A DNA stretch of 64,000 bases from a virus (lineage: Duplodnaviria; Caudoviricetes). Each line of letters starts with the position of its first letter. Position 1 is the stretch's first letter. The position numbers were made by a program, and so were the translations under genes. Shown here piece after piece: positions 1 to 64,000 of this stretch. Location: positions 224,001 to 288,000 of the IMG/VR virus record IMGVR_UViG_2061766007_000586; one strand, 5' to 3'. The notes beneath the pieces were generated by a model, which was not told the origin of the DNA, made no database searches, and saw only the letters and a list, made by a program, of their open reading frames with translations.

Positions 1-374
1 ACTGAAATATCGATTAAATCTATTTTGAATTTCCTTGGTACAACATTACATCCTTTGTTATATATTAATCCGTGAAAGATGAAATTACTTTTATTAGTAA
101 TAAGATTTTTCGGAATGAAGAAATCAAAGTTTCCTATTTGTATTTCTTCTGAACGGCGTGGATCGATACAGAATTGAGGTGGATTAAGGAGATAAATGTC
201 ATATCTCTGTTTATCTATTGTGACTTGTACTCCAGCTACAAATGGAATATCAATTATCATGCCTAAAAACCCATCTTCATTGATATACTTTTGACACCAT
301 TTACTGATAGCATGAGCAGAAACATCAATGCATTTGATACGCGGATCATACATAATGATTTCAGGTTCAGTCAT
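1..374 (-). CDS. hypothetical protein, partial (runs off window start)
   Basis: ATG at 374 with AAGGAG SD and TATATTAC promoter at 416-423; frame open to position 1 (MTEPEIIMYDPRIKC...). Confidence 0.7.
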   Translation of the reverse strand, partial: MTEPEIIMYDPRIKCIDVSAHAISKWCQKYINEDGFLGMIIDIPFVAGVQVTIDKQRYDIYLLNPPQFCIDPRRSEEIQIGNFDFFIPKNLITNKSNFIFHGLIYNKGCNVVPRKFKIDLIDIS

Positions 375-415
375 AATTATTCTCCTTTAATTAATTATAG
401 GTTAGATCTGTTTGA

Positions 416-423
416 GTAATATA
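416..423 (-). promoter_or_regulatory. phiKZ-type early promoter core TATATTAC
   Basis: exact TATATTAC on - strand upstream of SD/ATG; motif recurs before many minus-strand genes. Confidence 0.7.
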
Positions 424-458
424 TACTTAACGATTGTATGAATTAATAAAATAAAATA

Positions 459-486
459 CAGGATCACCCGATAAAGGGTGATCCTG
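459..486 (-). terminator. intrinsic terminator
   Basis: 11-bp stem CAGGATCACCC/GGGTGATCCTG followed by T-rich run on - strand. Confidence 0.75.
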
Positions 487-499
487 CAATGATAACAAA

Positions 500-589
500 T
501 GGCGAAGAGAGTGGGATTCGAACCCACGGAGGATTTTACTCCTCGGCTGTTTAGTAGACAGCTCCCTTAAACCGCTCGGGCATCTCTTC
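500..589 (-). tRNA. tRNA-Ser(ACT)
   Basis: acceptor GAAGAGA/TCTCTTC, anticodon arm GCTGT-CTACTAA-ACAGC, long variable arm, TTCGAAT T-loop, G73, encoded CCA. Confidence 0.92.
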
Positions 590-597
590 GTTTTATA

Positions 598-1047
598 TTA
601 TTCAAACTCTTCTTTTAATTTAAGAAACAGTTGATATCTTTCATTTCTTTTTGCTTCACGTTCTCTTTCATCCTGAGCATCTGATATTTTCTTCCACATA
701 TCATCCCAATCACTTTTAGCTTCTGCTAATGATAGAAATAGATAGGAAGCAGGACATATAAGATATCTTGATACACCATTTTCTGAATCATAACCAGCTG
801 TGTATTCGATGTGAAGAATATTGTTATCATTTATATTAACTTTAACAAGTTCATCTACATAAGTACCTTCTAATTCGTGAATAAGATTTCTGAGTAATTG
901 ATCTGTCTCTTTCCAGGTATCAATTCTATCTTTACAGATAGCAATTTTATCTTCATAATGATCATACTTGGCCTGTGACATTCTCTCAACAATGATCCTA
1001 TTATATTCTGTAGGATCCATAAATCTATTTTTTTGTATGGTTCGCAT
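598..1047 (-). CDS. hypothetical protein
   Basis: 149-aa ORF between RNA elements. Confidence 0.7.
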   Translation of the reverse strand: MRTIQKNRFMDPTEYNRIIVERMSQAKYDHYEDKIAICKDRIDTWKETDQLLRNLIHELEGTYVDELVKVNINDNNILHIEYTAGYDSENGVSRYLICPASYLFLSLAEAKSDWDDMWKKISDAQDEREREAKRNERYQLFLKLKEEFE

Positions 1048-1090
1048 GACGTTTCTCTCTGCTATTATAGAAATTTAAGAAAAATAAAAA

Positions 1091-1157
1091 TCACAATAGA
1101 ATATGTATAGGGTGAGAAACCGAGTCGGTGGGGAAATCCATACATACTCTATTATGA
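1091..1157 (-). ncRNA. stem-closed small RNA candidate
   Basis: 18-bp closing stem TCATAATAGAGTATGTAT/ATACATATTCTATTGTGA with G-U pairs on - strand. Confidence 0.4.
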
Positions 1158-1280
1158 AAAATCTTCACAAAGTTGCGCTTAATCTTCTCAATATATTTCC
1201 CTCATATTAGAGAAGTAGAGGCGTAGTGAAGTACCCATTAGGTATAGTATTATACTACATGCACAAAAATAAAATAAGTA

Positions 1281-1311
1281 CTTACTCCGACCCACTAGGA
1301 GTCGGAGTAAG
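1281..1311 (-). terminator. intrinsic terminator after tRNA-Ala
   Basis: 11-bp stem CTTACTCCGAC/GTCGGAGTAAG followed by T-rich run on - strand. Confidence 0.65.
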
Positions 1312-1326
1312 CTGAGGGAGGGGGAA

Positions 1327-1403
1327 TGGTGGACCGTACCAGACTCGAACTGGTGACATCCTGCTTGCAAAGCAGGTGCTCTAGCCAACTGAGCTAACGG
1401 CCC
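1327..1403 (-). tRNA. tRNA-Ala(TGC)
   Basis: cloverleaf, loop TTTGCAA, G3:U70, CCA. Confidence 0.97.
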
Positions 1404-1410
1404 ATAAGGG

Positions 1411-1658
1411 TTTCAGGTCTTAAAGACCAACATCTAAGTCTATAACCCTGACTTAGCATGCGCATGTTTGGCGCAGCGTTGCGACCAATGTCCGGCACGA
1501 CAGTTGGGGTCTGACGCACCTGTAAGATCCGTATTACTTGATAGGAAATCCCCATACGGCACTGAGACACGTAGTAGCTGTGCACTAATCAGCTAACAGA
1601 ACCTATCATGTGCTGACCAACTTTACGTTCGTTTCTACATGATCGTTAAGGCCTGAAA
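1411..1658. ncRNA. ~250-nt multibranch structured RNA candidate
   Basis: 13-bp terminal stem TTTCAGGTCTTAA/TTAAGGCCTGAAA enclosing at least 5 hairpins; GC-rich; fills the gap between two tRNAs. Confidence 0.55.
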
Positions 1659-1659
1659 A

Positions 1660-1734
1660 TGGAGCGCGTAAAGGGAATCGAACCCTTATCATCTGAGTGG
1701 AAGTCAGAAACTCTAGCCGTTGAGCTACACGCGC
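1660..1734 (-). tRNA. tRNA-Gly(TCC)
   Basis: cloverleaf, loop CTTCCAC, U73, CCA. Confidence 0.96.
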
Positions 1735-1748
1735 TTAACAAAATAAAA

Positions 1749-2000
1749 TGGATACAAATAGTCACCAAGATTGCGACCCCTGAACATGAGAGGGACGAGT
1801 CTTAGGAGCTCTCGAGCCTCGCATACTTGTGACGTTTAGTACCTTACCTTGACACTTTCTTCTTCAGCAGGTACTTGGTGATAATGGCGGCTGTTCTGGT
1901 ACGAACCCTAACCTTCTTGTGTAGCGTATTCAGTAATAGCAAGAACACATTACCCTGTCTCAATGAGACACTACATCCGTCTTTTTACTACTTGTATCCA
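1749..2000 (-). ncRNA. ~250-nt structured RNA candidate (paralog of 2190-2437)
   Basis: 14-bp terminal stem TGGATACAAGTAGT/ACTATTTGTATCCA with G-U on - strand; sequence blocks shared with 2190-2437. Confidence 0.6.
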
Positions 2001-2007
2001 AAAATGA

Positions 2008-2079
2008 TAGCGGGGAGGAGAATTGAACTCCTACATTTGGGTTATGAACCCAACCAGCCTTCCGTGGCTGTACCCCGCG
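2008..2079 (-). tRNA. initiator tRNA-fMet(CAT)
   Basis: C1:U72 mismatch, A11:U24, GGG/CCC anticodon stem, loop TTCATAA; followed by TCA rather than CCA. Confidence 0.9.
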
Positions 2080-2092
2080 ATAATATCAAAAA

Positions 2093-2181
2093 TCTCATTA
2101 GGCAAATGATGCCTGCATCAAAACTAACAAACCAATTAATAATTAATAAGTTTAAGTGAATTTTGAAATTGCCTAATGAGA
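2093..2181. ncRNA. stem-closed small RNA candidate
   Basis: perfect 13-bp terminal stem TCTCATTAGGCAA/TTGCCTAATGAGA. Confidence 0.45.
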
Positions 2182-2189
2182 AAGTAAAA

Positions 2190-2437
2190 TGGAAATTAAT
2201 TAGCTAGCATGATTTCGACTGTACGGGAAGGACTGAAGCCTTAGGAGGGTGGTAATACGTCAGTCCAATTCAAAAGTGAACATTTATCACGCATACCTTG
2301 ATCACTTTCTAACCTTTCCGAGCTCTATACGTCTCGCAGTACATACTAGTAAGAGTTTCGCCAGTACGTGAACTCTTGAAACCCCGTCTACAAGTTACCA
2401 CCTTGTAGTTACCTTTCTTTTTACTAACTAACTTCCA
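2190..2437 (-). ncRNA. ~250-nt structured RNA candidate (paralog of 1749-2000)
   Basis: 14-bp terminal stem TGGAAGTTAGTTAG/CTAATTAATTTCCA with G-U pairs on - strand; internal hairpins. Confidence 0.6.
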
Positions 2438-2447
2438 AAATAGGAAA

Positions 2448-2551
2448 TACCTGATGAGTAAAACATGATTAGGTGTGTGGACCTTTTATTCAACCCCATC
2501 TTTGTTAAAAATGGTTAATGTTTTTTCTAATCACACTCTACTCATCAAGTA
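2448..2551 (-). ncRNA. stem-closed small RNA candidate
   Basis: 25-bp terminal stem with several G-U pairs on - strand. Confidence 0.5.
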
Positions 2552-2560
2552 CAAAATGAA

Positions 2561-2624
2561 ATCTAGTTCATAACTTCGACTTCTTTGTACCATCTATATG
2601 GCGGTCTAATAATATAAACTAGAT
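2561..2624. ncRNA. stem-closed small RNA candidate
   Basis: terminal stem ATCTAGTT/AACTAGAT flanked by A-rich linkers. Confidence 0.35.
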
Positions 2625-2633
2625 AAAATAAAA

Positions 2634-2710
2634 TCAACCAGATAGCCATACAACTTAACCCTTTAACACATAAACAATTGTTTTTGTGAAATTTTTTACT
2701 ATCTGGTTGA
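2634..2710. ncRNA. stem-closed small RNA candidate
   Basis: perfect 12-bp terminal stem TCAACCAGATAG/CTATCTGGTTGA. Confidence 0.45.
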
Positions 2711-2713
2711 AAA

Positions 2714-2783
2714 TGGAGCAGGACCTACCAGGCAGCGTATGCATCGCTAAAGAGTCTCCTCTATAACGCCCAATGTGTCCTGC
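2714..2783 (-). ncRNA. 70-nt RNA with tRNA-type acceptor stem and CCA but no cloverleaf
   Basis: GCAGGAC/GTCCTGC + T + CCA; two internal hairpins. Confidence 0.5.
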
Positions 2784-2791
2784 ATGACAAT

Positions 2792-2869
2792 TGGTCGGGG
2801 CAACAGGATTCGAACCTGCGACATCTTGCTCCCAAAGCAAGCACTCTAGCCAGACTGAGTTATACCCCG
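2792..2869 (-). tRNA. tRNA-Pro(TGG)
   Basis: cloverleaf, loop TTTGGGA, CCA. Confidence 0.97.
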
Positions 2870-2885
2870 ATAAAATTCTTAAAAA

Positions 2886-3102
2886 GCACAGAAGAGGATA
2901 GTAAGCTAGCTACCATTCTGTGCCAAGGAGGACTCACCTTCCTCCAGGATTACGACTACGCGGGATTATTCGTAGAAACGTCTACCTTCTAATCTTGATA
3001 ATTTTAGCATCAAGCAACTTCAGTAGCAAGTTAACCTCATACTAGTGTTGTCCTTCTTAGGGCAAGTCGCATCAACACATGAGCTTTTAACTCGATGAGG
3101 TT
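2886..3102. ncRNA. hairpin-dense non-coding element
   Basis: successive stems GCACAGAA/TTCTGTGC, GGAGGA/TCCTCC, CAGGATTA/TAATCTTG, AACCTCAT/ATGAGGTT. Confidence 0.45.
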
Positions 3103-3107
3103 TAAAT

Positions 3108-3183
3108 TGGGTTGGATGATGGGGCTCGAACCCACAACATGCTGAGCCACAGTCAGCCGCTCTACCATTGAGCTACATCCAAC
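3108..3183 (-). tRNA. tRNA-His(GTG)
   Basis: G-1:C73, loop CTGTGGC, CCA. Confidence 0.97.
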
Positions 3184-3188
3184 ATAAA

Positions 3189-3590
3189 TTAATCATCTAG
3201 AAAATCAGGATTATTTTTAATGAATTCTTCATAACCCTGTTCTATAGATTCTTTTTTCTTTTGATCATGTTCACATATTTCAGCTTTTTCTGAACATATG
3301 AAAAAACCACAATTACGTGAACGTATTGTGTCCCAAGCGATTCTTTCTCTTAGCAAATTTGGATTCTTTGCCATTTGTGTTTGGATAGCGAGATTCACTG
3401 CACTACAATCGCCTTTTGGTAAAATTACCAAATTGCTTGCGTCACGATTCCAATCGTTACCATCCACGCGAAATGTATTGTCTCGCCCTTTTACATAAGC
3501 ACCTGTGGCAAGTGCTTCTTTCGGAACATGCTTATTGGCACGTTTCCCATTAAAAGCATTCGCTGGTTTCTTATTCGGTTTGGTAGACAT
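3189..3590 (-). CDS. hypothetical protein
   Basis: 133-aa ORF with AAGGA SD. Confidence 0.7.
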   Translation of the reverse strand: MSTKPNKKPANAFNGKRANKHVPKEALATGAYVKGRDNTFRVDGNDWNRDASNLVILPKGDCSAVNLAIQTQMAKNPNLLRERIAWDTIRSRNCGFFICSEKAEICEHDQKKKESIEQGYEEFIKNNPDFLDD

Positions 3591-3627
3591 AAAGTGATTT
3601 CCTTATTTCAAAAACGGTTATAGAATT

Positions 3628-4206
3628 TTATTTTTTAATTTGAACCCAACTAAAATCTAGATATGTTTTAATTGGTGGTTTTTTGAAATATTCGTCAACA
3701 GCTTTTTTAACACCAAAGACACGTTCAAAACATTTGGCGTTTATGTGTGGATCATTTGGATCAACGTAATCATGTCCTGAGATAATTCCACCAGGTTTTA
3801 CTTTAGGAACATAATTGTTAAGATCACGCTTTGCTGCTTCGTATCTATGATCTCCATCGATATAAATAAAATCAATAGAGTTATCTTCAAATCTGTCTAC
3901 AACTTCTTCAGAGTGTGCTTTTACTTTTTTAATAATGGGGTTCATAAAGTGCTTATAATCAAAAAAGATTTCAGCATATACGATACTGCTATAAGCACAG
4001 CAATCTTTTGGATCATAACCCATTTGCCAAGGATCAATGCAATAAAGTGTTTTAAAAGCGCCACTCTTAACAAACATGCTTGTACTCTCACCAGCATAAG
4101 AACCTATTTCTATACCAATGAGATCTTTCTTTCCTTTTAGATATTCATCTACAAAATCTTGTAGATGACTCATACCTGCTTCACGTTGTGGATATATTAA
4201 ATCCAT
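3628..4206 (-). CDS. class I SAM-dependent methyltransferase (Methyltransf_24-like)
   Basis: EIGSYAGES, IDPW, IYIDGDH, KPGGIISGHDY motifs. Confidence 0.88.
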   Translation of the reverse strand: MDLIYPQREAGMSHLQDFVDEYLKGKKDLIGIEIGSYAGESTSMFVKSGAFKTLYCIDPWQMGYDPKDCCAYSSIVYAEIFFDYKHFMNPIIKKVKAHSEEVVDRFEDNSIDFIYIDGDHRYEAAKRDLNNYVPKVKPGGIISGHDYVDPNDPHINAKCFERVFGVKKAVDEYFKKPPIKTYLDFSWVQIKK

Positions 4207-4226
4207 ATTACTTCTCCTTATTAAAA

Positions 4227-4359
4227 GACCAAAGGTGTGTTTCTACACCAAAAGTTTTCAGGCATGGACTACCATGCTTACTCGATTCGCACAAATCTAC
4301 TCGAGTCATCCAACTACTCCTTAGCTGATGGCTACTTCTAAGCCAACAGTCCTTCAGTC
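4227..4359 (-). ncRNA. mimic of 23S rRNA H43-H44 (L11-binding GTPase-associated centre)
   Basis: TGTTGGCTTAGAAGTAGCCATCA...GTGTAGAAACACAC matches 23S UGUUGGCUUAGAAGCAGCCAUCA...GCGUAAUAGCUCAC; closing stem GACTGAAGG/CCTTTGGTC. Confidence 0.8.
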
Positions 4360-4364
4360 AACAA

Positions 4365-4456
4365 TGGCGGTGAAGGTGGGATTCGAACCCACGGACAGTC
4401 TCTCAACCGTCGCTGCTTTTCAAGAACAGAGCCATAGACCTCTCGACCACTTCACC
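4365..4456 (-). tRNA. tRNA-Ser(TGA)
   Basis: long variable arm, loop CTTGAAA, G73, CCA. Confidence 0.96.
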
Positions 4457-4460
4457 AAAA

Positions 4461-4934
4461 TTATTTATATTTTACATGATGACCATGTATAGATTTTCGT
4501 TCACCACGTGCTACTCGTTCAACACATACAGGAATTAATCCGTAATAACTTGCAAAGTCAGTAGCACTTTCAAATTCTTTTCCTGTATCAAGATCAATAA
4601 CAGGTTTAGAAAAATGATTTTCCTTTCCGTGTTTTCCGTAAAAAGGATTTTTCTCACCTTTTCGAGTTTCTTTTAATTCTTTATTTGATTTTTTAGTATG
4701 ACAACTATGGCAGAGTAATTGACATTTTTGCAATTCTGTTTCAGTTTCTTGTTTTGATCTATTTAGCAGATCACTAATATTAAATCTTTTTTCTACAGAA
4801 TTGATGTGATCAAATTCTAAATGTTCTGTTGATCCGCATTTGACACATTTTCCACCAAGTTTTGAAAGTAATTCATTTCTTCGTTTGTGATAATATTTTC
4901 TACTATAGTTTCGATGATAATCACGATTCATCAT
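4461..4934 (-). CDS. HNH homing endonuclease with NUMOD-like C-terminal DNA-binding motifs
   Basis: CxxC...LEFDH...CQLLCHSCH; GEKNPFYGKH; DTGKEFESA; own TATATTAC promoter at 4972-4979. Confidence 0.88.
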   Translation of the reverse strand: MMNRDYHRNYSRKYYHKRRNELLSKLGGKCVKCGSTEHLEFDHINSVEKRFNISDLLNRSKQETETELQKCQLLCHSCHTKKSNKELKETRKGEKNPFYGKHGKENHFSKPVIDLDTGKEFESATDFASYYGLIPVCVERVARGERKSIHGHHVKYK

Positions 4935-5026
4935 AATACTACTCCTTTGTTTGAGTGTATAAACTATAATAGTAATATATGTTCAAAAAGAAAATGGTAA
5001 TACTTTACCATTCTCTTATCAAAAAA

Positions 5027-5101
5027 TGGCATTCCGACAGGGAATCGAACCCTGATTAATAGACTGAAAATCTACTGTCCTAACCGTTAGACGACCGGAA
5101 C
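5027..5101 (-). tRNA. tRNA-Glu(TTC)
   Basis: cloverleaf, loop TTTTCAG, CCA. Confidence 0.95.
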
Positions 5102-5105
5102 ATCA

Positions 5106-5615
5106 TCATGATTTATTTAACTTAATGATTTTTTCTATGATGCTGGTGGTACTATAACCTTCTTTAAAATCAAGAATTTTAATTTCACACTTAACGGTGT
5201 CCAGTGCGTTCTTTTCTTCTTGATTTAATCCAGCTATATAATCTCCACCTTTTACATAAAAATCTGGATGAAGTTGAAGAATTTCATTTTCACATGTAGG
5301 GGAATCAAAAATAACAACGTGATACACACATGTGAGACTTGCAAGAGCATAAGCTCTATCTTGCTCATTATTGATAGGTCGGTGATCACCTTTTAAAGCT
5401 TTAACCGATTTATCACTATTGAGTAAGACAAATAATTTTCCGAACTTAGCAGCATTGTTGAGAAATTCTAGATGTCCACGATGGAGAATGTCAAAACATC
5501 CATTTGTTAGAACAACTGGAATATTGTCAAAATGAAGACATTCTCGTTCAATGATTGCTCCATCAAGATCAGTAATTGCACCTTTAATGTAATGATCTAG
5601 AATATTATCTGACAT
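5106..5615 (-). CDS. RfaE/HldE domain II-like heptose-1-phosphate adenylyltransferase (cytidylyltransferase family)
   Basis: TNGCFDILHRGH, LNSDKSVKALKG..RPI, KGGDY, GYSTTSII; likely start 5615 because 5642 lies inside the upstream terminator. Confidence 0.88.
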   Translation of the reverse strand: MSDNILDHYIKGAITDLDGAIIERECLHFDNIPVVLTNGCFDILHRGHLEFLNNAAKFGKLFVLLNSDKSVKALKGDHRPINNEQDRAYALASLTCVYHVVIFDSPTCENEILQLHPDFYVKGGDYIAGLNQEEKNALDTVKCEIKILDFKEGYSTTSIIEKIIKLNKS

Positions 5616-5636
5616 AATAGACCTTGAAATAAAAGA

Positions 5637-5668
5637 ATACACTGCATGGGTTTTACCATGCAGTGTAT
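5637..5668 (-). terminator. intrinsic terminator after DUF2828 gene
   Basis: 13-bp stem ATACACTGCATGG/CCATGCAGTGTAT followed by T-rich tail. Confidence 0.75.
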
Positions 5669-5678
5669 AGAATAACGG

Positions 5679-7160
5679 TTAACCAACCGTGATCTTTGCA
5701 TAACGTTCTGCGTTCAGAACGTTAAGCATCATCTCGATTGGCGTATCGGTGATGGCTCTCATCACATTCTTGAAGGATGAAACGGCTTGGCCCGAGCAGC
5801 AGATAGCACCCTTCCTGTCTTTATCGACGTGGAAGGTATCGTGCCTTGACTCTACGTTCCAGAATACGATACCAGGAATCTGGTATCCTTCTTCTTCGAA
5901 ACGTTTCTTGAGAGAATCATAGAACACCCAGTCAGTGTAGCGAGTACCTTCATCGATTTCCATATCGGAAATGATGATGATAGCCTTCGGCATATCTTCT
6001 GGAGCAACATGATGCTCTGTTGCGATCTTGAGAATCTTCTCAAACGCAGCTTCCAGATTTGTCGAACCACCCCAATCATTAGTATTGATACTTTGGAGTT
6101 TCTGAGCGAGCGTCTGACCCTTCAGGTGATGAAGAGTACAGTTCGAAGAGAACGACATCCACAGGTCCTTATAAGGACCTACGTTACGTTCGGCAAAGTA
6201 AATTGCCAAACCAACTGCAGATGCCATAGGACGACCAGCCATACTTCCCGAAGTATCGGCGATTACGATTGCAGACGAATTGCCTACAACGTAGTTCGGA
6301 AGGGACTTCCACTGACCTTCGACGATAGGATCTTCTTCGAAAGTGACCCCATTCCAATCCCATCTTCTTCCTATGTACTTTTCCACAAGATTGTACGGAT
6401 ACAGAGTACCAGCATTGATCTTGGCAGTACCGGCTGTGAGATTCTTGAGATAATCGAAGAAACGATCTCCATCGTGTTTCGGAAATGCCATCTTGTAGCG
6501 AAGCATGGCATGACTCGGAACAGCTTCGTAGTTGATTTCGTTCCAAGTACCATTCGACATGTGTGTTTCCACAATGTTGATGTACTTCCTCAAGCCACGA
6601 AGAAGACGCTTGAACATGCGTACTTCCATTCCGAACTTCAGGGCAGTCATGATGCCAAGTTTACGGGTCTCTTTGGAAGATCCGTCTGGAGTTTTAATCC
6701 ACTTGGCAAGAAGACTTACCGGCTTGTTCTGTCCCATGGCTTCAAGATCAGCCACGAACTGCTTCTTCATCGAAACCCACATATCGTCCTCTAAAGGAGT
6801 TCCGATCAGTGTGTATAAGTCGTCATAACGACCATACTCACCAATCAGATCGATATTGGGTCTGATACATTCCGGGTAGTGCTGGGCAGCATACTTCAGA
6901 ATCTGACGGAATGATTTCCTCTCACCGAGGCCTTCTCTTACATCACGACTGTAAAAGAGGCATCTCGTGGCGAGAAGTTTGTCCTCTGCATAGGCGTCAG
7001 AGAACAGACGTTCGATGCGGGTCTGCTCCGTGTTACGAAGAGCACCGCAGACACTGAAAAAGTCCAGAACTTTACTACCTGTCGTGTTAAGACAGGTAGC
7101 TCCATTTTCGGTGCGAGAGTGGGTTGCTTCCTTTGCGAAAGCGTTTGCAAATGTTGTCAT
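5679..7160 (-). CDS. DUF2828-family Ro60/TROVE-like protein with vWA (MIDAS) domain
   Basis: TENGA, RDVREGLGER, LLAKW; MIDAS DTSGSM...GGSTN...ISDME; FWNV; start 7160 with GAAAGGAG SD. Confidence 0.85.
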   Translation of the reverse strand: MTTFANAFAKEATHSRTENGATCLNTTGSKVLDFFSVCGALRNTEQTRIERLFSDAYAEDKLLATRCLFYSRDVREGLGERKSFRQILKYAAQHYPECIRPNIDLIGEYGRYDDLYTLIGTPLEDDMWVSMKKQFVADLEAMGQNKPVSLLAKWIKTPDGSSKETRKLGIMTALKFGMEVRMFKRLLRGLRKYINIVETHMSNGTWNEINYEAVPSHAMLRYKMAFPKHDGDRFFDYLKNLTAGTAKINAGTLYPYNLVEKYIGRRWDWNGVTFEEDPIVEGQWKSLPNYVVGNSSAIVIADTSGSMAGRPMASAVGLAIYFAERNVGPYKDLWMSFSSNCTLHHLKGQTLAQKLQSINTNDWGGSTNLEAAFEKILKIATEHHVAPEDMPKAIIIISDMEIDEGTRYTDWVFYDSLKKRFEEEGYQIPGIVFWNVESRHDTFHVDKDRKGAICCSGQAVSSFKNVMRAITDTPIEMMLNVLNAERYAKITVG

Positions 7161-7174
7161 AATAAAGCTCCTTT

Positions 7175-7235
7175 CATGACACGTTAAATGCATAAATTTG
7201 CAGTTTATGAAATTGGGTTTGCTGTTAGCGTCACA
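7175..7235 (-). ncRNA. CAGCAA-motif hairpin A, abutting the SD of the DUF2828 gene
   Basis: TGTGACGC-TAACAGCAA...GTGTCATG; inner CATAAA-CTGCAAA-TTTATG. Confidence 0.6.
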
Positions 7236-7244
7236 TTCACTAAA

Positions 7245-7301
7245 CAGGACACGGAATAATAACTAAAAAGTAATTATTTGATTGATTTGCTGGATGTGCC
7301 C
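7245..7301 (-). ncRNA. CAGCAA-motif hairpin B
   Basis: GGGCAC-ATCCAGCAA...GTGTCCTG. Confidence 0.6.
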
Positions 7302-7327
7302 CAATGGTGATAAAGGATCTAAAGAAA

Positions 7328-7579
7328 TAGAAAGAGTAGGATTGGATACCTACATTTCAGCTTGAGGATTGCTTTTTGTTCGAAGTTGCAATCTTACTTC
7401 ACCTAGTTAATCTTCTTGGCGATGGCGCAATACTTACTTTCGCGTAAGCATGCAGTTACACTAGAATTTAATAATAGATAAAGTTTTGTTTGCTGTAAAT
7501 GCCACATACATGACATTCTTCCAAACTTTGTTCTAGTTGATTTACATCTCTATAAATCAACTTATTGAACTATCTTTCT
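7328..7579 (-). ncRNA. expanded tRNA-like RNA 3 (~250 nt)
   Basis: AGAAAGA/TCTTTCT acceptor; TA-GTTC...GAAC D-stem with extra hairpin; GTAGG/CCTAC T-stem; permuted CAGCAA hairpin. Confidence 0.7.
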
Positions 7580-7593
7580 AAAATACGAAAAGA

Positions 7594-7707
7594 TGAGCAG
7601 AGTAGGACTCGAACCTACATTCCGAGATTACTAATCTAAGTATCTTGCAGTTAATGACCTGAGAAGGACATATTTTTACGTGTTCTCTCCTGTTGAACTA
7701 TCTGCTC
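7594..7707 (-). ncRNA. expanded tRNA-like RNA 2 (~114 nt)
   Basis: GAGCAGA/TCTGCTC acceptor; GTTC/GAAC D-stem; GTAGG-TTCGAGT-CCTAC T-arm; anticodon region replaced. Confidence 0.78.
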
Positions 7708-7718
7708 GTAAAGTGAAA

Positions 7719-7765
7719 CAGGACGCATTGATCATTTATTGATGATAAATTGCTGTGAGCGTCCC
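7719..7765 (-). ncRNA. CAGCAA-motif hairpin C
   Basis: GGGACGC-TCACAGCAA...GCGTCCTG. Confidence 0.6.
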
Positions 7766-7771
7766 AGAAAA

Positions 7772-7906
7772 TGGTGGAGAGGGTAGGATTTTCACCTACA
7801 CATAGAAGTCCATTGATCTATTTAATTAAAAATAAATTTGCGGCGAGTGTCACACTGCAACATGACACCACATAAATACTTCTTGCTCTAATTGAGCTAC
7901 CTCTCC
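7772..7906 (-). ncRNA. expanded tRNA-like RNA 1 (135 nt, CCA encoded)
   Basis: GGAGAGG/CCTCTCC-A-CCA; GCTC/GAGC D-arm; AGAAGT/ACTTCT stem enclosing ~70 nt; GTAGG-TGAAAAT-CCTAC. Confidence 0.8.
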
Positions 7907-7954
7907 AAAAGGTACAGTAGAGATATATATAATCGTAATTTATTTGAGTTAAAA

Positions 7955-8031
7955 TGGTACACCAGACGGGGTTCGAACCCATGACCCTCTGCTTAGAAGG
8001 CAGATGCTCTATCCTACTGAGCTACTGGTGC
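7955..8031 (-). tRNA. tRNA-Arg(TCT)
   Basis: cloverleaf, loop CTTCTAA, CCA. Confidence 0.97.
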
Positions 8032-8513
8032 ACATTATCTGATTCTAATGGAGACCTTACGGTTTGTTCAAGTTTAGTGAAAAACAATACTTCAAAACCT
8101 ATTATACCATTTGCGTTTAACCAATCTGCTACTAAATGTCTATGACAAAATTCCATAGGTTTTTCATAGCAAATTAAACATGGTTGTTTTCCGTCAGTTT
8201 TTTCAAGCAATTCTGACATAACTTGTTTTGGATCTAGTTTACCTAAAATTTCTTCATTGAAGCGTTTTGTGTAAATTTCATTATCGTGGTGGTTGAATTT
8301 CCAATCACTGTAAATACTCCAGGAAGGTGCTAGTTTTTTATACTGAATCCCAGAATACCAATCAGGTGCTTTACCACAGATAGAGACAGGAACTATAGAA
8401 CCAGGCATGTTTAGAATATCATTAAGTTTAGCAAAATATGAAGTTCTAAACTCTTGCCATTGAATTTCTTTCCCATTTATAGTAAGTGGCCATATAGGTT
8501 GTAAGTTTGACAT
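8022..8513 (-). CDS. DUF488-family protein
   Basis: LAPS...Y..RF...CLICYEKP.EFCHRHLVADWL; start 8513 with AAGGA SD (the longer ORF begins inside tRNA-Gln). Confidence 0.8.
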   Translation of the reverse strand: MSNLQPIWPLTINGKEIQWQEFRTSYFAKLNDILNMPGSIVPVSICGKAPDWYSGIQYKKLAPSWSIYSDWKFNHHDNEIYTKRFNEEILGKLDPKQVMSELLEKTDGKQPCLICYEKPMEFCHRHLVADWLNANGIIGFEVLFFTKLEQTVRSPLESDNVHQ

Positions 8514-8530
8514 TTTGATTTTCCTTAAAA

Positions 8531-8604
8531 TGGTAGTCCCGTCGGGATTTGAACCCAAACTAACTGGACCAAAACCAGTTGTGCTGCCATTACACCACAG
8601 GACT
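8531..8604 (-). tRNA. tRNA-Gln(TTG)
   Basis: cloverleaf, loop TTTTGGT, CCA. Confidence 0.95.
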
Positions 8605-8680
8605 ATTTATACTTTCGTATACAATATCAAATATACACAAAAATATATTGTGGATGCAGGATAAAACCTGCATCCGTTTG

Positions 8681-9091
8681 TTACTTATTTTTAAAGTAGT
8701 TGATACAGTTTTGCATAAACCAAATAAATGGATTAAGCAAAAATCTGTATGCACGAAGTTCTTCTGTATCTTGTACGGTTGGATTTACTAATGCATTATC
8801 AATTGCATTTTGTATAGCTTTTTTGGGAGTAAGCCCAGTAGCTATAATCCAATCTTTAGAAGAATTAAACTCAATAGTCCTGGCAAAGATAATTTCACCA
8901 TGCCCAGCGGACTTATTGATGTAGCAGACATATTGATCGTTGAAATGAAGTCTATTGTCAGTAGGGTCTAATTTCCTGACATAAATGCACTTTTTACCAT
9001 ACATGTTTCCGTAAAAATTATGATTATTAATACATGCAGGTCTAAAGTCGTGTTCAAGTAACCAATATATCTCGTTAAAGTCTGCAGTCAT
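8681..9091 (-). CDS. hypothetical protein
   Basis: 136-aa ORF followed by a hairpin terminator at ~8652-8675. Confidence 0.7.
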   Translation of the reverse strand: MTADFNEIYWLLEHDFRPACINNHNFYGNMYGKKCIYVRKLDPTDNRLHFNDQYVCYINKSAGHGEIIFARTIEFNSSKDWIIATGLTPKKAIQNAIDNALVNPTVQDTEELRAYRFLLNPFIWFMQNCINYFKNK

Positions 9092-9261
9092 AAATTTTCC
9101 CTATGGTTAGTTAATCTTCAACTGCGAATATATAAACTACACGAGGTAGAGAGATGTTACATGACCCATAACATAATAGTAATATATGTATTAAATAAAA
9201 ATGAAAGAAAAAAGAACCCAGGATTGCTCCTGGGTTTTTCGCCGTTAGGCAGTCGTTTCAG

Positions 9262-9423
9262 TTAGGCAGTGGCTTCAGCCGACTCGTCAGCTTCAGCATT
9301 TTTCTCTGCGTCAGCTGCTTTGTTGGCATCATGTTCCCACTTTTTGCCGATGGCGTAGCAGGTACCAAAGGTACCGATGACTCCGAGGACGACTCCGGCG
9401 GCGAGAATGGCGATGACTTTCAT
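9262..9423 (-). CDS. small membrane protein with N-terminal TM helix
   Basis: AAGGAG SD before ATG 9423; MKVIAILAAGVVLGVIG. Confidence 0.7.
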   Translation of the reverse strand: MKVIAILAAGVVLGVIGTFGTCYAIGKKWEHDANKAADAEKNAEADESAEATA

Positions 9424-9466
9424 AGTTGAACTCCTTATGTTGAGTTGGTTGTTAAAGGCATTTGCC

Positions 9467-9886
9467 TTAGGATTTGTGAATGGCGAGATCAATTCCGACA
9501 GCAGCCGATGCAATCAGAATACCGATCGAGACGAAACCGACTTTGGTCCAGAACGATGTTTTCTTCGGCTGGGCTTCGACAGCAGTCCATATTTCCCAAC
9601 GGAATTTGGCACCGTCGGGAAGCTTGTCAGCACCGAGAGGAAGTCTGGGCCCATCGTACTGGGCCACACAAACCACATCGCCGGGCTTGACTGCCGTAGA
9701 GACACGATTGAAATCCACCTGCTTTCCGAGAAGATCAGAAAGGATCTTGGCGGTGTCTTCGTGGCCGACCACAGAAGTGGCATCTTTCGCCTGAGCTTTG
9801 AAGGTTTCAAGATCAACGATCTTGACGTCGAAGTGCATGTCGTTATGGACCATGCCGGAACTGAAAACGTTGTTGAGGTACTTCAT
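9467..9886 (-). CDS. acrIII-1: AcrIII-1 / DUF1874 (STIV B116-like) cA4 ring nuclease with C-terminal TM helix
   Basis: YLxNxFSxxM, SxxGHxxT, NRV, QxxxxRLxxG motifs as recalled for SIRV1 gp29 and YddF. Confidence 0.85.
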   Translation of the reverse strand: MKYLNNVFSSGMVHNDMHFDVKIVDLETFKAQAKDATSVVGHEDTAKILSDLLGKQVDFNRVSTAVKPGDVVCVAQYDGPRLPLGADKLPDGAKFRWEIWTAVEAQPKKTSFWTKVGFVSIGILIASAAVGIDLAIHKS

Positions 9887-9910
9887 ATTCGAATCTCCTT
9901 ATGTTGTTTG

Positions 9911-10276
9911 TTAAACCGAGTAGAAACACTGATGTATGAGACTTGCGAGATTCCAGTACTTATGGTCTTTGGCAAGTTGTTCTTCGTACTTCAGCTGTTG
10001 ACATTTCTCTGTACGAGAAAGGTTGTTGTTGTGAGTAATTTCCGTTACACGGTTTCTGATCGCTTCTTCGCTGTAGTAATTATCAGCAGTAGAGTTGGTT
10101 TTGCTGTTGGCCGTGATTCCTTTTTCCGCAAGAATACGTTCAACTTCTTCATGAACGAGCTGCTGAAGCATATTTGCAAACTCTTCCTGCTTGCGACGTT
10201 CTTTCATAGTTTCAGCATAATTGTCAAGCTGCTGACCGACTGCGGTGAGGAAAGCATTTGCGAAAGTGTTGTTCAT
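9911..10276 (-). CDS. hypothetical early protein
   Basis: 121 aa, AAGGAG SD. Confidence 0.75.
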   Translation of the reverse strand: MNNTFANAFLTAVGQQLDNYAETMKERRKQEEFANMLQQLVHEEVERILAEKGITANSKTNSTADNYYSEEAIRNRVTEITHNNNLSRTEKCQQLKYEEQLAKDHKYWNLASLIHQCFYSV

Positions 10277-10296
10277 AATCGATACTCCTTATTGAG

Positions 10297-10590
10297 TTAG
10301 TTTTTGGCGATGAAAATTCCACCAGCTATTGCTGCGACTGCGCCGATGACTGCAGTAACACCGAGGGCTGGAAGAACGACGTAGTGAAAAGGATCTTCTT
10401 TACGAAGACGAGCTTTCAAAGTTTTGAGCCTTCTTTTATATATTGCAACATTTTCCATGTAACCAAGAGCAAATTCTTGATCACGGAAACGTTCACAATC
10501 CCGAATGCATTCTTTGATTTTTTCGACTTTGTTAGGAGCGAAGAAGATCTCATTGTCTTCACGAAAGAACTGATCTTTGAAGAATTCCAT
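10297..10590 (-). CDS. tail-anchored membrane protein
   Basis: C-terminal hydrophobic helix, SD. Confidence 0.75.
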   Translation of the reverse strand: MEFFKDQFFREDNEIFFAPNKVEKIKECIRDCERFRDQEFALGYMENVAIYKRRLKTLKARLRKEDPFHYVVLPALGVTAVIGAVAAIAGGIFIAKN

Positions 10591-10605
10591 AAGTGTTCTC
10601 CTTAC

Positions 10606-10854
10606 TTAAGTGTTGTAAGTAATTCCTAAAGCAATAGCACCGATGGCTCCAACAATTGCTAAAACTGTGAGAGCAGAAATGACGTGCTTGGAATGTTCTT
10701 TCAATTCCTTTTCAGCTTTCTGCTTAGCAGCTTCAGCGTCCTGACGAGCAGCTTCGGCTTCTTGAATCAGCTCATTCATAAGATCAGTTGTCCCATTAGG
10801 ATACATCCGATTGATGAGCTCTAACTGGCGTTTACGTCTGTGAGGATTAGCCAT
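10606..10854 (-). CDS. tail-anchored coiled-coil membrane protein
   Basis: C-terminal TM helix; TATATTGC promoter at 10898-10905. Confidence 0.75.
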   Translation of the reverse strand: MANPHRRKRQLELINRMYPNGTTDLMNELIQEAEAARQDAEAAKQKAEKELKEHSKHVISALTVLAIVGAIGAIALGITYNT

Positions 10855-10968
10855 GATGATTCTCCTTATTAGAAGTTTTTATTCATAGTTCACTGTAGCA
10901 ATATATACGTGACGGATTTTGATCTACATTCTATAGTCTTATCCTATTTAATATAAGGAGATAACATT

Positions 10969-11901
10969 ATGCCTAAAAACGGAAAGTACAAGGTTCTCTG
11001 CCTGGTTGGTGGAGGAAAGTTCGGAGCAATCCCTGCTAAATTCTTATCCTACGTTTCTAAGCCAACGGATGATGGGAAAGAAGGTGCTCTGTCTGAAGTT
11101 GACTTCTTATCAGGAACTTCAATTGGTGGTATTTTAGCAGCAGGTTATTCTGCTGGTCATACCTTCAAAGAAGTATCTGAAATGTTCAACAAGAGAGCAA
11201 AAGATTGCTTTGTGAAAAGATGGCAAGCAAAAATTTCACCACTTGCTTGTCCTACTTATAAAGGTGAAGCCTTACGTGAAGTAATTCACGACATTATTGG
11301 TGATCTTACTTTAGGTCAAACCAAAGAAGTTTATCCACATCTTTCTACAGTAATTCCTGCATTGGATCTTACTGCTGACGATTATCTGGTTTTCCAGACA
11401 ATTAAGAAGAATGATAATTGGGATGTTCCTTTGGTTGACGTTGCACAAATGACATCTGCTGCTCAGACATATTTCCCCGGAGTTAACTTCCGAGGTCATT
11501 GTATAGTAGATGCAGGTGTGATCGATGTTCCTTCATTAATCACATGTTCTACATCTGTACGTGGAAAAGGTGGTATTCACTTTGAAGACATGGATGTACT
11601 CTTAGTGGGTATTGGTGATGATAGTAATGCCGCTCATTGCGATCCTATTACACCTGAAAAGTACAACAAGTATACAGTTGTTGAAGTCTTATTAAAGGTA
11701 ATTAGACCTTACCTGACTTTTGGCAATAAACTTGCAACCCTTTATTGGGGAAGACATATGGAATTCAATTCCTTTACGTACTTTAATCCTATTAAAATTT
11801 CCGGTGATCTTGACGATCCGACAGACGTACCGCAACTCATGGATGAGTGTGAAAAATACAAAGACGAGTTTATTCAAACTTGGAATAGCTGGTTAGCTTA
11901 A
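10969..11901 (+). CDS. patatin-like phospholipase
   Basis: GGGKFG, GTSIG, TSAA.TYF, DAG motifs. Confidence 0.88.
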   Translation: MPKNGKYKVLCLVGGGKFGAIPAKFLSYVSKPTDDGKEGALSEVDFLSGTSIGGILAAGYSAGHTFKEVSEMFNKRAKDCFVKRWQAKISPLACPTYKGEALREVIHDIIGDLTLGQTKEVYPHLSTVIPALDLTADDYLVFQTIKKNDNWDVPLVDVAQMTSAAQTYFPGVNFRGHCIVDAGVIDVPSLITCSTSVRGKGGIHFEDMDVLLVGIGDDSNAAHCDPITPEKYNKYTVVEVLLKVIRPYLTFGNKLATLYWGRHMEFNSFTYFNPIKISGDLDDPTDVPQLMDECEKYKDEFIQTWNSWLA

Positions 11902-11939
11902 AGTACTATGGCCGTAAGGCAACAGTATCATAATAGTGT

Positions 11940-12016
11940 GATGGTAGACGGGAATTCCCGTCTACCATCCTTTGTAGTTTTTAACAAAAAAACAACCCGT
12001 CTTACGACGGGTTGTT
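11940..12016. terminator. pair of terminators between convergent genes
   Basis: perfect palindrome at 11940-11969 and hairpin at 11991-12016 with A/T tracts. Confidence 0.75.
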
Positions 12017-12021
12017 AAGTG

Positions 12022-12318
12022 TCACTGTTCTTCGGTAAAGCGAACAGATTTGATTGGAGCCTGTTTCGGATCAAACTCTCCAATTTGGGTACAGGTCAAG
12101 TTGCTGTCCAGAAGACCTTCGATTTCGAAATCATCGATCAGCCCGCCATCACCGTCATACTCACCGACAACGACTGATGCTTTCTCAGTATTGAAGTTAA
12201 GTTCGATTGTGTGATGATTTTCGTTGTTTTCGAAGCTGATAGAATCGATATTGTTTTCCTGCATGATCTTTCTGAGATCGTTCAGAAAATTCGTGACGCT
12301 TTCTTTTACGGTTTTCAT
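12022..12318 (-). CDS. hypothetical protein
   Basis: SD; N-terminus resembles 13195-13410. Confidence 0.75.
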   Translation of the reverse strand: MKTVKESVTNFLNDLRKIMQENNIDSISFENNENHHTIELNFNTEKASVVVGEYDGDGGLIDDFEIEGLLDSNLTCTQIGEFDPKQAPIKSVRFTEEQ

Positions 12319-12326
12319 TTTTCTCC

Positions 12327-12563
12327 TTATTGAGCTTTATATTTTGTTGGTTCAATCTCAATGGGATGTCTCCAGAGATCGAAATATTTGTCAGAGAGTA
12401 CTTTGAGAAATTCCGGCGCTTCTACAGTATATTTTTCCTCAAATCCTTCTATTGCTGCGAGTTCCGCAACAAGGTATGCGTATTTTTCTTCCACCGGAAT
12501 ATTTGACGTTATTACACGAAGTACCCGGTCGTACAGTTTGTCACTTAGGGTTTTTTCTTCCAT
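12327..12563 (-). CDS. hypothetical protein
   Basis: SD, operon context. Confidence 0.7.
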   Translation of the reverse strand: MEEKTLSDKLYDRVLRVITSNIPVEEKYAYLVAELAAIEGFEEKYTVEAPEFLKVLSDKYFDLWRHPIEIEPTKYKAQ

Positions 12564-12579
12564 AGAAAACTCCTTAATG

Positions 12580-12903
12580 TTATTTCCAGTCCTTCATTTT
12601 GTGTTCTGAAAAGACCTCAGGAAGTTGAACTTCGTCAAGTGAATTGACGAAACGGATTTTACGAATTTCTCCCGAAAATTCCAGTTGTTTTCCGGCTTGA
12701 TTTCCGACGATAATAAGTTCATCAATCGGAAGACCGAAGAAATAGTTTTCGAGTTCATCAATGTTATCGATGACACACTGGATAGGTTCACTGTCAAGTT
12801 CCTCGAATCTGGTTTTGTATCTTAATGAATTAAGATCCAGATCGAAATAAACGTCCATCTTGTTTAAGATGAAACGATCTCTTCCACATTGAATAAAGTT
12901 CAT
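12580..12903 (-). CDS. hypothetical protein
   Basis: ATGA overlap with upstream gene. Confidence 0.7.
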   Translation of the reverse strand: MNFIQCGRDRFILNKMDVYFDLDLNSLRYKTRFEELDSEPIQCVIDNIDELENYFFGLPIDELIIVGNQAGKQLEFSGEIRKIRFVNSLDEVQLPEVFSEHKMKDWK

Positions 12904-13181
12904 GAGATGCTCCTTTTGCTCAGTTCTTCTTGGATTTCGATAAGCTTTGCTTCGAGTTGGTCAAAAGTGAGATATCCTTCGACACCACCACCGGATAAGC
13001 AATCGAGATCGACTGTTTTGTTTCCGCTAAAAACACCAACTTCCCACAGTCCAAGCTCTCCTCCATATGAACCTTGTTTCATGATAATGGAGATTTCTAA
13101 CCCATTTTCGAGTTGGATTTTTCCGTCGATTCCGGCCGGGAACGTCGTGACTGCAAATTTTGCATCAGAGAATTTCTTCAT
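12900..13181 (-). CDS. hypothetical phage protein
   Basis: GGAGG SD; SYGG..GLWEVGV motif. Confidence 0.75.
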   Translation of the reverse strand: MKKFSDAKFAVTTFPAGIDGKIQLENGLEISIIMKQGSYGGELGLWEVGVFSGNKTVDLDCLSGGGVEGYLTFDQLEAKLIEIQEELSKRSIS

Positions 13182-13194
13182 AGTAACCTCCTGA

Positions 13195-13410
13195 TTAGTT
13201 TTTGAGTTTGGAAATCATCTGATCGATTTCTTTTTCTCCGATGATGCATTCTTTCATAGGAGAACTCATGATTGTGAATTCTTTGCCTTCTTTCGGTTTG
13301 ATACCAAGAAAAGCGTAATCGTCACTCACGAAGCCGAGAGTGATATCGTTGTCGTGCATGATCTTACGAAGGTCTTTCAGGAATTTGATCATTTTGATTT
13401 CGTTTTTCAT
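13195..13410 (-). CDS. hypothetical protein
   Basis: AGGAG SD; first gene of early operon. Confidence 0.7.
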   Translation of the reverse strand: MKNEIKMIKFLKDLRKIMHDNDITLGFVSDDYAFLGIKPKEGKEFTIMSSPMKECIIGEKEIDQMISKLKN

Positions 13411-13514
13411 AAGAACGTCTCCTATAATAGTTAGAGTTAAGTTAGATTATAATAGTTATATATAAATTAAAAAAATTCATATACATTATCTAATGAACTT
13501 AACTGGAGGTACTT

Positions 13515-14522
13515 ATGTTCCCTTATCGAATTTATGTTGATGGAGATAAGACATTTAATAATTATTTTCTTTTCTCCTATTATCTTAGCAGTTACATTAG
13601 TGATTCTTCGGTGTTGTATTCTGCTAAACCTTCTAATATCCACCATATGACAGAAGTTTTTGCATCAGGTCATAACCTATTTCATTTAAGCTGTGATATG
13701 GACAAAGTATTGCAGCATACTGATAAAAATATACTGTTTAAGAAGATAGCACAGGAAACTAATTTTGCATTAATCTTTAGAGACCCAAACAAGGCAGATG
13801 AGTATCATGATTTACTCTATGCTTTTACTTTACAGAATAAAGAATTTAGAATCATTGATGTATTTCCTGAAGATATTATTGTTCCTACAAAAACTAAATC
13901 AAATGAGTCAGTTGTATTCTCAGAAATTTATAAAGAATACATGGAACAATTAAAAGGTATGGATCATTTATCTTGCTACAAATTCTTAGCAATTATGTTA
14001 GCAAATCCATATTTATTAGATTTGGTTCTGCAAAACAAAGATAAGATTTATATCACAAATAACCAGATTGAACAGCAGATTGTTGATAATCTGAATTGGA
14101 TTTTAACTTATCATACAACTACTCTCCATGATATTTTGAAATCATTAAAAGGAGAAGTAGAAGAAATTAAACCAGAATATAAAGAAACAGAAAAGTATGA
14201 TTGGTCTGAGACTGGAGAAAATATTCCAGTGTATACTGGAACAGGTTTACTCTTAGCTAATGGATATCATTCAGTTGTGTACGATGGTAAAGAATCGTAT
14301 ATTGAAATAGAGTATAATAGATTAGTCCGGTCTCATATTCATCAATCACTTTATTCTATCATGTATGAAGAAAATACAGAAGATGACACAGATCGAATTA
14401 ATTATCATACTTCTGATACAGAAGCTTATCCTATTTTCTATCAATCTGTTATGTTTGCAGGTTCTCCCTTTAGAGCAAAATATTGGTATATCAATTCCAA
14501 GTATGTTACAGTGAAAGAATAA
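13515..14522 (+). CDS. hypothetical protein
   Basis: 335 aa, GGAGG SD, terminator at 14532-14566. Confidence 0.8.
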   Translation: MFPYRIYVDGDKTFNNYFLFSYYLSSYISDSSVLYSAKPSNIHHMTEVFASGHNLFHLSCDMDKVLQHTDKNILFKKIAQETNFALIFRDPNKADEYHDLLYAFTLQNKEFRIIDVFPEDIIVPTKTKSNESVVFSEIYKEYMEQLKGMDHLSCYKFLAIMLANPYLLDLVLQNKDKIYITNNQIEQQIVDNLNWILTYHTTTLHDILKSLKGEVEEIKPEYKETEKYDWSETGENIPVYTGTGLLLANGYHSVVYDGKESYIEIEYNRLVRSHIHQSLYSIMYEENTEDDTDRINYHTSDTEAYPIFYQSVMFAGSPFRAKYWYINSKYVTVKE

Positions 14523-14638
14523 AAATAAAACAGATCCTCTGTGCACATTACGTGCACAGAGGATCTTCAGTTTGAGCCCAAAACACAATTCGGGAAGACG
14601 AATCATGTTTAAAAGGAGATGTCAATTATGGTAACAAA

Positions 14639-15778
14639 TTATTTCAGGGGCTTTGCATTAGCAAGTGCCTGTTCAAATTCGTTCCCACCCATAGGATTAT
14701 AAGAGACCTGTTCTTTTTCTGTAGTTGAAGAAGTCTGATCTTTACGAACTTTCTTCTTAAACTTCTTGAACGGTTTCTTCTTAAATTCGTTTGTTTTTTC
14801 CATCGGTTTCTCGACAGGAGCTGTGATGATAGTTGTTGCCGGAATAGCATCACTTTCTTCAGCAGCTTTCATCTGGTTAAATTTTTCACGTTTCGCTCTA
14901 CGGGCATCACGAGCAGCTTTCAACTCAGCAATTCTGTAATTTACAGATTCGCCAGTGACACTCTCGAAATACCTTGCTAAGCCTTCCAGAACATAACACA
15001 TTGTTACATCACTATTACCGCAGGTATTATAGATATTTCTAATAATATCTTTGGCGTGACGAACAAATTTCGGAAGTCTTATAGTTTCAGGGAGAACAGT
15101 TCTCTTCTCCACGCTCATGGTAGGAATTTTATTATCCCCATGAACATTGGTAATCTTGATATTCAGAAGTTCGCAAACTTCGTTATAAAGAGCACTCTGT
15201 TCCGTTACAGTGTTGTTGAAATCGCAATACTCTTTGCTGGTGATGTCTCGAGCAAACGATTCCAGTACTTTGAAGAATGCCTCAATTCTTGGCATCATCT
15301 TACTGTTCCGAGATTTCGTATTTTCGGCATACTTGATAAACTTATCAATTTCGCCTTCATTATAAAATCCTGTTGCAGTTAATGACTGTCTCCATACATC
15401 AGCGCAGATACTCCAAATTGCATTGAGATGATCTACGTTTCTGGCAGTGACAGCAGCCTCATGAGACGCGTAATTTGGATCCATCGCACGGATCATAGCG
15501 ATGTATTCAGCCGTGGCAGGGAACCTAGAAAGCTTCTCAGGAAATGCCACATTACGCTGTACGTCTAATACGGTGATACGCTTGAAGTACGTCTCCGGTC
15601 GGTCGACGTCGATACCGATCGAATTGTTGACGGATTTAATCGTCAGTTCAAGGTGTTTACCCATAAACTTCAGCACGGATTTCTGGAATGTGATACTTCC
15701 ATCAGGAAGTCTCGTTTTCTCCAGAATCTTCTGCTGGCTACAGGCTTCGTTCCATGCGTTTTGTAATTTTGCGAGCAT
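14639..15778 (-). CDS. hypothetical protein with basic C-terminal region
   Basis: 379-aa ORF, AAGGA SD. Confidence 0.8.
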   Translation of the reverse strand: MLAKLQNAWNEACSQQKILEKTRLPDGSITFQKSVLKFMGKHLELTIKSVNNSIGIDVDRPETYFKRITVLDVQRNVAFPEKLSRFPATAEYIAMIRAMDPNYASHEAAVTARNVDHLNAIWSICADVWRQSLTATGFYNEGEIDKFIKYAENTKSRNSKMMPRIEAFFKVLESFARDITSKEYCDFNNTVTEQSALYNEVCELLNIKITNVHGDNKIPTMSVEKRTVLPETIRLPKFVRHAKDIIRNIYNTCGNSDVTMCYVLEGLARYFESVTGESVNYRIAELKAARDARRAKREKFNQMKAAEESDAIPATTIITAPVEKPMEKTNEFKKKPFKKFKKKVRKDQTSSTTEKEQVSYNPMGGNEFEQALANAKPLK

Positions 15779-16271
15779 GTGTTAATGCGTCCTTATAATG
15801 TTTGTGAGTTACGATTTGCGAGACCATCAATCCAGAGATGATAAGCAAAACTCACGACACTCACTCCATCGTGCGTCCTACTTAAACATTTCACACAGAT
15901 GCTTAACAAGTCCTTTATCATTATAACTTAATATAACATTTGTTCATTCTTATCTTTAAAGTTCGTTAAACCGCGTAGAACTCTGCCATCATTATTTATA
16001 CTTTACTGAGTCAGTTGGGTTTGTGTTATGTGATATCACTGTGAGGTTAACTACCCAGAATCTGATAAACAATAATAGCGAAAAGATTTGAATGTTCAAA
16101 TGCACATCAAGCTAGAAATCAAAATTCCTTGCTAGACGTTCTCAATTTTACGTGAAATGATAGAAAATCTACCATCTATATAGTGATATATAGACAAATA
16201 AATTTTGATGTGTAAAAATCTTTCATTTTATGCCGTTAGACAATTAATAACATGAACGGAGAATATGAGTT

Positions 16272-18014
16272 ATGTTTGGTGATATGTTATTTAGCAATAC
16301 ACATAGTGTTGAGCAATTAGTTGATATTAAAAAGAAGAAGAAAGTTGATCGTGTTCTTCTTAAGGTTTTAAAAACTGTACGTTCTAGAGGGAACATTACT
16401 TCTTGGATTAAACCTGAATCTGATTTAAGAAAAGAATTTAATATATCTGATAAAGCAATGAATTCTATTTGTGAAAGCTTGAGTGATTATTATCAGGTGT
16501 CATTAGAATCAGCTTCCTTACGTTCTGTAAAAGACATGGTTCAGTTTATTAAGGCTCATGTAGCGACAGCAGCTGATTCAATTTTCTTAATAGATTCTTC
16601 TACTCTTGATGTTGATGAAGATGGGATAACAGAAGATCCAAATGGACCAAAAGAAAATTTAGAAGTTGATCCTGAAATTGTTAAATCTTCAGAACCAAGT
16701 AATCCTACAGAAGAAAAAGTTCCAGAAGGAACAGAAGTAAGTACTGAAACAACAGACAAAGAAGAATCTACAGAAACACCGAGTCAAGAAATCGCTGATG
16801 TGATTATCGGTGGAGTTGCTTTAGCTGGTATTATTGCATCTGGCATCAAGTTATATAAAGAAAAGAAAATGGCAGATCTTTGTGCTTGGGTAAATGAACA
16901 TTATTCAGAAGTATGTTCTTATATCAAAAGCAAAATGCAAGGATGTGATGCGTTTTATAAAAAGCGTGAGACTCTTTGGAGAGTACAAGATGCAATTGAT
17001 GCAAGTGAATCTAGAATAGATCAGTTAAATAAAATTAAGAGTATGCCTGAACCTCATGCAGGTGAACCACCGAATCTCTATAAAGATCGTTTAAAATCTC
17101 ATTTTGGAGATAAGATGGAAAACCGTATCATGCCAAAGAATCCTGCATATTTAACAATTGATGAAGCTGGTTATTTAGATGCGAGTACTACAAAAGAATA
17201 TGTCAGATCTTTATCGAAAGCTTTTGATTTACAAGATGAAGTTGATCAGAAGATTGATAAAATTCGTCATATCCCTGGTGGAGATAGTATTCGTTATATC
17301 AATGTATTAAGTGATATGAATGTCATGCCTTTCTTACATGCAATGTACAAAGAACAATGGACTGATAATTTCAATGAACATGTTCTGAAAGTTATTGCAG
17401 AAAATGTGAAGAAAGAAGATGTCACAAAATCAGGTGATTCTAGCCAAGAAGCTTATTCAGTTGAAGATATTTCTGTTCCAAAAGAAAAATACAACCTGTA
17501 TAAGAAAATGGAAACACCAGAATCTATTGCTGCAGCTGAAAAGAAAATAGGTTTTACATTTGGAAAACAAACGAAAAACTTATTTCTTCATTTCAATGGT
17601 ATCTATTATGGCACATGGGAATTTATGGATCTTGAAGAAGCTGATGGAAATACACATGCAACATATGAAGCTGATGATCGCTTAAAAGGAAAAACGATTG
17701 ATAAGCTTTTTGTTGCAAGAGATGGTTTTGGAAATTATCTCAGTGTAGATACCAATGATAGAGTCCACATTTATCAGCATGATGCTGAACCTGCTTTTAA
17801 ATCGGAATCAAAACTTCTTGATAATTTCATTAATGAAGATTATAAGAAATATGAGAAGTATAAGAGCAGTAAAAATAAAGATGTTGTTGAAGATCGTGGA
17901 CGTCTTAAAGAAACAAATAAGCTTGGTGCTAAATCTGTTGAATCATTTAGTATGGAGAATTTACAGACTTCTCAGCCTTCTGGAGATTGGGGAAGTATGT
18001 TGAATTCATTCTAA
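16272..18014 (+). CDS. putative head protein with multiple S-x-E sites, ACP-like N-domain and SMI1/KNR4 (SUKH)-like C-domain
   Basis: SVE/SLE/STE/SQE/SME motifs; IAAAEKKIGFTF...NG...ARDGFGNYL. Confidence 0.65.
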   Translation: MFGDMLFSNTHSVEQLVDIKKKKKVDRVLLKVLKTVRSRGNITSWIKPESDLRKEFNISDKAMNSICESLSDYYQVSLESASLRSVKDMVQFIKAHVATAADSIFLIDSSTLDVDEDGITEDPNGPKENLEVDPEIVKSSEPSNPTEEKVPEGTEVSTETTDKEESTETPSQEIADVIIGGVALAGIIASGIKLYKEKKMADLCAWVNEHYSEVCSYIKSKMQGCDAFYKKRETLWRVQDAIDASESRIDQLNKIKSMPEPHAGEPPNLYKDRLKSHFGDKMENRIMPKNPAYLTIDEAGYLDASTTKEYVRSLSKAFDLQDEVDQKIDKIRHIPGGDSIRYINVLSDMNVMPFLHAMYKEQWTDNFNEHVLKVIAENVKKEDVTKSGDSSQEAYSVEDISVPKEKYNLYKKMETPESIAAAEKKIGFTFGKQTKNLFLHFNGIYYGTWEFMDLEEADGNTHATYEADDRLKGKTIDKLFVARDGFGNYLSVDTNDRVHIYQHDAEPAFKSESKLLDNFINEDYKKYEKYKSSKNKDVVEDRGRLKETNKLGAKSVESFSMENLQTSQPSGDWGSMLNSF

Positions 18015-18051
18015 GAAAAAAGCTTACTTGCGTAAGCTCTTTTCCGTTTGA

Positions 18052-18180
18052 TTAGACCGCGAGAATGGATAAGATCCGATCGACTTGTTCATCGGTCGGG
18101 TCTTCTTTCTCAAAGGTCCACTTCGTCAGGGGTTTGTTTTCCGTGGTTTCTTCTTCGTTCTGATTACGATTCTGATTCAT
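18052..18180 (-). CDS. small acidic early protein
   Basis: GGAGG SD before ATG 18180; TATATTAC at 18221-18228. Confidence 0.6.
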   Translation of the reverse strand: MNQNRNQNEEETTENKPLTKWTFEKEDPTDEQVDRILSILAV

Positions 18181-18256
18181 AAGAACCTCCCGTGATTGAA
18201 GTTTAAACTTTATCATTAATGTAATATATATTCTAAATGTTTCCAAAAACATATAG

Positions 18257-18288
18257 TACTACACGTCGGGATATCCCGACGTGTAGTA
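18257..18288. terminator. palindromic terminator
   Basis: perfect 32-bp palindrome. Confidence 0.7.
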
Positions 18289-18292
18289 TCTT

Positions 18293-19123
18293 TTAATTTT
18301 GTATAGGAGCTACTTGTGTAGGTTGTGTTGGTTGAGAAGTTTGTGCAGTTGGATATTGAGAAGGATTGGTAGATGCAACTTGTTCCTGAGGAGATTTCTT
18401 CAAACGATTATAATTCATAACCGCATTACGATAAGCCTCACCGTATAAAGTATAACTACCTTGCTTTTCAAAGATATGCTTTAAATTTTCTTCTGGTAAG
18501 AATCCAGCTTCATTTGCTACATTAAGCAAATGCTGTTTTCTACCAAGATCAAATTCATAAGCATTCTTAGCATCGATATGACCAACACCACCAGCTCTAA
18601 CTGAGCAAGCATCAAATCTTACTAAACCAAATTTACATGGCATAATAAAATCACATGCTAATGCAGGATAGAATGCAGCAGTATTTAACGCATATGGAAT
18701 ACAAGCTATTTTTGTTTTTGCATGACATCCACGAATAGCATTATGAAGAATATAACTATCGTCAACTTCTAAAATACTATTCAAATGCACAAATACAACA
18801 TCAGTAGGTTTCACTAATAACTCTAAGAACATAATGAACTGATTTACAAGTCTACTTGTTAATTCAGGAACATTAAGATAGAATGTTACCATTTTTCCTG
18901 TACCACTTGGTAAAGGACTGATTGTATATTGTACAATCGGCGGAGCTTTAGCAGAAGGCGGAACAGGTGGCTGTACATCAGTATCAATTAACGTAGAAGA
19001 AGGTATAGCAAAGGCTTCTAAACTAGCTTCTGTTTCTTTCAGATCTTCAGTAGAAATTTCTACATCTTTTAAATCTGAAATATCAGTTAAGATAGCTTCA
19101 TCAAACAGTGTGAACTTGCCCAT
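18293..19123 (-). CDS. degenerate ClpP-like protein with acidic S-x-E propeptide
   Basis: ClpP-like pattern (VFVHLNS...ALNTAAF.ALACD) lacking canonical Ser/His; ISTE, ASLE. Confidence 0.55.
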   Translation of the reverse strand: MGKFTLFDEAILTDISDLKDVEISTEDLKETEASLEAFAIPSSTLIDTDVQPPVPPSAKAPPIVQYTISPLPSGTGKMVTFYLNVPELTSRLVNQFIMFLELLVKPTDVVFVHLNSILEVDDSYILHNAIRGCHAKTKIACIPYALNTAAFYPALACDFIMPCKFGLVRFDACSVRAGGVGHIDAKNAYEFDLGRKQHLLNVANEAGFLPEENLKHIFEKQGSYTLYGEAYRNAVMNYNRLKKSPQEQVASTNPSQYPTAQTSQPTQPTQVAPIQN

Positions 19124-19766
19124 CAGTTACCTCCTTTCCTTGCAATTGATTTACGATTCTACTATTAATTACTGTAGCAGGTAAGAAGAAGTCTTCACGG
19201 TTTTCAAGAACACGTGTTAATTCTTCTGGTGTTAAAACACCTTGTGTAAGTTTTGTAACCATTTCTTTAAAATAACTATTAATCTGCTCACATTCTTCCA
19301 CAATATCAGATACTTTACCTGCTTGTAATCCGGATGGACCATGCACCATAAGAGTAGATCCAGGTTGCATGATTCTCTGATGACCTGCTAACCAAATAAT
19401 AGCAGCAATACTAGCAACTAATCCCAATGCTTCTGTCGTAACTTCAGCTTGAGTATTTTCTATTGCAGTAAGGATGGCTACACCTGTTTCTACCATACCA
19501 CCAGGAGAAGCTATTTTAATTGTAACATGATCACCTTTCTTAGCATGATAAAGAGTATCAAGAAGTTGAATATATTTTCCAGGGAATAAAACTTCACCTG
19601 AAATAATTGCAACATAATTCTTGTGTCCACTTTCGTCTGTTGTAGATACAACAGTTCCAGAATCTCCTAAGATAGGTGGCATGACAGTTGTAGGTGGTGG
19701 AGAAGGCGGCGTAGCAGGAGGTGGAGTAGGCATTGGTTTTGCCTCTTCATTTACAATTTCTGCCAT
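19101..19766 (-). CDS. clpP: ClpP-family (S14) protease
   Basis: IASPGGMV, GLVASIAAII, LMVHGP. Confidence 0.85.
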   Translation of the reverse strand: MAEIVNEEAKPMPTPPPATPPSPPPTTVMPPILGDSGTVVSTTDESGHKNYVAIISGEVLFPGKYIQLLDTLYHAKKGDHVTIKIASPGGMVETGVAILTAIENTQAEVTTEALGLVASIAAIIWLAGHQRIMQPGSTLMVHGPSGLQAGKVSDIVEECEQINSYFKEMVTKLTQGVLTPEELTRVLENREDFFLPATVINSRIVNQLQGKEVTDGQVHTV

Positions 19767-19777
19767 GATAAAATTCC

Positions 19778-20572
19778 TTATTTGAAGATTTCATGGAAAG
19801 GATCAACAGGTTTTCCGCTATCAGTGATAGTACCTTTATCAGATAAACGATAAGTACGATTGAATACTTTAACCTGATCTACACCAAGAATATCTTCTAA
19901 TTGGTGATCGTTTAAAATCTCCTGCGAAACTAACTCTTGAATCGTATCAGTTTTCTTAATTGGAATATTGATTGATTCAATAGAAGGATCGTATACTTTT
20001 GCTGCTTGTGCATAACCTCCAAGAGGTACTGCATCAATAGTTACTAAGCAAGATACTTTTTGAATCACATTACCTTTTCCATCTTCACCAATTCGTTCTA
20101 CTAAAGAGCGAAGAGAGAAGCAAGTATTCTGCGTAGCATCTTCAAACGATTCTTTTAAGTATTTGCCATAGACACCAGTTGGTTTAATCCAGCCATAGAC
20201 AACAGTGTTTTCTTGTTCTGTTGATCCTTTGGTATAAACTTTACCAACTTGGTGAGAAATGGATTTCATATCGATTTGAGCAATATCTGCTAAATCAGCT
20301 TCACTCTTTACAACTGGATGACCATAGCAACCATAGAGAGCAGAAGCACGAAGATGTTTTACAAAGTAACTAGAAGGATCAGTAAGTGCCTTCATCATAC
20401 TTTCTACTGTATAAATTTTGCCATTACGAGATGGCTTACCTAATACAAGTAAAGGTACATCTTCATAAAAACCTTGATCATTTGGATGCATGGCTTTTGC
20501 CTTGCCTTCCAGCATGATCCCGCTTATTTCAAAACTAATATTTTTCATAGACAATTCCTTGTAGGTTTTCAT
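19778..20572 (-). CDS. prohead (head maturation) protease, phiKZ gp175-like
   Basis: NGKIY, LYGCYGHP, SH, IKPTG.YG, CFSLRS; C-terminal SIE/SQE. Confidence 0.85.
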   Translation of the reverse strand: MKTYKELSMKNISFEISGIMLEGKAKAMHPNDQGFYEDVPLLVLGKPSRNGKIYTVESMMKALTDPSSYFVKHLRASALYGCYGHPVVKSEADLADIAQIDMKSISHQVGKVYTKGSTEQENTVVYGWIKPTGVYGKYLKESFEDATQNTCFSLRSLVERIGEDGKGNVIQKVSCLVTIDAVPLGGYAQAAKVYDPSIESINIPIKKTDTIQELVSQEILNDHQLEDILGVDQVKVFNRTYRLSDKGTITDSGKPVDPFHEIFK

Positions 20573-21267
20573 TGACGTAAAATATCTTCGAGTGGTGAAT
20601 CGTTTTCGATATCAGTATTAATTGCTGTTACGATACTAGATTTCAGATAACCCGAGATTAATTTCGAAGTAAGAGAAGAAGTGATATTCGGCATATCACT
20701 TAATTTAATATGGAATGGTGGATCCTTCAAGTCTGTTAAACGATATGGAATCTGCACATTCTTTCTACAACGAGAAGTATGAGCAAATAGCAATTCGAAT
20801 GCAACATTATTGAAGTTACCAATAGCACTTCCAGTAATTTTTGCTACTGTATGAAATAAAAATGCGTAATCATCGTATTTGATTGTAGAAGGCAGATGGT
20901 TACCTGCGAGATAAGCATCGAAGACGGCAAAAGCAATATTCTGCGTTTTAACAATATGTGAACTCTTCATGAAGATATCACCTTTGTGGAAAATACAGTA
21001 TATGTACTCTTGCCCTTCGATTACTTTAAATACAATTGTACTCGGCTGCATCTTGAGGATAGCAGGTAAGAAGAATTGACCCTTTTCTTCCTCATTATAC
21101 CAAAAAGTAAAAATACCTAATGTTGTTACATCCGATTCAACTTTAACCATCTGATACTTCTCATAAAACCTAGGAATTAAAACATGAAGTTCTTGATCTC
21201 CGACATAACGGATACTTTTATCATCTTCAAATTTTAAATTAGGATCAATTGAGAGTCGTTTCGTCAT
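20569..21267 (-). CDS. conserved jumbo-phage protein (phiKZ gp174-like by synteny)
   Basis: translationally coupled upstream of protease; C-terminal SPLEDILR. Confidence 0.55.
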   Translation of the reverse strand: MTKRLSIDPNLKFEDDKSIRYVGDQELHVLIPRFYEKYQMVKVESDVTTLGIFTFWYNEEEKGQFFLPAILKMQPSTIVFKVIEGQEYIYCIFHKGDIFMKSSHIVKTQNIAFAVFDAYLAGNHLPSTIKYDDYAFLFHTVAKITGSAIGNFNNVAFELLFAHTSRCRKNVQIPYRLTDLKDPPFHIKLSDMPNITSSLTSKLISGYLKSSIVTAINTDIENDSPLEDILRQ

Positions 21268-21277
21268 AAGTTATCCT

Positions 21278-24200
21278 TTATGGAATATCATCAATTGTTG
21301 TATCACCGAGTGTAGAACCGTTATCTGCTATGAGATCATCAACGGAATCATCGGAGCCTGATTGACCTGAATTACCTGGTTCATTTGTACCACTACCAGA
21401 ATCATCGGGTTCATCGTCAATATAATCATACTGATCTTCACCCATGACGCCGTCATCACCAAGTACTACGCCACCACCAGAAGGAGTTGGTATTGGAGTA
21501 GGTTCAGGTGTTGGTTCATCATCATCGATGTAATCAAATTGATCATCACCTAATACACCATCATCTCCAATTACAACACCACCACCTGAGCTAGGATCTG
21601 GTGGAGTTGGAGTAGGATTATCATCGATCTCGTAATAGAATCCAGGATCCAGATATCCATCATCACCGATTACAAGACTACCATCGCCACTGGGTTGTGT
21701 ATTACCGCCACCTTCATCATCAATTTCATAATAGAAATTAGGATCAAGATAACCGTCATCGCCAATAACTAAGTTACCATCATGATCAACAACATTAGTA
21801 TTATTGTCTATGATAACATCAGTACTATTATTTGCAACCCATGTTAAAGTAGGATCATAAGGTTCTGTTATGGTAGTATTATTGGACCAAACAACTTCAA
21901 TAGCTGGATCACTTAAAAGAACAAGTTCCCATCTACCTTTTGTTGTGTTGTACTGAATACTAGCAACTGTATTGTTAATTAGTTTTGACCAAGTTGTACC
22001 GGATTTTGTGTAATATCCGTTACATCCTTCCAAATTACCAGTTAATCCGATTACTCTAAGATAATCAGTTGATACAGTAGGTCCATTATCTCCCATTACA
22101 ATGGTGGTTGTAACAAGAATTGGTTTAATAAACTTCTTAGGTTTATTTGTAACCTTTTCATATTCGATTGTATAGACAGGTTCTTCAGGCTCTTCATCAT
22201 CTGGTTTAATAATAGAAGGATCATCTTCTATCGTAGCAGGAGTGAGAGGAGCATAGAGAATATCTACAATATCAAAAGCTTGAATATCTTTTAGCAATTC
22301 ACCAGGATGATACTGATTGAATTGATCAATAAACACAATTGGATCTTGCTTCCAGATATATTGTTCATATCGTAATGAATCTGGAATCTCAAGAGGAGTT
22401 GTATAAACTTCCCATTGAAGTGAGGAACTATCAATATCTAAAACTTTCCACCAAGTTAATGTAGTTGGATCTGCATTTTCTGACGCATTGATTGCAATAT
22501 AAGTTGGATGTTCTTTTTCACCAAGATACATTGTGTTAGCACCAACAAAGAATTGACAATCTTCTACATTAGCGTTTAATGAACTCCATGTATAAGCAAC
22601 ATTGTTTCCTAAACCATCCTTTTGGACAGGACTTGAAACAGTTTTACCATAGATCTTTCCTGTAACATTAGAACGTGCTATATAGCAGTTCTTTAACATA
22701 AATGAAAATTCAAATACTGATTCAGATGGGAAAACATTCAATCTTGCTTGTGTACTTAATGCACCAAGATTTGTTGTAGTACTACCATCGATATTGATAT
22801 GTGCTACAGCTCCTTCTTTCTTTGAGATATAAAGAGGATCTCTTGGTGTAATAGAAACGATAGTATCATTTCTTCTTACAAGTCTTGTATAATCAATAAT
22901 CTCTTTTGTTTTACGATTGAATAAAATACCTTGAGTATTTCTTGGGAATCTTAAAACATTTGGTTTTATAATTGAGATTGGAGATACTTTATTAAAGGAA
23001 ACGTATTTATCAGTCTGAACAACGGTTACAAACGGAATATCAAATTGTGTTGCATATTCAATTGCTCTCCATTCAGAAGAACTATGCTTCCAGTTAAAAC
23101 TCTTATCAGTGTAAACATTAGAAATAATGTATCCTACAGCAGCACGATAAAGTGTACTTAATCCGTAGAAAATACCTGCATGTTGTAAATTAGATGCAAG
23201 GATATTAACAATCTGTGGAATGGTTGCTGATAATTCAACTACCATGTATTTGACGTCTTCTTCCTTGATAAAGTAATAATTCAAATTATCAATACCAGGG
23301 ATGAACATACGACCACCAAAGCAAAGAACAGGGAACTGACTATATTCAGTTTCTTCTACTTTAACTGCAAATGTTAAAGTAAAACTGAATTGTCTCCAAA
23401 ACTCTACATCATGATTTAAGAATGTTTCTAATGTATTTTTAGCCCATAAGTAGGATTTGGTTGTTCCGTCAGAATTAGTTCTTACAAGTCCACCATTTGT
23501 TAAAATAACTTTATCATCTTTTCTGATTACAACATCAGGATGACAATCTGATAATTTCCAATGTTTAATTTCAGTAGAAGATTCTTCAGGAAGAATTTTA
23601 CTAAAATCTAAAAAAACAATATTCTGATCATCGTCTCTAACATCACGAAGCATATGAGCACCATTCTTAACAAAAAGTTCATTTGACTTTTTGTCATAGA
23701 TTGGATATCCTACAACTCCGTTTACAGATACTAAAGTATTCTTTAGATCTGTTAAACTTCCAGGAAGATTTTTAAAGACTAAATCAGGAAGAGTTGTTTT
23801 ACGATTCTTTTTGTTACGTATTCTTGGAGCATTGATATTAACGTAACCAGCTGAAACGTAGTTATTATAATTGTAACTAAAAATAAAAGGACGATCTGTA
23901 ATATTAGAATCAAATGGAGTAGGTTTCGTATACACGTATGATTTAACTACACCATCTTTGACTACAGAACGCTTAAAGTACTGAACGCTAGGAACAGGAG
24001 AATAAGTATAGACTTGTCTAATACGAGGATCAGTTAAGCGTAGCTTAATCTCGTCTAACAGATTAATCCAGGATACAACACATAATTGGAATACTGTTAA
24101 GAATTTGGCTAAGTCGATAAAGATATAGCTTGTCTTAGTTGTTTTGCGTTCACATACAACAATGAGATTAAGATTGGGAGTACTACGGCGCATCGCTTCA

Positions 24201-24292
24201 GAATATGTTTTATAAGAAGTATCGAAACAAATCGTTTCTTGCTTCTCACGCTGAATGATACCCACAATCTTAAACGAGGTACTTATAGCCAT
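21278..24292 (-). CDS. virion structural protein with acidic repeat tail
   Basis: ~1000 aa; AAGGAGG SD before ATG 24292. Confidence 0.65.
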   Translation of the reverse strand: MAISTSFKIVGIIQREKQETICFDTSYKTYSEAMRRSTPNLNLIVVCERKTTKTSYIFIDLAKFLTVFQLCVVSWINLLDEIKLRLTDPRIRQVYTYSPVPSVQYFKRSVVKDGVVKSYVYTKPTPFDSNITDRPFIFSYNYNNYVSAGYVNINAPRIRNKKNRKTTLPDLVFKNLPGSLTDLKNTLVSVNGVVGYPIYDKKSNELFVKNGAHMLRDVRDDDQNIVFLDFSKILPEESSTEIKHWKLSDCHPDVVIRKDDKVILTNGGLVRTNSDGTTKSYLWAKNTLETFLNHDVEFWRQFSFTLTFAVKVEETEYSQFPVLCFGGRMFIPGIDNLNYYFIKEEDVKYMVVELSATIPQIVNILASNLQHAGIFYGLSTLYRAAVGYIISNVYTDKSFNWKHSSSEWRAIEYATQFDIPFVTVVQTDKYVSFNKVSPISIIKPNVLRFPRNTQGILFNRKTKEIIDYTRLVRRNDTIVSITPRDPLYISKKEGAVAHINIDGSTTTNLGALSTQARLNVFPSESVFEFSFMLKNCYIARSNVTGKIYGKTVSSPVQKDGLGNNVAYTWSSLNANVEDCQFFVGANTMYLGEKEHPTYIAINASENADPTTLTWWKVLDIDSSSLQWEVYTTPLEIPDSLRYEQYIWKQDPIVFIDQFNQYHPGELLKDIQAFDIVDILYAPLTPATIEDDPSIIKPDDEEPEEPVYTIEYEKVTNKPKKFIKPILVTTTIVMGDNGPTVSTDYLRVIGLTGNLEGCNGYYTKSGTTWSKLINNTVASIQYNTTKGRWELVLLSDPAIEVVWSNNTTITEPYDPTLTWVANNSTDVIIDNNTNVVDHDGNLVIGDDGYLDPNFYYEIDDEGGGNTQPSGDGSLVIGDDGYLDPGFYYEIDDNPTPTPPDPSSGGGVVIGDDGVLGDDQFDYIDDDEPTPEPTPIPTPSGGGVVLGDDGVMGEDQYDYIDDEPDDSGSGTNEPGNSGQSGSDDSVDDLIADNGSTLGDTTIDDIP
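21390..21790 (-). repeat. intragenic repeats (L/V)V(I/L)GDDG(Y/V)...Y(E/-)IDD x4
   Basis: visible in translation. Confidence 0.8.
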
Positions 24293-24363
24293 AAATATGT
24301 GCCTCCTTAATATTAATGTATAGAACATTCGCATAAAATGAGATCTGAAGCAAAAAAGAAGAG

Positions 24364-24399
24364 ATCCCTCTCCTGAGCTTTTCAGCTCAGGAGAGGGAT
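24364..24399 (-). terminator. intrinsic terminator
   Basis: 16-bp stem with A-run on + strand. Confidence 0.75.
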
Positions 24400-24412
24400 G
24401 ATGCCTATCGTA

Positions 24413-24934
24413 TTACGGACGATAACGATAGACATACGGATTGACGTGAGGGCTTGGCCCAACACGATGAGCCGGGTCGACCGGAACTACGATATTGGTT
24501 CTGGGAGGATACTGCGGGATGACTCTTTCATAGCCGGAGGTAGGACGCGTGACGGTCGTAGTAACCGTCCCTCCGTACCCGACAGTTGTTGTAGTGATAG
24601 TCGTAGTAGAAACCGGAAGACGAGGCGGAGGAACGACCACAGGGGCAGGCACCACTTCTGTAACGATAGGAGCAGTCATCACAACAGGTGTCGTGACCAC
24701 AGTCTGGGTCTGCGGTACAACGTATACATTTGTCGTTCCATGCAACAAGGCTCCGGTGGCTTCAGCAGCACCGGTAACGATTCCCTCTGCAGCGATAACA
24801 GGAGCAGCAACAAGTGCACCTGCAACACCAGCGAGGTCAGTGAGAAGTCCAGGACGCTGGACAACAACGGTTGTCTGCGCATGAGCGAAAGTGGCGCAGA
24901 TTGCGAGAGTGAGGATGAGTGTAAGTTTCTTCAT
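24413..24934 (-). CDS. secreted Thr/Val/Pro-rich protein
   Basis: signal peptide MKKLTLILTLAICATFAHA; AAGGAG SD. Confidence 0.75.
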   Translation of the reverse strand: MKKLTLILTLAICATFAHAQTTVVVQRPGLLTDLAGVAGALVAAPVIAAEGIVTGAAEATGALLHGTTNVYVVPQTQTVVTTPVVMTAPIVTEVVPAPVVVPPPRLPVSTTTITTTTVGYGGTVTTTVTRPTSGYERVIPQYPPRTNIVVPVDPAHRVGPSPHVNPYVYRYRP

Positions 24935-24944
24935 GATATTCTCC

Positions 24945-25640
24945 TTATATTGTTGTTAAAAGTTGTTTTATGTCTTTTCGTTGTTTGTATGAAAGGAATT
25001 GAATTTCTGATTTTATTTGCTCTTTGAGATCTTTTCTCTCTTGATGGAGCATCTTAATCAGATCTTCACGAACTTGAATTAATTCCTGTATGGACTTTGC
25101 CATGTAATCAGCACCTTTGTAGGTGTGTTCATTTTCCCAAACAGGAATCAATTTTCCAATCCATTCGATTGATATGTTGTCGAGAACATTAATCCAATCT
25201 TCAACTTCTGTTACAAGACCATCTGCATTGTATTTATAAGTAATAAACAGTTTGCACCATTTACTCTTTTTCATACATTCAAATTTTCTTTCAGAAGTAA
25301 GTTGAATGATTTGAGGTTTTATCGTCTCAACCATTTTGTTAAAGAACGCAGGATCAATTTCTTTGTCACCGTAATGGTTAACTCTCGGGAAGCAATATTC
25401 AAGATCAATATCTTTGAATTTTTCCTGATGGTCTCGATAAACACTAAGTAATCCTTTTGTGTATGTTTCAGAATCACTTTTATCAATCAAGGCCTCAAGA
25501 ATTCTTTTACTGTCATGAAATTGTTTTACTAAATCTCGAATATAAAGACAGAGCTTTGTATCGAAACGTGTCACGAGAGTTAATCGAAATCGAATCGGAA
25601 TAGGAAGATGAAAATAAATCCATGCCCATATTTTACCCAT
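24945..25640 (-). CDS. hypothetical protein
   Basis: 231 aa, SD. Confidence 0.75.
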   Translation of the reverse strand: MGKIWAWIYFHLPIPIRFRLTLVTRFDTKLCLYIRDLVKQFHDSKRILEALIDKSDSETYTKGLLSVYRDHQEKFKDIDLEYCFPRVNHYGDKEIDPAFFNKMVETIKPQIIQLTSERKFECMKKSKWCKLFITYKYNADGLVTEVEDWINVLDNISIEWIGKLIPVWENEHTYKGADYMAKSIQELIQVREDLIKMLHQERKDLKEQIKSEIQFLSYKQRKDIKQLLTTI

Positions 25641-25756
25641 TTTACAATCTCCTTATAGTTTTTGCATTAAAGACATATATACTTTCAATGGGTTTGAAAA
25701 ACACTTTTGAGAACTATGGTGAGGGCGAGAACCCTCACCATAGTATTTATATTTCA

Positions 25757-28700
25757 TCAATCTAAATAATCCCAACTGGTTTCACCCATGGAATCATAAT
25801 CATAATCCATTAAGTCGTCATCACCGCCGCCTGGATTTGGATCATCTCCTCCACCAGGATTCGGATCATCGCCACCACCCGGATTAGGATCGTCACCACC
25901 GCCTGGATTTGGATCATCAGGCTCAACTGGTTCAACATATTTACTTAATACCATAGTAACACCTACAATAGCAAGTTTATATTTAGTTCCAGATGTGTTT
26001 GTTGTAACGAAATAACCATCTTCTTTATACTCAGTAGAAATACCATTGATTTTAACAGTAGTCTTATCAAAGTTTTCAAATGCTTCCAAATTACTATTGC
26101 TAATAATCACCCAATCAGTTGAAAGATTGGTTGGTACATATTCTAAGACAAGACTATGATAAGTCCAGTCACAAGCAAAATTACCGTTTCTAATTTCAGA
26201 ACCATACGAGATCTTCCATGAATAAACATGAGTCAGATCTTCTGTAGCAGGCAGATTGAATTTAGAATTACTCGTAATTTCGATATTCTGGAAGAACTGA
26301 ATATTTCTTACTTCTAATGTACCGGTAAATGCACTGATCTGTAAACTACGAGTTCCAGAAACACCAGAAGATGTTTCATCTGGACCCATACCAGTAACCT
26401 GATATTGGTCTCCAGCAGATCCACCCATAAAGCCTTTACCTTGATCTGTATAAGCAGTCTGTTGGATTAATCCATTACCTGTAATAATTAATACAGTATT
26501 ACCTGTAACATCACCATGTCCATTTGCACCAAGTACAAGACCAGCTAGTTTAATTGTACCATTATTCGATACGTCTAAGGTAGCTTTAACATTACCAATC
26601 AAATGTGTTCTATTAGTTGCAGTATTAGCTGCAGCATAACCTGCACAAATAATTGGTTTATCAAATATACCACCAGTAATCGTTAACTCAATATTACCGT
26701 TTAACTGATGATTGATACTACTTGTACTACCTTCATAAGCTGGACCAATAATTGTTTCTTGATGATAACGACCATCTTTGATTGTTACAAAGATATTGCC
26801 ATAACGTATAATGGCAGAGACGGTAGAATAATCGGAACCGCATAAATGATCATTGAATGTACCTCCATATACGGTTAAATTAATATTGGAAGGACTACTA
26901 CTTGATCCTCTATCAGGAATAGCTTGTCCTTGTCCTGTATGAATTGTACCAGCAGCTGTAATACGACGGAAATTACCATCTTGAATTACAGAAGGAACAT
27001 TTTCAAAAACTACATCACTGGAATAATCACCATCTTGAATTATGATACGTTCAGGATTGACTGCTAATGCTGCAGGAACAGTTGCAAAGTAAGGACTGTT
27101 AGGAACAGCTGATTGATCATCACCGTTCAGTGAAACATAAACAGTTCTCCAGATATTATCAAGAAGACGATTTACAATAACATCGACCCCAACACCATAG
27201 ATGGTTTTGAATTCTGTTGCATATGGAGATTCTTTTAGTAAGAATTCTACAATAGCCGTGGGTGGCTGTAATGCATTTTCAGAACGAAGATCCAGATTAA
27301 TAGTTGTGTTAAATGCTCTTCTAGATGAATTGAAATATTCATCAATAGAAATAGGACCATATGTCACAACAGGAATTGTACTGATTTCATTCTGCTGTTC
27401 CATGAACTTAGCAGGATCTACAGCACGAATCTGGAAGTGTGTTGGTACAACTTGTGTTGTCTGTCCATAAGGAACAGGTGGACATGCGTTGTAATAATAA
27501 GTCTTTAAGAACCAAGCTTTTTCATCCGTCTCTGTACTATCAACCATAGTGTACAGTTTATAGTAATTCTTACTCTCTACATTTTCATATAGAGGTTCAT
27601 TACTTGGTGGAATACTTCCAGTATAAATATTGTAAACGTCGTTTTCTGAATCATACGTATAATACGTCTTAGAAGCATCAAGGACATCGTCGGTTGTTTG
27701 TATAAAGGATAGTTGAATTAGCTTGGGTCTAGGGATGTCTCCAAATCGTATCGTTTGTGAAGAATCATAGTCCCTGTAAGTATACCAGACACCGTTGTTG
27801 TCTGGACCAGAATAGAATCTGATTTTGTATCTATTTTCAAATACACCATCAGCTTGTTCATTCCAACACTGAAGAGAAATTGCTTGTTCAGAATTCAGAT
27901 TATTGACGTTAAATTGCGATACATTGTAATCGTAATATGAAATCTGAGGTTCTTCCATATTAGCAAAGTAAACAAGCGGAATAATCTGATAACCATAATC
28001 CGCACTCTTAAATGTAAAGATCGGAGAAATCTTAGCAATACCGGTAAGAGAGGAATCATAGATCTTGATATCAATCGTTTTAGTAATATAACGTTTGGTA
28101 GGACCAATGTCATAATTACGACCAGATGAATTATTCACTTGTTCAAATGCAGGAATAAAGTATTTGAAAGTGATAGGATAAACAGATCCAACAATATTGG
28201 TATCAACTTCATCCAAACCATAAGCAAAGAACTGTTCATGATCAAGTTGAAGTCTATTGATTTCACCATCTGCATAAGTGATCCAAGCATAGAAGATAAG
28301 TTCTTCTGGATTCTGACCACGAACCAGATAGCAAGTTCCGGTTGTTGTATCATACTGATTTGCTGTAATATCAAATTTGGTAATAGAACGATGTGTTGCG
28401 TTAAGTTCCGCAAGTTCCATCATTGGTTGTCCTTCAAGTACAACTTGAGCGATTGCTTTGTTGTTATTGAACGCAACAAATACATATCGATCACCTTGTG
28501 TAGGACAATCTGCTGTATAGAACACTTTCGGATAATACGCAGTTTTTATATTCGTTTCACCAATCTCATCTGTCATAGGAACTTGTAAATGTTCCAAAGG
28601 AATAAGAATAGATTCTACATAATTATTATCATCATCTTTGTAGAATTGACTAACCACAGGTGTTGCTGCTTCAATGGTATTCAGAGCAGCTGTTTTATAA

Positions 28701-29209
28701 ACAGCAAAGGAAGTAGCATCACTGCTGAAAATACTGATACGACTATCGACTGCTACTTCATAAAGAAGACGGAGTTCATAGTACTCAATACCATTCGCAA
28801 ATGATTCACCAGTATAGAGGATATAATTATCAGAAGAATCTTTAATGTAATAGCGTTTGGTTTTGTCTAAGGAATGATCTTTTGTTTTATAGTAGAACGG
28901 AGTAGGCTCGTCCTTATAAAACAGCATGTAACCTTCGTTACCATACGCTACTGTTGAACTAACACCATCTGTGGTATCAAGAATACTAGCATTGACAAGT
29001 GTTGAACGGTGAGTTACTGCATCAACACTATACACAACATAAATCGTGTTGTGATTCCCGACTGTGTCATCTACGACAAGACTACCAATAGCAGGGATTA
29101 CTTTGTTAATATTCTGCACAGACGATTTAACATCATCAGGATTGTAAATCTCAGATAAGAGATAGACGCCTGCACGTCTTTGTCCGAAGACAGCTACTTT
29201 ATTGTTCAT
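25757..29209 (-). CDS. virion structural protein (phiKZ gp26-like N-half) with beta-helix-like extension
   Basis: synteny with gp27/gp28/sheath; Gly/Thr-rich repeats in C-half. Confidence 0.6.
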   Translation of the reverse strand: MNNKVAVFGQRRAGVYLLSEIYNPDDVKSSVQNINKVIPAIGSLVVDDTVGNHNTIYVVYSVDAVTHRSTLVNASILDTTDGVSSTVAYGNEGYMLFYKDEPTPFYYKTKDHSLDKTKRYYIKDSSDNYILYTGESFANGIEYYELRLLYEVAVDSRISIFSSDATSFAVYKTAALNTIEAATPVVSQFYKDDDNNYVESILIPLEHLQVPMTDEIGETNIKTAYYPKVFYTADCPTQGDRYVFVAFNNNKAIAQVVLEGQPMMELAELNATHRSITKFDITANQYDTTTGTCYLVRGQNPEELIFYAWITYADGEINRLQLDHEQFFAYGLDEVDTNIVGSVYPITFKYFIPAFEQVNNSSGRNYDIGPTKRYITKTIDIKIYDSSLTGIAKISPIFTFKSADYGYQIIPLVYFANMEEPQISYYDYNVSQFNVNNLNSEQAISLQCWNEQADGVFENRYKIRFYSGPDNNGVWYTYRDYDSSQTIRFGDIPRPKLIQLSFIQTTDDVLDASKTYYTYDSENDVYNIYTGSIPPSNEPLYENVESKNYYKLYTMVDSTETDEKAWFLKTYYYNACPPVPYGQTTQVVPTHFQIRAVDPAKFMEQQNEISTIPVVTYGPISIDEYFNSSRRAFNTTINLDLRSENALQPPTAIVEFLLKESPYATEFKTIYGVGVDVIVNRLLDNIWRTVYVSLNGDDQSAVPNSPYFATVPAALAVNPERIIIQDGDYSSDVVFENVPSVIQDGNFRRITAAGTIHTGQGQAIPDRGSSSSPSNINLTVYGGTFNDHLCGSDYSTVSAIIRYGNIFVTIKDGRYHQETIIGPAYEGSTSSINHQLNGNIELTITGGIFDKPIICAGYAAANTATNRTHLIGNVKATLDVSNNGTIKLAGLVLGANGHGDVTGNTVLIITGNGLIQQTAYTDQGKGFMGGSAGDQYQVTGMGPDETSSGVSGTRSLQISAFTGTLEVRNIQFFQNIEITSNSKFNLPATEDLTHVYSWKISYGSEIRNGNFACDWTYHSLVLEYVPTNLSTDWVIISNSNLEAFENFDKTTVKINGISTEYKEDGYFVTTNTSGTKYKLAIVGVTMVLSKYVEPVEPDDPNPGGGDDPNPGGGDDPNPGGGDDPNPGGGDDDLMDYDYDSMGETSWDYLD
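25822..25920 (-). repeat. 24-bp tandem repeat encoding DDPNPGGG x4
   Basis: seen in DNA and protein. Confidence 0.9.
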
Positions 29210-32200
29210 GTAATGTTAACCCCATCTTGTACTAAATCCTTCTTAAGATAAAGTTTAGCTACTTTTTCTAAGAAGTTTATATCATTTACATCTGTCGTGT
29301 AAGAAAGACGTCTAGCCGGAAACTCTCCAGCAGTATACGTTTCGATATCAAATATTTTCATTTTGATATCTAGATCAGATCCATCAATTTTTTCCCACTT
29401 AAGATCCCAGATTGATTCTACACCAACAGGATCATAAGCTTGATATCTTGGTACATCGTCACTATCATACATGACCCACATCATATCGTGGTTTTCACCT
29501 GGATATCTATTATAATGTTTTATAACAGCACCAGTTGAATTTTGCCAGATACGTCTCATAATATCGTTGTATTGACCTTCTGTGTAAGGTAAATGCTGAT
29601 ATCTTTCTCCAGGCCGAATGAATGATAGATCAGGATTCATGCAAATGTAAACACCATTAATCGATTCAATATCAGATTTAGAAACACGGATGATAGGACA
29701 TTCATCTTTAACTACTAAATCTGGTTCATTGTTAATTAATCGATAAGTTGGTAATACATCTACAAAACGATAATCAAGTCCAGAAACAGGAGGTTTGATA
29801 AAAGTATCAGGATCAGTTACTTCAATATTCTTATCATCAAGACCAATGTCGTATAACTTCATTGATTCGTACTTTTGCAAAGCTAATTTGATTTCTTCAT
29901 CAGACCACTTTGTATTGTACGCAATCTTTTTACGTAAGACAAGTTCAATGATAGTTTGTAAGAAAGTAGAATAGATGTGATGAGACTTTTCTATGATTGC
30001 AGGAGCTTCTAAATCATATTCATTTTCTTCCATGTAGTGAACAACTGATTCTAATTCTTCTTTTTCTTCTTTCTGCATTACATAATACTTCTGGATAATT
30101 CTAGATAATTCTCTAGGAGCAAGTGCACGAAGTTTAACAGATGCACCTTTTCGAATTGTATTGTGTAGGTCTGTGCTGTAAGCACCAATTACTTGTGCTG
30201 CTTCATGATCGTACGCTTTACCATCAGTGAATAACATTCCACTATTTGGAAAGAGAGAATAATAGCTCTCAAACGTAGGACGACCTTCTGTAATAAATCC
30301 GTAAGTTCCAAGTGTTGGCTGTTCTACAACAGAATAAACTTCGAAAGTATTACCAGCAACATTTAAGTAATCATAGTTTTGTGAAATCACAAACTGACCA
30401 CAAATGCAACCTGTTTTTGTCTTGGCTTGATAGACACGATAATCTAATCCTTCTGTTAATTCTCTATGATTAAGATAAACAAGAAGTTGATTATCTGTAT
30501 TTAAATATGGAACACGAATACGTTCCGATGGTTCTGTTAAAATAATCTGACCATTTACTTCTCTGTAAGTTGTCCATTGTTTTGCATTTACTGTTAAAAG
30601 ATGTGAACAGAAAATATCATAGTTCATTTCTTTTAATTGTAATTCGACTCCATACAGTTTATTATAAGCATGAGCTGAAACAACTAAGAATTTACAATGC
30701 ATATCTGTATTTTTAATCAGATTAGTCAAAGTAATTTTTTTCAGATTTGTACCTTCAATATCTTCCGAAGATACCATCTTCATATATTCTCCAGCATGTA
30801 ACTCACACCAGGCTGTATTCAGTCTAAACCTATTAAAGATGTAATGATCAGGAAGTTTATTTCTATCATTGAACTCAGTAGTTCTGAAGATACGAATATC
30901 TTGATCAACACAGAATGTGATTGAATTATAGATCTCTAAATCATAAAGACCTGCACGATATTCAGTAGCATCAAAAAGCTCTACAGTGAAGTAAGGCTTT
31001 TTGTCATAGTGCTGAGCAATGAGATAATTCTCTAATGATACTGGTTGATTATTGGTGAAATCATCACTGATAATCAAAGTAGGATCTAATTTAATATGTA
31101 AGAATTGTTCTTGAACAAAACAACCAACATAATCAGGATCCAAAAGAATCCCGTTTAAATAAACATGTGCTGTAACATTCTTTCCTATATAGAGAGGAGA
31201 GAGTGGTACAAAGAACGAATGTAGAAGATCAGGAGTTGCTAAAACATGAAGAACACGTCTACTTGAAACATCAGCTACAGTGGCATAACCTAAGCAAGCT
31301 AACCAATCTTTCACGTTGTTTTTCTTTTCAGCATCCAAACAATCATCTACAATATTTCGATAAGGAGAAGTTTCTTCTAGTTCATTTGCAGACCAAAGAT
31401 TTAAACCATGTCCAAATAAATTAGAAGTGATTTTTTCATCACTTAATCTGTAAAGACAAGCAATAAATTTACTATCTCGATCTAAGATTAATCCTGCTTT
31501 TTTGTGATTACGAATAATAACTTGAATTGTTTTGATATCTTCTTCACATTTTTGACTATAAACAGTGACTAAAGATTCGTTAATACTAAAGTCATTATGA
31601 GTCAATGTGTGGAACTGATCATCTGTATTTGCTCGATTGACATAACGTCCTACAGTCGTATTATCTGTAGCCATAATAACGTCGCAAACTCTATGATTCA
31701 AGATATCATTATCAGGATTAATGTCTTTTGGTATATGGATCAAAATTCGTCTATCATTATTTTTATTACGGTATTCAACCTTAGAAGGATCAGAAATATT
31801 AAGATTATAGATTCCAACAATACTATCGTCTACAACAACTTCTGCATAATCATGTGGATTAATTGTGTCGATAGAACTTGTTGCAATTTCACCGTTGATG
31901 AAAATAAGTGATTGATCAATGTTGGTGTTTCTTAAAAATCTGTTTCTATCTACAGTTAAATCAGTTGAATAATGAGTAACACGGAAATTAGATTCTAAAT
32001 GATGATAATAAATATTCAGCCAAATATCTTCCGGAGCTTTCATAACTGTATTAAGTGGCTTATCGCACATCTTGTACATGACTTCTCTGGAGATAGCAAA
32101 AATAAAATTATCTTCACCTGGATTCTTGATTACGTAAACATATCCACGAGGGATACATTTACTAGTTGATCCAACTACAACACGAATATCCATTTTGTGT

Positions 32201-32514
32201 TGTGTACAGAATCCTTCTTTTCCATCACGATCTGCAAGACAAACCCATTTCTTTTGATCTGGGAGTTTTACATCCATTAATACCTTATTATCTACATAGT
32301 AAAGATACCATCTACCACTCATAGGTAAACGAAGTTCTTGTCCACGAACAAGTGTGATGTTTGTCTTTAATGAAGAGAAAACTGGTTTAAGATTGATATT
32401 GTGTCTGTATTCTGTATATGGTCTGCAACTGATATAATGAGAAATATAATCGAAGACGGAAGATTGAATTCCGTCTTCGACATCAAACTTCTCTAGAACA
32501 GAATTATTGTTCAT
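29206..32514 (-). CDS. virion structural/baseplate protein (phiKZ gp27-like)
   Basis: HNDFSI, YLNHRELTEGLDY motifs; synteny. Confidence 0.65.
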   Translation of the reverse strand: MNNNSVLEKFDVEDGIQSSVFDYISHYISCRPYTEYRHNINLKPVFSSLKTNITLVRGQELRLPMSGRWYLYYVDNKVLMDVKLPDQKKWVCLADRDGKEGFCTQHKMDIRVVVGSTSKCIPRGYVYVIKNPGEDNFIFAISREVMYKMCDKPLNTVMKAPEDIWLNIYYHHLESNFRVTHYSTDLTVDRNRFLRNTNIDQSLIFINGEIATSSIDTINPHDYAEVVVDDSIVGIYNLNISDPSKVEYRNKNNDRRILIHIPKDINPDNDILNHRVCDVIMATDNTTVGRYVNRANTDDQFHTLTHNDFSINESLVTVYSQKCEEDIKTIQVIIRNHKKAGLILDRDSKFIACLYRLSDEKITSNLFGHGLNLWSANELEETSPYRNIVDDCLDAEKKNNVKDWLACLGYATVADVSSRRVLHVLATPDLLHSFFVPLSPLYIGKNVTAHVYLNGILLDPDYVGCFVQEQFLHIKLDPTLIISDDFTNNQPVSLENYLIAQHYDKKPYFTVELFDATEYRAGLYDLEIYNSITFCVDQDIRIFRTTEFNDRNKLPDHYIFNRFRLNTAWCELHAGEYMKMVSSEDIEGTNLKKITLTNLIKNTDMHCKFLVVSAHAYNKLYGVELQLKEMNYDIFCSHLLTVNAKQWTTYREVNGQIILTEPSERIRVPYLNTDNQLLVYLNHRELTEGLDYRVYQAKTKTGCICGQFVISQNYDYLNVAGNTFEVYSVVEQPTLGTYGFITEGRPTFESYYSLFPNSGMLFTDGKAYDHEAAQVIGAYSTDLHNTIRKGASVKLRALAPRELSRIIQKYYVMQKEEKEELESVVHYMEENEYDLEAPAIIEKSHHIYSTFLQTIIELVLRKKIAYNTKWSDEEIKLALQKYESMKLYDIGLDDKNIEVTDPDTFIKPPVSGLDYRFVDVLPTYRLINNEPDLVVKDECPIIRVSKSDIESINGVYICMNPDLSFIRPGERYQHLPYTEGQYNDIMRRIWQNSTGAVIKHYNRYPGENHDMMWVMYDSDDVPRYQAYDPVGVESIWDLKWEKIDGSDLDIKMKIFDIETYTAGEFPARRLSYTTDVNDINFLEKVAKLYLKKDLVQDGVNIT

Positions 32515-33581
32515 CGATTCAGTGCTCCGATTAGATTTGGACTATCGGCTATATCGTCACAAAGTCCATCCAGTTTCTTTTTCAGTCCAAGTACTTTAAT
32601 GATACCAGATAGAATTGGATTTTTATAACCAGATGCGACACGTAAAAGTTGATATAAGAAATAAGGTGGATAGTACATCGAAATAATCATTGTACTACTA
32701 TCGATTGAAGAGCCGGCAATACTACGAAGAAGAATCTGTAGATTGTAAGCTTTCATTCTAGATGGACCAACTTTGCATACAGCTTTAATTAATCCGTCTA
32801 ATGTTAAATTACCATCTTTATCATAGAAGGGTTTAATTGCTTCTACGATTTGCATAATGTCTGTTCCTGATCCAAGGAACGGGCAACGTAACAGAAGAGG
32901 CGGAATATCCGCTTTTACATTTTGTGGACCAATCATTTGCGCATAGTAAATGGCAAAGATTGTCATGATGTTACGTCTTTCGATTGGATCAAGACGATAT
33001 GTGTTTGTCATAACTTGTGCCATGATAACAGAGAATAATTCAAGCAACAGAAGTTGCTGACGGATTGTAATCCAGTTCTCAGTATCTTTGTAAGCTTGAC
33101 ATAAGGCAGCACGTGTAACAAGATTTGCTAATTGCCCAAGATCCGTAAATAAAATTGAATCATTGTATGCATCTCTTGACTTTTTACTACCTATAATTGG
33201 TGTTATATTAATCCAGCATTTTTTAACCAGTGCCGGTACAATTATGTTGTCAATAGTAGAACCATCAATGCATAAGTCGTCAGAGGTCAATATATCTGGG
33301 ATCGAGACACCGTAATTAGACATTTCTGAATAGTCTAAAAACAAGAAATTATTCATTTTGCCGGATGCGGCAATGGAATGATAAATTCTACTTGTGGGTG
33401 TGCTTGAAAACAGACGCTGGGATTCAACTTCCTTCACTTTCTCCGACTGGAGAATAACTTGAGGATTTTGAATCATGAATTTGAGAGCCTCTTTTATATG
33501 AGGTGTAATATCACGAGCTCTCACATAAGGGGTTTCTAATAACGTTAGTCTCATTGTGCACCTTTCTATGAATGTGTTCAC
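32511..33581 (-). CDS. conserved jumbo-phage protein (phiKZ gp28-like)
   Basis: divergent from sheath; YYPPYF motif; true start possibly a downstream ATG (MRLTLLE). Confidence 0.6.
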   Translation of the reverse strand: MNTFIERCTMRLTLLETPYVRARDITPHIKEALKFMIQNPQVILQSEKVKEVESQRLFSSTPTSRIYHSIAASGKMNNFLFLDYSEMSNYGVSIPDILTSDDLCIDGSTIDNIIVPALVKKCWINITPIIGSKKSRDAYNDSILFTDLGQLANLVTRAALCQAYKDTENWITIRQQLLLLELFSVIMAQVMTNTYRLDPIERRNIMTIFAIYYAQMIGPQNVKADIPPLLLRCPFLGSGTDIMQIVEAIKPFYDKDGNLTLDGLIKAVCKVGPSRMKAYNLQILLRSIAGSSIDSSTMIISMYYPPYFLYQLLRVASGYKNPILSGIIKVLGLKKKLDGLCDDIADSPNLIGALNR

Positions 33582-33674
33582 AAAGACCTGTTGGTAGAGA
33601 CTCTACCGAAGGTATTCGTATGTCAATTTTGGCATAGGATAACTGAAAAATAACTCAAATTTTGAGGATTTATT

Positions 33675-36041
33675 ATGGCTGCAACAACAGTTAAACCTTA
33701 TCCTCATGTACAGATTAACGTGAAAGACAATAGTATCGCTACAATCAATTTTGTAGAGACACTTCCTGTCCATCGCGCTCTGTATGTGATGCGCACTCAG
33801 AAAGGTCCGCTTGGCGAACCGACTTGGTGCAATACGTATTCTGAGGCTGCTGCATTGTTTGGTGCTGAAACCTTCAATCCAGCAAACAAAGAATACTACA
33901 CGCGTGCATCTGCTTTCCTCAAAGAAACCATGACACGCAATGGCGCTTTCATTACCCGCTATCTTCCTGGTGAAGCGTATGATGCTGTTAAGAATCCTGG
34001 TGGTTATAAAGCTGCAACACTTGTTTACGAAGTTGTATTAACTCCTGGTCAAGTCAAGCAGTACAAGCATCTCACCGATGAGCAGGGTAATCCTCTGAAT
34101 TCCTATGAATTAGAATTTAATGATGATACACAGGAATGGCAGAAGAAAGAAAATGGTACCGTTGATGGTATCAAAGTAAGATATCAGACACGTGAAGCTA
34201 CTGCTGACGAACTTGAACAGCTGAAAGCTGGTGAAACGTTAAAGCCTCAGAAGAAAGGCCTTGGCGTTGTTTATCCTATCGCTGTCTTCCGCGCTGCATA
34301 TCCTGGTAACTACGGTAACGATATCGCCATCAAACTGTTCTATACAAGTAAGTCCAATAACGCTGGTGACACTGAAGTCTATGACACAGTGTTCTATCAG
34401 ATTGGTTTCGAAGATCGTGAATACAATAGCACGACTTGGAATGCTATCACTGACGTTTATGGACGCGACAACATGGCATTCTCGGCCAATCCGGATGCTA
34501 TTAATGTCGATTCTGGAAATCCGCTCAGTCTTGACTTTGTTCTTGACAAAGGTTTCTCTGATGCAACACATCAGCTTCCTGTTAACTTTGATATCTTTGA
34601 AAAGAATATCAATGAAGCAGGTCTGGTTATTGCTGCTTATGAAACTGACTATAAGAACAGTGAAGACGATATGTATGCTGGTAGCTTAAATAGCTTTGAT
34701 GATACCAGCAGTGAAATCGGATATCTGAAACAGACTGAAAAAGGTCTCATTAAGACTGCGTTTGAATCTTCTGGTATTCTTTCTGCTCAAAATTGGAAAG
34801 ATCTTGAAGATGCAGAAGAAAAAGATGAGATCAATGGTGTCACTTATAGTCCTGCTACTTATGGCTATCGTGTCAATATCCTTTCTCTTACCAACATGGG
34901 TGGAGAAAAGTATGACAGAGTTGAGATGGAAGATGTGGATGTTTCTGCTTCAAGTAATGGTGTCACCTATGTCATTCCTGGACAGAGCTATCGCATGCCT
35001 CTCACTGGTGGCTATGATGGTGAATTTGTTGATCCGGAAGGTCCTGTCAAGAGTGAACCTGGTACTGATAACGGATGGTCTTCAGATGACAAAGCTATGT
35101 ATCAGTTCTGCAAGCTGAAACTTTCCGGTGCTGGTGATAGAATTGTTGAATCTCTTCGTTATCCATTCACTCATATCTTCGACCTTGGTTTTAGTATCAA
35201 GACGAAGAAAGCTATGTGTGACTTCCTCGATATCAGAGATGATGTCGTTGTAATTCTGTCTTCAGTTGTGCTGTATTCTGATGGCTCTGGCTCCAGCTTA
35301 TCGTTCTTTAATGAACTTGATACCCCCGGTGATGCTCAGGCTAAAGATGAAGCAAATACTGAAACACTTCGTTCGTATGCACTGCTCATGCGTGAATCCG
35401 TTCTGTATGGTACCGATTGCATGCGCTGCTCTATCTACAACCATGCTGGTACTCTGGCAAATGGTTCCTTCAATGGTATCATGCCGTTTACGTACTGGGT
35501 TGCAGTTCAGTATGCTCAGTATGGTAATCTGACCTACATGAATCAGCAAGAGCCACGTGGTCTGCCGAATTCCTATAACCTGCTCTTCAAGAAATGGTCT
35601 TGGAATAACTATCGTGCAGATAGTCAGAGCCGTGTTTGGGATGCTGGTGCAAACTACGTCCAGTATGCTGACATGACGAGACTCTTCTATCCGTCGCTTC
35701 GTACGGTCTATCGTGCAGCTACATCTGTTCTCGTTGATGAATGGTTTGTGGCAGCTGTTGTCTATACGAAGTATGTCTGCCGTCGTGCTTGGGCTACGTT
35801 CTCAGGACGTAACGATTCTGCTGCTGTACTTCAGGGCGCTATCAAGACCTATCTTGATAAAGAACTGAAGGCTCTGTACAATGGTAAATACACATTCGAT
35901 GTCACTGTTTATCAGACTGCAGAAGAACAGCAGTTAGGTTATATCCAGCACGTAAAACTCAGTATCACTGCTCCTGCTACCATGCGTGTACTCGATGTGG
36001 ATATTGAAGTGAACCGTGAAAACTTCGTACCAGAGGAGTAA
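33675..36041 (+). CDS. tail sheath protein (phiKZ gp29-like)
   Basis: QKGP, FGAETF, GGYDG, DLGFS..TK, YPSLRTVY motifs. Confidence 0.9.
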   Translation: MAATTVKPYPHVQINVKDNSIATINFVETLPVHRALYVMRTQKGPLGEPTWCNTYSEAAALFGAETFNPANKEYYTRASAFLKETMTRNGAFITRYLPGEAYDAVKNPGGYKAATLVYEVVLTPGQVKQYKHLTDEQGNPLNSYELEFNDDTQEWQKKENGTVDGIKVRYQTREATADELEQLKAGETLKPQKKGLGVVYPIAVFRAAYPGNYGNDIAIKLFYTSKSNNAGDTEVYDTVFYQIGFEDREYNSTTWNAITDVYGRDNMAFSANPDAINVDSGNPLSLDFVLDKGFSDATHQLPVNFDIFEKNINEAGLVIAAYETDYKNSEDDMYAGSLNSFDDTSSEIGYLKQTEKGLIKTAFESSGILSAQNWKDLEDAEEKDEINGVTYSPATYGYRVNILSLTNMGGEKYDRVEMEDVDVSASSNGVTYVIPGQSYRMPLTGGYDGEFVDPEGPVKSEPGTDNGWSSDDKAMYQFCKLKLSGAGDRIVESLRYPFTHIFDLGFSIKTKKAMCDFLDIRDDVVVILSSVVLYSDGSGSSLSFFNELDTPGDAQAKDEANTETLRSYALLMRESVLYGTDCMRCSIYNHAGTLANGSFNGIMPFTYWVAVQYAQYGNLTYMNQQEPRGLPNSYNLLFKKWSWNNYRADSQSRVWDAGANYVQYADMTRLFYPSLRTVYRAATSVLVDEWFVAAVVYTKYVCRRAWATFSGRNDSAAVLQGAIKTYLDKELKALYNGKYTFDVTVYQTAEEQQLGYIQHVKLSITAPATMRVLDVDIEVNRENFVPEE

Positions 36042-36047
36042 TGAATT

Positions 36048-37040
36048 ATGTTACGTGATCTTGGAAAACCGAATATTGACGATAACAACAACATCGCTCG
36101 TTACATGGCTACGCCAGAAGATGCATGGGGTGTTGGTGTTCAACCGACTGACGGTAAAACTACTATTATCACAGAGGCTATTGGTAATGGTCAACTCGGC
36201 CTTGGCGTTAAAGCTCCGGCTCTTGACGTTGCTACACCTCTTGTGCTCCCGCCTGCGATTATCGTTGTGCTCCAGGTTCCTGCTATGTATACAGCAGATC
36301 CTGCTCGTCCATCCGCTATGGCATTTGCAATCAAAGACATGTTTGAATCTCATGCCAAGAACGTGACTGGTATCGACACGACATACACAATCGATCCTAT
36401 GGGCGATCTTACTCTTGCTGATGGTCAGAACTTCCAGGCTCCTGGTAAGACGAAACGTGCTGCAGTGAACCCTGCATTTACGTTTACTGAAATTACTGGT
36501 AACCTGTACTGGAACATCATCAAGAAATGGATCACAGACATGAACCATCCTGATACCTATGCCATTGGTGCAAACACCTATGTCAATGGTGGCTGGACTA
36601 TGTCTGCTTACTCCATGACGATTGCTGTTATTCAGCCCGATGTGACACAGCGTCCAGAACGTATTATCGATGCATCTATCATCTGCAATATGTTCCCGCA
36701 AGGCACTGAAGGTCTTGGTGTCGAACGTACGGTTTCTACTATGAAGCCTATGGAACGCAACTTCACCTTCACAGGTATTCAACAGCATAATGCCTATACC
36801 AAGCAGATTGGTAAACTCATTATGGAAAAACTGTCGATGCACCAGCTCGACTTCGACTGGGCTCCGCCTCAGAGAGATATCTGGACAGATTCTCTGTCCT
36901 TCGCTGGTCTTGAACTCGATGTTTCGGATCGTCATGACATTTACCCACGTGGTGAAGAAGATGCGAACCGTAACGTTGATCCTAATGCTGGCTATGCAGC
37001 ATATAAGGAAAGTGCCGGTAAAGCTGGTAATAAGCAGTAA
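36048..37040 (+). CDS. tail tube protein (phiKZ gp30-like)
   Basis: FESHAK.VTGID, QPD, NMFP, FTFTG; directly follows sheath. Confidence 0.85.
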   Translation: MLRDLGKPNIDDNNNIARYMATPEDAWGVGVQPTDGKTTIITEAIGNGQLGLGVKAPALDVATPLVLPPAIIVVLQVPAMYTADPARPSAMAFAIKDMFESHAKNVTGIDTTYTIDPMGDLTLADGQNFQAPGKTKRAAVNPAFTFTEITGNLYWNIIKKWITDMNHPDTYAIGANTYVNGGWTMSAYSMTIAVIQPDVTQRPERIIDASIICNMFPQGTEGLGVERTVSTMKPMERNFTFTGIQQHNAYTKQIGKLIMEKLSMHQLDFDWAPPQRDIWTDSLSFAGLELDVSDRHDIYPRGEEDANRNVDPNAGYAAYKESAGKAGNKQ

Positions 37041-37065
37041 TTCTGTTTTAAACCAAAAAAATAAA

Positions 37066-37099
37066 AACACCATGGGAGCTTTAAAGCTCCCATGGTGTT
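37066..37099. terminator. bidirectional palindromic terminator
   Basis: perfect 34-bp palindrome between convergent genes. Confidence 0.8.
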
Positions 37100-37112
37100 C
37101 TCTTTCTGTCGT

Positions 37113-37622
37113 TTAGGCTTTCTTCGTTGGGTTTTTAGGTTCTTCTACACCTATTTCTTTCAGGGTGTAGTTGACGTTTCTGTAGATGATCTTGCATTCA
37201 GCTTTCGCCTCGAAGATTTTGTTCAGTGCATCGTTCACAGAGTGAAGAACATTGATAACTTCTGTATCAGTGTCCGAATTGTCGAATTCGAAATCTTCGA
37301 TTTTTCCCCAGTAGTGGGGCAGGTTGCTGTAAAGATCATGTTTTGCCTGGACGATGAGATGCAATTGCTTCTGAAATTTTTCGAGTCCAAGATACGCTTC
37401 CGAAAATTTCAATCTGATATTGTCATTCAGAGCGAACGATTTTTCTTCCATAGCACGATTGATTTTGATTCGGAGCTGACTTTCCAGATTTTCAAGTTGA
37501 TGAATCAGCTCATTGATCAGCGTAAGCTGAAATCTCACAGAAGCAGATGCTGCACCGAGAAGATCCGGCTGTTCCTTGAAAAAGTGAGTAGCAGGAATGA
37601 TATCGAGTGATACTTTGGCCAT
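37113..37622 (-). CDS. hypothetical early protein
   Basis: 169 aa with own promoter cassette. Confidence 0.75.
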   Translation of the reverse strand: MAKVSLDIIPATHFFKEQPDLLGAASASVRFQLTLINELIHQLENLESQLRIKINRAMEEKSFALNDNIRLKFSEAYLGLEKFQKQLHLIVQAKHDLYSNLPHYWGKIEDFEFDNSDTDTEVINVLHSVNDALNKIFEAKAECKIIYRNVNYTLKEIGVEEPKNPTKKA

Positions 37623-37624
37623 AA

Positions 37625-37695
37625 GTGTTCTCCTTGTTAAGGTTTGAGGTTTATCATTGGAGCAATATATATGCGTAAATATTCGAAAGTCACTA
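37625..37695 (-). repeat. early promoter/SD cassette, copy 1
   Basis: 67/71 identical to 61697-61767; contains TATATTGC and AAGGAG. Confidence 0.9.
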
Positions 37696-37696
37696 G

Positions 37697-38110
37697 TTAG
37701 TTGTTAACGAAGTGAGTGATAACGGCACCAGCGGCAAAAGCGCTGAGAATCAGAATAGCAGAAACGACCTTGACAGTGGTCTTTTCTTTGATAAGTTTTT
37801 CAGCAGTGAAATGAAGATTTGCAATGGATTTCTCATGCATTTCATTGTTGTGTTTCAGAATTTTGTTTTCCTGCTGAAGTCCCAGAATCTGTTTTTCAGT
37901 CAACTCACGATTGGCATATTCAGCAGCTTGTGCAGCATTGAGCCAATCAACAATTTCGAGTTGTTCGTCTTTGCTCATGGTATCCCATGTGGTTTTGTAA
38001 TAGTAGGGATCTTTTTTATCAAAGAAATTGATCCTGCGATTCAAAATAGGAACAGCATTGGGATAATCCGTGATGTAGGTTCCGTCAGATGTGATATTGA
38101 TTGTACTCAT
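37697..38110 (-). CDS. tail-anchored coiled-coil protein (paralog of next gene)
   Basis: P.YY.T.W...Q.E....L block; C-terminal TM helix. Confidence 0.78.
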   Translation of the reverse strand: MSTINITSDGTYITDYPNAVPILNRRINFFDKKDPYYYKTTWDTMSKDEQLEIVDWLNAAQAAEYANRELTEKQILGLQQENKILKHNNEMHEKSIANLHFTAEKLIKEKTTVKVVSAILILSAFAAGAVITHFVNN

Positions 38111-38121
38111 TGTTGTTCTCC

Positions 38122-38553
38122 TTAATTATTGGTCACGAGATAGGTGATAGTAGCACCAGCCGCAACTACACCAAGAGCCAAAACACCAGTGATGATTTTG
38201 GTGATTTTGAATTTCTTGTCAAGTTTTGCGTGTGCTGCTTTCACAGTTTCCAGTGATTGTTCCGTTTCTTCCAGTTTGCGTTCAGTATCCCGACATGTTT
38301 CGAAAAGCGCAGCATAGTACTTTTCGAGATTCTGTTTCTCTCTGCGCCATGTTCCTTCGTTCTGACGAAGATAATTGATGAGCTCCCACTGATCTTTCTC
38401 GTTGAACTGATTCCACTTTGTCTGATAATAATCAGGCTCAGTCGGATGATCGAACTGAATGATGTTCTCGTATCCGTTGACACACATTTTGGTGATCACT
38501 CCAAGCTGATTGCGGTCGAGTTCGTGCGTGATTTTGTGAAGATCGATGTTCAT
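38122..38553 (-). CDS. tail-anchored coiled-coil protein
   Basis: same block and TM helix; TATATTAC at 38592-38599. Confidence 0.78.
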   Translation of the reverse strand: MNIDLHKITHELDRNQLGVITKMCVNGYENIIQFDHPTEPDYYQTKWNQFNEKDQWELINYLRQNEGTWRREKQNLEKYYAALFETCRDTERKLEETEQSLETVKAAHAKLDKKFKITKIITGVLALGVVAAGATITYLVTNN

Positions 38554-38630
38554 AGTGATTCTCCTTAAATTGATTTGGGTTTATTGCCTTCGTAATATAT
38601 ACGTGATATTTTTCCAAAAACAAAGAAAAA

Positions 38631-38660
38631 CAGTACACTGCACATATGTGCAGTGTACTG
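38631..38660. terminator. palindromic terminator after portal
   Basis: perfect 30-bp palindrome. Confidence 0.75.
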
Positions 38661-38665
38661 AAATT

Positions 38666-41600
38666 TTACATAGGAATGTTCGGCATTCCACCGTTCTCAG
38701 GATGAGAAACTTCTTGGTTTTGACCTGTTTGTTCTGCAGGTGTCGATGTGCCAGAAGATGCATTTCCACCTTCCATATTCATATCAGCTCCAACATCTGG
38801 TAATCCGCCAAGATCACCACCTTCATTGTTGAAACCACCGCCTGCTTCACTACCTCCAGGCATTCCACCCATGTCTCCACCAGGTGCACCACCCATACCA
38901 AAGTCTCCACCCATACCACCTGACATATCACCGCCAGTGGTATCAACCATACCTTCGTTCTCGACACGATTACCAAGATTAATCTTGTTGGCAACCTGTT
39001 CCTTATAGTTATCCATACCTTTCTTCTGGTTGATAACAAATGCAGGAACATCGTAGAGATCGACAGTATCAAGTTGATCAAGTGTCGGAAGATCAAAGGT
39101 ACTATTATATCCGACCTTCTTGATAAACTCACGAACAAGTTGAGCTTTTACTCTAGCACGGAACATACCAAGTACTCCGTGATAAGCTGAGTAATCGTCA
39201 GGAAGAAGTGCATCACTATACACTGTATCCACAACAGAGCTAATACATTGTGTAAATGCATTGATTTCTTCTGTCTGGGCTTTATCAACTACGATACGTG
39301 GCTCAGGAAGTTTAACAAAGATATTATCAATAACAGATTGTAACTGCTCATTGATATCGTTCTTATTTGCTTCAATAACAGTATCTGATTTTGGTGGGTT
39401 TGTATCTTTCTCACGAATCTTCTTAGCTTTCTTCTCAGCTTCATCTACTTGTTTTTCAGAGAAAGACTGAGCTTCACTAGAAGAATCTTTTAATTTCAGA
39501 TTATCTAATTCATCTGGAGTTTCAGGAGCATCAATTGATTCTGATTCCTGATTTGAATCACGATAATCTTTATTTGAGGTAGATAGTACACCGAGAATCT
39601 TATCACGAAGAATCGTATTATATTTTACATAAGTACGAATCAGCTTTGTCGTTTGTTCGTTAACATCTTGCTGTATAATTTTAACACGATTATTAAAGAA
39701 TAAGTTTGTTGTAACAACACTACGAGCAAAGTTTTCTTCACCGATTTGTGTGACAGCAGATTTCGGAACTTTTAATGCTTGGATAATCCAATCGCCTAAT
39801 TGATTTAAGAGATTATCATCAGGAGCAATAGAACCAGTTGATCTATGTTCTGTTGTGATATTTAATCCATCTTGTAAACCTTTAATTCCTTTTGGAACAA
39901 TGGTTAAAGATTTTTGAATTAAATCTCTTTGAACATTAAGAGGATTATTATCGTATCTCATGATACGTTTTTCTGTAAATGCGTTTTTGATTTGTTCCAT
40001 CAATTGCTGTGCATTTACATTCATATCGCCAACATTCATTTCTACAATCTTGTTATCAATGCTGTTTTCAGTAGCAGCCATGATCTGAGATGTAACTAAT
40101 GTTGTTCTAAGTCCGGTTAATGTTCTGATATCTTCGATTAATGATTTACCTGTACCATCCTGGTGAACATTAAATCTGTAATACACCATCATTGGTTCTG
40201 GTACAAAGATTAAACCAATTCTGCGACTATCCAGCATGTTTCTCATGAGGCAAGTTGTAACTGCTTCATGCTGTTGAATCTGTGTTCCGCCTAATCCATA
40301 TTCTTCAAGCTTATGTTCCATGAAGTGTCTAAGGATATTACCAAAGATCATAGAAGTAGCTTTGAAGTGTTGAATTGGAGATCTTTCACTTGTTAAGATT
40401 GTGCTAGGTACACCAAACATTGCATGCATGTTCGATTCTACTAATCTACTATTTGCATTCATATCGTTCATATCGCGATAGTCTGGATTAATAGGTTCAC
40501 CCCATTGATCGACTAATACGAAATATCCGATATGTTGATCTGGTGCTCCAGGAACAATAACAGGAATAACACACTGATAAGGAAGTTCTACAAGAGCTGC
40601 AGCTTCCACTTTCTTATCTGATTTATCACTATTAATAGTGTAAAGAGGTGTAGGACTATTGATAACAAATTCTTTATCAATATCTCTCTGCATTTCCATT
40701 AGTCTCGAACGGATATCTTTTCCATGTTTTGAAATAGATCCTGGATCTCTCGAGAACATAATGTAATTTTTACTCTTCTTAATGAGCTCAGAGATTTCAG
40801 CTTGGAATTTCTTTCTATTATCACCAATGTTCTTTACATATTTGTCATCAATAAAATCTAAAGATTCAAGACCAGCAAGACAATCATTGACGGTTTGTTC
40901 AACCATAGCTTTATAGTCTTCTGTCTCAGCTTCAAGTTTTATTGATTCAAATGATGCTTGATATTTTTTAGCATCTTTAACTTCAAGAGTTTCACCGGAT
41001 ACAAGTTTCGCCTTTTCTGGTCTCTTTGTTGGTTTAATTTCAGAACCAGGACCATTGATGTAACCAGCATATTCCAAATCATTTAATTTACGTAATGTTT
41101 CGATATTAGACTGTGGGAGAATTAAGATAGGCGTGGCACCAGTCTGATAAAGGGCGTTACCAATCCATTTACTCAAACGTTTTGGAAGCTTTAATTCATT
41201 ATTAATATAGTCTGATAGGATTTGAGTTAATTCAGATTGAGTTTCATCAGGAAGACTCTTATCACAAACTTCTATATTAATTGCATTAGTTTGTAAATCA
41301 ACTGGAGATAAAATAGAAGCAACCATGATATCTTTAGCTGCTTCAATTTCTGGTGATAAAATATTAGTTGATTTTGATTCACGTTCCCAAGCAGCAGCAC
41401 GAAGTGAAGTAGATGATAGATAATCATACAAACTACTAGGACTTGTGTTGTGCTCTAAGAACCCACGCATGAATCCTGGTTGATACTTTAACTCGTCAGG
41501 ATTATATGCGAAAAGATTAATTTTCTTTTCTTTTTGGGTTTTTGGACGATTCGGCTGGAACGAAATACCAAGGAGCTTAAATAATCTTCTTGCTCCACGA

Positions 41601-41818
41601 ACAGGAATGATGTCTTGTGGGAAAAGACCATTGGATGCATGTGAAACATCTGGTGTTCCACCACCCATTCCGCCCATTCCACCAAGGCCCATATCTCCAC
41701 CCATTCCCATGCCACCACCGCCCATGTCTCCCATACCACCCATTCCTGCAGTAGGATCAGCAGGTGGTAAACCGAAGCCATCAGCTTCAGCTGAATATTT
41801 GTTTTTTGCTTTAGCCAT
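38666..41818 (-). CDS. portal protein (phiKZ gp129-like)
   Basis: SILSP, VIPV.VPG.P..HIGYFVL.D..G.PI, GTGKSL motifs; divergent from gp128-like gene. Confidence 0.82.
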   Translation of the reverse strand: MAKAKNKYSAEADGFGLPPADPTAGMGGMGDMGGGGMGMGGDMGLGGMGGMGGGTPDVSHASNGLFPQDIIPVRGARRLFKLLGISFQPNRPKTQKEKKINLFAYNPDELKYQPGFMRGFLEHNTSPSSLYDYLSSTSLRAAAWERESKSTNILSPEIEAAKDIMVASILSPVDLQTNAINIEVCDKSLPDETQSELTQILSDYINNELKLPKRLSKWIGNALYQTGATPILILPQSNIETLRKLNDLEYAGYINGPGSEIKPTKRPEKAKLVSGETLEVKDAKKYQASFESIKLEAETEDYKAMVEQTVNDCLAGLESLDFIDDKYVKNIGDNRKKFQAEISELIKKSKNYIMFSRDPGSISKHGKDIRSRLMEMQRDIDKEFVINSPTPLYTINSDKSDKKVEAAALVELPYQCVIPVIVPGAPDQHIGYFVLVDQWGEPINPDYRDMNDMNANSRLVESNMHAMFGVPSTILTSERSPIQHFKATSMIFGNILRHFMEHKLEEYGLGGTQIQQHEAVTTCLMRNMLDSRRIGLIFVPEPMMVYYRFNVHQDGTGKSLIEDIRTLTGLRTTLVTSQIMAATENSIDNKIVEMNVGDMNVNAQQLMEQIKNAFTEKRIMRYDNNPLNVQRDLIQKSLTIVPKGIKGLQDGLNITTEHRSTGSIAPDDNLLNQLGDWIIQALKVPKSAVTQIGEENFARSVVTTNLFFNNRVKIIQQDVNEQTTKLIRTYVKYNTILRDKILGVLSTSNKDYRDSNQESESIDAPETPDELDNLKLKDSSSEAQSFSEKQVDEAEKKAKKIREKDTNPPKSDTVIEANKNDINEQLQSVIDNIFVKLPEPRIVVDKAQTEEINAFTQCISSVVDTVYSDALLPDDYSAYHGVLGMFRARVKAQLVREFIKKVGYNSTFDLPTLDQLDTVDLYDVPAFVINQKKGMDNYKEQVANKINLGNRVENEGMVDTTGGDMSGGMGGDFGMGGAPGGDMGGMPGGSEAGGGFNNEGGDLGGLPDVGADMNMEGGNASSGTSTPAEQTGQNQEVSHPENGGMPNIPM

Positions 41819-41856
41819 TTTATAGCCCCTAAAACTACCCTTTACAGAGGTGAAAT

Positions 41857-44800
41857 ATGATTCAGCTTAACATGTATCTTAATGAGTTAACAAACTTTTT
41901 AAGAACAATTACGATTAAAGATACGCTCATTGCTGAACAGATGCTAAGTGTTTGGGTACAAGATGAATTTAAGGAATTAGTTTCTAAAACAATCACTGCT
42001 CATCCTTATTATAGAAATATAATGGGTGAGTACATATTGTTTGATCATAAGGAAGTAATTCCTATCGTAAAAGACATGCTAGATAACGGTTGCTTATTCG
42101 ATATCATTGAATCAGATAATACTGTTATATCTTCATCAAATATTAAAAGAAAATATGGAGAAGAAATTGGTTCACAAGTTATAAATATAATTGTGAGTCA
42201 AACTCTTCACTACATCTTTCCTTTATCCACAAATCTTTCGTGGTTTGATGATAGCATTTCCTATACATTAACTCGTACGGTTCCAAACAAACTTCTGTAT
42301 TATAAACACAATACAGTTCCGTCTGTCTATAGCTATGATACAAAAACCAAAATTCTATTCATAAAAGAATTTCTTTATCGCGAATTTTCTGAAGTTAAAT
42401 TTCCGACAACTCTTGATGAAACAAAATTCTCTCATGAAGTGATTCTTGCGTATCAAGATTTCTTGTCCGGTAGTATTATCTCACCTGATGACAGAGAACC
42501 ATATTTTGGTTTAACGTTCAAAACGCATGATAATACTAGGACGATCTATAGGATACCGCAGACCAGATATAATACTTTATTAAGTAAATATCCGTATGAA
42601 ACAGGTGTAATCCATGCAGTTGCTTACTCTTATCCTGCCCAGTTTGAAACAGGTAGTATGAGAAGCAATATTAGATTGGCATATACCAAATTACAAAATA
42701 GCGAAAACTTTGCACTTTTGACTTATGATGATTCTTTATTAGAAAAATCAGAAAGACAAAGTATTGTAGACTGTGTTTCTAACACATTAGATATGATTCG
42801 TAGGCGTTATGCTGTAGAAGGATTCTGCTATGAGAATCTTTACGGTGCAGCGCATTACTATCTCGTATGGCAGATTCTTTATCTTTCTGTTTTTGTTCAA
42901 AGAATTACGAACATCCGTACAGGATATGCTCATACGTATCATATCTGGAGATATTTAAAGTCTCATGGTTTTGAAGATTACCGTGATATTTTATCTATTA
43001 TTCAACAAAAGTTCTTATACAAAAACTTACCTTATTTAAATAAGCATAAAGGTACGCAACATGCATTAGAACTACTGGATTATGTTTTGTTAACTATGAA
43101 ACATGTATCCTTACAGGGTAAAAACTTAATGCAATCTACTGTGGATGATTTATCTGAGGAAGATGAAGAAATCTATACAGAAGATACAGCAAAGAAATAT
43201 CCTTCAGTTCGTTCTATTAAGGTTGCTGATGTTGTTCATCAAGAAATAAGCGAAATAAAAGAAAATCCAAAAAATGGATTTGAAAAAATCTTACATCATC
43301 TTGGTGAAAATGCTGGTTTAACTAAGATCAATGATAAACAAGAATATGAAGCTGGTAAGATTGAAAAAATCGATGAGCTTTATGAAAAAGAGCGTGAATC
43401 TTTTTTAGAATATCAAGATGATTATTTATTTGAGAAGTCTACGGATCGTCATACAAAACTAATTTCGTATGCTCCTACTTCTCACATGAATACAAAGTTC
43501 TTAGAATTAAAAGATACTTCAACTATTTCTGACTTAATTACAATTTATACACAATTCTGTGCAGAAACTATTCTGTATCTAATCAGTCAAGATAGATTGA
43601 AATTTACAATTCCAATTCAATTAGTTAACAGTTCTCGTATTATTACACTACCAGCTGCTGACTGGATTGGTATGCTGTTTTATGCTCTTTATCGAATTGA
43701 TCATGTTCGTCAAGAGAAAGCAAGTGATACAGAAGAACTGTATTACTATACACATCCTCCAAAATACGCTCAGCTGCAGATGCCATTAAAGCTAGACAAA
43801 GTTAAAATGTTTGACACATTTAAATGGCATTATCAAATGTATCGTACCAATACTTATTTAACAAAAGAAGTTGGTACGTATTATCTGAATATTGATGAAG
43901 ATTTTGCAATATTAGATAGTAAAGCATTGGAAGAAAAAGATATAGCAGCAAAAGGTCTTAACTTCATTCTGAGAAGTACTTCTTTAGTAAAGCCAGAAAA
44001 TCGTGTTTGGATTTGTATGCTGTCAACTGGAGATGCATATACACTTTGTTATAACGATCATTTCTCATGGTGGAATATCTTAGACAAAGATCAGAATATC
44101 ATTTTCCGTACAGCGAAAATGGCTTCATTTAACAATGATTTACCCAAGTTTACCTGGTTCAAAAGAACAGCTACAACATCAGGTTATAAAGAACAAAAAA
44201 TCTACGGAATGAGATTTGCAAAATCAAATTCTAAGTATGATGTTGAGGTGTTACTAACGCCGCAATATACTACATTCTTTAGTTTAAATACTTTAGTGGA
44301 AGAATTAGATCGTCAAGGTCTAAATTATCTTACATTGTATTTAGCTGCAACACATGATGAATCTGCTGTACATCGTTGTCTGTATGATAAGTTACTTGAA
44401 ATTTATTGTATTGGAAGAAAAGAAGATAAGCAAGGTAATCCTGAGTTGTATGACATAAGTAACATCTTTGATGGTGAATCTTTTGATGCTTTCTTATCAC
44501 GTGGTATCACACAAGGAAATGAAGATATCAGAGCATTACAATTAGTCTTAGAGAGTTATGATGAAAGTAATGATGTCGATACGTTATATAGTCGTATGAT
44601 TGATACGATTATAGAAAGTATGTTCCCTGAAGATGATATGTTCTTAGCAGTAGGTATATTAAGTAGGCAAGAACGCATTAAACGATTAATGACTCTGTTT
44701 AAATCTTTAACTGCGTATAATCTTGCTTATCTTAATCCAACTTGTAACGAGATTCAAGACACTATGCTTTCTTATCATGTAAGTAGTCCTTTATCCACTT

Positions 44801-45276
44801 ACATTAGAAACACGGCTTATGACTACCAGAATATTGGTACAAGGTTAACAGATAAACTTCATCAAGTTGTTAAACCGACTTATCTTGACCAAGGTGATGT
44901 ACTTGATTGTACATTTACTTTATCAGATCAAAAGGATGAAGATTTAAATTATAAGCAGATGCTACTTGATAAGATTGAAAGTGTCGCTAAGATTATTACA
45001 CAAAAGAAAGTGACAAAAGCAAAGAAAAAAGCAAGGTTAAGTCAGTTAGGATTTAGCGATACTTTAGTCGATGCAATAATGCAACTTCCTGTTGAAACAA
45101 TTAAGTCACTTCGCTATACAGCACGTCGTATTTATCGAAACAATGTTAATGTAAAAGTATCGATTGTAGATTCTATTGATACTACAAATATTAATGTTCC
45201 AGATGATATGAATTTTAACTTTACAGAATACCCAGCAGATACAACATACGTTACTTTTAAACAATATCTTAAATAA
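41857..45276 (+). CDS. virion structural/baseplate protein (phiKZ gp128-like)
   Basis: AHTYHIW.YLKSHG, FLYKNL.YL..H.G motifs; synteny. Confidence 0.72.
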   Translation: MIQLNMYLNELTNFLRTITIKDTLIAEQMLSVWVQDEFKELVSKTITAHPYYRNIMGEYILFDHKEVIPIVKDMLDNGCLFDIIESDNTVISSSNIKRKYGEEIGSQVINIIVSQTLHYIFPLSTNLSWFDDSISYTLTRTVPNKLLYYKHNTVPSVYSYDTKTKILFIKEFLYREFSEVKFPTTLDETKFSHEVILAYQDFLSGSIISPDDREPYFGLTFKTHDNTRTIYRIPQTRYNTLLSKYPYETGVIHAVAYSYPAQFETGSMRSNIRLAYTKLQNSENFALLTYDDSLLEKSERQSIVDCVSNTLDMIRRRYAVEGFCYENLYGAAHYYLVWQILYLSVFVQRITNIRTGYAHTYHIWRYLKSHGFEDYRDILSIIQQKFLYKNLPYLNKHKGTQHALELLDYVLLTMKHVSLQGKNLMQSTVDDLSEEDEEIYTEDTAKKYPSVRSIKVADVVHQEISEIKENPKNGFEKILHHLGENAGLTKINDKQEYEAGKIEKIDELYEKERESFLEYQDDYLFEKSTDRHTKLISYAPTSHMNTKFLELKDTSTISDLITIYTQFCAETILYLISQDRLKFTIPIQLVNSSRIITLPAADWIGMLFYALYRIDHVRQEKASDTEELYYYTHPPKYAQLQMPLKLDKVKMFDTFKWHYQMYRTNTYLTKEVGTYYLNIDEDFAILDSKALEEKDIAAKGLNFILRSTSLVKPENRVWICMLSTGDAYTLCYNDHFSWWNILDKDQNIIFRTAKMASFNNDLPKFTWFKRTATTSGYKEQKIYGMRFAKSNSKYDVEVLLTPQYTTFFSLNTLVEELDRQGLNYLTLYLAATHDESAVHRCLYDKLLEIYCIGRKEDKQGNPELYDISNIFDGESFDAFLSRGITQGNEDIRALQLVLESYDESNDVDTLYSRMIDTIIESMFPEDDMFLAVGILSRQERIKRLMTLFKSLTAYNLAYLNPTCNEIQDTMLSYHVSSPLSTYIRNTAYDYQNIGTRLTDKLHQVVKPTYLDQGDVLDCTFTLSDQKDEDLNYKQMLLDKIESVAKIITQKKVTKAKKKARLSQLGFSDTLVDAIMQLPVETIKSLRYTARRIYRNNVNVKVSIVDSIDTTNINVPDDMNFNFTEYPADTTYVTFKQYLK

Positions 45277-45287
45277 AGGAACACTCC

Positions 45288-46154
45288 ATGAGTGACACAA
45301 TTTTCCAAAACTCAGGATGCGTTAACACAATCCTGGGTTCTCTTAATCAGCTGAACGGTTTCTTACCTTTGAGCTATGTTGAACGTGTTGATACAACACT
45401 GAACACAAAGTATAGAGTCTTAGCTGATGTTTCTCCATTATCTGTTCCAAAGTTACTTTACTTTGGTATCGGGTCAAATGGATATAGCTGTACAACTTCT
45501 ACAGCTAATTCACCAATGCATATTAAACACCAGCCAGATTGCAGAAACATGGATCTGTACAATCCTATTCCGATTCGTGTTATTCCTCTGGAAGAAGAAG
45601 TAGAACTCCCATGGTCTGAGCGTTCTCAGTACCGTATGAGAGTTGTAAAGAATGGATATGCATATTACTATTTAAAACTTATTGATTGGGATCCTGGTAG
45701 GGTTGAAATCATTAAGTATTCTTCTGACGGTGAAGAAAAAGACTATGCATTAAATCCAAGCAGTTTCTTAAATCCGTCAGCTCCTACAACTCCGACAACA
45801 GGTGGTTCATTAATCACCTCAGATCGAATCATTGTAAGAGCGACTGGTATTTGTCGCGTTAGCATGACTGAGCTTGAAGAAGCCATGAGTCTGTTAGATC
45901 AATCATATTGCATGATCTCTGAATTTGGCTTCTATACTGGATGCGACCGTTATATTAACGGAGCAGGTGAAGTCTTACTGACAGATAGCGACGTTGAATT
46001 GGAAGGTGAACTTCCTGGTGGAGCAGAAGGTATCGAAGCGACCTATGTACAGTTAGCTAAGCATAAAACTCAGCTTCCTGTTACATTAGACAGTGCGAAT
46101 AGTACGTTAGAAACTACTGTCTCGTTTGAGGCATCTAACTCTATTATTATCTAA
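45288..46154 (+). CDS. virion structural protein (phiKZ gp127-like)
   Basis: TTLN.KY, YFGIG..G, LY.PIPIR, YRMR, AYYYLK, ISE.G.YTG. Confidence 0.72.
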   Translation: MSDTIFQNSGCVNTILGSLNQLNGFLPLSYVERVDTTLNTKYRVLADVSPLSVPKLLYFGIGSNGYSCTTSTANSPMHIKHQPDCRNMDLYNPIPIRVIPLEEEVELPWSERSQYRMRVVKNGYAYYYLKLIDWDPGRVEIIKYSSDGEEKDYALNPSSFLNPSAPTTPTTGGSLITSDRIIVRATGICRVSMTELEEAMSLLDQSYCMISEFGFYTGCDRYINGAGEVLLTDSDVELEGELPGGAEGIEATYVQLAKHKTQLPVTLDSANSTLETTVSFEASNSIII

Positions 46155-46163
46155 AAAGAAAAA

Positions 46164-46195
46164 CTAGACAGAGAGGGATATCCCTCTCTGTCTAG
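46164..46195. terminator. bidirectional palindromic terminator
   Basis: perfect 32-bp palindrome. Confidence 0.8.
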
Positions 46196-46203
46196 CTATT
46201 TTA

Positions 46204-47724
46204 TTATGCAGGTCTGACGAAGACATTGCAGAGAATGCTCTTATCGTCACCATATTCGGTACGAACGATAATATACTTTCTTGCAATATTTCCGGTTACA
46301 ACAATCAGATCTTCAACCTGACTATCGATCTTCATGGCATCGAACAGGAAATAATCGAAATCGCTTTCGATATCACTGTTCTCATACTTGACAGAATATC
46401 CAGGTTCAAGATCAATCAGAGCCGGATCCTGAATCGTGGTATAACGAAGGAGCTTATCGTTAGACACAATTACGATATGGGTAGAAGCCCATTCCGTGAA
46501 CTGATCTTTGTTTCTGCGAAGATCCTTATAGGACTTCTCAGGCATAACTTCATAATTCTGCAGATAAGGACTCATATCCTCACTTGCAGGATCAAAGATA
46601 TTCACCTTGCAGAACACACCAATTGCCGTATTCAGATATTCTTGAGCAATCTTGTCTTTGATCTTGAGAATATCCTCAAGCTTAGACACATTGGCGATTT
46701 CATCATCCGGATTACGTCCAGTAGCGATGCTATTGAACTCATCAAGAATGATCGTGGAAACCTGTTTATACACGCCTTGCGTGCAAGTATCCAGGATATC
46801 AATGATCTTCTTAAGAACATCGATGATATTGACTGTTTTACCAGTTTCATAAATGTTCTTAATCTTAATGGAAACATCCTGCATTTCCTTAAGATTCGCC
46901 TTCTCAATTCTGAAGTCACGATACATCAGTACGATCTTTTCATAATCATACTTAGTTCTGAGCTTCTTGAGTTCTGCTTCAGGATCAGTAGTCAATCCTT
47001 CGAGCTGAACCATGAGAGTATTAATCATTGATCCATCACTGTGTTCATACACAGCAATGTCTCCGTGACATTTCACCGGGAATTTGGTACTGACAGAAAT
47101 GTGTTCCTTAAACTTCGGTTTGTCAAGTTCATCTTTCGGAGAGACGAATTTGGCTTTCTGCTGAATCACAGGAACTTTGGTAGTCGGAGCAGGAGGAGGT
47201 GCTGCAGTTACAACAGTCTGCTGCATCGGATTAATCGTAATAGCAGGCTTGGCCGGACTTGGCTGCATTTTGATGAACTCATCTTGCACAGTCGGTTTTC
47301 CAATACTCAGGTTCGGCATGGGCTGAAGTGCTTGATTGGTTCTTGCATACGGACTTGCCTGGAGCTGAGTAGGCATCATTTGGCGTTGCCCAAAGAACTG
47401 ATTCGTCTGTTGCTGGAACTGGTTATACGGAGTATACATCGGAGCAGCAGGCGGAGCATAATAGGTTCCAACTCCATTAGACGCAAACTGATTTAAGCAC
47501 TGATTGAAGACATTCTGCACATAAGCCTGAATAGCTTGCTGATTCCCGGCTATCTGCGGATTTGTCGCAATAGTATTCACTATCTGCTGCTGAAGCTGGG
47601 TGTTTCCGATTGCCTGCATCATTTGAGGAGCAAGATGCTGCACATGCGGCTGCAACGAATTGCAGAACATAGTCCAATACTGATGGATAACGGACATCCA
47701 CGCATTGAAGGTTTGAGGATCCAT
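46204..47724 (-). CDS. hypothetical protein with Q/P-rich low-complexity N-terminus
   Basis: 506 aa, SD; downstream of nvRNAP subunit. Confidence 0.78.
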   Translation of the reverse strand: MDPQTFNAWMSVIHQYWTMFCNSLQPHVQHLAPQMMQAIGNTQLQQQIVNTIATNPQIAGNQQAIQAYVQNVFNQCLNQFASNGVGTYYAPPAAPMYTPYNQFQQQTNQFFGQRQMMPTQLQASPYARTNQALQPMPNLSIGKPTVQDEFIKMQPSPAKPAITINPMQQTVVTAAPPPAPTTKVPVIQQKAKFVSPKDELDKPKFKEHISVSTKFPVKCHGDIAVYEHSDGSMINTLMVQLEGLTTDPEAELKKLRTKYDYEKIVLMYRDFRIEKANLKEMQDVSIKIKNIYETGKTVNIIDVLKKIIDILDTCTQGVYKQVSTIILDEFNSIATGRNPDDEIANVSKLEDILKIKDKIAQEYLNTAIGVFCKVNIFDPASEDMSPYLQNYEVMPEKSYKDLRRNKDQFTEWASTHIVIVSNDKLLRYTTIQDPALIDLEPGYSVKYENSDIESDFDYFLFDAMKIDSQVEDLIVVTGNIARKYIIVRTEYGDDKSILCNVFVRPA

Positions 47725-47738
47725 TTAATTCTCCTTAA

Positions 47739-48125
47739 TTAAAAGAATGCGGATAATGCATTCATGGTTGAGTTATTGCCACTTCGTCTGTCACCAGGTG
47801 TGCCGCCTAGTACAGCAAAGTAGGCAGAATTGTTGATTCTGAGTTTGTAGTGAGTCTTACCTTTACTTACGGTAAAACCGAGACGTTCGAGTTTGTTGAT
47901 CTGATCCTGTTTTGCATCCCATGATTTCAGGATTGTAGTCAATCCTTCTCTCATACGACTTCTGTTTCCGACTTCAGAGTTACATGCCAGGATCGCTTCA
48001 CATAACTCTCTCCTTCGGCAATGAGTGTCTTGAGGAATGTTCCTCAATTCTTTCTGAACTATTTCCAAGATGAAGTCATTCATTTCACCTTGACATAGTT
48101 CGGTGATGGGAGGTGTTCTAAACAT
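47739..48125 (-). CDS. hypothetical protein with HicA-like C-terminal motif
   Basis: LERLGF...GKTHYKL...TPGDRR; TATATTAC at 48183-48190. Confidence 0.55.
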   Translation of the reverse strand: MFRTPPITELCQGEMNDFILEIVQKELRNIPQDTHCRRRELCEAILACNSEVGNRSRMREGLTTILKSWDAKQDQINKLERLGFTVSKGKTHYKLRINNSAYFAVLGGTPGDRRSGNNSTMNALSAFF

Positions 48126-48248
48126 CTCTATCTCCTTTGGTTTATGGTTTTATCAATCTTAACTACAGATTGATTTCTTAACGTAATATATATCTATACA
48201 AAAAATGAGATAGAGAGAGGGATCTCCTCTCTCTATCATAGTAACGTT

Positions 48249-49793
48249 TTATACGAAAATATCTTTGATCTCATCGGCCCATTCAGGCTTGATAATTAAC
48301 CCGTTTGTGTCGATCTGTAAATATGGATTAATATCTCCAGCTATGACAGGTTTACTTTCTGTCAGCGAGACAATAGATTCCACGACTAAGTGACTAGGAT
48401 GTGCCTTTAATTGTGCAGGCTTCATCTTAGCTTTCTTTTGATTCTTGCCACCAGCAATTTCAGTGTTTTCGAAACTTCTTTCACGTTTCGTAAGAATCGT
48501 GATCATTTCATTATCATTGAAGAAGCTGGGATTAGGTGTGAACTTAGCAGCTGTAACCCAATTTTCCATTTGGCTACAACGACTAATTGCTTTCTTTACG
48601 TTATCTGGTTTTAATTCTGGTTTCTTTGTATTCACCAGATCAAACAACGTACGATTGATACGGGAAACTAACGGACTCAATGTCTTTTCAAGAGAGCCAA
48701 TCTTCTTGTTATAAAGATCACAAGGAGAATAACTAACTAGCCATTGATCCATTTCGTAGAATGCGGTATAAAGGAAATCATAGATGTTATTTACTTCAAT
48801 ACCAATTCCACGTAATTGTGCTTTTGCAGGTTCATCTAAAACAGTATCTGTAGTTGCAAGATGCTTACCAGCATTTTCCGCATACATAACTGCTTTATCA
48901 CTATCAGCACCTTTAATTTGACTATACGTATATCGTCCTAAAACGACTCTATAATAACCAGGTGAGGAGCTGATTAAATCTCTGAGATTAAACTGTGACC
49001 ACTCATGCAAGCACATGAGATAACTTGCTATTACTCTACGCTTATATTTGTCATCAAACACTGTGTCAAGAACACGCAGATAGATACTATCTGGCTTGAT
49101 TGTAATATAAGAATAATTTTCTTCTTTCACATACTTATTCACAATCTGAATTTCATCAGGTGTGAACTTGTAATAAGCCATGCAATGATAGAATGGCATC
49201 TTCACTAAATGATACAAGATAATCGGGACTACACAGGCGTTCTTACCTCTGCCTCTACGTCCTTGATGTATCTTACATTGATTTACAATTTCTTTATATG
49301 TTTTACCTTTATCTGTTGTAAACGTAAATGTTGCATTACGATACAACATGATAGGTGCACACATAACTTTCAAGATGATTTCGTTATGTGCATGATTGAG
49401 TCCACCAGGTTCAATTTCATATAGAATTGGCCAATAGTGAGTATTGCTCATTAGAATATGATTATCAACCATATACGGAACATCAACAAACACATAATAA
49501 GGATTGTTCATGAAACTGAATTCATAACGAACAGTTTCAAATGTGCTTTTCAGAATTGAGACGCGTTTTCTAAGAATTTTGTTAGTACGAGTACATTGAA
49601 TCACTTCCTCAGGTGTCAATACTTTAAATCCAATATATTGGACTTGTTGAGGAAGCTTTTTGTCAGATTCTTTAAACAGACCATCAAGATAAGGTGTGAT
49701 CTGTCTAATTTTCTCTTTACGATAGTCTTTCAGCAAATAGTTGTTGAAATCCGGTAAGAGATTACTATACTTTGTTAGAACACGTTTCCACAC
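48249..49793 (-). CDS. non-virion RNA polymerase beta subunit, N-terminal half (phiKZ gp123-like)
   Basis: size, synteny, C-terminal H.S......G.INPY motif. Confidence 0.7.
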   Translation of the reverse strand: MWKRVLTKYSNLLPDFNNYLLKDYRKEKIRQITPYLDGLFKESDKKLPQQVQYIGFKVLTPEEVIQCTRTNKILRKRVSILKSTFETVRYEFSFMNNPYYVFVDVPYMVDNHILMSNTHYWPILYEIEPGGLNHAHNEIILKVMCAPIMLYRNATFTFTTDKGKTYKEIVNQCKIHQGRRGRGKNACVVPIILYHLVKMPFYHCMAYYKFTPDEIQIVNKYVKEENYSYITIKPDSIYLRVLDTVFDDKYKRRVIASYLMCLHEWSQFNLRDLISSSPGYYRVVLGRYTYSQIKGADSDKAVMYAENAGKHLATTDTVLDEPAKAQLRGIGIEVNNIYDFLYTAFYEMDQWLVSYSPCDLYNKKIGSLEKTLSPLVSRINRTLFDLVNTKKPELKPDNVKKAISRCSQMENWVTAAKFTPNPSFFNDNEMITILTKRERSFENTEIAGGKNQKKAKMKPAQLKAHPSHLVVESIVSLTESKPVIAGDINPYLQIDTNGLIIKPEWADEIKDIFV

Positions 49794-49824
49794 ATTTTGC
49801 TCCTCTCTGTGTGTTTAGGGGGTT

Positions 49825-50961
49825 TTATTTTTTAGCGACAAAAGCTTTGATAACTTCAAGAGTTAAAGTTGCTAACGCAGGGACCGATGCAGCTAGTACG
49901 ATGTGCCATAACTTATATTTCTGTTCCGTTTCAGTAGCTTGTGTCTTAACATCACTAATTTTAACATCATTATCTGAAATATGAGATGATGCATAAAGTT
50001 TTTGTCGATCAGTATGTTCTTTCATGAATGCAGTGGACGCTGCAAGATCATTTCTTATACTATCATATTTTAACTTATAATCATCTCGTTCGCTTTCTAA
50101 TTTAGAAATTTGTGTTTGCAAGGATGTCGCTTTAATTGCACTATCAGATAACTTAACTTCGAACCCTTTCTTCTGAGTTTCTAATTCAGCTTTATGTTCG
50201 ATCTTCAGTTTATCAATAGATTCATTAAACATTGACATTGTAATCCAGCGGAAAGAACGTCCGTATTCTTTCGCACACAATTCAGTTGTAGTCACAAATG
50301 GAATTACACGATTTTGAAATTCCATTGTGTTTTGTTTGCCTGTGAGAAAATCATTTAAGATAATTTCTTCTGTACTATATGACCCATTAACTGAGAAAAT
50401 TAATGTAAGTACAAAATCATCTCCAGACATATGTGTAACAGGAATCTTCGTTACTTGTGTATCTATTAAGGTATACAAGTAATCGAATGAGTTTGTTGGA
50501 TCATTTGCCATGATCTTCAACATTGGAGCATCATCGAAGGCACTAGATATTTTAGCTATGCCTTCTTCTAGACAACTAGCATAATCTGTTTTCTGAAATG
50601 GATGACAACATAGTGCTGCATCTTCAGGTGTACAGATTACGACGTCAAATTCTTTGACGTAGACTGGTTCTTGCTTTATCATGGGACCAGATACAGTTGC
50701 TGTTATACCTGGCATCATGACGTCAGCACAATTGGGTTGCTTTGAAATTCCTACATGTCCTCGTCGTGATAATACTACAGCATTTCGCTGTAGATATGCA
50801 CCATTTGGAGATGGTGGAATTTGGTGCTGAGTACCGGAAGAATCTAGAATAACTATGGTATCCATACAACCATTAAAGATTGAGATTTCTTGATACCAAG
50901 CTACTCTATTTTCTGCCAAGGAACCCCGCTCCTGCTCTGTTAGAGTATAGCGGACAGACAT
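49825..50961 (-). CDS. conserved coiled-coil protein (phiKZ gp122-like by synteny)
   Basis: upstream of nvRNAP beta; hydrophobic C-terminus; TATATTAC at 51006-51013. Confidence 0.55.
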   Translation of the reverse strand: MSVRYTLTEQERGSLAENRVAWYQEISIFNGCMDTIVILDSSGTQHQIPPSPNGAYLQRNAVVLSRRGHVGISKQPNCADVMMPGITATVSGPMIKQEPVYVKEFDVVICTPEDAALCCHPFQKTDYASCLEEGIAKISSAFDDAPMLKIMANDPTNSFDYLYTLIDTQVTKIPVTHMSGDDFVLTLIFSVNGSYSTEEIILNDFLTGKQNTMEFQNRVIPFVTTTELCAKEYGRSFRWITMSMFNESIDKLKIEHKAELETQKKGFEVKLSDSAIKATSLQTQISKLESERDDYKLKYDSIRNDLAASTAFMKEHTDRQKLYASSHISDNDVKISDVKTQATETEQKYKLWHIVLAASVPALATLTLEVIKAFVAKK

Positions 50962-51103
50962 TACGACCTCCTTTGAGGTTAAGGTTAAAAAGATATCACA
51001 TTATAGTAATATATATTTTAACCGAAAATGGCCTATCCGTATTAATATGAATATATAATACAAAAAAATTACCAGGTAGGGAGTAATCCCTACCTGGTGA
51101 GTA

Positions 51104-52510
51104 TTAAAGATAACTGAAACTTCCATACCCATAAAGAGTATATCTGTTACAAATACGATCTGTCGTATGGTTACGACGATCATAAGCGTTTCTTGTCCAT
51201 GTATCACGTATAGCTGGTTGGTTATGAAGCATGTAAGATGATAATCTAGCCTGACGATCAGTACCTAAACTAATACGTGCATACTTGATACCGGTAGCTG
51301 TTAAATGCATATAGGTACGAATATCAACATTTGTACCTTTGATTAACATATCCATTGAACGAACACAAGGATGATCTTTCACTAGACTTTTGATTCTAGA
51401 TGAGAAGTTCAATTTCTCTGTTGTTTCAATAAGACCTTCAATTGCACTTTTAGCTTTACATGCTCCGTTGTAAACACTAATGCCGCCTTTAACAAGTCTT
51501 TCAGCATTACCAATCATGCCCATGAATGCACTCTGCTTATCAAGGCATGATCCCATTGCAATACGAATTGCCATAAGACCTGTATTCACTGCAGTTTGAG
51601 CTAATGTTTCTGCCATACCAATTAACAGCTCAGGACTATGCTGTACAATGTTACTGACACTATTGATTGTGACAGCAGCAAATTCACCAGTCAATGCTAA
51701 TGTTTCAGCAGCACTAGCCATTAAACCAAAACCAATACTAACTTTAGAGAATAACTGAGATGCACAAGGGTTAAAGTTAGGAATACCACTGATAGCACCA
51801 CCTAATAATTGGGCAAGTGATGTACCAACAGATGCAGATAACTCATCAAAATAATCACGAATGTTATTCGGAGTTAAAGTTCCTGTGGCTACCATACCAA
51901 TTAGAGATTCACCAAAGTCTTTTCCTGCTTGCTTAATCTCTGCAAGAGCAACACTCTTTGTACAATCCATAGAAGCCAAATCAGTTGCATCATTTCCTGA
52001 AATACGATTTGACTTGGATATGAAAGATTCTGCTACTCCAACTTTCATACTTGCCGCATTCTTCTGCATAACACCAGCAACAAATGTAGGATCACTACCT
52101 TCATTACTACAAGTATCACACATACGTTTCTTTTCAGCAGCAATTGCTTTTTGTTCTTCTGTAAGATTCACAGGAGTATCAGTAGCTGTTCTTGCTAATT
52201 CAGTTGCAGTTGTTCTCTGTAAATTATCATCATTCTTAACTGTAGTAGGATCTTGCTCTACGACGGCAGGAACAGTAGAAGCTAAACTAATTAAGTCACC
52301 CCAAGATGCACGAATCTGCTGAATATAATTATTCTGCTTTAATTCAGCATTAAGAGTTGCTTTACGTTTTACCTCTTGTCTTTTTGCTGCCAATTCTGCT
52401 TGTTTAGATGTACGACTTGTTAACTCACTTGCAACAGAGTCCCATACTTTCATCACATAAGAATTATCATCGAAGAGCTCAGAATCAATGGGTGTTAATA
52501 ATAACGCCAT
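51104..52510 (-). CDS. hypothetical Ala/Ser-rich helical protein, probably virion-associated
   Basis: 468 aa directly downstream of the polyprotein. Confidence 0.7.
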   Translation of the reverse strand: MALLLTPIDSELFDDNSYVMKVWDSVASELTSRTSKQAELAAKRQEVKRKATLNAELKQNNYIQQIRASWGDLISLASTVPAVVEQDPTTVKNDDNLQRTTATELARTATDTPVNLTEEQKAIAAEKKRMCDTCSNEGSDPTFVAGVMQKNAASMKVGVAESFISKSNRISGNDATDLASMDCTKSVALAEIKQAGKDFGESLIGMVATGTLTPNNIRDYFDELSASVGTSLAQLLGGAISGIPNFNPCASQLFSKVSIGFGLMASAAETLALTGEFAAVTINSVSNIVQHSPELLIGMAETLAQTAVNTGLMAIRIAMGSCLDKQSAFMGMIGNAERLVKGGISVYNGACKAKSAIEGLIETTEKLNFSSRIKSLVKDHPCVRSMDMLIKGTNVDIRTYMHLTATGIKYARISLGTDRQARLSSYMLHNQPAIRDTWTRNAYDRRNHTTDRICNRYTLYGYGSFSYL

Positions 52511-52521
52511 AATTCATCACC

Positions 52522-55500
52522 TCATATATCAACTAAATTAATATCTAAATGCATCGCTGTCAGCCATACTTGACCAACAACAGCAACACGTGTTCTATTC
52601 ATAGGATCTAACTGGTTCAGACTAACTTCACCAGTTTCTTCTAGTGAGCGTTTGAACTCAGCGTAGTTATGAATATTACCGCCACGTACATTTGCTAACT
52701 CAAATAATGACGCATTCAGATTTCTTGCGTGGAAGATCTGGATCTGAGGACTTGTAAGTGAGCAACATTTTGAATCACCTGAAACCTGACCAGATAATCC
52801 GTCAATAGTTTTATCATTATCAGGTACAGATAACTTTTCATCTAAGAACTGTTGCTGTCTACGAACAGGTAACTGAACAACTAAATATTCTTCAGGAGTT
52901 AGATACTTAATACCAGTGTGTTGATCACGCATCCAAAGTCTGTGCATAAGTTTAACGCCTAAGGCATGTGCTGCATTAACCATATCTTTGCTACGTAATG
53001 TAACTTTGAATGGTGGTACATACATGTGGACATTTTCCTTATGCTCTCTTATATTGTGCATGAAATTATCAAAGTCTTTATCAGACATGGTATCAAATTT
53101 CTTCTTCCAGTAAGAAGTATTGATATCAGTATTTGGATCCAAAAGCTTCATTGCCTTCAGAATGTAATCCTGAATCTTCTTACGCTTAATTTTCATTTCA
53201 GAAGATGTCGCTTCTGTTGAAACTTCAAGAGATTCTGTAGCATACATTTCAGCACCAACAGCTTTCGTATATTTATAATCTTTCATGATCTTGATTACAA
53301 CCGGTTTGATAACGTCTAATGATATTTCGCTTCTTAATTTATTCTGAATAGCACGTTCTTTTGCAAATGCTCTAGTATAAATAGAATCTTCATTTTCATC
53401 ATGACGTTTATTTTTGTATTTCTCTAATGTTTCAAGAACACCTATAGAAATATCATCAACCGTTTTGTAATGATGTAATCTTTCCCACTTTTCAGGTTGA
53501 TCCGTTTTATCATGACCTTCTAAGATCCAAAGTGTAGGACGAAGACAGATTTCATAATAAGACGTTTGTGGGAATCCACGATCGGCATATGCAACAAGAG
53601 CACTTAATCCTTCTAATGTACCAATCTTAATATTCTGTGATTTTCTCCAAGAATGACTATGTTGGAGAACAGCTTTATAAATAGCTTCCAGTTGCTCTTC
53701 TGTAAAAATGTTCAACTTTGGAAGTTCTTCTTTTGCTAACTTCACTGAAATAAGATTGTGATGAGTTTCTGGTGTTTCTTGTTTATGACCGATATCATGA
53801 CAGACTATAGCTGCATATTCAACATCAGTTAAATCTTGTTTACCTTTTAATACATAAGCAGTTGCTAACACTTCTTGAATATGGTTTACACCATGAGATC
53901 CAACAAGATCGTAATACTTCTTGCATACATCCCAGATGCGTCTCTTATTCTGATTATTAGCGAACTGCGCATTAGCATAACTAGCAGGCATACCTTCTGT
54001 ACTGATTGTGATCTTCTGATCTGTATTAGGTTCAGGAAGTGTAAGTTCGTTATGTTTTAGTTCATGTTCTTCACGGTATTTGTCTACAATCTTAACACAT
54101 TCTTCCACTGTGAGTTTGTCAAAGAATTTGTTCATCTTTTTGATTTCATCTTTATAATACTCTCTATAGAGTTTAGGATAAATCATTTCACCATTGCTTC
54201 CATAGATTTTAGACATGTATTTAACAACATTTTCCATGTTTTTATCATGGTCAGTGCATCCATGTCTTAATCCCCAAACATAGGATTTGTTTAAAATCCA
54301 TGGAATGTCTGGAGGATTTGTATCAGCAGATGCTAACAAATCTGATAGTTCAGATGAATGAAGATTCTTTGGATTGGTTGTTTCATCGTGTTCAAGAATA
54401 GCAACACAAATATCTTCAATTTCTTTCTCAGAGAAGAAACCACATTTCTTAAGATCTGGTTTAGCAATTTCAACACCCTTAAGTCCATGACCATCTTTCT
54501 TAGGATATATAGATTTACATCCACTATCGTGATAAAGAATGGTAGCATATTCTTGTAGTGTAAGATCACGATGCTTAATCGCTTTCGTCAGAAGAATTCC
54601 ATTAGCTATGTCATGTTGAACATGAGCCCAGGAATTAGCTCCTTCAGGACGATAGTGTGGTTGAGCCATACTGTTTAGAACACGTTGTTCATGTGTATCA
54701 TTCAGTAACACCATTCCTTCAAATGAAGATGCAATTGAATATTCTTCATTTGAATTCTTTTTCTTATCAGATTTTTCATGTTCTTCTACAATAGCATCGA
54801 ATGCCATTGCAGATTCATTCATTATGTCTTCCATTCGTGTTGAAAGATTTCCGCGATCACCAGTATCAAGGACAAGAGAAATAATGTCCACAGGACAGTC
54901 TTGACCAATACGATGAACTCGGTCGGAAGCTTGTTCATAATCTACACTTCTCCACGGTTTGTTTAAGAAAATAACACGATTTGCTGCTGTTAAAGTAGCA
55001 CCGGTTGAGAGGGTTTGTAGAGAGGCGATTAATGGATTATAACTAGGATCTGTTTGGAAGAGTTTAGCGAGTGGTGCGATTTCACTAGAATTCTTACCAT
55101 AAATCACAATAGGTTTATAACCTAATGATTTGACATAGGCTTCACATGTTTCAATTGTATCAACAAAAGAAGTAAAGATAATTGTTTTCTTTTGAGCTTC
55201 TTCTATCAGCTTTTGAATATCCGCTGCTTTCAGCATAGCTGATGTCATTTCAATACGAAGTTTACCAAGGAATTGACCTAGTACTTCACCACGTATCTTT
55301 AAATGCAAATATTTAATTGCTGCTTTACAATGTCTAAATTTATGAAGTAATTCGGAAGTAAATTGTTTTTCAACAACTGTCTTCTCATAATTATTTGCCC
55401 ACGCTATATCAGGATCACCATGCTCAAACTGACCATGATTGTGAATCAGTTTCTTTATAATCTGCTTATAACGTTTAAAATCAGGATCGTCTGCTATTTT

Positions 55501-58500
55501 AGATTTCTCTAAGAATTCCATGCACTCTATAAATTCTTTTCGATATTCTTCCATATGCTCACGATGGTATTTTAAACGTTCTTTAATGTATAATTCCATT
55601 CCTTTTCTTACTTCTTGCGTGGTATACTTATCACCATTTGGAAGTTTTATTTTAATAGTCGTACGAGTCTTAGGTGGAAGATTCAAGACTTCTTTTGTAA
55701 CACGTGCCATAACACCGTGCAAACGTGCATTGAGTACATCTGTTGCAATTTTCACATTGTAACCAAATGTATTCTTGAAGATGGTAGCAGCTTCTTCATC
55801 AAACATTGGGTCCAAAATATAAAGCAGTGGAATCATTTCTACACCACAAGCTTTAATCGGAGTTCCTGACATCAGTAAGATATCTGTTTTATCTGAAGCT
55901 TTTGCTAAGTCAATTAACTTTCTAGTACGACCAGATTGAATGCGTAAGAAGTTATGGCTTTCATCTACAATTACACCCATGTTTGCTGTTTTCACACCAG
56001 CCATGGAATTCATCTTGTCAATAGCATCGTAATTGAAGATACAGAATCTTTGACCTTTGAATTCTTTATCTACACCAGACACATAAATCGATTGTTCTGC
56101 TTTATAGAATTTTTGGAAGTGATTCTTCCATGTTTCTACCATTGTATTCTTAGGACAGATTACTACAACACGATCTTTGTTCAATGCTTCCATCAAAGCA
56201 ACTGATGTAATTGTTTTACCTAATCCCTGAGAGAATGATAACAGATAACCACGAAGTTTATGAGAATCTTTTAAGTCAGCGTAATCTTTAATAAATTTTT
56301 CCTGATGAGGATAAAGATTACAATTCAGATTTCGATAAACACGATTGATATCACAATCTGTATGAGTTTTTGGTTTTTCACCAATCCATGTATCTTTTCT
56401 TAAATGATCCACAATGAATGGAACCATTTTGAATTTCTCTAATAAGTAGATTAATTCAGGAACAAAGAACTTATGGATTTTAATAGTACGAGTATTTGTG
56501 AACCAAGTTGTAATACCAATCGATCGAATGATCTGAAGAAGATTTTCTAACTTAGTAGAATTGTAATGCTTTTTGAGTCTATGAAAGAAAGGATATACAG
56601 GGAAGCTTCTTATGATGTAATATTTACCAGCATCCATAACGAGCTGATAATCCTCAGTAGAGACTTCATCTGTAACATCAGGTATGTATTCTAGACTTTC
56701 AATACCTGCATATTTATTTCCTTTTGCTTCCTTAGCAAAGTTCTCATCATATTTCCTATGCCAGGTAATATGAATTTTTATTTTCTTATCAACTGGAAGA
56801 GGACTATAAGAAACAAACAAATAGTCATTCTTATCCTTTGGTGTAGAGAAATATAATTTATCAACACAGTTTTCAGTTTTAGTGCAATAAATGAATCCGT
56901 CATTTTCACCAGATGCTTCTTTCAGATCTGGATCATTGTGAACAATCTCTACATGTTTAAAAACTGTATTACTATCTTTTGCTTTGTCAAACTCTACAAA
57001 GTGTTCACGATAATCTGGCTTCTTAGAAGCATGACCTTTCATGAATTGTGCACAGTGTAGACTTGCCAAGCCTAACGTACGCTCCATATATACTACAGGA
57101 GCTTTAATGTCTCTGTTTGCTCTATTCTTACAGAAATGAACAGCAAGCTGATTGATGTCTAAGTCTCTATGAGTTCCATGATACAGATACTTACCGAATT
57201 TCTTGCGGATATCTGCAGGAATCATTTCTTTCTTAAAACCTTCAGTTGAATATTCTGTTCCATCTGGTTCAACATGAACCTTATCCATATAGAAAGATCG
57301 TATTTCACCGTAGATGGTAGAAGCTAATTCTTCTTGCTCTTCATTTACACTAAATGAAATTAAAGCACTTTTACTAAGTTCGTCAGTATGGTGTGTTGCT
57401 GCTAACTCAGCCATGTAAAACACAAGAGCCCAGGTAGGCATGTTGGTCGGATCCCAGAAATCAGGATACGAATACATGCTTTCTCTTCTCTTTGCTTCTA
57501 ACGATGCTAATTGTGTTTGAACATAATTATCAACAAAGAGATCAAATGAACTTTTCAGTTCAACAGGAGCATATTGTTTTACAATAAATGGAGAATAAGC
57601 AACGATTTGTTCTATACTGAGAAGATTCTTATCATACTGTTCTAATGCCTGTTTAATTCTAACATCATGAGCCCAATCTTCATTTGAATGTGCTTCAAAA
57701 TAAGTTTGAGCTAACTTTTGAATAAAGACATTACAACGAACCATATACTTAATATAGAACTCATAAATGGAGCGAGCAATAGCTCCAAGCTGAGATCTAT
57801 CGTATTGATTTACTTCTACTGTAGATAACTCATCTGTGAGTTTCTCAGATGGAAGTTTAATACGATTAAGTATTTGTTGTAAAACAGTACTCTTTTCTAC
57901 TTTAGCATTCTGGAAGAATTCAGTAACTTTGAAAGAAGCATCTTTTTCCCATTCGGGATAAGCTAATTTAATTTCGTGGTGATCACCAATATTAAGATAA
58001 TTCGTGATACCTTTTGAAAGAGCTTCAGCTGCTGCTGCAAGATCTTCTTCTGACCAAGTTACATCAGAGAGGGATTCCATGTCATTCAGTTCTTCCACTG
58101 ATCCTTCTCCTTTTCGTTTAATTTCTTCTTCAGAAGATTTACATACCCAGTTAACTGTAACTGGTTCACATTTCATATAGTCAACATCACCTTCAATAAC
58201 GAATTCAACATCACTATTTGTATTCTTATTGAACATGTGACATTTGTCTTTGTATTTGGAAAAATCAATTGTGTAAAGATATCCAGTAGATTGACCTTTG
58301 AATGGTTTAAATCCTCTGATATTCATCTCTACACCAATTTCATTTGGTATTGAATAAAGTTCAGAAATAGGCTTGTTCCAAACATCATAACCAAAATTAC
58401 AACTTGTAACTTTCTTACCAAGTTGTTTTTCTATTCCAGCTAAGATATCTTTTTTATTAATTAAGAAGCAAGCTACAATTCCTTTACAAGGAGTAACAAA

Positions 58501-60348
58501 TACATTACCTTGTTCTCCTGACCAAGAACCTGTTTTACTTCCTAATAGTTTATCATACTTTTCAGGACCAGAATGATAAACTAAGTTATTCTTAATATTT
58601 TTAGAAACAGCCGCATTAATTGCTTCAGTTGATTCAACTGTTCCACGATATCTTCTATTATAACGCATACGACAAGCTCCATCTGATGTAGATTCTTCGA
58701 CAAAGCCTACCTTCTTATATAAATTCTTTGCAGCAGTATTGTTTTCTGCAACATTGATGTAAATGTTTTTATCTTGGTATTTGGTTTGCATAGACACCAT
58801 AAACTTCTTCAATGCTACAAATCCAACACCTTGTCCTTGAGCTTGTTTAAAAATAGCAAAGTTAGTAATAAACAGATTCTGTGGATTAAATTGTAATACA
58901 CCAACAGGATGGTAAGTTTCAGCAAAACTACGTTCTGTATCACTAGCTTTGTATTGCTTCTGAAGGAAGAAATAAACATCAAGTTTACTACTTAATATTT
59001 TTTTCTTAACTTCTTCTTTCGTCCATGTTTCATCTTTAGATGCTTTAGCAGCCAAGTTTACAGATTCTGTAATGAGATCCCATTGTTCATCCGTAATATC
59101 AGTTGCTTTATAGATGAAGATATCATCAGCCACCCACTTATGAATCATTTCTTCATTAGAATCTTTTTGTATCATTAATGTAAGAACAGCAATTTTATCA
59201 TATTTAGATAAAAGCGCAATTTGATCTTTAGTGAGTTCATTGTAGTAAGGATGATCTTTAATGTTTGTAATTTCAAGACGATTTATTACTTTGTATAATT
59301 TATTCCATGGAGTTTGAACAATATCTCCTTCATGAAATTTATTATAATCAGAACTTACTCTAGTTGTGATGATACGATCCTGTTTACTAATTGTTTCAAT
59401 TTCTTCTTTCGGAAAGGTAATGGTACTATACTCATTCATAAAAGATTCTTTTGAAACATCTGGATTGACTTGAGCAACACGATGTCGTTCAGCTTGTGCT
59501 ACCATCATGTTCCAAAATTCAATCATACATGTACCATCTACAGGTAACTTCTCTATGATTCCAGAAAAAGCTGATCTCTTCCAACTATTGGCACAAGCTT
59601 TTGTGATCCATTCGATTAATTCTTTATCTGTTTTAGCATGCCAATTGTTATTTTTAAATGATCCCCAAGAACCTTCAAGCCATTTCCATTCATTGTTCTC
59701 TTGATAGATACAAGTTAAATGGGTTGGATGATCATTACATTTGTTTCCACCATCCCAGAAGAAAACAACTTTATGCGGTATTTTCCATTGGGTTAAGAAA
59801 TGATCACTCATAATAGCAGTGTCGTAGCACACACCTTTTTTATGAAGAATCAAACTCTTATAAGTTCCTGAACGCCAACATTCATCTTCATCTTTATCAG
59901 GACGAACATCTCTTTTATCGATAACAAATCCATATTCAACTATTTTGTAAAAAGCTTTTAAATCATTAATAGATTTAAAATCACTAACAGTCCATGATTT
60001 GGTTTGATTTAATGCTTCTTCAGATTTTCTTAGAGGATAGTTTATTTCATCTTTGCCAGGTTTATCCACTTTATACTGAGGAAGTAAATAATCATAAAGT
60101 TTTTTATTGGTATATCCAAATAATTCTTTACATTTAGCATCTGACTTTTGTTTCATTTCATCTGTCATTAACTGCCAGTTTTGCCAGATGCGCATGAGTT
60201 CTGTTTTGGTTGGTTCTCTATGAATTAACTCTATACCGGTTTTCATTCTCCAACCATGAACAGGATCATGTTTTAATTTTTCTATGATTTCTTCTGAATA
60301 GCCATGCTTTCGCATGTCTTCTTCATTGTAAGGAGGTTCGTAAGGCAT
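52522..60348 (-). CDS. 2608-aa multidomain polyprotein ending in virion RNAP beta C-terminal subunit (phiKZ gp149-like); includes SNF2 helicase, 2 HD, GNAT, transglutaminase-like and 2 ART-like domains
   Basis: single open frame; motifs GLGKT/DESH/SGTP/QASDRVHRIGQ, YHD/CHD, QGQGVG, GVCYD, LPVRRQQQ...GQV.GDSK...VRGG. Confidence 0.85.
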   Translation of the reverse strand: MPYEPPYNEEDMRKHGYSEEIIEKLKHDPVHGWRMKTGIELIHREPTKTELMRIWQNWQLMTDEMKQKSDAKCKELFGYTNKKLYDYLLPQYKVDKPGKDEINYPLRKSEEALNQTKSWTVSDFKSINDLKAFYKIVEYGFVIDKRDVRPDKDEDECWRSGTYKSLILHKKGVCYDTAIMSDHFLTQWKIPHKVVFFWDGGNKCNDHPTHLTCIYQENNEWKWLEGSWGSFKNNNWHAKTDKELIEWITKACANSWKRSAFSGIIEKLPVDGTCMIEFWNMMVAQAERHRVAQVNPDVSKESFMNEYSTITFPKEEIETISKQDRIITTRVSSDYNKFHEGDIVQTPWNKLYKVINRLEITNIKDHPYYNELTKDQIALLSKYDKIAVLTLMIQKDSNEEMIHKWVADDIFIYKATDITDEQWDLITESVNLAAKASKDETWTKEEVKKKILSSKLDVYFFLQKQYKASDTERSFAETYHPVGVLQFNPQNLFITNFAIFKQAQGQGVGFVALKKFMVSMQTKYQDKNIYINVAENNTAAKNLYKKVGFVEESTSDGACRMRYNRRYRGTVESTEAINAAVSKNIKNNLVYHSGPEKYDKLLGSKTGSWSGEQGNVFVTPCKGIVACFLINKKDILAGIEKQLGKKVTSCNFGYDVWNKPISELYSIPNEIGVEMNIRGFKPFKGQSTGYLYTIDFSKYKDKCHMFNKNTNSDVEFVIEGDVDYMKCEPVTVNWVCKSSEEEIKRKGEGSVEELNDMESLSDVTWSEEDLAAAAEALSKGITNYLNIGDHHEIKLAYPEWEKDASFKVTEFFQNAKVEKSTVLQQILNRIKLPSEKLTDELSTVEVNQYDRSQLGAIARSIYEFYIKYMVRCNVFIQKLAQTYFEAHSNEDWAHDVRIKQALEQYDKNLLSIEQIVAYSPFIVKQYAPVELKSSFDLFVDNYVQTQLASLEAKRRESMYSYPDFWDPTNMPTWALVFYMAELAATHHTDELSKSALISFSVNEEQEELASTIYGEIRSFYMDKVHVEPDGTEYSTEGFKKEMIPADIRKKFGKYLYHGTHRDLDINQLAVHFCKNRANRDIKAPVVYMERTLGLASLHCAQFMKGHASKKPDYREHFVEFDKAKDSNTVFKHVEIVHNDPDLKEASGENDGFIYCTKTENCVDKLYFSTPKDKNDYLFVSYSPLPVDKKIKIHITWHRKYDENFAKEAKGNKYAGIESLEYIPDVTDEVSTEDYQLVMDAGKYYIIRSFPVYPFFHRLKKHYNSTKLENLLQIIRSIGITTWFTNTRTIKIHKFFVPELIYLLEKFKMVPFIVDHLRKDTWIGEKPKTHTDCDINRVYRNLNCNLYPHQEKFIKDYADLKDSHKLRGYLLSFSQGLGKTITSVALMEALNKDRVVVICPKNTMVETWKNHFQKFYKAEQSIYVSGVDKEFKGQRFCIFNYDAIDKMNSMAGVKTANMGVIVDESHNFLRIQSGRTRKLIDLAKASDKTDILLMSGTPIKACGVEMIPLLYILDPMFDEEAATIFKNTFGYNVKIATDVLNARLHGVMARVTKEVLNLPPKTRTTIKIKLPNGDKYTTQEVRKGMELYIKERLKYHREHMEEYRKEFIECMEFLEKSKIADDPDFKRYKQIIKKLIHNHGQFEHGDPDIAWANNYEKTVVEKQFTSELLHKFRHCKAAIKYLHLKIRGEVLGQFLGKLRIEMTSAMLKAADIQKLIEEAQKKTIIFTSFVDTIETCEAYVKSLGYKPIVIYGKNSSEIAPLAKLFQTDPSYNPLIASLQTLSTGATLTAANRVIFLNKPWRSVDYEQASDRVHRIGQDCPVDIISLVLDTGDRGNLSTRMEDIMNESAMAFDAIVEEHEKSDKKKNSNEEYSIASSFEGMVLLNDTHEQRVLNSMAQPHYRPEGANSWAHVQHDIANGILLTKAIKHRDLTLQEYATILYHDSGCKSIYPKKDGHGLKGVEIAKPDLKKCGFFSEKEIEDICVAILEHDETTNPKNLHSSELSDLLASADTNPPDIPWILNKSYVWGLRHGCTDHDKNMENVVKYMSKIYGSNGEMIYPKLYREYYKDEIKKMNKFFDKLTVEECVKIVDKYREEHELKHNELTLPEPNTDQKITISTEGMPASYANAQFANNQNKRRIWDVCKKYYDLVGSHGVNHIQEVLATAYVLKGKQDLTDVEYAAIVCHDIGHKQETPETHHNLISVKLAKEELPKLNIFTEEQLEAIYKAVLQHSHSWRKSQNIKIGTLEGLSALVAYADRGFPQTSYYEICLRPTLWILEGHDKTDQPEKWERLHHYKTVDDISIGVLETLEKYKNKRHDENEDSIYTRAFAKERAIQNKLRSEISLDVIKPVVIKIMKDYKYTKAVGAEMYATESLEVSTEATSSEMKIKRKKIQDYILKAMKLLDPNTDINTSYWKKKFDTMSDKDFDNFMHNIREHKENVHMYVPPFKVTLRSKDMVNAAHALGVKLMHRLWMRDQHTGIKYLTPEEYLVVQLPVRRQQQFLDEKLSVPDNDKTIDGLSGQVSGDSKCCSLTSPQIQIFHARNLNASLFELANVRGGNIHNYAEFKRSLEETGEVSLNQLDPMNRTRVAVVGQVWLTAMHLDINLVDI

Positions 60349-60440
60349 GTTGCTCTCCTTTATATATTAATGTATAGCAAAATTCATAGGATGTTTGAGC
60401 AAAAGAAAAACCTGGGAGATAATTCTCCCAGGTCAATCAT

Positions 60441-60938
60441 TCAGTAATCATAAGAATACATATATTTCAGTAATGAGCGAATGCCATCATAATCTAAACC
60501 TTTTTCTTCTTGACTAAAATTATTTACAGCATTAATCGCATCTTCATATTCCTTATCATATATTCGTTTTACTATATCAAAATCTTCATAAATGGATTTT
60601 ATTATTTCATAATCTTTACAATCTTCCATTACCCAATCTGCTTTTACAAAAGCATTTAAAATCCGATTAAGACCAGCTTTTCTAATTCTCCGAGTAGGTG
60701 ACATGATTTGCTTCAATTCGCCAGACTCGTCATGAGTATAAATAGGGTGAGAAAGCTTTCTGCCAAGAATAGCAGCCGCAAGTCTATCAGAAACTCTGTC
60801 AAGATTATCATTCATATTTTCTTTATGATTTTCTTTGCATTGTAGTAATATTCTTTTTTTCTTACATTTACTACTTAAAACATATTTAGATGTTTTCGGA
60901 TTCATATCTACATAAAAACCCATTATGTATTGCCTCAT
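60441..60938 (-). CDS. hypothetical protein
   Basis: AAGGAG SD. Confidence 0.65.
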   Translation of the reverse strand: MRQYIMGFYVDMNPKTSKYVLSSKCKKKRILLQCKENHKENMNDNLDRVSDRLAAAILGRKLSHPIYTHDESGELKQIMSPTRRIRKAGLNRILNAFVKADWVMEDCKDYEIIKSIYEDFDIVKRIYDKEYEDAINAVNNFSQEEKGLDYDGIRSLLKYMYSYDY

Positions 60939-60949
60939 TTTAGTTCTCC

Positions 60950-61156
60950 TTAGTTTAAGATTGCTTCAGTGATTTTTGCAGTGATACCAAAGAGCATGCA
61001 AAATTCGTATACACCAATCACAAGCGCAAGCTTGAAATCGCTGTATTTCACGAACTGGTCGATTTCCTTATCGTAGCATTCACGACAAAGAATTCGCTTA
61101 TCCCATGTGGCAGAACGATCGATTTCTTTCCCACAATGTTCACATTTCTTTTTCAT
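60950..61156 (-). CDS. small zinc-finger protein with hydrophobic C-terminus
   Basis: CEHC...CREC. Confidence 0.7.
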   Translation of the reverse strand: MKKKCEHCGKEIDRSATWDKRILCRECYDKEIDQFVKYSDFKLALVIGVYEFCMLFGITAKITEAILN

Positions 61157-61216
61157 AGAAAACTCCTTGAAAAAGAACCCCAGATTACTCCAGGGTTCCT
61201 TTTCATTTGTTGTTAG

Positions 61217-61693
61217 TTAACCCGCTTTGCGGATTTTGTAGTCGGACAGCAGATCACTAGTGATGTCTTCGAAATTTCCGAAGCTCGCATAGCGACCAGC
61301 TTTCTGCGCGAACGTCAGTTTCACCACGCATCCATTCGGAGCGGTGAAGGTACGAACTTCGCCTTCCTTCGCATCTTTCCAGACATGGAGCGGAAGCATT
61401 TCGGGAGCACGAATCCGACCGATCGCGTCGTGATAGTGATTCGTTCCTTCCGCATCTTCCGGAAGACCAAGCTTCTTCAGCTGTTCACGGTTGAAACCAT
61501 GATCGTTGTGGTTTCGTTCGGGATCATTGCTGATCATCCAGACCTGAAGCAAAGGATCGTCATCCTTCACTTCGATGCCGAGATTGTGAAGATAATCTTT
61601 CTGATACGGGATGTAGGATTTGCAATGCCAGTCGTTGAAAGAGTTGATGGAATTCGGAACGGCGAAGACGGTGAGTTCAAGAGTCTTGTTCAT
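61217..61693 (-). CDS. hypothetical early protein
   Basis: 158 aa behind duplicated promoter cassette. Confidence 0.78.
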   Translation of the reverse strand: MNKTLELTVFAVPNSINSFNDWHCKSYIPYQKDYLHNLGIEVKDDDPLLQVWMISNDPERNHNDHGFNREQLKKLGLPEDAEGTNHYHDAIGRIRAPEMLPLHVWKDAKEGEVRTFTAPNGCVVKLTFAQKAGRYASFGNFEDITSDLLSDYKIRKAG

Positions 61694-61696
61694 GAT

Positions 61697-61767
61697 GTGT
61701 TCTCCTTATTAAGGTTTGAGGTTTATCATTGGAGCAATATATATGTATAAATATTTGAAAGTCACTA
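61697..61767 (-). repeat. early promoter/SD cassette, copy 2
   Basis: 67/71 identical to 37625-37695; overlaps terminator hairpin at 61761-61790. Confidence 0.9.
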
Positions 61768-61837
61768 CGAGGGACATCCCTCGTAGTGACGATAATTATT
61801 TTATTCTTTAGTTCATTAAAGATCTATTTGATAGAGC

Positions 61838-62521
61838 TTATTTGTAAAAAACTGTTCCTTCATATTTTTTATTAAGAGCAGTTTTATCGAGTTTTTTAAA
61901 GAGTATAACAGAATATGCTAATAATTTGCGCATTGATTCTAAATATACTTTACAGCAAGCATAGAATCCTTGTTTTTCCCTTTTGGTTTTATATTTTGCA
62001 AGTATTTTATTAAAAGCAGTAAAAACACCAAATTTATCTATAACATCAACAGGTCTTTGCTTCGCGTCTTCAAATGGAGTATAACGAGCAACATAGTCAA
62101 GTGTTTTCATAAGATCACGAAACGTCCAATATTCACCTGTATTATTATCTTTTATGTTTGGTGCTTTAATTTTTGTATCTTCATCTATATGTCTTTGATC
62201 CAAGTATAATCTAAAATTGCCATGCATTTGACGACATTTATGACTTAATTCCCGAATCATTTTGTATACATTTTCAAAATTATAGTCTTGACTAGCATTT
62301 GGATTATTTAAAACTTTCTTTAAGCCTTCAATACTTGTACCAAGTAATTCTTCAGCCATCTGAATACATTCTTGAGATTTATATTTTTCTACTGTATCAA
62401 TAATGATTCGAGCATTATCAAGATGTTCTTCTTGTAATGCGAGATCATTTAACTTGTTCTCAAGTATTACACATTTAGTTAATGTATCTTTAATAGATAC
62501 AAGAGATAATTCGTTACTCAT
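61838..62521 (-). CDS. putative internal head protein with S-x-E propeptide
   Basis: AGGAG SD before MSNELSL; acidic N-region ending in TSIE, basic remainder. Confidence 0.55.
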   Translation of the reverse strand: MSNELSLVSIKDTLTKCVILENKLNDLALQEEHLDNARIIIDTVEKYKSQECIQMAEELLGTSIEGLKKVLNNPNASQDYNFENVYKMIRELSHKCRQMHGNFRLYLDQRHIDEDTKIKAPNIKDNNTGEYWTFRDLMKTLDYVARYTPFEDAKQRPVDVIDKFGVFTAFNKILAKYKTKREKQGFYACCKVYLESMRKLLAYSVILFKKLDKTALNKKYEGTVFYK

Positions 62522-62633
62522 TTTTTCTCCTACATTATTTTGTTTTAACATTGAATAATCAAAATCGATTAATTCATCAATTGATATACTCATAAAATAC
62601 ATCTCTGCTGGTTAATCCAGCAGAGATGTATAA

Positions 62634-63467
62634 TTAAACAGCTAAACCTTTTTCAAATGATACCCCACGAAATGCAGGTAAGATAGCTTTTGAGAATGCA
62701 TAATCTGAACCATTGCTGTTAGCAATTTCTACAAGATTATTAAAGATTCCATATTTGCCTACTTTTGATGTAGTCGAATTAACAGTTTCATTCGGAATTG
62801 TTAATATCGAATAATTGTCATATGGAATAAGTTGTCCTGTGAGAAAGTTAACAGATAATGCAAAAATTTGTGAAAGATATTCGTAAGATGTAGTATCTAC
62901 CAGACATGCCAGAAATTGTAAACTACGCAAAGATAAGTTTAACCATTCTGCGACAGCTTTTTTCATATTTTGTTTTGGCATTACTAATTGATGCAATTTT
63001 TGTATTTGCATATTAATAGCAACTAACATATCCAGAGAACTATTTTCTTTATCTGTACATTTTTGTAGCATATCATCGATCGATACACCAGTAACACGTG
63101 CTAATGTTTCACCTGGTCCACGATGAAAAATAAAATTATCAAAAAGTTGTATTAATCGTTCCATTAAATTAACACGAGAACAAGGCCATACTTGAAGTAA
63201 CGTCATCAAAATAGGAAAACGAAGAATACGATCGTTTTCGATAATTGATTGAATAATTTCAGATGGGCCTTTATCTTTCATGTTGTTGAGTAATTCAACA
63301 TATTGAGGTGGAACTGAATATCGATTTGTATTACAAAGAATATAAAGTCCTTCTTTATACGGTTGATTAGAACTTTCTTTGATGGAAGCTATCTTTTTTG
63401 TAATAAGGTTTTGAAGTTCTTCCAGTTCTATTATTGTATCTGGGAGATCTTTTATTTGTAAATCCAT
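62634..63467 (-). CDS. hypothetical protein
   Basis: 277 aa; terminator at 62598-62630. Confidence 0.75.
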   Translation of the reverse strand: MDLQIKDLPDTIIELEELQNLITKKIASIKESSNQPYKEGLYILCNTNRYSVPPQYVELLNNMKDKGPSEIIQSIIENDRILRFPILMTLLQVWPCSRVNLMERLIQLFDNFIFHRGPGETLARVTGVSIDDMLQKCTDKENSSLDMLVAINMQIQKLHQLVMPKQNMKKAVAEWLNLSLRSLQFLACLVDTTSYEYLSQIFALSVNFLTGQLIPYDNYSILTIPNETVNSTTSKVGKYGIFNNLVEIANSNGSDYAFSKAILPAFRGVSFEKGLAV

Positions 63468-63957
63468 GAGGACGTTTTTCCTTTTTGGCAGGTTTCGGTA
63501 ATAAACGACGGTAAGTAGTTACAATCTCTTTAATGTCCTGTGTAGGAGATAATTCTCCACCACATGCCATAAACTGATGAATTGCATCATTACGTTCTTT
63601 ATTATCTTCCAGATATCTGCTAAATCTTTCTTCATCATTTCTCTTAAATGCATTGAAAAATTTAGCTAATGACCCAATAGGAAGTTTTGCATAATCTATC
63701 TTGAACCAACGATGACCACTCATCATGGAAGGTAATGTAAATCTACAATTCTTAGCTAATGTTTTTCTCCATTCTTTTGGAGACAAATGAATGTATCCTC
63801 TTAAACGATTAGCGATTGTACCTTGTCTTGGCATTTCTCTCATGCAAGAAACATCTTGAGATATGATTCCTCTACGTACTTGTGAGAGGATTTCTTGACG
63901 CATAACAGAATTATTAGGCTGATCAAAAAACATTAGAGCAAGTTTCCACCGATTCAT
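63367..63957 (-). CDS. hypothetical basic protein
   Basis: 196 aa; overlaps next gene by ~100 bp. Confidence 0.65.
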   Translation of the reverse strand: MNRWKLALMFFDQPNNSVMRQEILSQVRRGIISQDVSCMREMPRQGTIANRLRGYIHLSPKEWRKTLAKNCRFTLPSMMSGHRWFKIDYAKLPIGSLAKFFNAFKRNDEERFSRYLEDNKERNDAIHQFMACGGELSPTQDIKEIVTTYRRLLPKPAKKEKRPHGFTNKRSPRYNNRTGRTSKPYYKKDSFHQRKF

Positions 63958-64000
63958 TTTAATTAAACCATGAATAAACTTGACTCGGAAAGAAGTTCCA

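What the first reader, a model, noticed from the sequence alone, without database searches (positions are those of the whole stretch)
9467..9886. Membrane-tailed AcrIII-1 ring nuclease in a phiKZ-like phage
Seen: DUF1874 motifs including the catalytic GH, NR and RL, plus an extra C-terminal hydrophobic helix (VGFVSIGILIASAAVGIDLAI). The Glu of the usual RLxEG is Leu. Established: AcrIII-1 degrades cA4, characterised members are soluble, and nucleus-forming phages remain vulnerable to type III CRISPR. Inference: anchoring may place it beside membrane cA4 effectors such as Cam1/Csx23, and the Glu loss may shift it toward a sponge.
Basis: partly seen in the sequence, partly recalled or inferred. 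Interest (0 to 1): 0.7.

Follow-up and report, generated by a model that had tools for sequence, protein, structure and literature searches.

The report
Membrane-anchored AcrIII-1-like protein, rumen jumbo phage
A giant phage from the ruminant gut carries a copy of a known viral anti-CRISPR enzyme (one that destroys the cA4 alarm signal) that has lost one helper residue and gained a membrane-anchor tail, a combination not described before.

Summary
ORF 9467-9886 (-) encodes a 139-aa protein. It matches Pfam PF08960 (DUF1874/AcrIII-1) above the curated cut-off. Its model folds like SIRV1 gp29 bound to cA4 (PDB 6SCF).

It keeps the catalytic His (H42) and six of the eight listed cA4-contact side chains. 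It has Leu where about 90% of relatives have the mobile-loop Glu (E88). It ends in a 21-residue, non-amphipathic hydrophobic helix followed by only three residues, so it looks tail-anchored.

The tail is real. It is kept in five sequence variants, and RNA-library contigs from cattle and sheep gut cover the gene. Of 292 family proteins fetched, only this small clade has a C-terminal membrane helix. One unrelated 361-aa protein has two helices N-terminal of the domain.

A tree shows the Glu-to-Leu change came first, in tail-less sisters, and the tail came later. The gene lies in an operon of small membrane proteins beside the tRNA island of a 318.6-kb phage with phiKZ-type RNA polymerase and virion genes. 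No nuclear-shell or tubulin gene was detectable.

Best reading: a membrane-tethered, probably slowed, cA4-removing anti-type-III-CRISPR protein. This is a new variant of a known kind. Activity, membrane insertion and host are untested.

The parts
9467..9886 (-). Whole gene: 139-aa DUF1874/AcrIII-1-family protein with a C-terminal membrane anchor
   Evidence: ORF; Pfam PF08960 above cut-off; fold match to 6scf
9578..9886 (-). Residues 1-103: DUF1874 core domain. Strands at 2-5, 18-24, 71-78 and 94-103; helices at 26-33 and 43-53. The mobile lid loop is about residues 79-93.
   Evidence: AF2 blocks for residues 1-100 have pLDDT 82-98; profile alignment to 2x4i and 6scf
9761..9763 (-). Codon of H42, equivalent to the catalytic general acid H47 of SIRV1 gp29
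   Evidence: Alignments; nearly invariant column; role of H47 from 10.1101/778746 (passages)
9635..9637 (-). Codon of L84 (CTC), at the position of the conserved lid Glu (E88 in SIRV1 gp29, E536 in Csx1-Crn2)
   Evidence: Sequence read directly; alignment; column counts; E536A effect in PMC11317161 (passages)
9542..9577 (-). Residues 104-115: variable, Lys-rich linker ending in a Phe-Trp interfacial motif (EAQPKKTSFWTK)
   Evidence: Most variable stretch among the five variants, with one indel
9479..9541 (-). Residues 116-136: predicted transmembrane tail-anchor helix. Only His-Lys-Ser and the stop codon follow it (9467-9478).
   Evidence: KD 2.24; Eisenberg mean hydrophobicity 0.77, moment 0.11; 3 Lys/Arg before the helix against 1 after; AF2 helix 112-130; conserved in P0001-P0003 and L001
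9895..9900 (-). Shine-Dalgarno AAGGAG, 8 nt upstream of the ATG. The motif CAACATAAGGAG recurs before the next gene at 9431-9442.
   Evidence: Sequence read directly
9262..9423 (-). Co-transcribed 53-aa protein with an N-terminal membrane helix and an acidic C-terminal tail. It has the same raised GC and is the conserved neighbour in L001.
9215..9236 (-). Intrinsic-terminator-like hairpin (9 pairs, then a T-run) that closes the operon just after the 53-aa gene
9911..10854 (-). Upstream genes of the same strand block. A 121-aa soluble protein at 9911-10276 is absent from L001. Two small proteins with C-terminal membrane helices lie at 10297-10590 and 10606-10854.

Best explanation
The gene encodes a membrane-tethered member of the AcrIII-1/Crn2 (DUF1874) ring-nuclease family.

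Proposed mechanism:
- The N-terminal 103 residues form the usual dimeric fold, which clamps one cyclic tetra-adenylate (cA4) between two subunits under a mobile lid.
- The C-terminal helix inserts after translation into the host inner membrane. Because only three residues follow it, it acts as a tail anchor and leaves the catalytic domain in the cytoplasm.
- Made from an accessory operon of small membrane proteins, the protein removes the cA4 that a host type III CRISPR system produces when it sees phage RNA. cA4-activated effectors therefore stay off.
- The lid Glu that orients the catalytic His is replaced by Leu, so turnover is probably slower than in canonical AcrIII-1. High-affinity binding would then do more of the work.
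- The anchor most likely serves to concentrate and pre-dimerise the protein on a surface, or to fix its location. It is less likely to shield particular membrane effectors.

Shown here: family membership by sequence and fold; retained His and contact residues; loss of the Glu; a conserved hydrophobic tail; the operon context; presence in RNA libraries.

Inferred: dimerisation, cA4 binding and cleavage, membrane insertion and topology, anti-CRISPR role, and the purpose of the anchor.
For: Family and fold: PF08960 at 30.6 bits against a cut-off of 26. Profile hits to all four solved family members. AF2 pLDDT 88.4, with top Foldseek hits 6scf, 2x4i, 2j6b, 2j85 and 8y7f/8y7g.

Active site: the residues listed for SIRV1 gp29 (N8, S11, H47, T50, R66, Q81, R85; 10.1101/778746, passages) align with N6, S9, H42, T45, R61, Q76 and R81. 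All of these lie in invariant or nearly invariant columns.

Lid Glu: E536A (equivalent to E88) 'markedly diminished' ring-nuclease activity in Csx1-Crn2 (PMC11317161, passages). The inactive H47A protein still binds cA4 at about 25 nM (PMC7213978, passages).

Tail: KD 2.24, Eisenberg 0.77 with moment 0.11, and 3 Lys before against 1 after the helix. It is kept in five variants while its sequence drifts. In P0003 about half of the tail residues differ yet all stay hydrophobic, and an acidic residue is retained near the end.

Context: the same-strand block of small membrane proteins ends at a terminator. The order up3, up2, DUF1874-TM, 53-aa gene is kept in L001.

RNA libraries: contigs cover the whole gene in 2 of the 4 runs laid (X1 as one 1,200-nt contig over 9278-10476; X3 over 9401-9930). 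They cover its 3' part in a third run (X4). X2 covers only the neighbouring gene.

Precedent: AcrIII-1 is the commonest phage ring nuclease, found in 36 of 28,114 phage genomes (PMC12409355, passages).
Against: - No activity, binding or localisation data exist.
- The lid Glu shown to matter for catalysis is missing.
- Two further contact positions differ: N13 to G11 and S49 to D44. Both variants are common in the family, though: Gly in 22 of 115 and Asp in 92 of 115.
- The host is unknown, so it is not known that it has a cA4-signalling type III system.
- RNA-library contigs do not prove transcription, because DNA can be present in such libraries (note).
- Membrane prediction rests on hydropathy scales only, not on a trained predictor. 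A crude Hessa sum for the best 19-mer is +2.05 kcal/mol because it includes Asp133.
- The clade is tiny: the window, L001 and P0001-P0003.
- A preprint questions the in-vivo anti-CRISPR role of SIRV1 gp29 in its native system (10.1101/2023.01.10.523387, abstract start seen in the listing).
Confidence: 0.55

Rival explanations
1. Membrane-tethered cA4 sponge. The protein binds cA4 tightly but hardly cleaves it, and works by sequestration alone.
For: The lid Glu is lost, and E536A markedly diminished cleavage. H47A AcrIII-1 still binds at about 25 nM, tighter than Csx1 at 130 nM. Some Csx15 proteins act mainly as cA4 sponges (PMC13148439, passages). The gene's GC3 of 0.60 is like that of a few other GC-rich genes, including the major head gene region, which could reflect high expression (speculative).
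Against: The catalytic His and all phosphate-contact residues are retained. About 24 of 270 relatives lack the Glu, and one of them is a Csm6-HEPN fusion where a slow timer makes sense. Type III systems make about 1,000 cA4 per target RNA, and sponging is judged possibly 'fruitless' against them. The Leu predates the tail.
Confidence: 0.15
2. cA4-gated membrane device. Ligand-driven lid closure is passed through the last strand and the linker to the membrane helices, and changes membrane integrity or signalling. Possible uses are phage-controlled lysis timing, superinfection exclusion or hijacking of an abortive response. On this reading the protein is a sensor rather than a signal remover.
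For: [quoted passage not shown] Here that C-terminal element runs straight into the linker and the membrane helix. The membrane helix has small-xxx-small spacing and a conserved Asp/Glu. The gene is co-transcribed with other small membrane proteins. Membrane proteins gated by cA4 exist: Csx23, Cam1 and Cap1.
Against: One helix per subunit (two per dimer) is little for a pore. The linker is the most variable part and has an indel, which argues against a rigid mechanical coupling. No benefit to a phage is evident. There is no precedent in the family.
Confidence: 0.08
3. Exapted domain. The DUF1874 fold is kept, but the ligand or role has changed (another nucleotide, or a protein partner). The protein would be one more member of this phage's set of small tail-anchored membrane proteins, acting on the envelope or on early infection structures.
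For: The scan of 304 crude ORFs found 11 tail-anchor-like ORFs; DUF1874-TM itself is not among them, because that scan took a spurious opposite-strand ORF in its place. Two of the 11 are immediately upstream. A long branch (0.44) leads to the tailed clade. Changes near the ligand site in the clade: NAFSLNM to NVFSSGM, E to L, and T87 to D.
Against: Seven of the nine listed cA4-contact or catalytic side chains (H47 included) are retained. No other ligand is known for the family.
Confidence: 0.15
4. A recently acquired passenger gene with no present function; the tail is a neutral read-through extension.
For: GC 0.52 against a gene mean of 0.369 +/- 0.053. The region is variable: the 121-aa gene is absent in L001.
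Against: The open frame, the tail's hydrophobicity and the flanking Lys pattern are kept across variants down to 75% identity. Changes between the window and L001 in the core are 5 synonymous to 1 non-synonymous. The gene has a strong SD site and appears in RNA libraries.
Confidence: 0.05

Closest known systems
AcrIII-1 (SIRV1 gp29; PDB 2X4I, 6SCF) and the viral homologues AFV3-109 and STIV B116
   Same: Pfam family and fold. Catalytic His. Contact residues N, S, T, R, Q and the lid Arg. Small viral protein.
   Different: Only 21-24% identity. Lid Glu replaced by Leu. The domain ends in a beta-strand (94-103) rather than the archaeal C-terminal helix. A 36-residue linker plus membrane helix is added. 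The solved chains are 109-138 aa with no hydrophobic tail.
Bacterial/phage-type DUF1874 proteins, such as that of Thermoanaerobacterium phage THSA-485A, and the tail-less metagenomic sisters P0246, P0004 and P0005
   Same: 38.5% identity to THSA-485A, whose predicted structure is the best viral match (TM 0.90 normalised to the target). The sisters are 58-67% identical. P0004 and P0005 already have RLPLG.
   Different: All are 102-103 aa and stop right after the last strand. They have no linker and no membrane helix.
Crn2 domain of Csx1-Crn2 (PDB 8Y6Z, 8Y7F, 8Y7G) and other DUF1874 fusions
   Same: Same domain used as a fused module. The loop Glu (E536) was tested by mutation. Some HEPN fusions (P0019) also lack the Glu.
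   Different: Those are cellular, CRISPR-encoded, self-limiting effectors. The fusion partner is a soluble nuclease, not a membrane anchor.
MAD, the membrane-associated DHH-DHHA1 nuclease of Sulfolobus that degrades cA4
   Same: A cA4-degrading enzyme located at the membrane. Seen as one passage in the review PMC8284326; the primary paper was not read.
   Different: Unrelated fold (DHH). Cellular, not viral. Described there as non-specific.
Membrane cA4 receptors Csx23, Cam1, Cap1 and Chp1
   Same: A cytoplasmic cA4-binding domain joined to membrane helices (abstracts and passages).
   Different: They are host defence effectors with CARF or Csx23-type sensor domains and several helices or tetramers. 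None has a DUF1874 domain.
P0085, an uncharacterised 361-aa metagenomic protein
   Same: The only other DUF1874 protein with membrane helices among the 292 fetched. It also lacks the lid Glu (RLDVG).
   Different: Two helices (88-114 and 119-144) lie N-terminal of the domain. It has about 110 extra residues, a GC-rich style of sequence and an independent origin.

Membership tests
DUF1874 / AcrIII-1 / Crn2 (Pfam PF08960) | Sequence match to the family model above the curated threshold | tested here: met
   30.6 bits against a cut-off of 26, E 3.8e-7. The same result came from the six-frame search of the genome, which found a single copy.
DUF1874 / AcrIII-1 / Crn2 (Pfam PF08960) | The family's alpha/beta fold | tested here: met
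   AF2 core pLDDT of 95 or more for most blocks. Foldseek gives 6scf at E 5.5e-8 and 2x4i with TM 0.81 normalised to the target. All hits with E <= 0.001 that the output lists belong to this family (12 of the 15 are listed).
DUF1874 / AcrIII-1 / Crn2 (Pfam PF08960) | Catalytic general-acid His (H47 of SIRV1 gp29) | tested here: met
   H42 aligns with H47. His holds this column in 114 of 115 relatives.
DUF1874 / AcrIII-1 / Crn2 (Pfam PF08960) | cA4-contact side chains N8, S11, N13, S49, T50, R66, Q81 and R85 | tested here: met
   Six of eight are kept: N6, S9, T45, R61, Q76 and R81. N13 becomes G11 and S49 becomes D44, both common variants in the family.
DUF1874 / AcrIII-1 / Crn2 (Pfam PF08960) | Conserved lid Glu (E88 / E536) that positions the His | tested here: not met
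   L84 (CTC at 9635-9637). Glu is present in 101 of 115 and in 242 of 270 relatives. It is not universal: about 24 of 270 lack it.
DUF1874 / AcrIII-1 / Crn2 (Pfam PF08960) | Homodimer with one cA4 bound at the interface | not testable with these tools
DUF1874 / AcrIII-1 / Crn2 (Pfam PF08960) | Cleavage of cA4 to A2>P | not testable with these tools
   Needs a biochemical assay.
Anti-CRISPR (AcrIII-1 in the functional sense) | Encoded by a virus and neutralises type III CRISPR immunity in vivo | tested here: inconclusive
   Viral origin is shown: a 318.6-kb phage. Inhibition is untested and the host is unknown.
Tail-anchored inner-membrane protein | A single hydrophobic helix within about 10-12 residues of the C-terminus, non-amphipathic, with a cytoplasmic N-terminal domain | tested here: met
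   Helix at 116-136 of 139 residues. KD 2.24; Eisenberg 0.77 with moment 0.11; Lys/Arg 3 before and 1 after. Actual insertion was not tested.
phiKZ-like / nucleus-forming jumbo phage (Chimalliviridae) | Split multisubunit RNA polymerases and phiKZ-type virion genes | tested here: met
   phrog_2987, 2962, 2986 and 3233 (RNAP beta pieces); phrog_3231 major head; phrog_3242 sheath; phrog_3014, 2926 and 3004.
phiKZ-like / nucleus-forming jumbo phage (Chimalliviridae) | Chimallin nuclear-shell protein (and PhuZ tubulin) | tested here: not met
   There was no hit with phiKZ gp54, phrog_4795, PF25677 or PF00091 in the whole genome. None of the 111 ORFs scanned against PHROGs matched phrog_4795. None of 20 unannotated ORFs of 436-643 aa had a weak Pfam hit to a chimallin or tubulin family. 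Divergence could hide a shell protein.

The most novel reading that the evidence does not exclude
The protein is not a plain signal eraser. It is a membrane-embedded cA4-binding device. With the Glu gone, cA4 stays bound long enough for the closing lid, which runs directly into the linker and membrane helix, to change how the helices pack with each other or with the co-transcribed 53-aa membrane protein. The phage would then sense the host's CRISPR alarm at the membrane, or hold the signal there as a tethered sponge. This would be the first membrane-bound anti-CRISPR acting on a second messenger, and the first DUF1874 domain used as a sensor.
Probability: 0.15. Interest if true: 0.8.

Novelty: new variant of a known kind. 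Interest (0 to 1): 0.5.

Why it matters
The solved members of the AcrIII-1/Crn2 family are small proteins without a hydrophobic tail. My literature searches found no membrane-anchored member, and no exact phrase for a membrane-bound ring nuclease or anti-CRISPR. One review passage does mention a membrane-associated DHH-family nuclease (MAD) that degrades cA4.

This clade offers a natural series of three steps: Glu with no tail (P0246), Leu with no tail (P0004/P0005), and Leu with a tail (this phage). That series lets two questions be tested directly:
- How much does the lid Glu contribute to turnover compared with binding?
- Does the cellular location of a signal-degrading enzyme matter for defeating soluble versus membrane cA4 effectors?

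It also adds a likely type III counter-defence gene to a very divergent lineage of rumen jumbo phages with phiKZ-type genes. Because their mRNA stays exposed in the cytoplasm, RNA-sensing CRISPR is one of the few defences expected to work against such phages.

Tried and rejected
Dimer geometry and the relative direction of the two tails are therefore unknown.
- Near-identical DNA in the phage collection: none.
- Relatives in viral contigs: none confirmed. In metagenome contigs: one locus only, L001.
- ESM Atlas: no usable hit.
- Source of the tail inside the genome: tblastn with residues 101-139 found only itself. The next hits had E of 2 or more.
- The 53-aa neighbour and the 97-aa upstream protein against the phage collection: no match.
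- GC-rich islet as proof of horizontal transfer: rejected as proof. About a dozen other stretches of the genome, including the major-head gene region, are equally GC-rich.
- My idea that relatives with Pro at the Glu column merely have the Glu shifted by one position: rejected. Only 1 of the 9 (P0056, RLEPG) has Glu just before it.
X2 covers only the neighbouring gene. Parts without cover mean nothing.
- The Nature version of the AcrIII-1 paper could not be fetched under the id I tried. The statement about E88 in AcrIII-1 itself therefore rests on PMC11317161's citation of it. E88 does not occur in the preprint.
- Chimallin and tubulin searches: negative. The control panel for phrog_4795 also rang nowhere, so that particular search is uninformative.
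Full report
WHAT IS THERE

The ORF at 9467..9886 on the minus strand is real. It is 139 codons long, from ATG to TAA. An AAGGAG ribosome-binding site lies 8 nt upstream.

It matches Pfam PF08960 (STIV_B116-like, i.e. DUF1874) at 30.6 bits against a curated cut-off of 26 (E 3.8e-7, residues 3-74). It also matches phrog_5063 (E 4.6e-13). It is the only copy in the genome.

By sequence alone it finds the solved viral proteins AFV3-109, STIV B116 and SIRV1 gp29. A profile of 112 family members (alignment A1) finds all four solved family sequences at E 5e-18 to 4e-13.

An AlphaFold2 model built on A1 has mean pLDDT 88.4. Foldseek against the PDB puts 6SCF (SIRV1 gp29 H47A with cA4) first at E 5.5e-8. 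Next come 2X4I, 2J6B, 2J85 and the Csx1-Crn2 structures. After these family hits the next match has E 0.53. In the viral structure library the best match is the DUF1874 protein of Thermoanaerobacterium phage THSA-485A. That protein is also the best tblastn hit among 50,697 phage records (38.5% identity; 8 records hit, none covering 80% of the query).

THE ACTIVE SITE

The founding paper (10.1101/778746; passages read) names H47 as the general acid; H47A lowers catalysis more than 2,500-fold. It names R85 as the lid lock, and N8, S11, N13, S49, T50, R66 and Q81 as side-chain contacts to cA4.

In the alignments these correspond to H42, R81, N6, S9, G11, D44, T45, R61 and Q76. So the His, the lid Arg and five further contacts are kept. 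Two positions differ, but with residues that are common in the family (Gly in 22 of 115, Asp in 92 of 115).

The real departure is in the lid. SIRV1 'RLEEG' and the family consensus 'RLPEG' read 'RLPLG' here. That puts Leu 84 (CTC, 9635-9637) at the place of E88. Glu holds this column in 101 of 115 relatives of 160 aa or less. This count used 120 of the 154 proteins then in hand and excluded the query clade. By a motif count it is present in 242 of 270.

The Csx1-Crn2 structural paper (PMC11317161; passages read) says this Glu (E536, 'corresponding to E88 in AcrIII-1') may stabilise the imidazole of the catalytic His. It also reports that E536A 'markedly diminished' ring-nuclease activity.

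The Glu is not unique in being absent, however. About 24 of 270 relatives carry P, V, L, A, K or D there (one of these regex matches, P0022, is at a wrong place). Among them is P0019, a DUF1874 fusion to a Csm6 HEPN domain.

THE TAIL

Residues 116-136 (VGFVSIGILIASAAVGIDLAI) have these properties:
- Kyte-Doolittle mean of 2.24 over 19 residues.
- Eisenberg mean hydrophobicity of 0.77 with a hydrophobic moment of only 0.11, so the helix is not amphipathic.
- The model shows a helix at 112-130 with pLDDT about 75.
- A Lys-rich linker ending in Phe-Trp precedes it, with three Lys in the 12 residues before.
- Only His-Lys-Ser follow it.

Established knowledge on tail-anchored proteins says that a helix this close to the C-terminus leaves the ribosome only at termination. 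It must therefore insert post-translationally. The positive-inside rule then predicts a cytoplasmic N-terminal domain. That topology is my inference, not a test. A crude sum on the Hessa scale is +2.05 kcal/mol for the best 19-mer, because it includes Asp133. The neighbours' anchors give -0.1 to -1.6.

The tail is not an assembly artefact. The same architecture is present in P0001 (96% identical), P0002 (86%), P0003 (75%) and the metagenome contig L001. In P0003 about half of the tail residues differ, yet all remain hydrophobic, and an acidic residue is kept four residues from the end of the helix. Between the window and L001, the core has 5 synonymous and 1 non-synonymous differences. The linker has three replacements and one codon deletion. 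The membrane helix has one Ile/Val change.

HOW RARE IS IT, AND HOW DID IT ARISE?

The family is large. There are 1,650 representatives at E <= 0.001 in the 50%-identity library, and 4,399 proteins at E <= 1e-5 among 8,000 candidates in the 90% library. Only the best 150, 120 and 23 rows of three searches could be seen, which gave 292 different proteins.

Among these proteins:
- 13 of 154 reach a KD19 of 1.6 or more. Only P0001-P0003 have the segment at the C-terminal end after the domain.
- The one other strong case is P0085 (361 aa), with two helices N-terminal of the domain.
- The remaining nine are borderline (1.62-1.78). They lie inside the domain or inside long fusions.
- None of 116 further proteins has such a segment.
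- None of the 23 'longer' proteins has one.

Membrane-linked DUF1874 proteins among the roughly 1,500 or more unseen relatives cannot be excluded.

A maximum-likelihood tree of 40 rows (the query plus 39 chosen from the 292) gives a nested, well-supported series:
- P0246 (Glu, no tail) lies outside a clade with 100/98 support.
- That clade holds P0004 and P0005 (Leu, no tail) and the tailed clade (Leu, tail; 100/100).
- A branch of 0.44 leads to the tailed clade.

So the Glu was lost first and the tail was added later. The tail-coding DNA has the same raised GC as the core (0.50 against 0.52) and has no paralogue in the genome. Its source is unknown. DNA of the tail-less sisters could not be fetched.

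CONTEXT

The window is bases 224,001-288,000 of a single 318,604-bp virus record, which CheckV estimates as 100% complete. Its GC is 36%.

The genome carries phiKZ-type hallmarks:
- four PHROG families of split RNA-polymerase beta pieces (2987, 2962, 2986, 3233);
- the phiKZ-type major head protein (3231), sheath (3242), and prohead protease and virion proteins (3014, 2926, 3004);
- split DNA polymerase.

Identity to cultured phages is only 21-27% for the sheath.

No nuclear-shell protein or tubulin was found by protein, PHROG or Pfam searches. So 'phiKZ-like' is fair, but 'nucleus-forming' is unproven.

An anaerobic ribonucleotide reductase fits a ruminant-gut phage. So do the animal-gut records of the ten RNA runs that hold parts of the region. 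Earlier notes of this scan said the same.

The gene lies 860 bp from the last tRNA of a ten-gene tRNA island, in a minus-strand block. In transcription order the block reads:
- an 82-aa and a 97-aa protein, each with a C-terminal membrane helix;
- a 121-aa soluble protein;
- the DUF1874-TM gene;
- a 53-aa protein with an N-terminal membrane helix and an acidic tail;
- a hairpin-plus-T-run terminator at 9236-9215.

L001 keeps this order but lacks the 121-aa gene and has a different upstream neighbour. A patatin-like phospholipase gene is transcribed divergently. Tail-anchor-like small proteins recur in this genome: 11 of 304 crude ORFs, to which the present gene must be added, because my crude caller replaced it with a spurious opposite-strand ORF.

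Contigs from RNA libraries cover the whole gene in X1 and X3 and part of it in X4. X1 has one 1,200-nt contig spanning 9278-10476, which joins four genes. X3 covers 9401-9930 with 0-1 differences. X2 covers only the 53-aa gene. DNA carry-over cannot be excluded, so this is weak support for expression.

MECHANISM

The best-supported reading (0.55) is a membrane-tethered AcrIII-1-type protein that removes cA4 from the cytoplasm and so blunts type III CRISPR signalling. Turnover is probably slowed by the missing Glu.

Inactive AcrIII-1 still binds cA4 at about 25 nM, tighter than Csx1 at 130 nM (PMC7213978, passages). Binding would therefore contribute to the effect. A type III complex makes about 1,000 cA4 per target RNA (same paper), and a 2026 paper considers sponging possibly 'fruitless' against such output (PMC13148439, passages). 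For that reason I rank a pure sponge lower (0.15).

I think it is weak physically, because cA4 diffuses freely (inference). Concentrating and pre-dimerising the protein on a surface, or simply fixing its location, seem likelier purposes.

A bolder possibility (0.08) comes from the geometry. In SIRV1 gp29 the lid 'and subsequent alpha-helix' move on ligand binding. Here the equivalent C-terminal element runs straight into the linker and the anchor. Ligand binding could therefore be transmitted to the membrane. The variable linker, with its indel, argues against this.

COMPARISON AND NOVELTY

It works like, and by sequence and fold belongs to, the AcrIII-1/Crn2 family. It fails one family feature (the lid Glu) and adds one that no solved or published member has (a membrane anchor).

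The literature searches gave the following:
- 'ring nuclease' with transmembrane, membrane and cyclic tetra-adenylate terms returned only papers on membrane effectors and reviews.
- 'DUF1874' with 'transmembrane' returned two listed papers. One is the Cap1 preprint; I read the only passage in it that mentions DUF1874, and that passage lists a DUF1874-like ring nuclease in the Cap1 type III locus without any statement that it is membrane-bound. The other is a 2017 survey of structured RNAs, seen only in the listing.
- Six explicit phrases for membrane-bound ring nucleases or anti-CRISPRs returned nothing.
- 'AcrIII-1' with 'jumbo phage' returned 8 papers, 6 of them listed. I opened two of them (PMC11014256 and PMC13148439). 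In those two, 'jumbo phage' occurs only in the reference list. The others were seen only as listings.

A membrane-associated cA4-degrading nuclease of a different family (MAD, DHH-DHHA1) is mentioned in a review (PMC8284326, passage).

I rate this a new variant of a known kind. It is of moderate interest, mainly because the natural three-step series makes the roles of the Glu and of location directly testable.

Noticed in passing
window 10969-11901 (+): A patatin-like phospholipase gene (PF01734, E 7.9e-18) is transcribed divergently from the small-membrane-protein operon. In L001 a different 463-aa gene occupies that side.
   Followed up: partly
window 52522-60348 (-): A single 2,608-aa ORF combines acetyltransferase-like, helicase (phrog_62) and phrog_3921 regions. 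Its last about 220 residues match a phiKZ-type RNA-polymerase beta piece (phrog_3233, E 2e-63).
   Followed up: no
window 500-8604 (-): Ten tRNA genes (Ser x2, Ala, Gly, Met, Pro, His, Glu, Arg, Gln) are interleaved with an HNH endonuclease, a methyltransferase, a cytidylyltransferase-like gene, a VWA/DUF2828/DUF7788 protein (phrog_850) and a DUF488 gene. The DUF1874 operon starts 860 bp beyond the last tRNA.
   Followed up: partly
whole genome G000:C1, e.g. 30887-31258, 71639-71899, 154577-155080, 262122-262553, 313201-313398: Eleven ORFs end in a single hydrophobic helix within 12 residues of the C-terminus. Many have a charged coiled-coil-like N-terminal part and Gly/Ala/Ile/Val-rich anchors. 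Some (154577-155080, 313201-313398) are also among the most GC-rich genes.
   Followed up: partly
G000:C1:191373-192764 (L014:4373-5764, -): A DHH-family phosphoesterase (phrog_4771, E 3.6e-35). Enzymes of this family degrade short linear or cyclic oligonucleotides, so it could act downstream of, or in parallel with, the DUF1874 protein.
   Followed up: no
window 9911-10276 (-) versus L001: The 121-aa gene between the 97-aa gene and the DUF1874 gene is absent from the related contig L001, where only 20 bp separate the two. This is a presence/absence polymorphism inside the operon.
   Followed up: partly
G000:C1:73736-76132 (L007:5736-8132, -): An NrdD-like anaerobic ribonucleotide reductase fused to a thioredoxin-like domain. 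This suggests an anaerobic host.
   Followed up: no
BFVD hits: Several paralogous uncharacterised proteins of Erwinia jumbo phages (vB_EamM_Kwan, phiEaH2) give weak DUF1874-like structural matches (E 1.6e-4 to 0.1, TM about 0.5, 8-17% identity). They may be a diverged fold family in cultured jumbo phages.
   Followed up: no
window 16272-18014 (+): A 580-aa protein with a C-terminal SUKH/SMI1-KNR4 domain (PF09346, E 2e-7), a domain typical of immunity proteins.
   Followed up: no
P0085 (metagenomic protein, 361 aa): An independent membrane-embedded DUF1874 architecture: two helices, then about 110 residues, then the domain. It also lacks the lid Glu (RLDVG).
   Followed up: partly

Follow-up and report, generated by a model that had tools for sequence, protein, structure and literature searches.

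[quoted passage not shown] The gene is a single ORF on the minus strand (52522..60348) of the window, that is, of the 64,000-nucleotide stretch analysed here (positions 224,001 to 288,000 of the IMG/VR record IMGVR_UViG_2061766007_000586, a 318.6-kb genome rated 100% complete). We regard it as probable, while well short of certain, that this ORF specifies a cargo-polyprotein precursor built on betaC, which is cut by a gp175-type protease, packaged and injected; a single gene would in this way probably supply a swappable kit of host-injected enzymes.

The uninterrupted frame reported by the first-pass annotation was recovered in full, with no stop codon within its 7.8 kb. That assembly or gene calling has merged neighbouring genes was considered solely because the record is metagenomic; nothing was found in favour of this explanation, and it has next to no chance of being correct. 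Near-collinear homologues of 89-97% identity (the best local alignment covering 60-86% of the query) occur in independent assemblies, which is why we do not regard the gene as an assembly artefact, and about 135 further betaC proteins with an N-terminal extension come from independent ENA, Logan, JGI and NCBI assemblies. Neither megablast of the whole gene nor tblastn of polyprotein residues 1-1300 returned a cultured relative with the fusion, and an HD-HD-betaC query against 290 phage records matched betaC alone. In phiKZ, as the first reading had stated, and in the cultured phage records examined, betaC and the SNF2-type virion helicase gp203 are separate genes.

The identity of the C-terminal module is well defined. 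M11 (betaC; residues 2380-2608, 52525..53211, minus strand) covers the phrog_3233 profile virtually end to end (positions 2-223 of 225, matched by the C-terminal 221 residues; E 2e-63), and residues 3-224 of phiKZ gp149 align to polyprotein residues 2388-2606 with 31% identity (E 2e-34), which bears out the initial assignment to a phiKZ gp149-like vRNAP β C-terminal subunit; SPN3US gp218 belongs to the same type. This is the single phrog_3233 match, and hence the only copy, in the genome, while homologues of gp178 and gp180 (split vRNAP subunits) are encoded elsewhere; a stand-alone betaC would accordingly arise only after cleavage. The helicase, too, occurs in this genome only inside the polyprotein ORF. 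M8 (residues 1233-1877, 54718..56652, minus strand) is a SNF2 helicase and phiKZ gp203 orthologue that is recognized by the Pfam families SNF2, ResIII and Helicase_C as well as by phrog_62 (E 6e-82); residues 22-640 of gp203 align to it with 33% identity (E 3e-96) as their sole match in the genome. The module terminates in a double site (SNE1866-1868 and SFE1875-1877). The phiKZ protein itself undergoes proteolytic processing and is packaged into the head (bioRxiv 10.1101/2025.11.23.690004). Between the helicase and betaC lie two related modules, namely M10 (residues 2119-2379, 53212..53994, minus strand), an HD phosphohydrolase by PF01966 and phrog_3921 that ends in a cluster of sites (SLE2373, STE2377-2379 and SSE2382), and its paralogue M9 (residues 1878-2118, 53995..54717, minus strand; ending in STE2116-2118), which is 25% identical to M10 over the full length (E 5e-14) and retains the H..HD motif.

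The N-terminal half is more heterogeneous. Here, AF2 folding was applied to single modules, and multi-module MAFFT alignments misplaced fragments and gave identities far below the BLAST values. M1 (residues 1-111, 60016..60348, minus strand; ending in SEE109-111) is a small, very conserved all-helical domain with 51-99% identity among 24 relatives and a confident model (pLDDT 91) in which the last 3 residues are disordered; it had no clear PDB match (best Z 4.7), and protein-atlas features gave no meaningful match either. M2 (residues 112-301, 59446..60015, minus strand; ending in SKE299-301) is possibly transglutaminase- or papain-like, a weak call in that PF04473 (DUF553) matches seven homologous fragments (best E 0.0013) and reaches E 0.11 in the polyprotein itself. 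M3 (residues 302-399, 59152..59445, minus strand; ending in SNE397-399) gave no match in a Pfam search; by protein-atlas features it resembles, with a score of 0.90, clusters in which PF04266 (ASCH) is present in 33-61% of the members, a lead towards an ASCH/PUA-like domain. M4 (residues 400-575, 58624..59151, minus strand; ending in STE573-575) is a GNAT acetyltransferase (PF00583 at residues 470-549, E 3.7e-7). M6 (residues 769-1036, 57241..58044, minus strand; ending in STE1034-1036) was delimited by module clustering, is present in only 7-9 relatives and had no match in family searches.

M5 (residues 576-768, 58045..58623, minus strand; double site SVE750-752 and SEE766-768) and M7 (residues 1037-1232, 56653..57240, minus strand) align with each other and are paralogues which, judging from structure prediction for M7, have an ADP-ribosyltransferase (ART)-superfamily fold. 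The M7 model (pLDDT 82) found its best counterparts in a VIA wide search among Tpt1/KptA-type enzymes (Z 8.0, rmsd 2.5, 85 residues aligned; Z 6.4) and Arr (Z 6.0), and the top 50 rows were mostly ADP-ribosyltransferases or related NAD-dependent toxins. Pfam Arr-ms reached E 0.051, and Foldseek returned nothing at E ≤ 0.001 (best E 0.016), so that the ART assignment derives from the VIA wide search and the sequence motif instead. Both modules share the conserved motifs YHG[ST] and GY.Y, yet a 31-sequence alignment contains no invariant Glu. The C-terminal linker of M7 carries SLE1218-1220 and STE1230-1232 and is predicted to be disordered (residues 1218-1232, pLDDT < 50). Taken together, the domain calls of the first-pass annotation stood for GNAT, SNF2 and HD (by Pfam), for the second HD paralogue and for the two ART-like modules, and remained weak for the transglutaminase-like and ASCH modules; effector roles read from these folds are guesses.

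About 100 metagenomic relatives share modules with the polyprotein in permuted order, and the first reading's expectation of variable cargo among relatives with a gp149 homologue was borne out in that modules differ and are rearranged across this set. Sequence comparison thus indicates that related phages acquire, lose, duplicate and rearrange modules freely. BetaC is the sole element with a fixed position across the family, being C-terminal in 101 of 103 relatives, and a shared N-terminal leader is absent: all 104 family members compared at the N-terminus begin directly with their first module, whichever that is. The shuffled order also allowed module borders to be set independently, solely from HSP end-points (homology breakpoints) of these relatives, which placed them at residues 114, 307, 394, 573, 753, 1047, 1224, 1864, 2116 and 2366.

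Every S-x-E position that had been listed initially is present in the polyprotein, which contains 26 such motifs versus 12.3 expected from its composition. All 10 independent borders have an S-x-E within 13 residues (random mean 2.4), a result reached by 0 of 200,000 permutations (p ≤ 5e-6), and no X.Y pattern does better than S.E at these borders. The comparison of junctions with interiors proposed at the outset gave the same picture in the relatives: among the 400 gapped dipeptides, S.E takes first place in 311 non-redundant junction windows, with 299 hits and a 7.8-fold enrichment over module interiors, and it occurs in 68% of the windows ([SAG].E in 77%). Immediately upstream of the polymerase subunit the motif is still more regular, as [SAG]-x-E precedes the conserved betaC start in 89 of 89 distinct contexts (80 with S) at a distance of 2-19, mostly 7-13, residues. 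In more distant fused proteins it is found before betaC in 30 of 35 cases, compared with 31% of random windows; V/I-D-L-E takes its place in three of these distant proteins, and L.E is not enriched at the 311 junctions (0.98-fold). S-x-E is not in excess in the remaining giant ORFs of this phage (2744 and 2231 aa), and the pattern is thus not general to its long proteins.

Beyond the core, the junction logo reads V/P at P4, S at P3, E at P1, A/S/G at P1' and L/I/F/M at P2', or in short V/P-S-x-E↓A/S/G-hydrophobic, with P2 variable and S and E fixed; it resembles the known sites of the phiKZ and SPN3US prohead proteases. A PSSM built from the flanks only and trained on the relatives sets most junction sites apart from interior S.E in the polyprotein (STE2377, for example, scores 6.9), the junction sites 397, 1218, 1866 and 2382 scoring poorly. 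In the AF2 models of M1 and M7, the sites fall in disordered tails. At 15 sites the Ser codons belong to both the TCN and the AGY families and no shared nucleotide motif was found, which places the constraint at the level of the protein rather than of a DNA joint; a fixed DNA recombination site at the junctions was rejected on these grounds. The suggestion that captured genes had kept their start codons, made in the first-pass annotation from Met residues following several sites, likewise did not hold: Met is raised only at P2' (9% versus 2.8% background), where it fits the hydrophobic preference, and the residue before betaC in the relatives is not Met.

The same observations can be read without any processing. 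The chain could be an intact polyvalent protein, that is, a packaged or cytoplasmic multi-enzyme chain in which the S-x-E linkers are flexible acidic or polar spacers passed on along with the modules. Packaging without processing is indeed known for some polyvalent proteins, the N4 virion RNAP among them (PMC5512222), 23% of the junction windows lack [SAG]-x-E, and the interior S.E density of the modules equals compositional expectation, with no sign of avoidance. We nevertheless consider an intact chain unlikely, as mere spacers leave unexplained why one gapped dipeptide ranks first of 400 and why S and E are fixed while P2 varies. Moreover, the extended preferences at P4, P1' and P2' resemble known prohead-protease sites, and the junction logo recurs in the propeptide of the major capsid protein and where the gp175-like protease domain ends.

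This protease, the presumed processing enzyme of the cargo-polyprotein model, is encoded in the window at 19778..20572 (minus strand). The gp175-like gene already suspected at this position proved to be of the gp175 type (MEROPS S80; phrog_3014, E 3e-32) and to share 27% identity with phiKZ gp175; His85, Ser153/156 and Asp180 align with identical gp175 residues, the catalytic triad of the SPN3US protease being H77/S153/D178. At the C-terminal end of its protease domain sits PSIE199↓S, which aligns with PALE210↓N of phiKZ gp175. SPN3US gp245 autocleaves at AQE-203, from which the position of autocleavage in phiKZ can be taken only by analogy. The sites cut by SPN3US gp245 have the form A-X-E, Val standing at P4 and Ser at P1' (PMC10052503), and S/A-x-E↓ is the documented specificity of gp175/gp245-type enzymes (PMC10052503, PMC11297242). 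In the rest of the genome, the flank PSSM yields 46 high-scoring sites as opposed to 18.6 ± 4.3 in shuffles, among them VSFE71↓AF in the major capsid protein, which was identified through PHROGs (tblastn of the phiKZ capsid protein against the genome gave no match). A second capsid-protein site, PAQE157↓AF, reaches 4.4 on the flank matrix and is close to where the phiKZ capsid protein is cut (E163↓N164; PMC11297242), a positional match that is only approximate because the capsid N-termini cannot be aligned.

A different enzyme might of course do the cutting, for example, a ClpP-like protease, M2 by self-processing, or a host protease after injection. A ClpP-like ORF (19101-19766) adjoins the gp175-like gene, a CLP_protease gene is also found near a homologous polyprotein on another contig, and self-processing by metallopeptidase domains has been proposed for polyvalent proteins (PMC5512222). 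We rate this possibility as very unlikely, given that M2 occurs in only ~27 of 103 relatives whereas the motif is found in all 89 contexts before betaC, that S/A-x-E↓ agrees with gp175/gp245-type specificity, and that the same motif class ends the gp175-like protease domain itself.

According to the mechanism that we favour, ten independently folding modules (the helical domain, the transglutaminase-like, ASCH-like and GNAT domains, the two ART-fold modules, M6, the gp203-type helicase and the two HD domains) precede the essential vRNAP subunit as a giant N-terminal extension. BetaC would assemble with the other vRNAP subunits, and the complex would be built into the prohead, the attached cargo being carried along. 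This would be in line with the finding that the vRNAP is taken into the prohead only once its subunits have assembled, loss of betaC removing all five of them (PMC5694885). The gp175-type protease would then cut the disordered linkers behind the Glu of each V/P-S-x-E↓A/S/G-hydrophobic site, which would free a roughly gp149-sized betaC and up to ten separate proteins. These may stay in the head, enter the host with the DNA and act in early transcription, host takeover or counter-defence. Since only the C-terminal anchor and the linker motif would be needed, modules could be exchanged freely. A point against cleavage is that the vRNAP subunits of SPN3US are not processed.

Propeptides removed in the heads of T4 and phiKZ are often degraded or expelled, so that retention of the cargo is not assured. 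It is conceivable that the N-terminal chain is disposable, acting as scaffold, chaperone or space-filler, or in assembly only, and that betaC alone is delivered. Such a role would match the fact that all identified gp245 substrate cleavages, self-cleavage aside, yield N-terminal propeptides, and that the vRNAP β subunit of 201phi2-1 loses a 275-aa N-terminal propeptide at TFE-275 (PMC5694885). We think it improbable, in that the modules represent conserved enzymes with a fold of their own and with the GNAT, SNF2, HD and YHG[ST] catalytic motifs intact, that the helicase module is orthologous to phiKZ gp203, which stays DNA-bound in the mature head (bioRxiv 10.1101/2025.11.23.690004), and that the enzyme repertoire agrees with that of injected polyvalent proteins. 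Whether a large clade of uncultured, chimallin-encoding jumbo phages has made betaC a general loading dock for enzymes that are fused upstream through a V/P-S-x-E↓A-hydrophobic linker, packaged with the polymerase, cleaved off by the prohead protease and injected, with the helicase travelling along with the polymerase, is a broader proposal whose chances we judge to be about even.

The family bears on how nucleus-forming jumbo phages select and load their many injected proteins, and on what protects and expresses their DNA before the phage nucleus forms. The combination of a C-terminal polymerase subunit with S-x-E linkers offers a rule, readable from sequence, that predicts injected enzymes across hundreds of uncultured phages; candidates for early effectors can be listed from it, namely ART-fold, GNAT, HD, ASCH-like, transglutaminase-like, SET and DUF5662 modules, and the head helicase gp203 is linked to the virion polymerase. 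If the loading-dock proposal is true, these phages would carry a rapidly recombining, plug-and-play set of early effectors, and the gp203-gp149 fusion would point to a helicase that works with the virion polymerase in early transcription or DNA entry. Should cleavage be confirmed, proteins of choice could be packaged into phiKZ-type capsids by means of this linker and anchor in laboratory phage-host systems.

Several known systems resemble parts of this arrangement. Cultured phiKZ-type phages encode betaC and the helicase as separate genes, in contrast to the fusion described here. The proposed processing is akin to head maturation in phiKZ, 201phi2-1 and SPN3US as regards the homologous S80 protease with its conserved His/Ser/Asp, the S/A/G-x-E site class, the preferences at P4 and P1' and the location of the sites N-terminal of the retained product; the known gp175/gp245 substrates, however, are single proteins with one propeptide or few fragments (gp162, gp53), whereas here a ten-enzyme chain would be cut. 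An HD-betaC fusion exists in the vRNAP of group 1 Bacillus jumbo phages, where only one domain is added and neither a protease-site linker nor shuffled cargo is reported (Iyer et al. 2021, PMC7824862); sequence comparison starting from the polyprotein studied here did not detect it. The internal proteins and Alt of phage T4 carry a capsid-targeting sequence and are cleaved by gp21. They, too, are cargo that enters the prohead, is processed there by the head protease behind Glu residues and reaches the host by injection, steps that are proposed for the polyprotein; the T4-type systems depend on a targeting leader at the N-terminus and on [LIV]-x-E sites, unlike the polyprotein family with its S-x-E sites, no shared leader and only the C-terminal polymerase subunit fixed. 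A further parallel is provided by polyvalent proteins, in which 2-15 unrelated conflict-type domains are joined in one phage polypeptide (Iyer et al. 2017, PMC5512222). As in these, many unrelated enzyme domains (ART, GNAT, SNF2 and others) share one chain, here as 11 modules, architectures are shuffled between relatives, and delivery with the DNA has been proposed for polyvalent proteins (PMC5512222). Zincin-like MPTase, MuF or ArdC-N domains, which serve there for anchoring or processing, were not detected by Pfam in the polyprotein or in five diverse relatives. What differs is that the fixed element is a C-terminal fragment of a multisubunit RNAP and that every joint bears a prohead-protease motif, whereas the published concept is without head-protease processing between all modules (PMC5512222). 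We class the polyprotein as a phiKZ-type form of the polyvalent protein, anchored by a C-terminal polymerase subunit rather than by an N-terminal tag.

The polyprotein under study (P0001) is encoded by a single unbroken frame at 52522-60348(-) (2608 aa, 302 kDa), within an IMG/VR virus record of 318,604 bp (100% complete according to CheckV) whose bases 224001-288000 form the window. The genome is phiKZ-like, with homologues of the prohead protease gp175, gp176, the virion RNA polymerase (vRNAP) proteins gp178 and gp180 and the portal gp129, and its major capsid protein is of the phiKZ type (phrog_3231 in PHROGs). As proposed in the first-pass annotation, the C-terminal segment corresponds to a gp149-like vRNAP beta C-terminal subunit (betaC): residues 2386-2606 gave a full-length match to phrog_3233 ('RNA polymerase beta subunit', E 2e-63), and direct comparison aligned residues 3-224 of phiKZ gp149 with 2388-2606 (31% identity, E 2e-34). 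This is the only betaC copy in the whole genome, and the sole genome match of the phiKZ head helicase gp203 also falls inside the ORF (E 3e-96). Separate genes encode betaC and the helicase in phiKZ, as the first-pass annotation stated, and in the cultured phages examined, with ~700 codons for the helicase and stretches of ~640-680 bases in the 290 phage records matched by the betaC query. The fusion is not an assembly artefact, a possibility raised earlier and now excluded because three near-collinear proteins of 89-97% identity come from independent assemblies.

These three belong to 103 relatives (413-2874 aa) found by database searches in independent ENA, Logan, JGI and NCBI assemblies. 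The remaining relatives bear out the predicted variable cargo, sharing the same modules in varying number and order: P0001 reads M1-TGase-ASCH-GNAT-ART-x-ART-SNF2-HD-HD-betaC (x denoting the module at residues 769-1036), P0015 DUF5662-ART-TGase-M1-HD-SNF2-ART-betaC, and P0104 simply TGase-betaC. Modules absent from P0001 include DUF5662, a SET domain and ~25 rare ones. BetaC is C-terminal in 101 of the 103, the other modules occur at any place in the chain, and the N-termini of the relatives share no leader. An exhaustive profile search yielded 932 betaC homologues; among 232 sampled, 137 carry an N-terminal extension of >60 aa, 94 stand alone and one has a C-terminal extension. This sole exception to the betaC-last rule, the metagenomic P0201 (791 aa), has betaC at residues 2-220, followed by 570 aa. 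In IMG/VR, the closest homologues are fused and the more distant ones stand-alone, while nucleotide and translated searches found no such fusion in cultured phage records.

The domain calls of the first-pass annotation were largely, but not entirely, sustained. Pfam recognised GNAT (residues 470-552), SNF2/ResIII/Helicase_C (1343-1815) and HD (2155-2237), and the HD module has a paralogue at residues 1878-2118 that retains the H..HD motif. Residues 576-768 and 1037-1232 are mutual paralogues with common YHG[ST] and GY.Y motifs; an AF2 model of the latter (pLDDT 82), compared with 48,161 PDB representatives, mostly listed ADP-ribosyltransferases or NAD-dependent toxins related to them, led by Tpt1/KptA-type entries (Z 8.0) and Arr (Z 6.0), and Foldseek gave weak matches. 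The transglutaminase-like (M2, via DUF553) and ASCH-like (M3) assignments, in contrast, are only leads. The N-terminal module M1 (residues 1-111; window 60016-60348) is a highly conserved helical domain (AF2 pLDDT 91), its copies among relatives being 51-99% identical to that of P0001, as compared to mostly ~30-60% in BLAST for neighbouring modules. A PDB search with this confidently modelled fold gave no clear match and no recognisable relative; its atlas shape matches are segments of 700-960-aa viral proteins.

To avoid circularity, module borders were taken solely from BLAST HSP end-points between proteins of differing architecture, which cluster in P0001 at 114, 307, 394, 573, 753, 1047, 1224, 1864, 2116 and 2366. 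The S-x-E enrichment at junctions that the first-pass annotation put forward for testing was recovered: all ten borders have an S-x-E within 13 residues (random mean 2.4; ten reached in 0 of 200,000 permutations), and in 311 non-redundant junction windows across the family S.E, with 299 occurrences and a 7.8-fold enrichment relative to module interiors, ranked first of all 400 X.Y patterns on both measures, S.E occurring in 68% and [SAG].E in 77% of windows. Site Ser codons are drawn from both codon families, and the constraint therefore lies on the peptide, not the DNA. The sites fall in disordered tails of the AF2 models, and the first residue of internal M1 copies directly follows a Glu. 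Upstream of betaC, [SAG]-x-E is present in 89 of 89 distinct sequence contexts (80 S, 8 A, 1 G), its Glu 2-19 (mostly 7-13) residues ahead of the conserved KRKK, which lines up with gp149 residue 3, so that released betaC would be about the size of gp149. More distant fused proteins keep the rule in 30 of 35 cases versus 31% of random windows, the exceptions being two T-T-E and three V/I-D-L-E. The latter stand directly before betaC in the metagenomic P0151, P0154 and P0156 (611-1563 aa), which, judged by sequence, may form a subclade with another protease specificity or without cleavage. An uncleaved polyvalent protein, a chain that stays intact throughout, is a less likely rival reading for the family.

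The gp175-like gene reported at 19778-20572(-) is indeed present (phrog_3014, E 3e-32; 27% identity to phiKZ gp175), and His85, Ser153/156 and Asp180 align with identical gp175 residues; the triad of SPN3US gp245 is H77/S153/D178 (PMC5694885). Motif-aligned junction sites show V/P at P4, T/L/M at P2, A/S/G at P1' (57%) and L/I/F/M at P2' (63%), and gp245 cuts after A-X-E, favouring P4 Val and P1' Ser (PMC10052503). Cleavage by another protease is a less likely rival reading; a ClpP-like ORF (19101-19766(-), phrog_1827, E 5e-36) directly adjoins the gp175-like gene, and its product may serve as another head protease or do something unrelated. On another contig, the homologous polyprotein P0072 likewise has a CLP_protease gene nearby.

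A PSSM built from the flanks of the relatives' junction sites, leaving out the fixed S and E, set most P0001 junction sites apart from interior S-x-E and found 46 high-scoring sites in the rest of the genome (18.6 +/- 4.3 in shuffles). The major capsid protein has candidate sites at VSFE71↓AF and PAQE157↓AF (flank score 4.4), the latter near the position of the phiKZ cut E163↓N164 (PMC11297242). The protease itself has a candidate site, PSIE199↓S, where its catalytic domain ends, aligned with PALE210↓N of gp175 and comparable to gp245 autocleavage at AQE-203. Beside the protease genes, the unannotated ORFs 18293-19123(-) (STE26 and SLE36↓AF, flank score 8.2) and 16272-18014(+) (five strong sites) probably encode head or internal proteins that undergo processing, going by these junction-type sites. 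The portal homologue (38666-41818(-), phrog_3004/phiKZ gp129) has a long Gly/Met-rich low-complexity start and junction-type sites GLE316-318↓SL and SSE780-782↓AQ. The genome's other giant ORFs, outside the window (G000:C1, 33900-42134(+), 2744 aa, and 984-7679(-), 2231 aa), show no S-x-E excess, counts equalling compositional expectation, and almost no high-scoring PSSM sites; in the former, SLQTSFEAVSTD is repeated exactly, its two copies being at residues 1758 and 1815.

All five vRNAP subunits must assemble before prohead entry, and without betaC (gp218) all five are lost (PMC5694885). We consider it reasonably probable, taken as a whole, that vRNAP assembly would carry betaC with its N-terminal cargo into the prohead, where the gp175-type protease would cut the linker sites, and that the freed modules would be injected with the DNA. 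Processing has a precedent in 201phi2-1 vRNAP beta, which loses a 275-aa N-terminal propeptide at TFE-275 (PMC5694885). Less probably, the N-terminal chain is a disposable propeptide; on the side of functional cargo, phiKZ gp203 undergoes processing, is packaged and binds the packaged DNA (bioRxiv 10.1101/2025.11.23.690004). The head helicase has been suggested to act alongside vRNAP (bioRxiv 10.1101/2023.02.24.529968).

An HD-betaC fusion is known from Bacillus jumbo phages (PMC7824862), and a literature search found no published description of a polyvalent chain with a C-terminal betaC anchor and a head-protease site at each joint. The polyprotein conforms to the polyvalent-protein concept (PMC5512222) but differs in its anchor, a C-terminal split-RNAP subunit, and in the head-protease motif at every joint, and such a betaC-anchored chain with predicted cut sites is open to direct experimental test.
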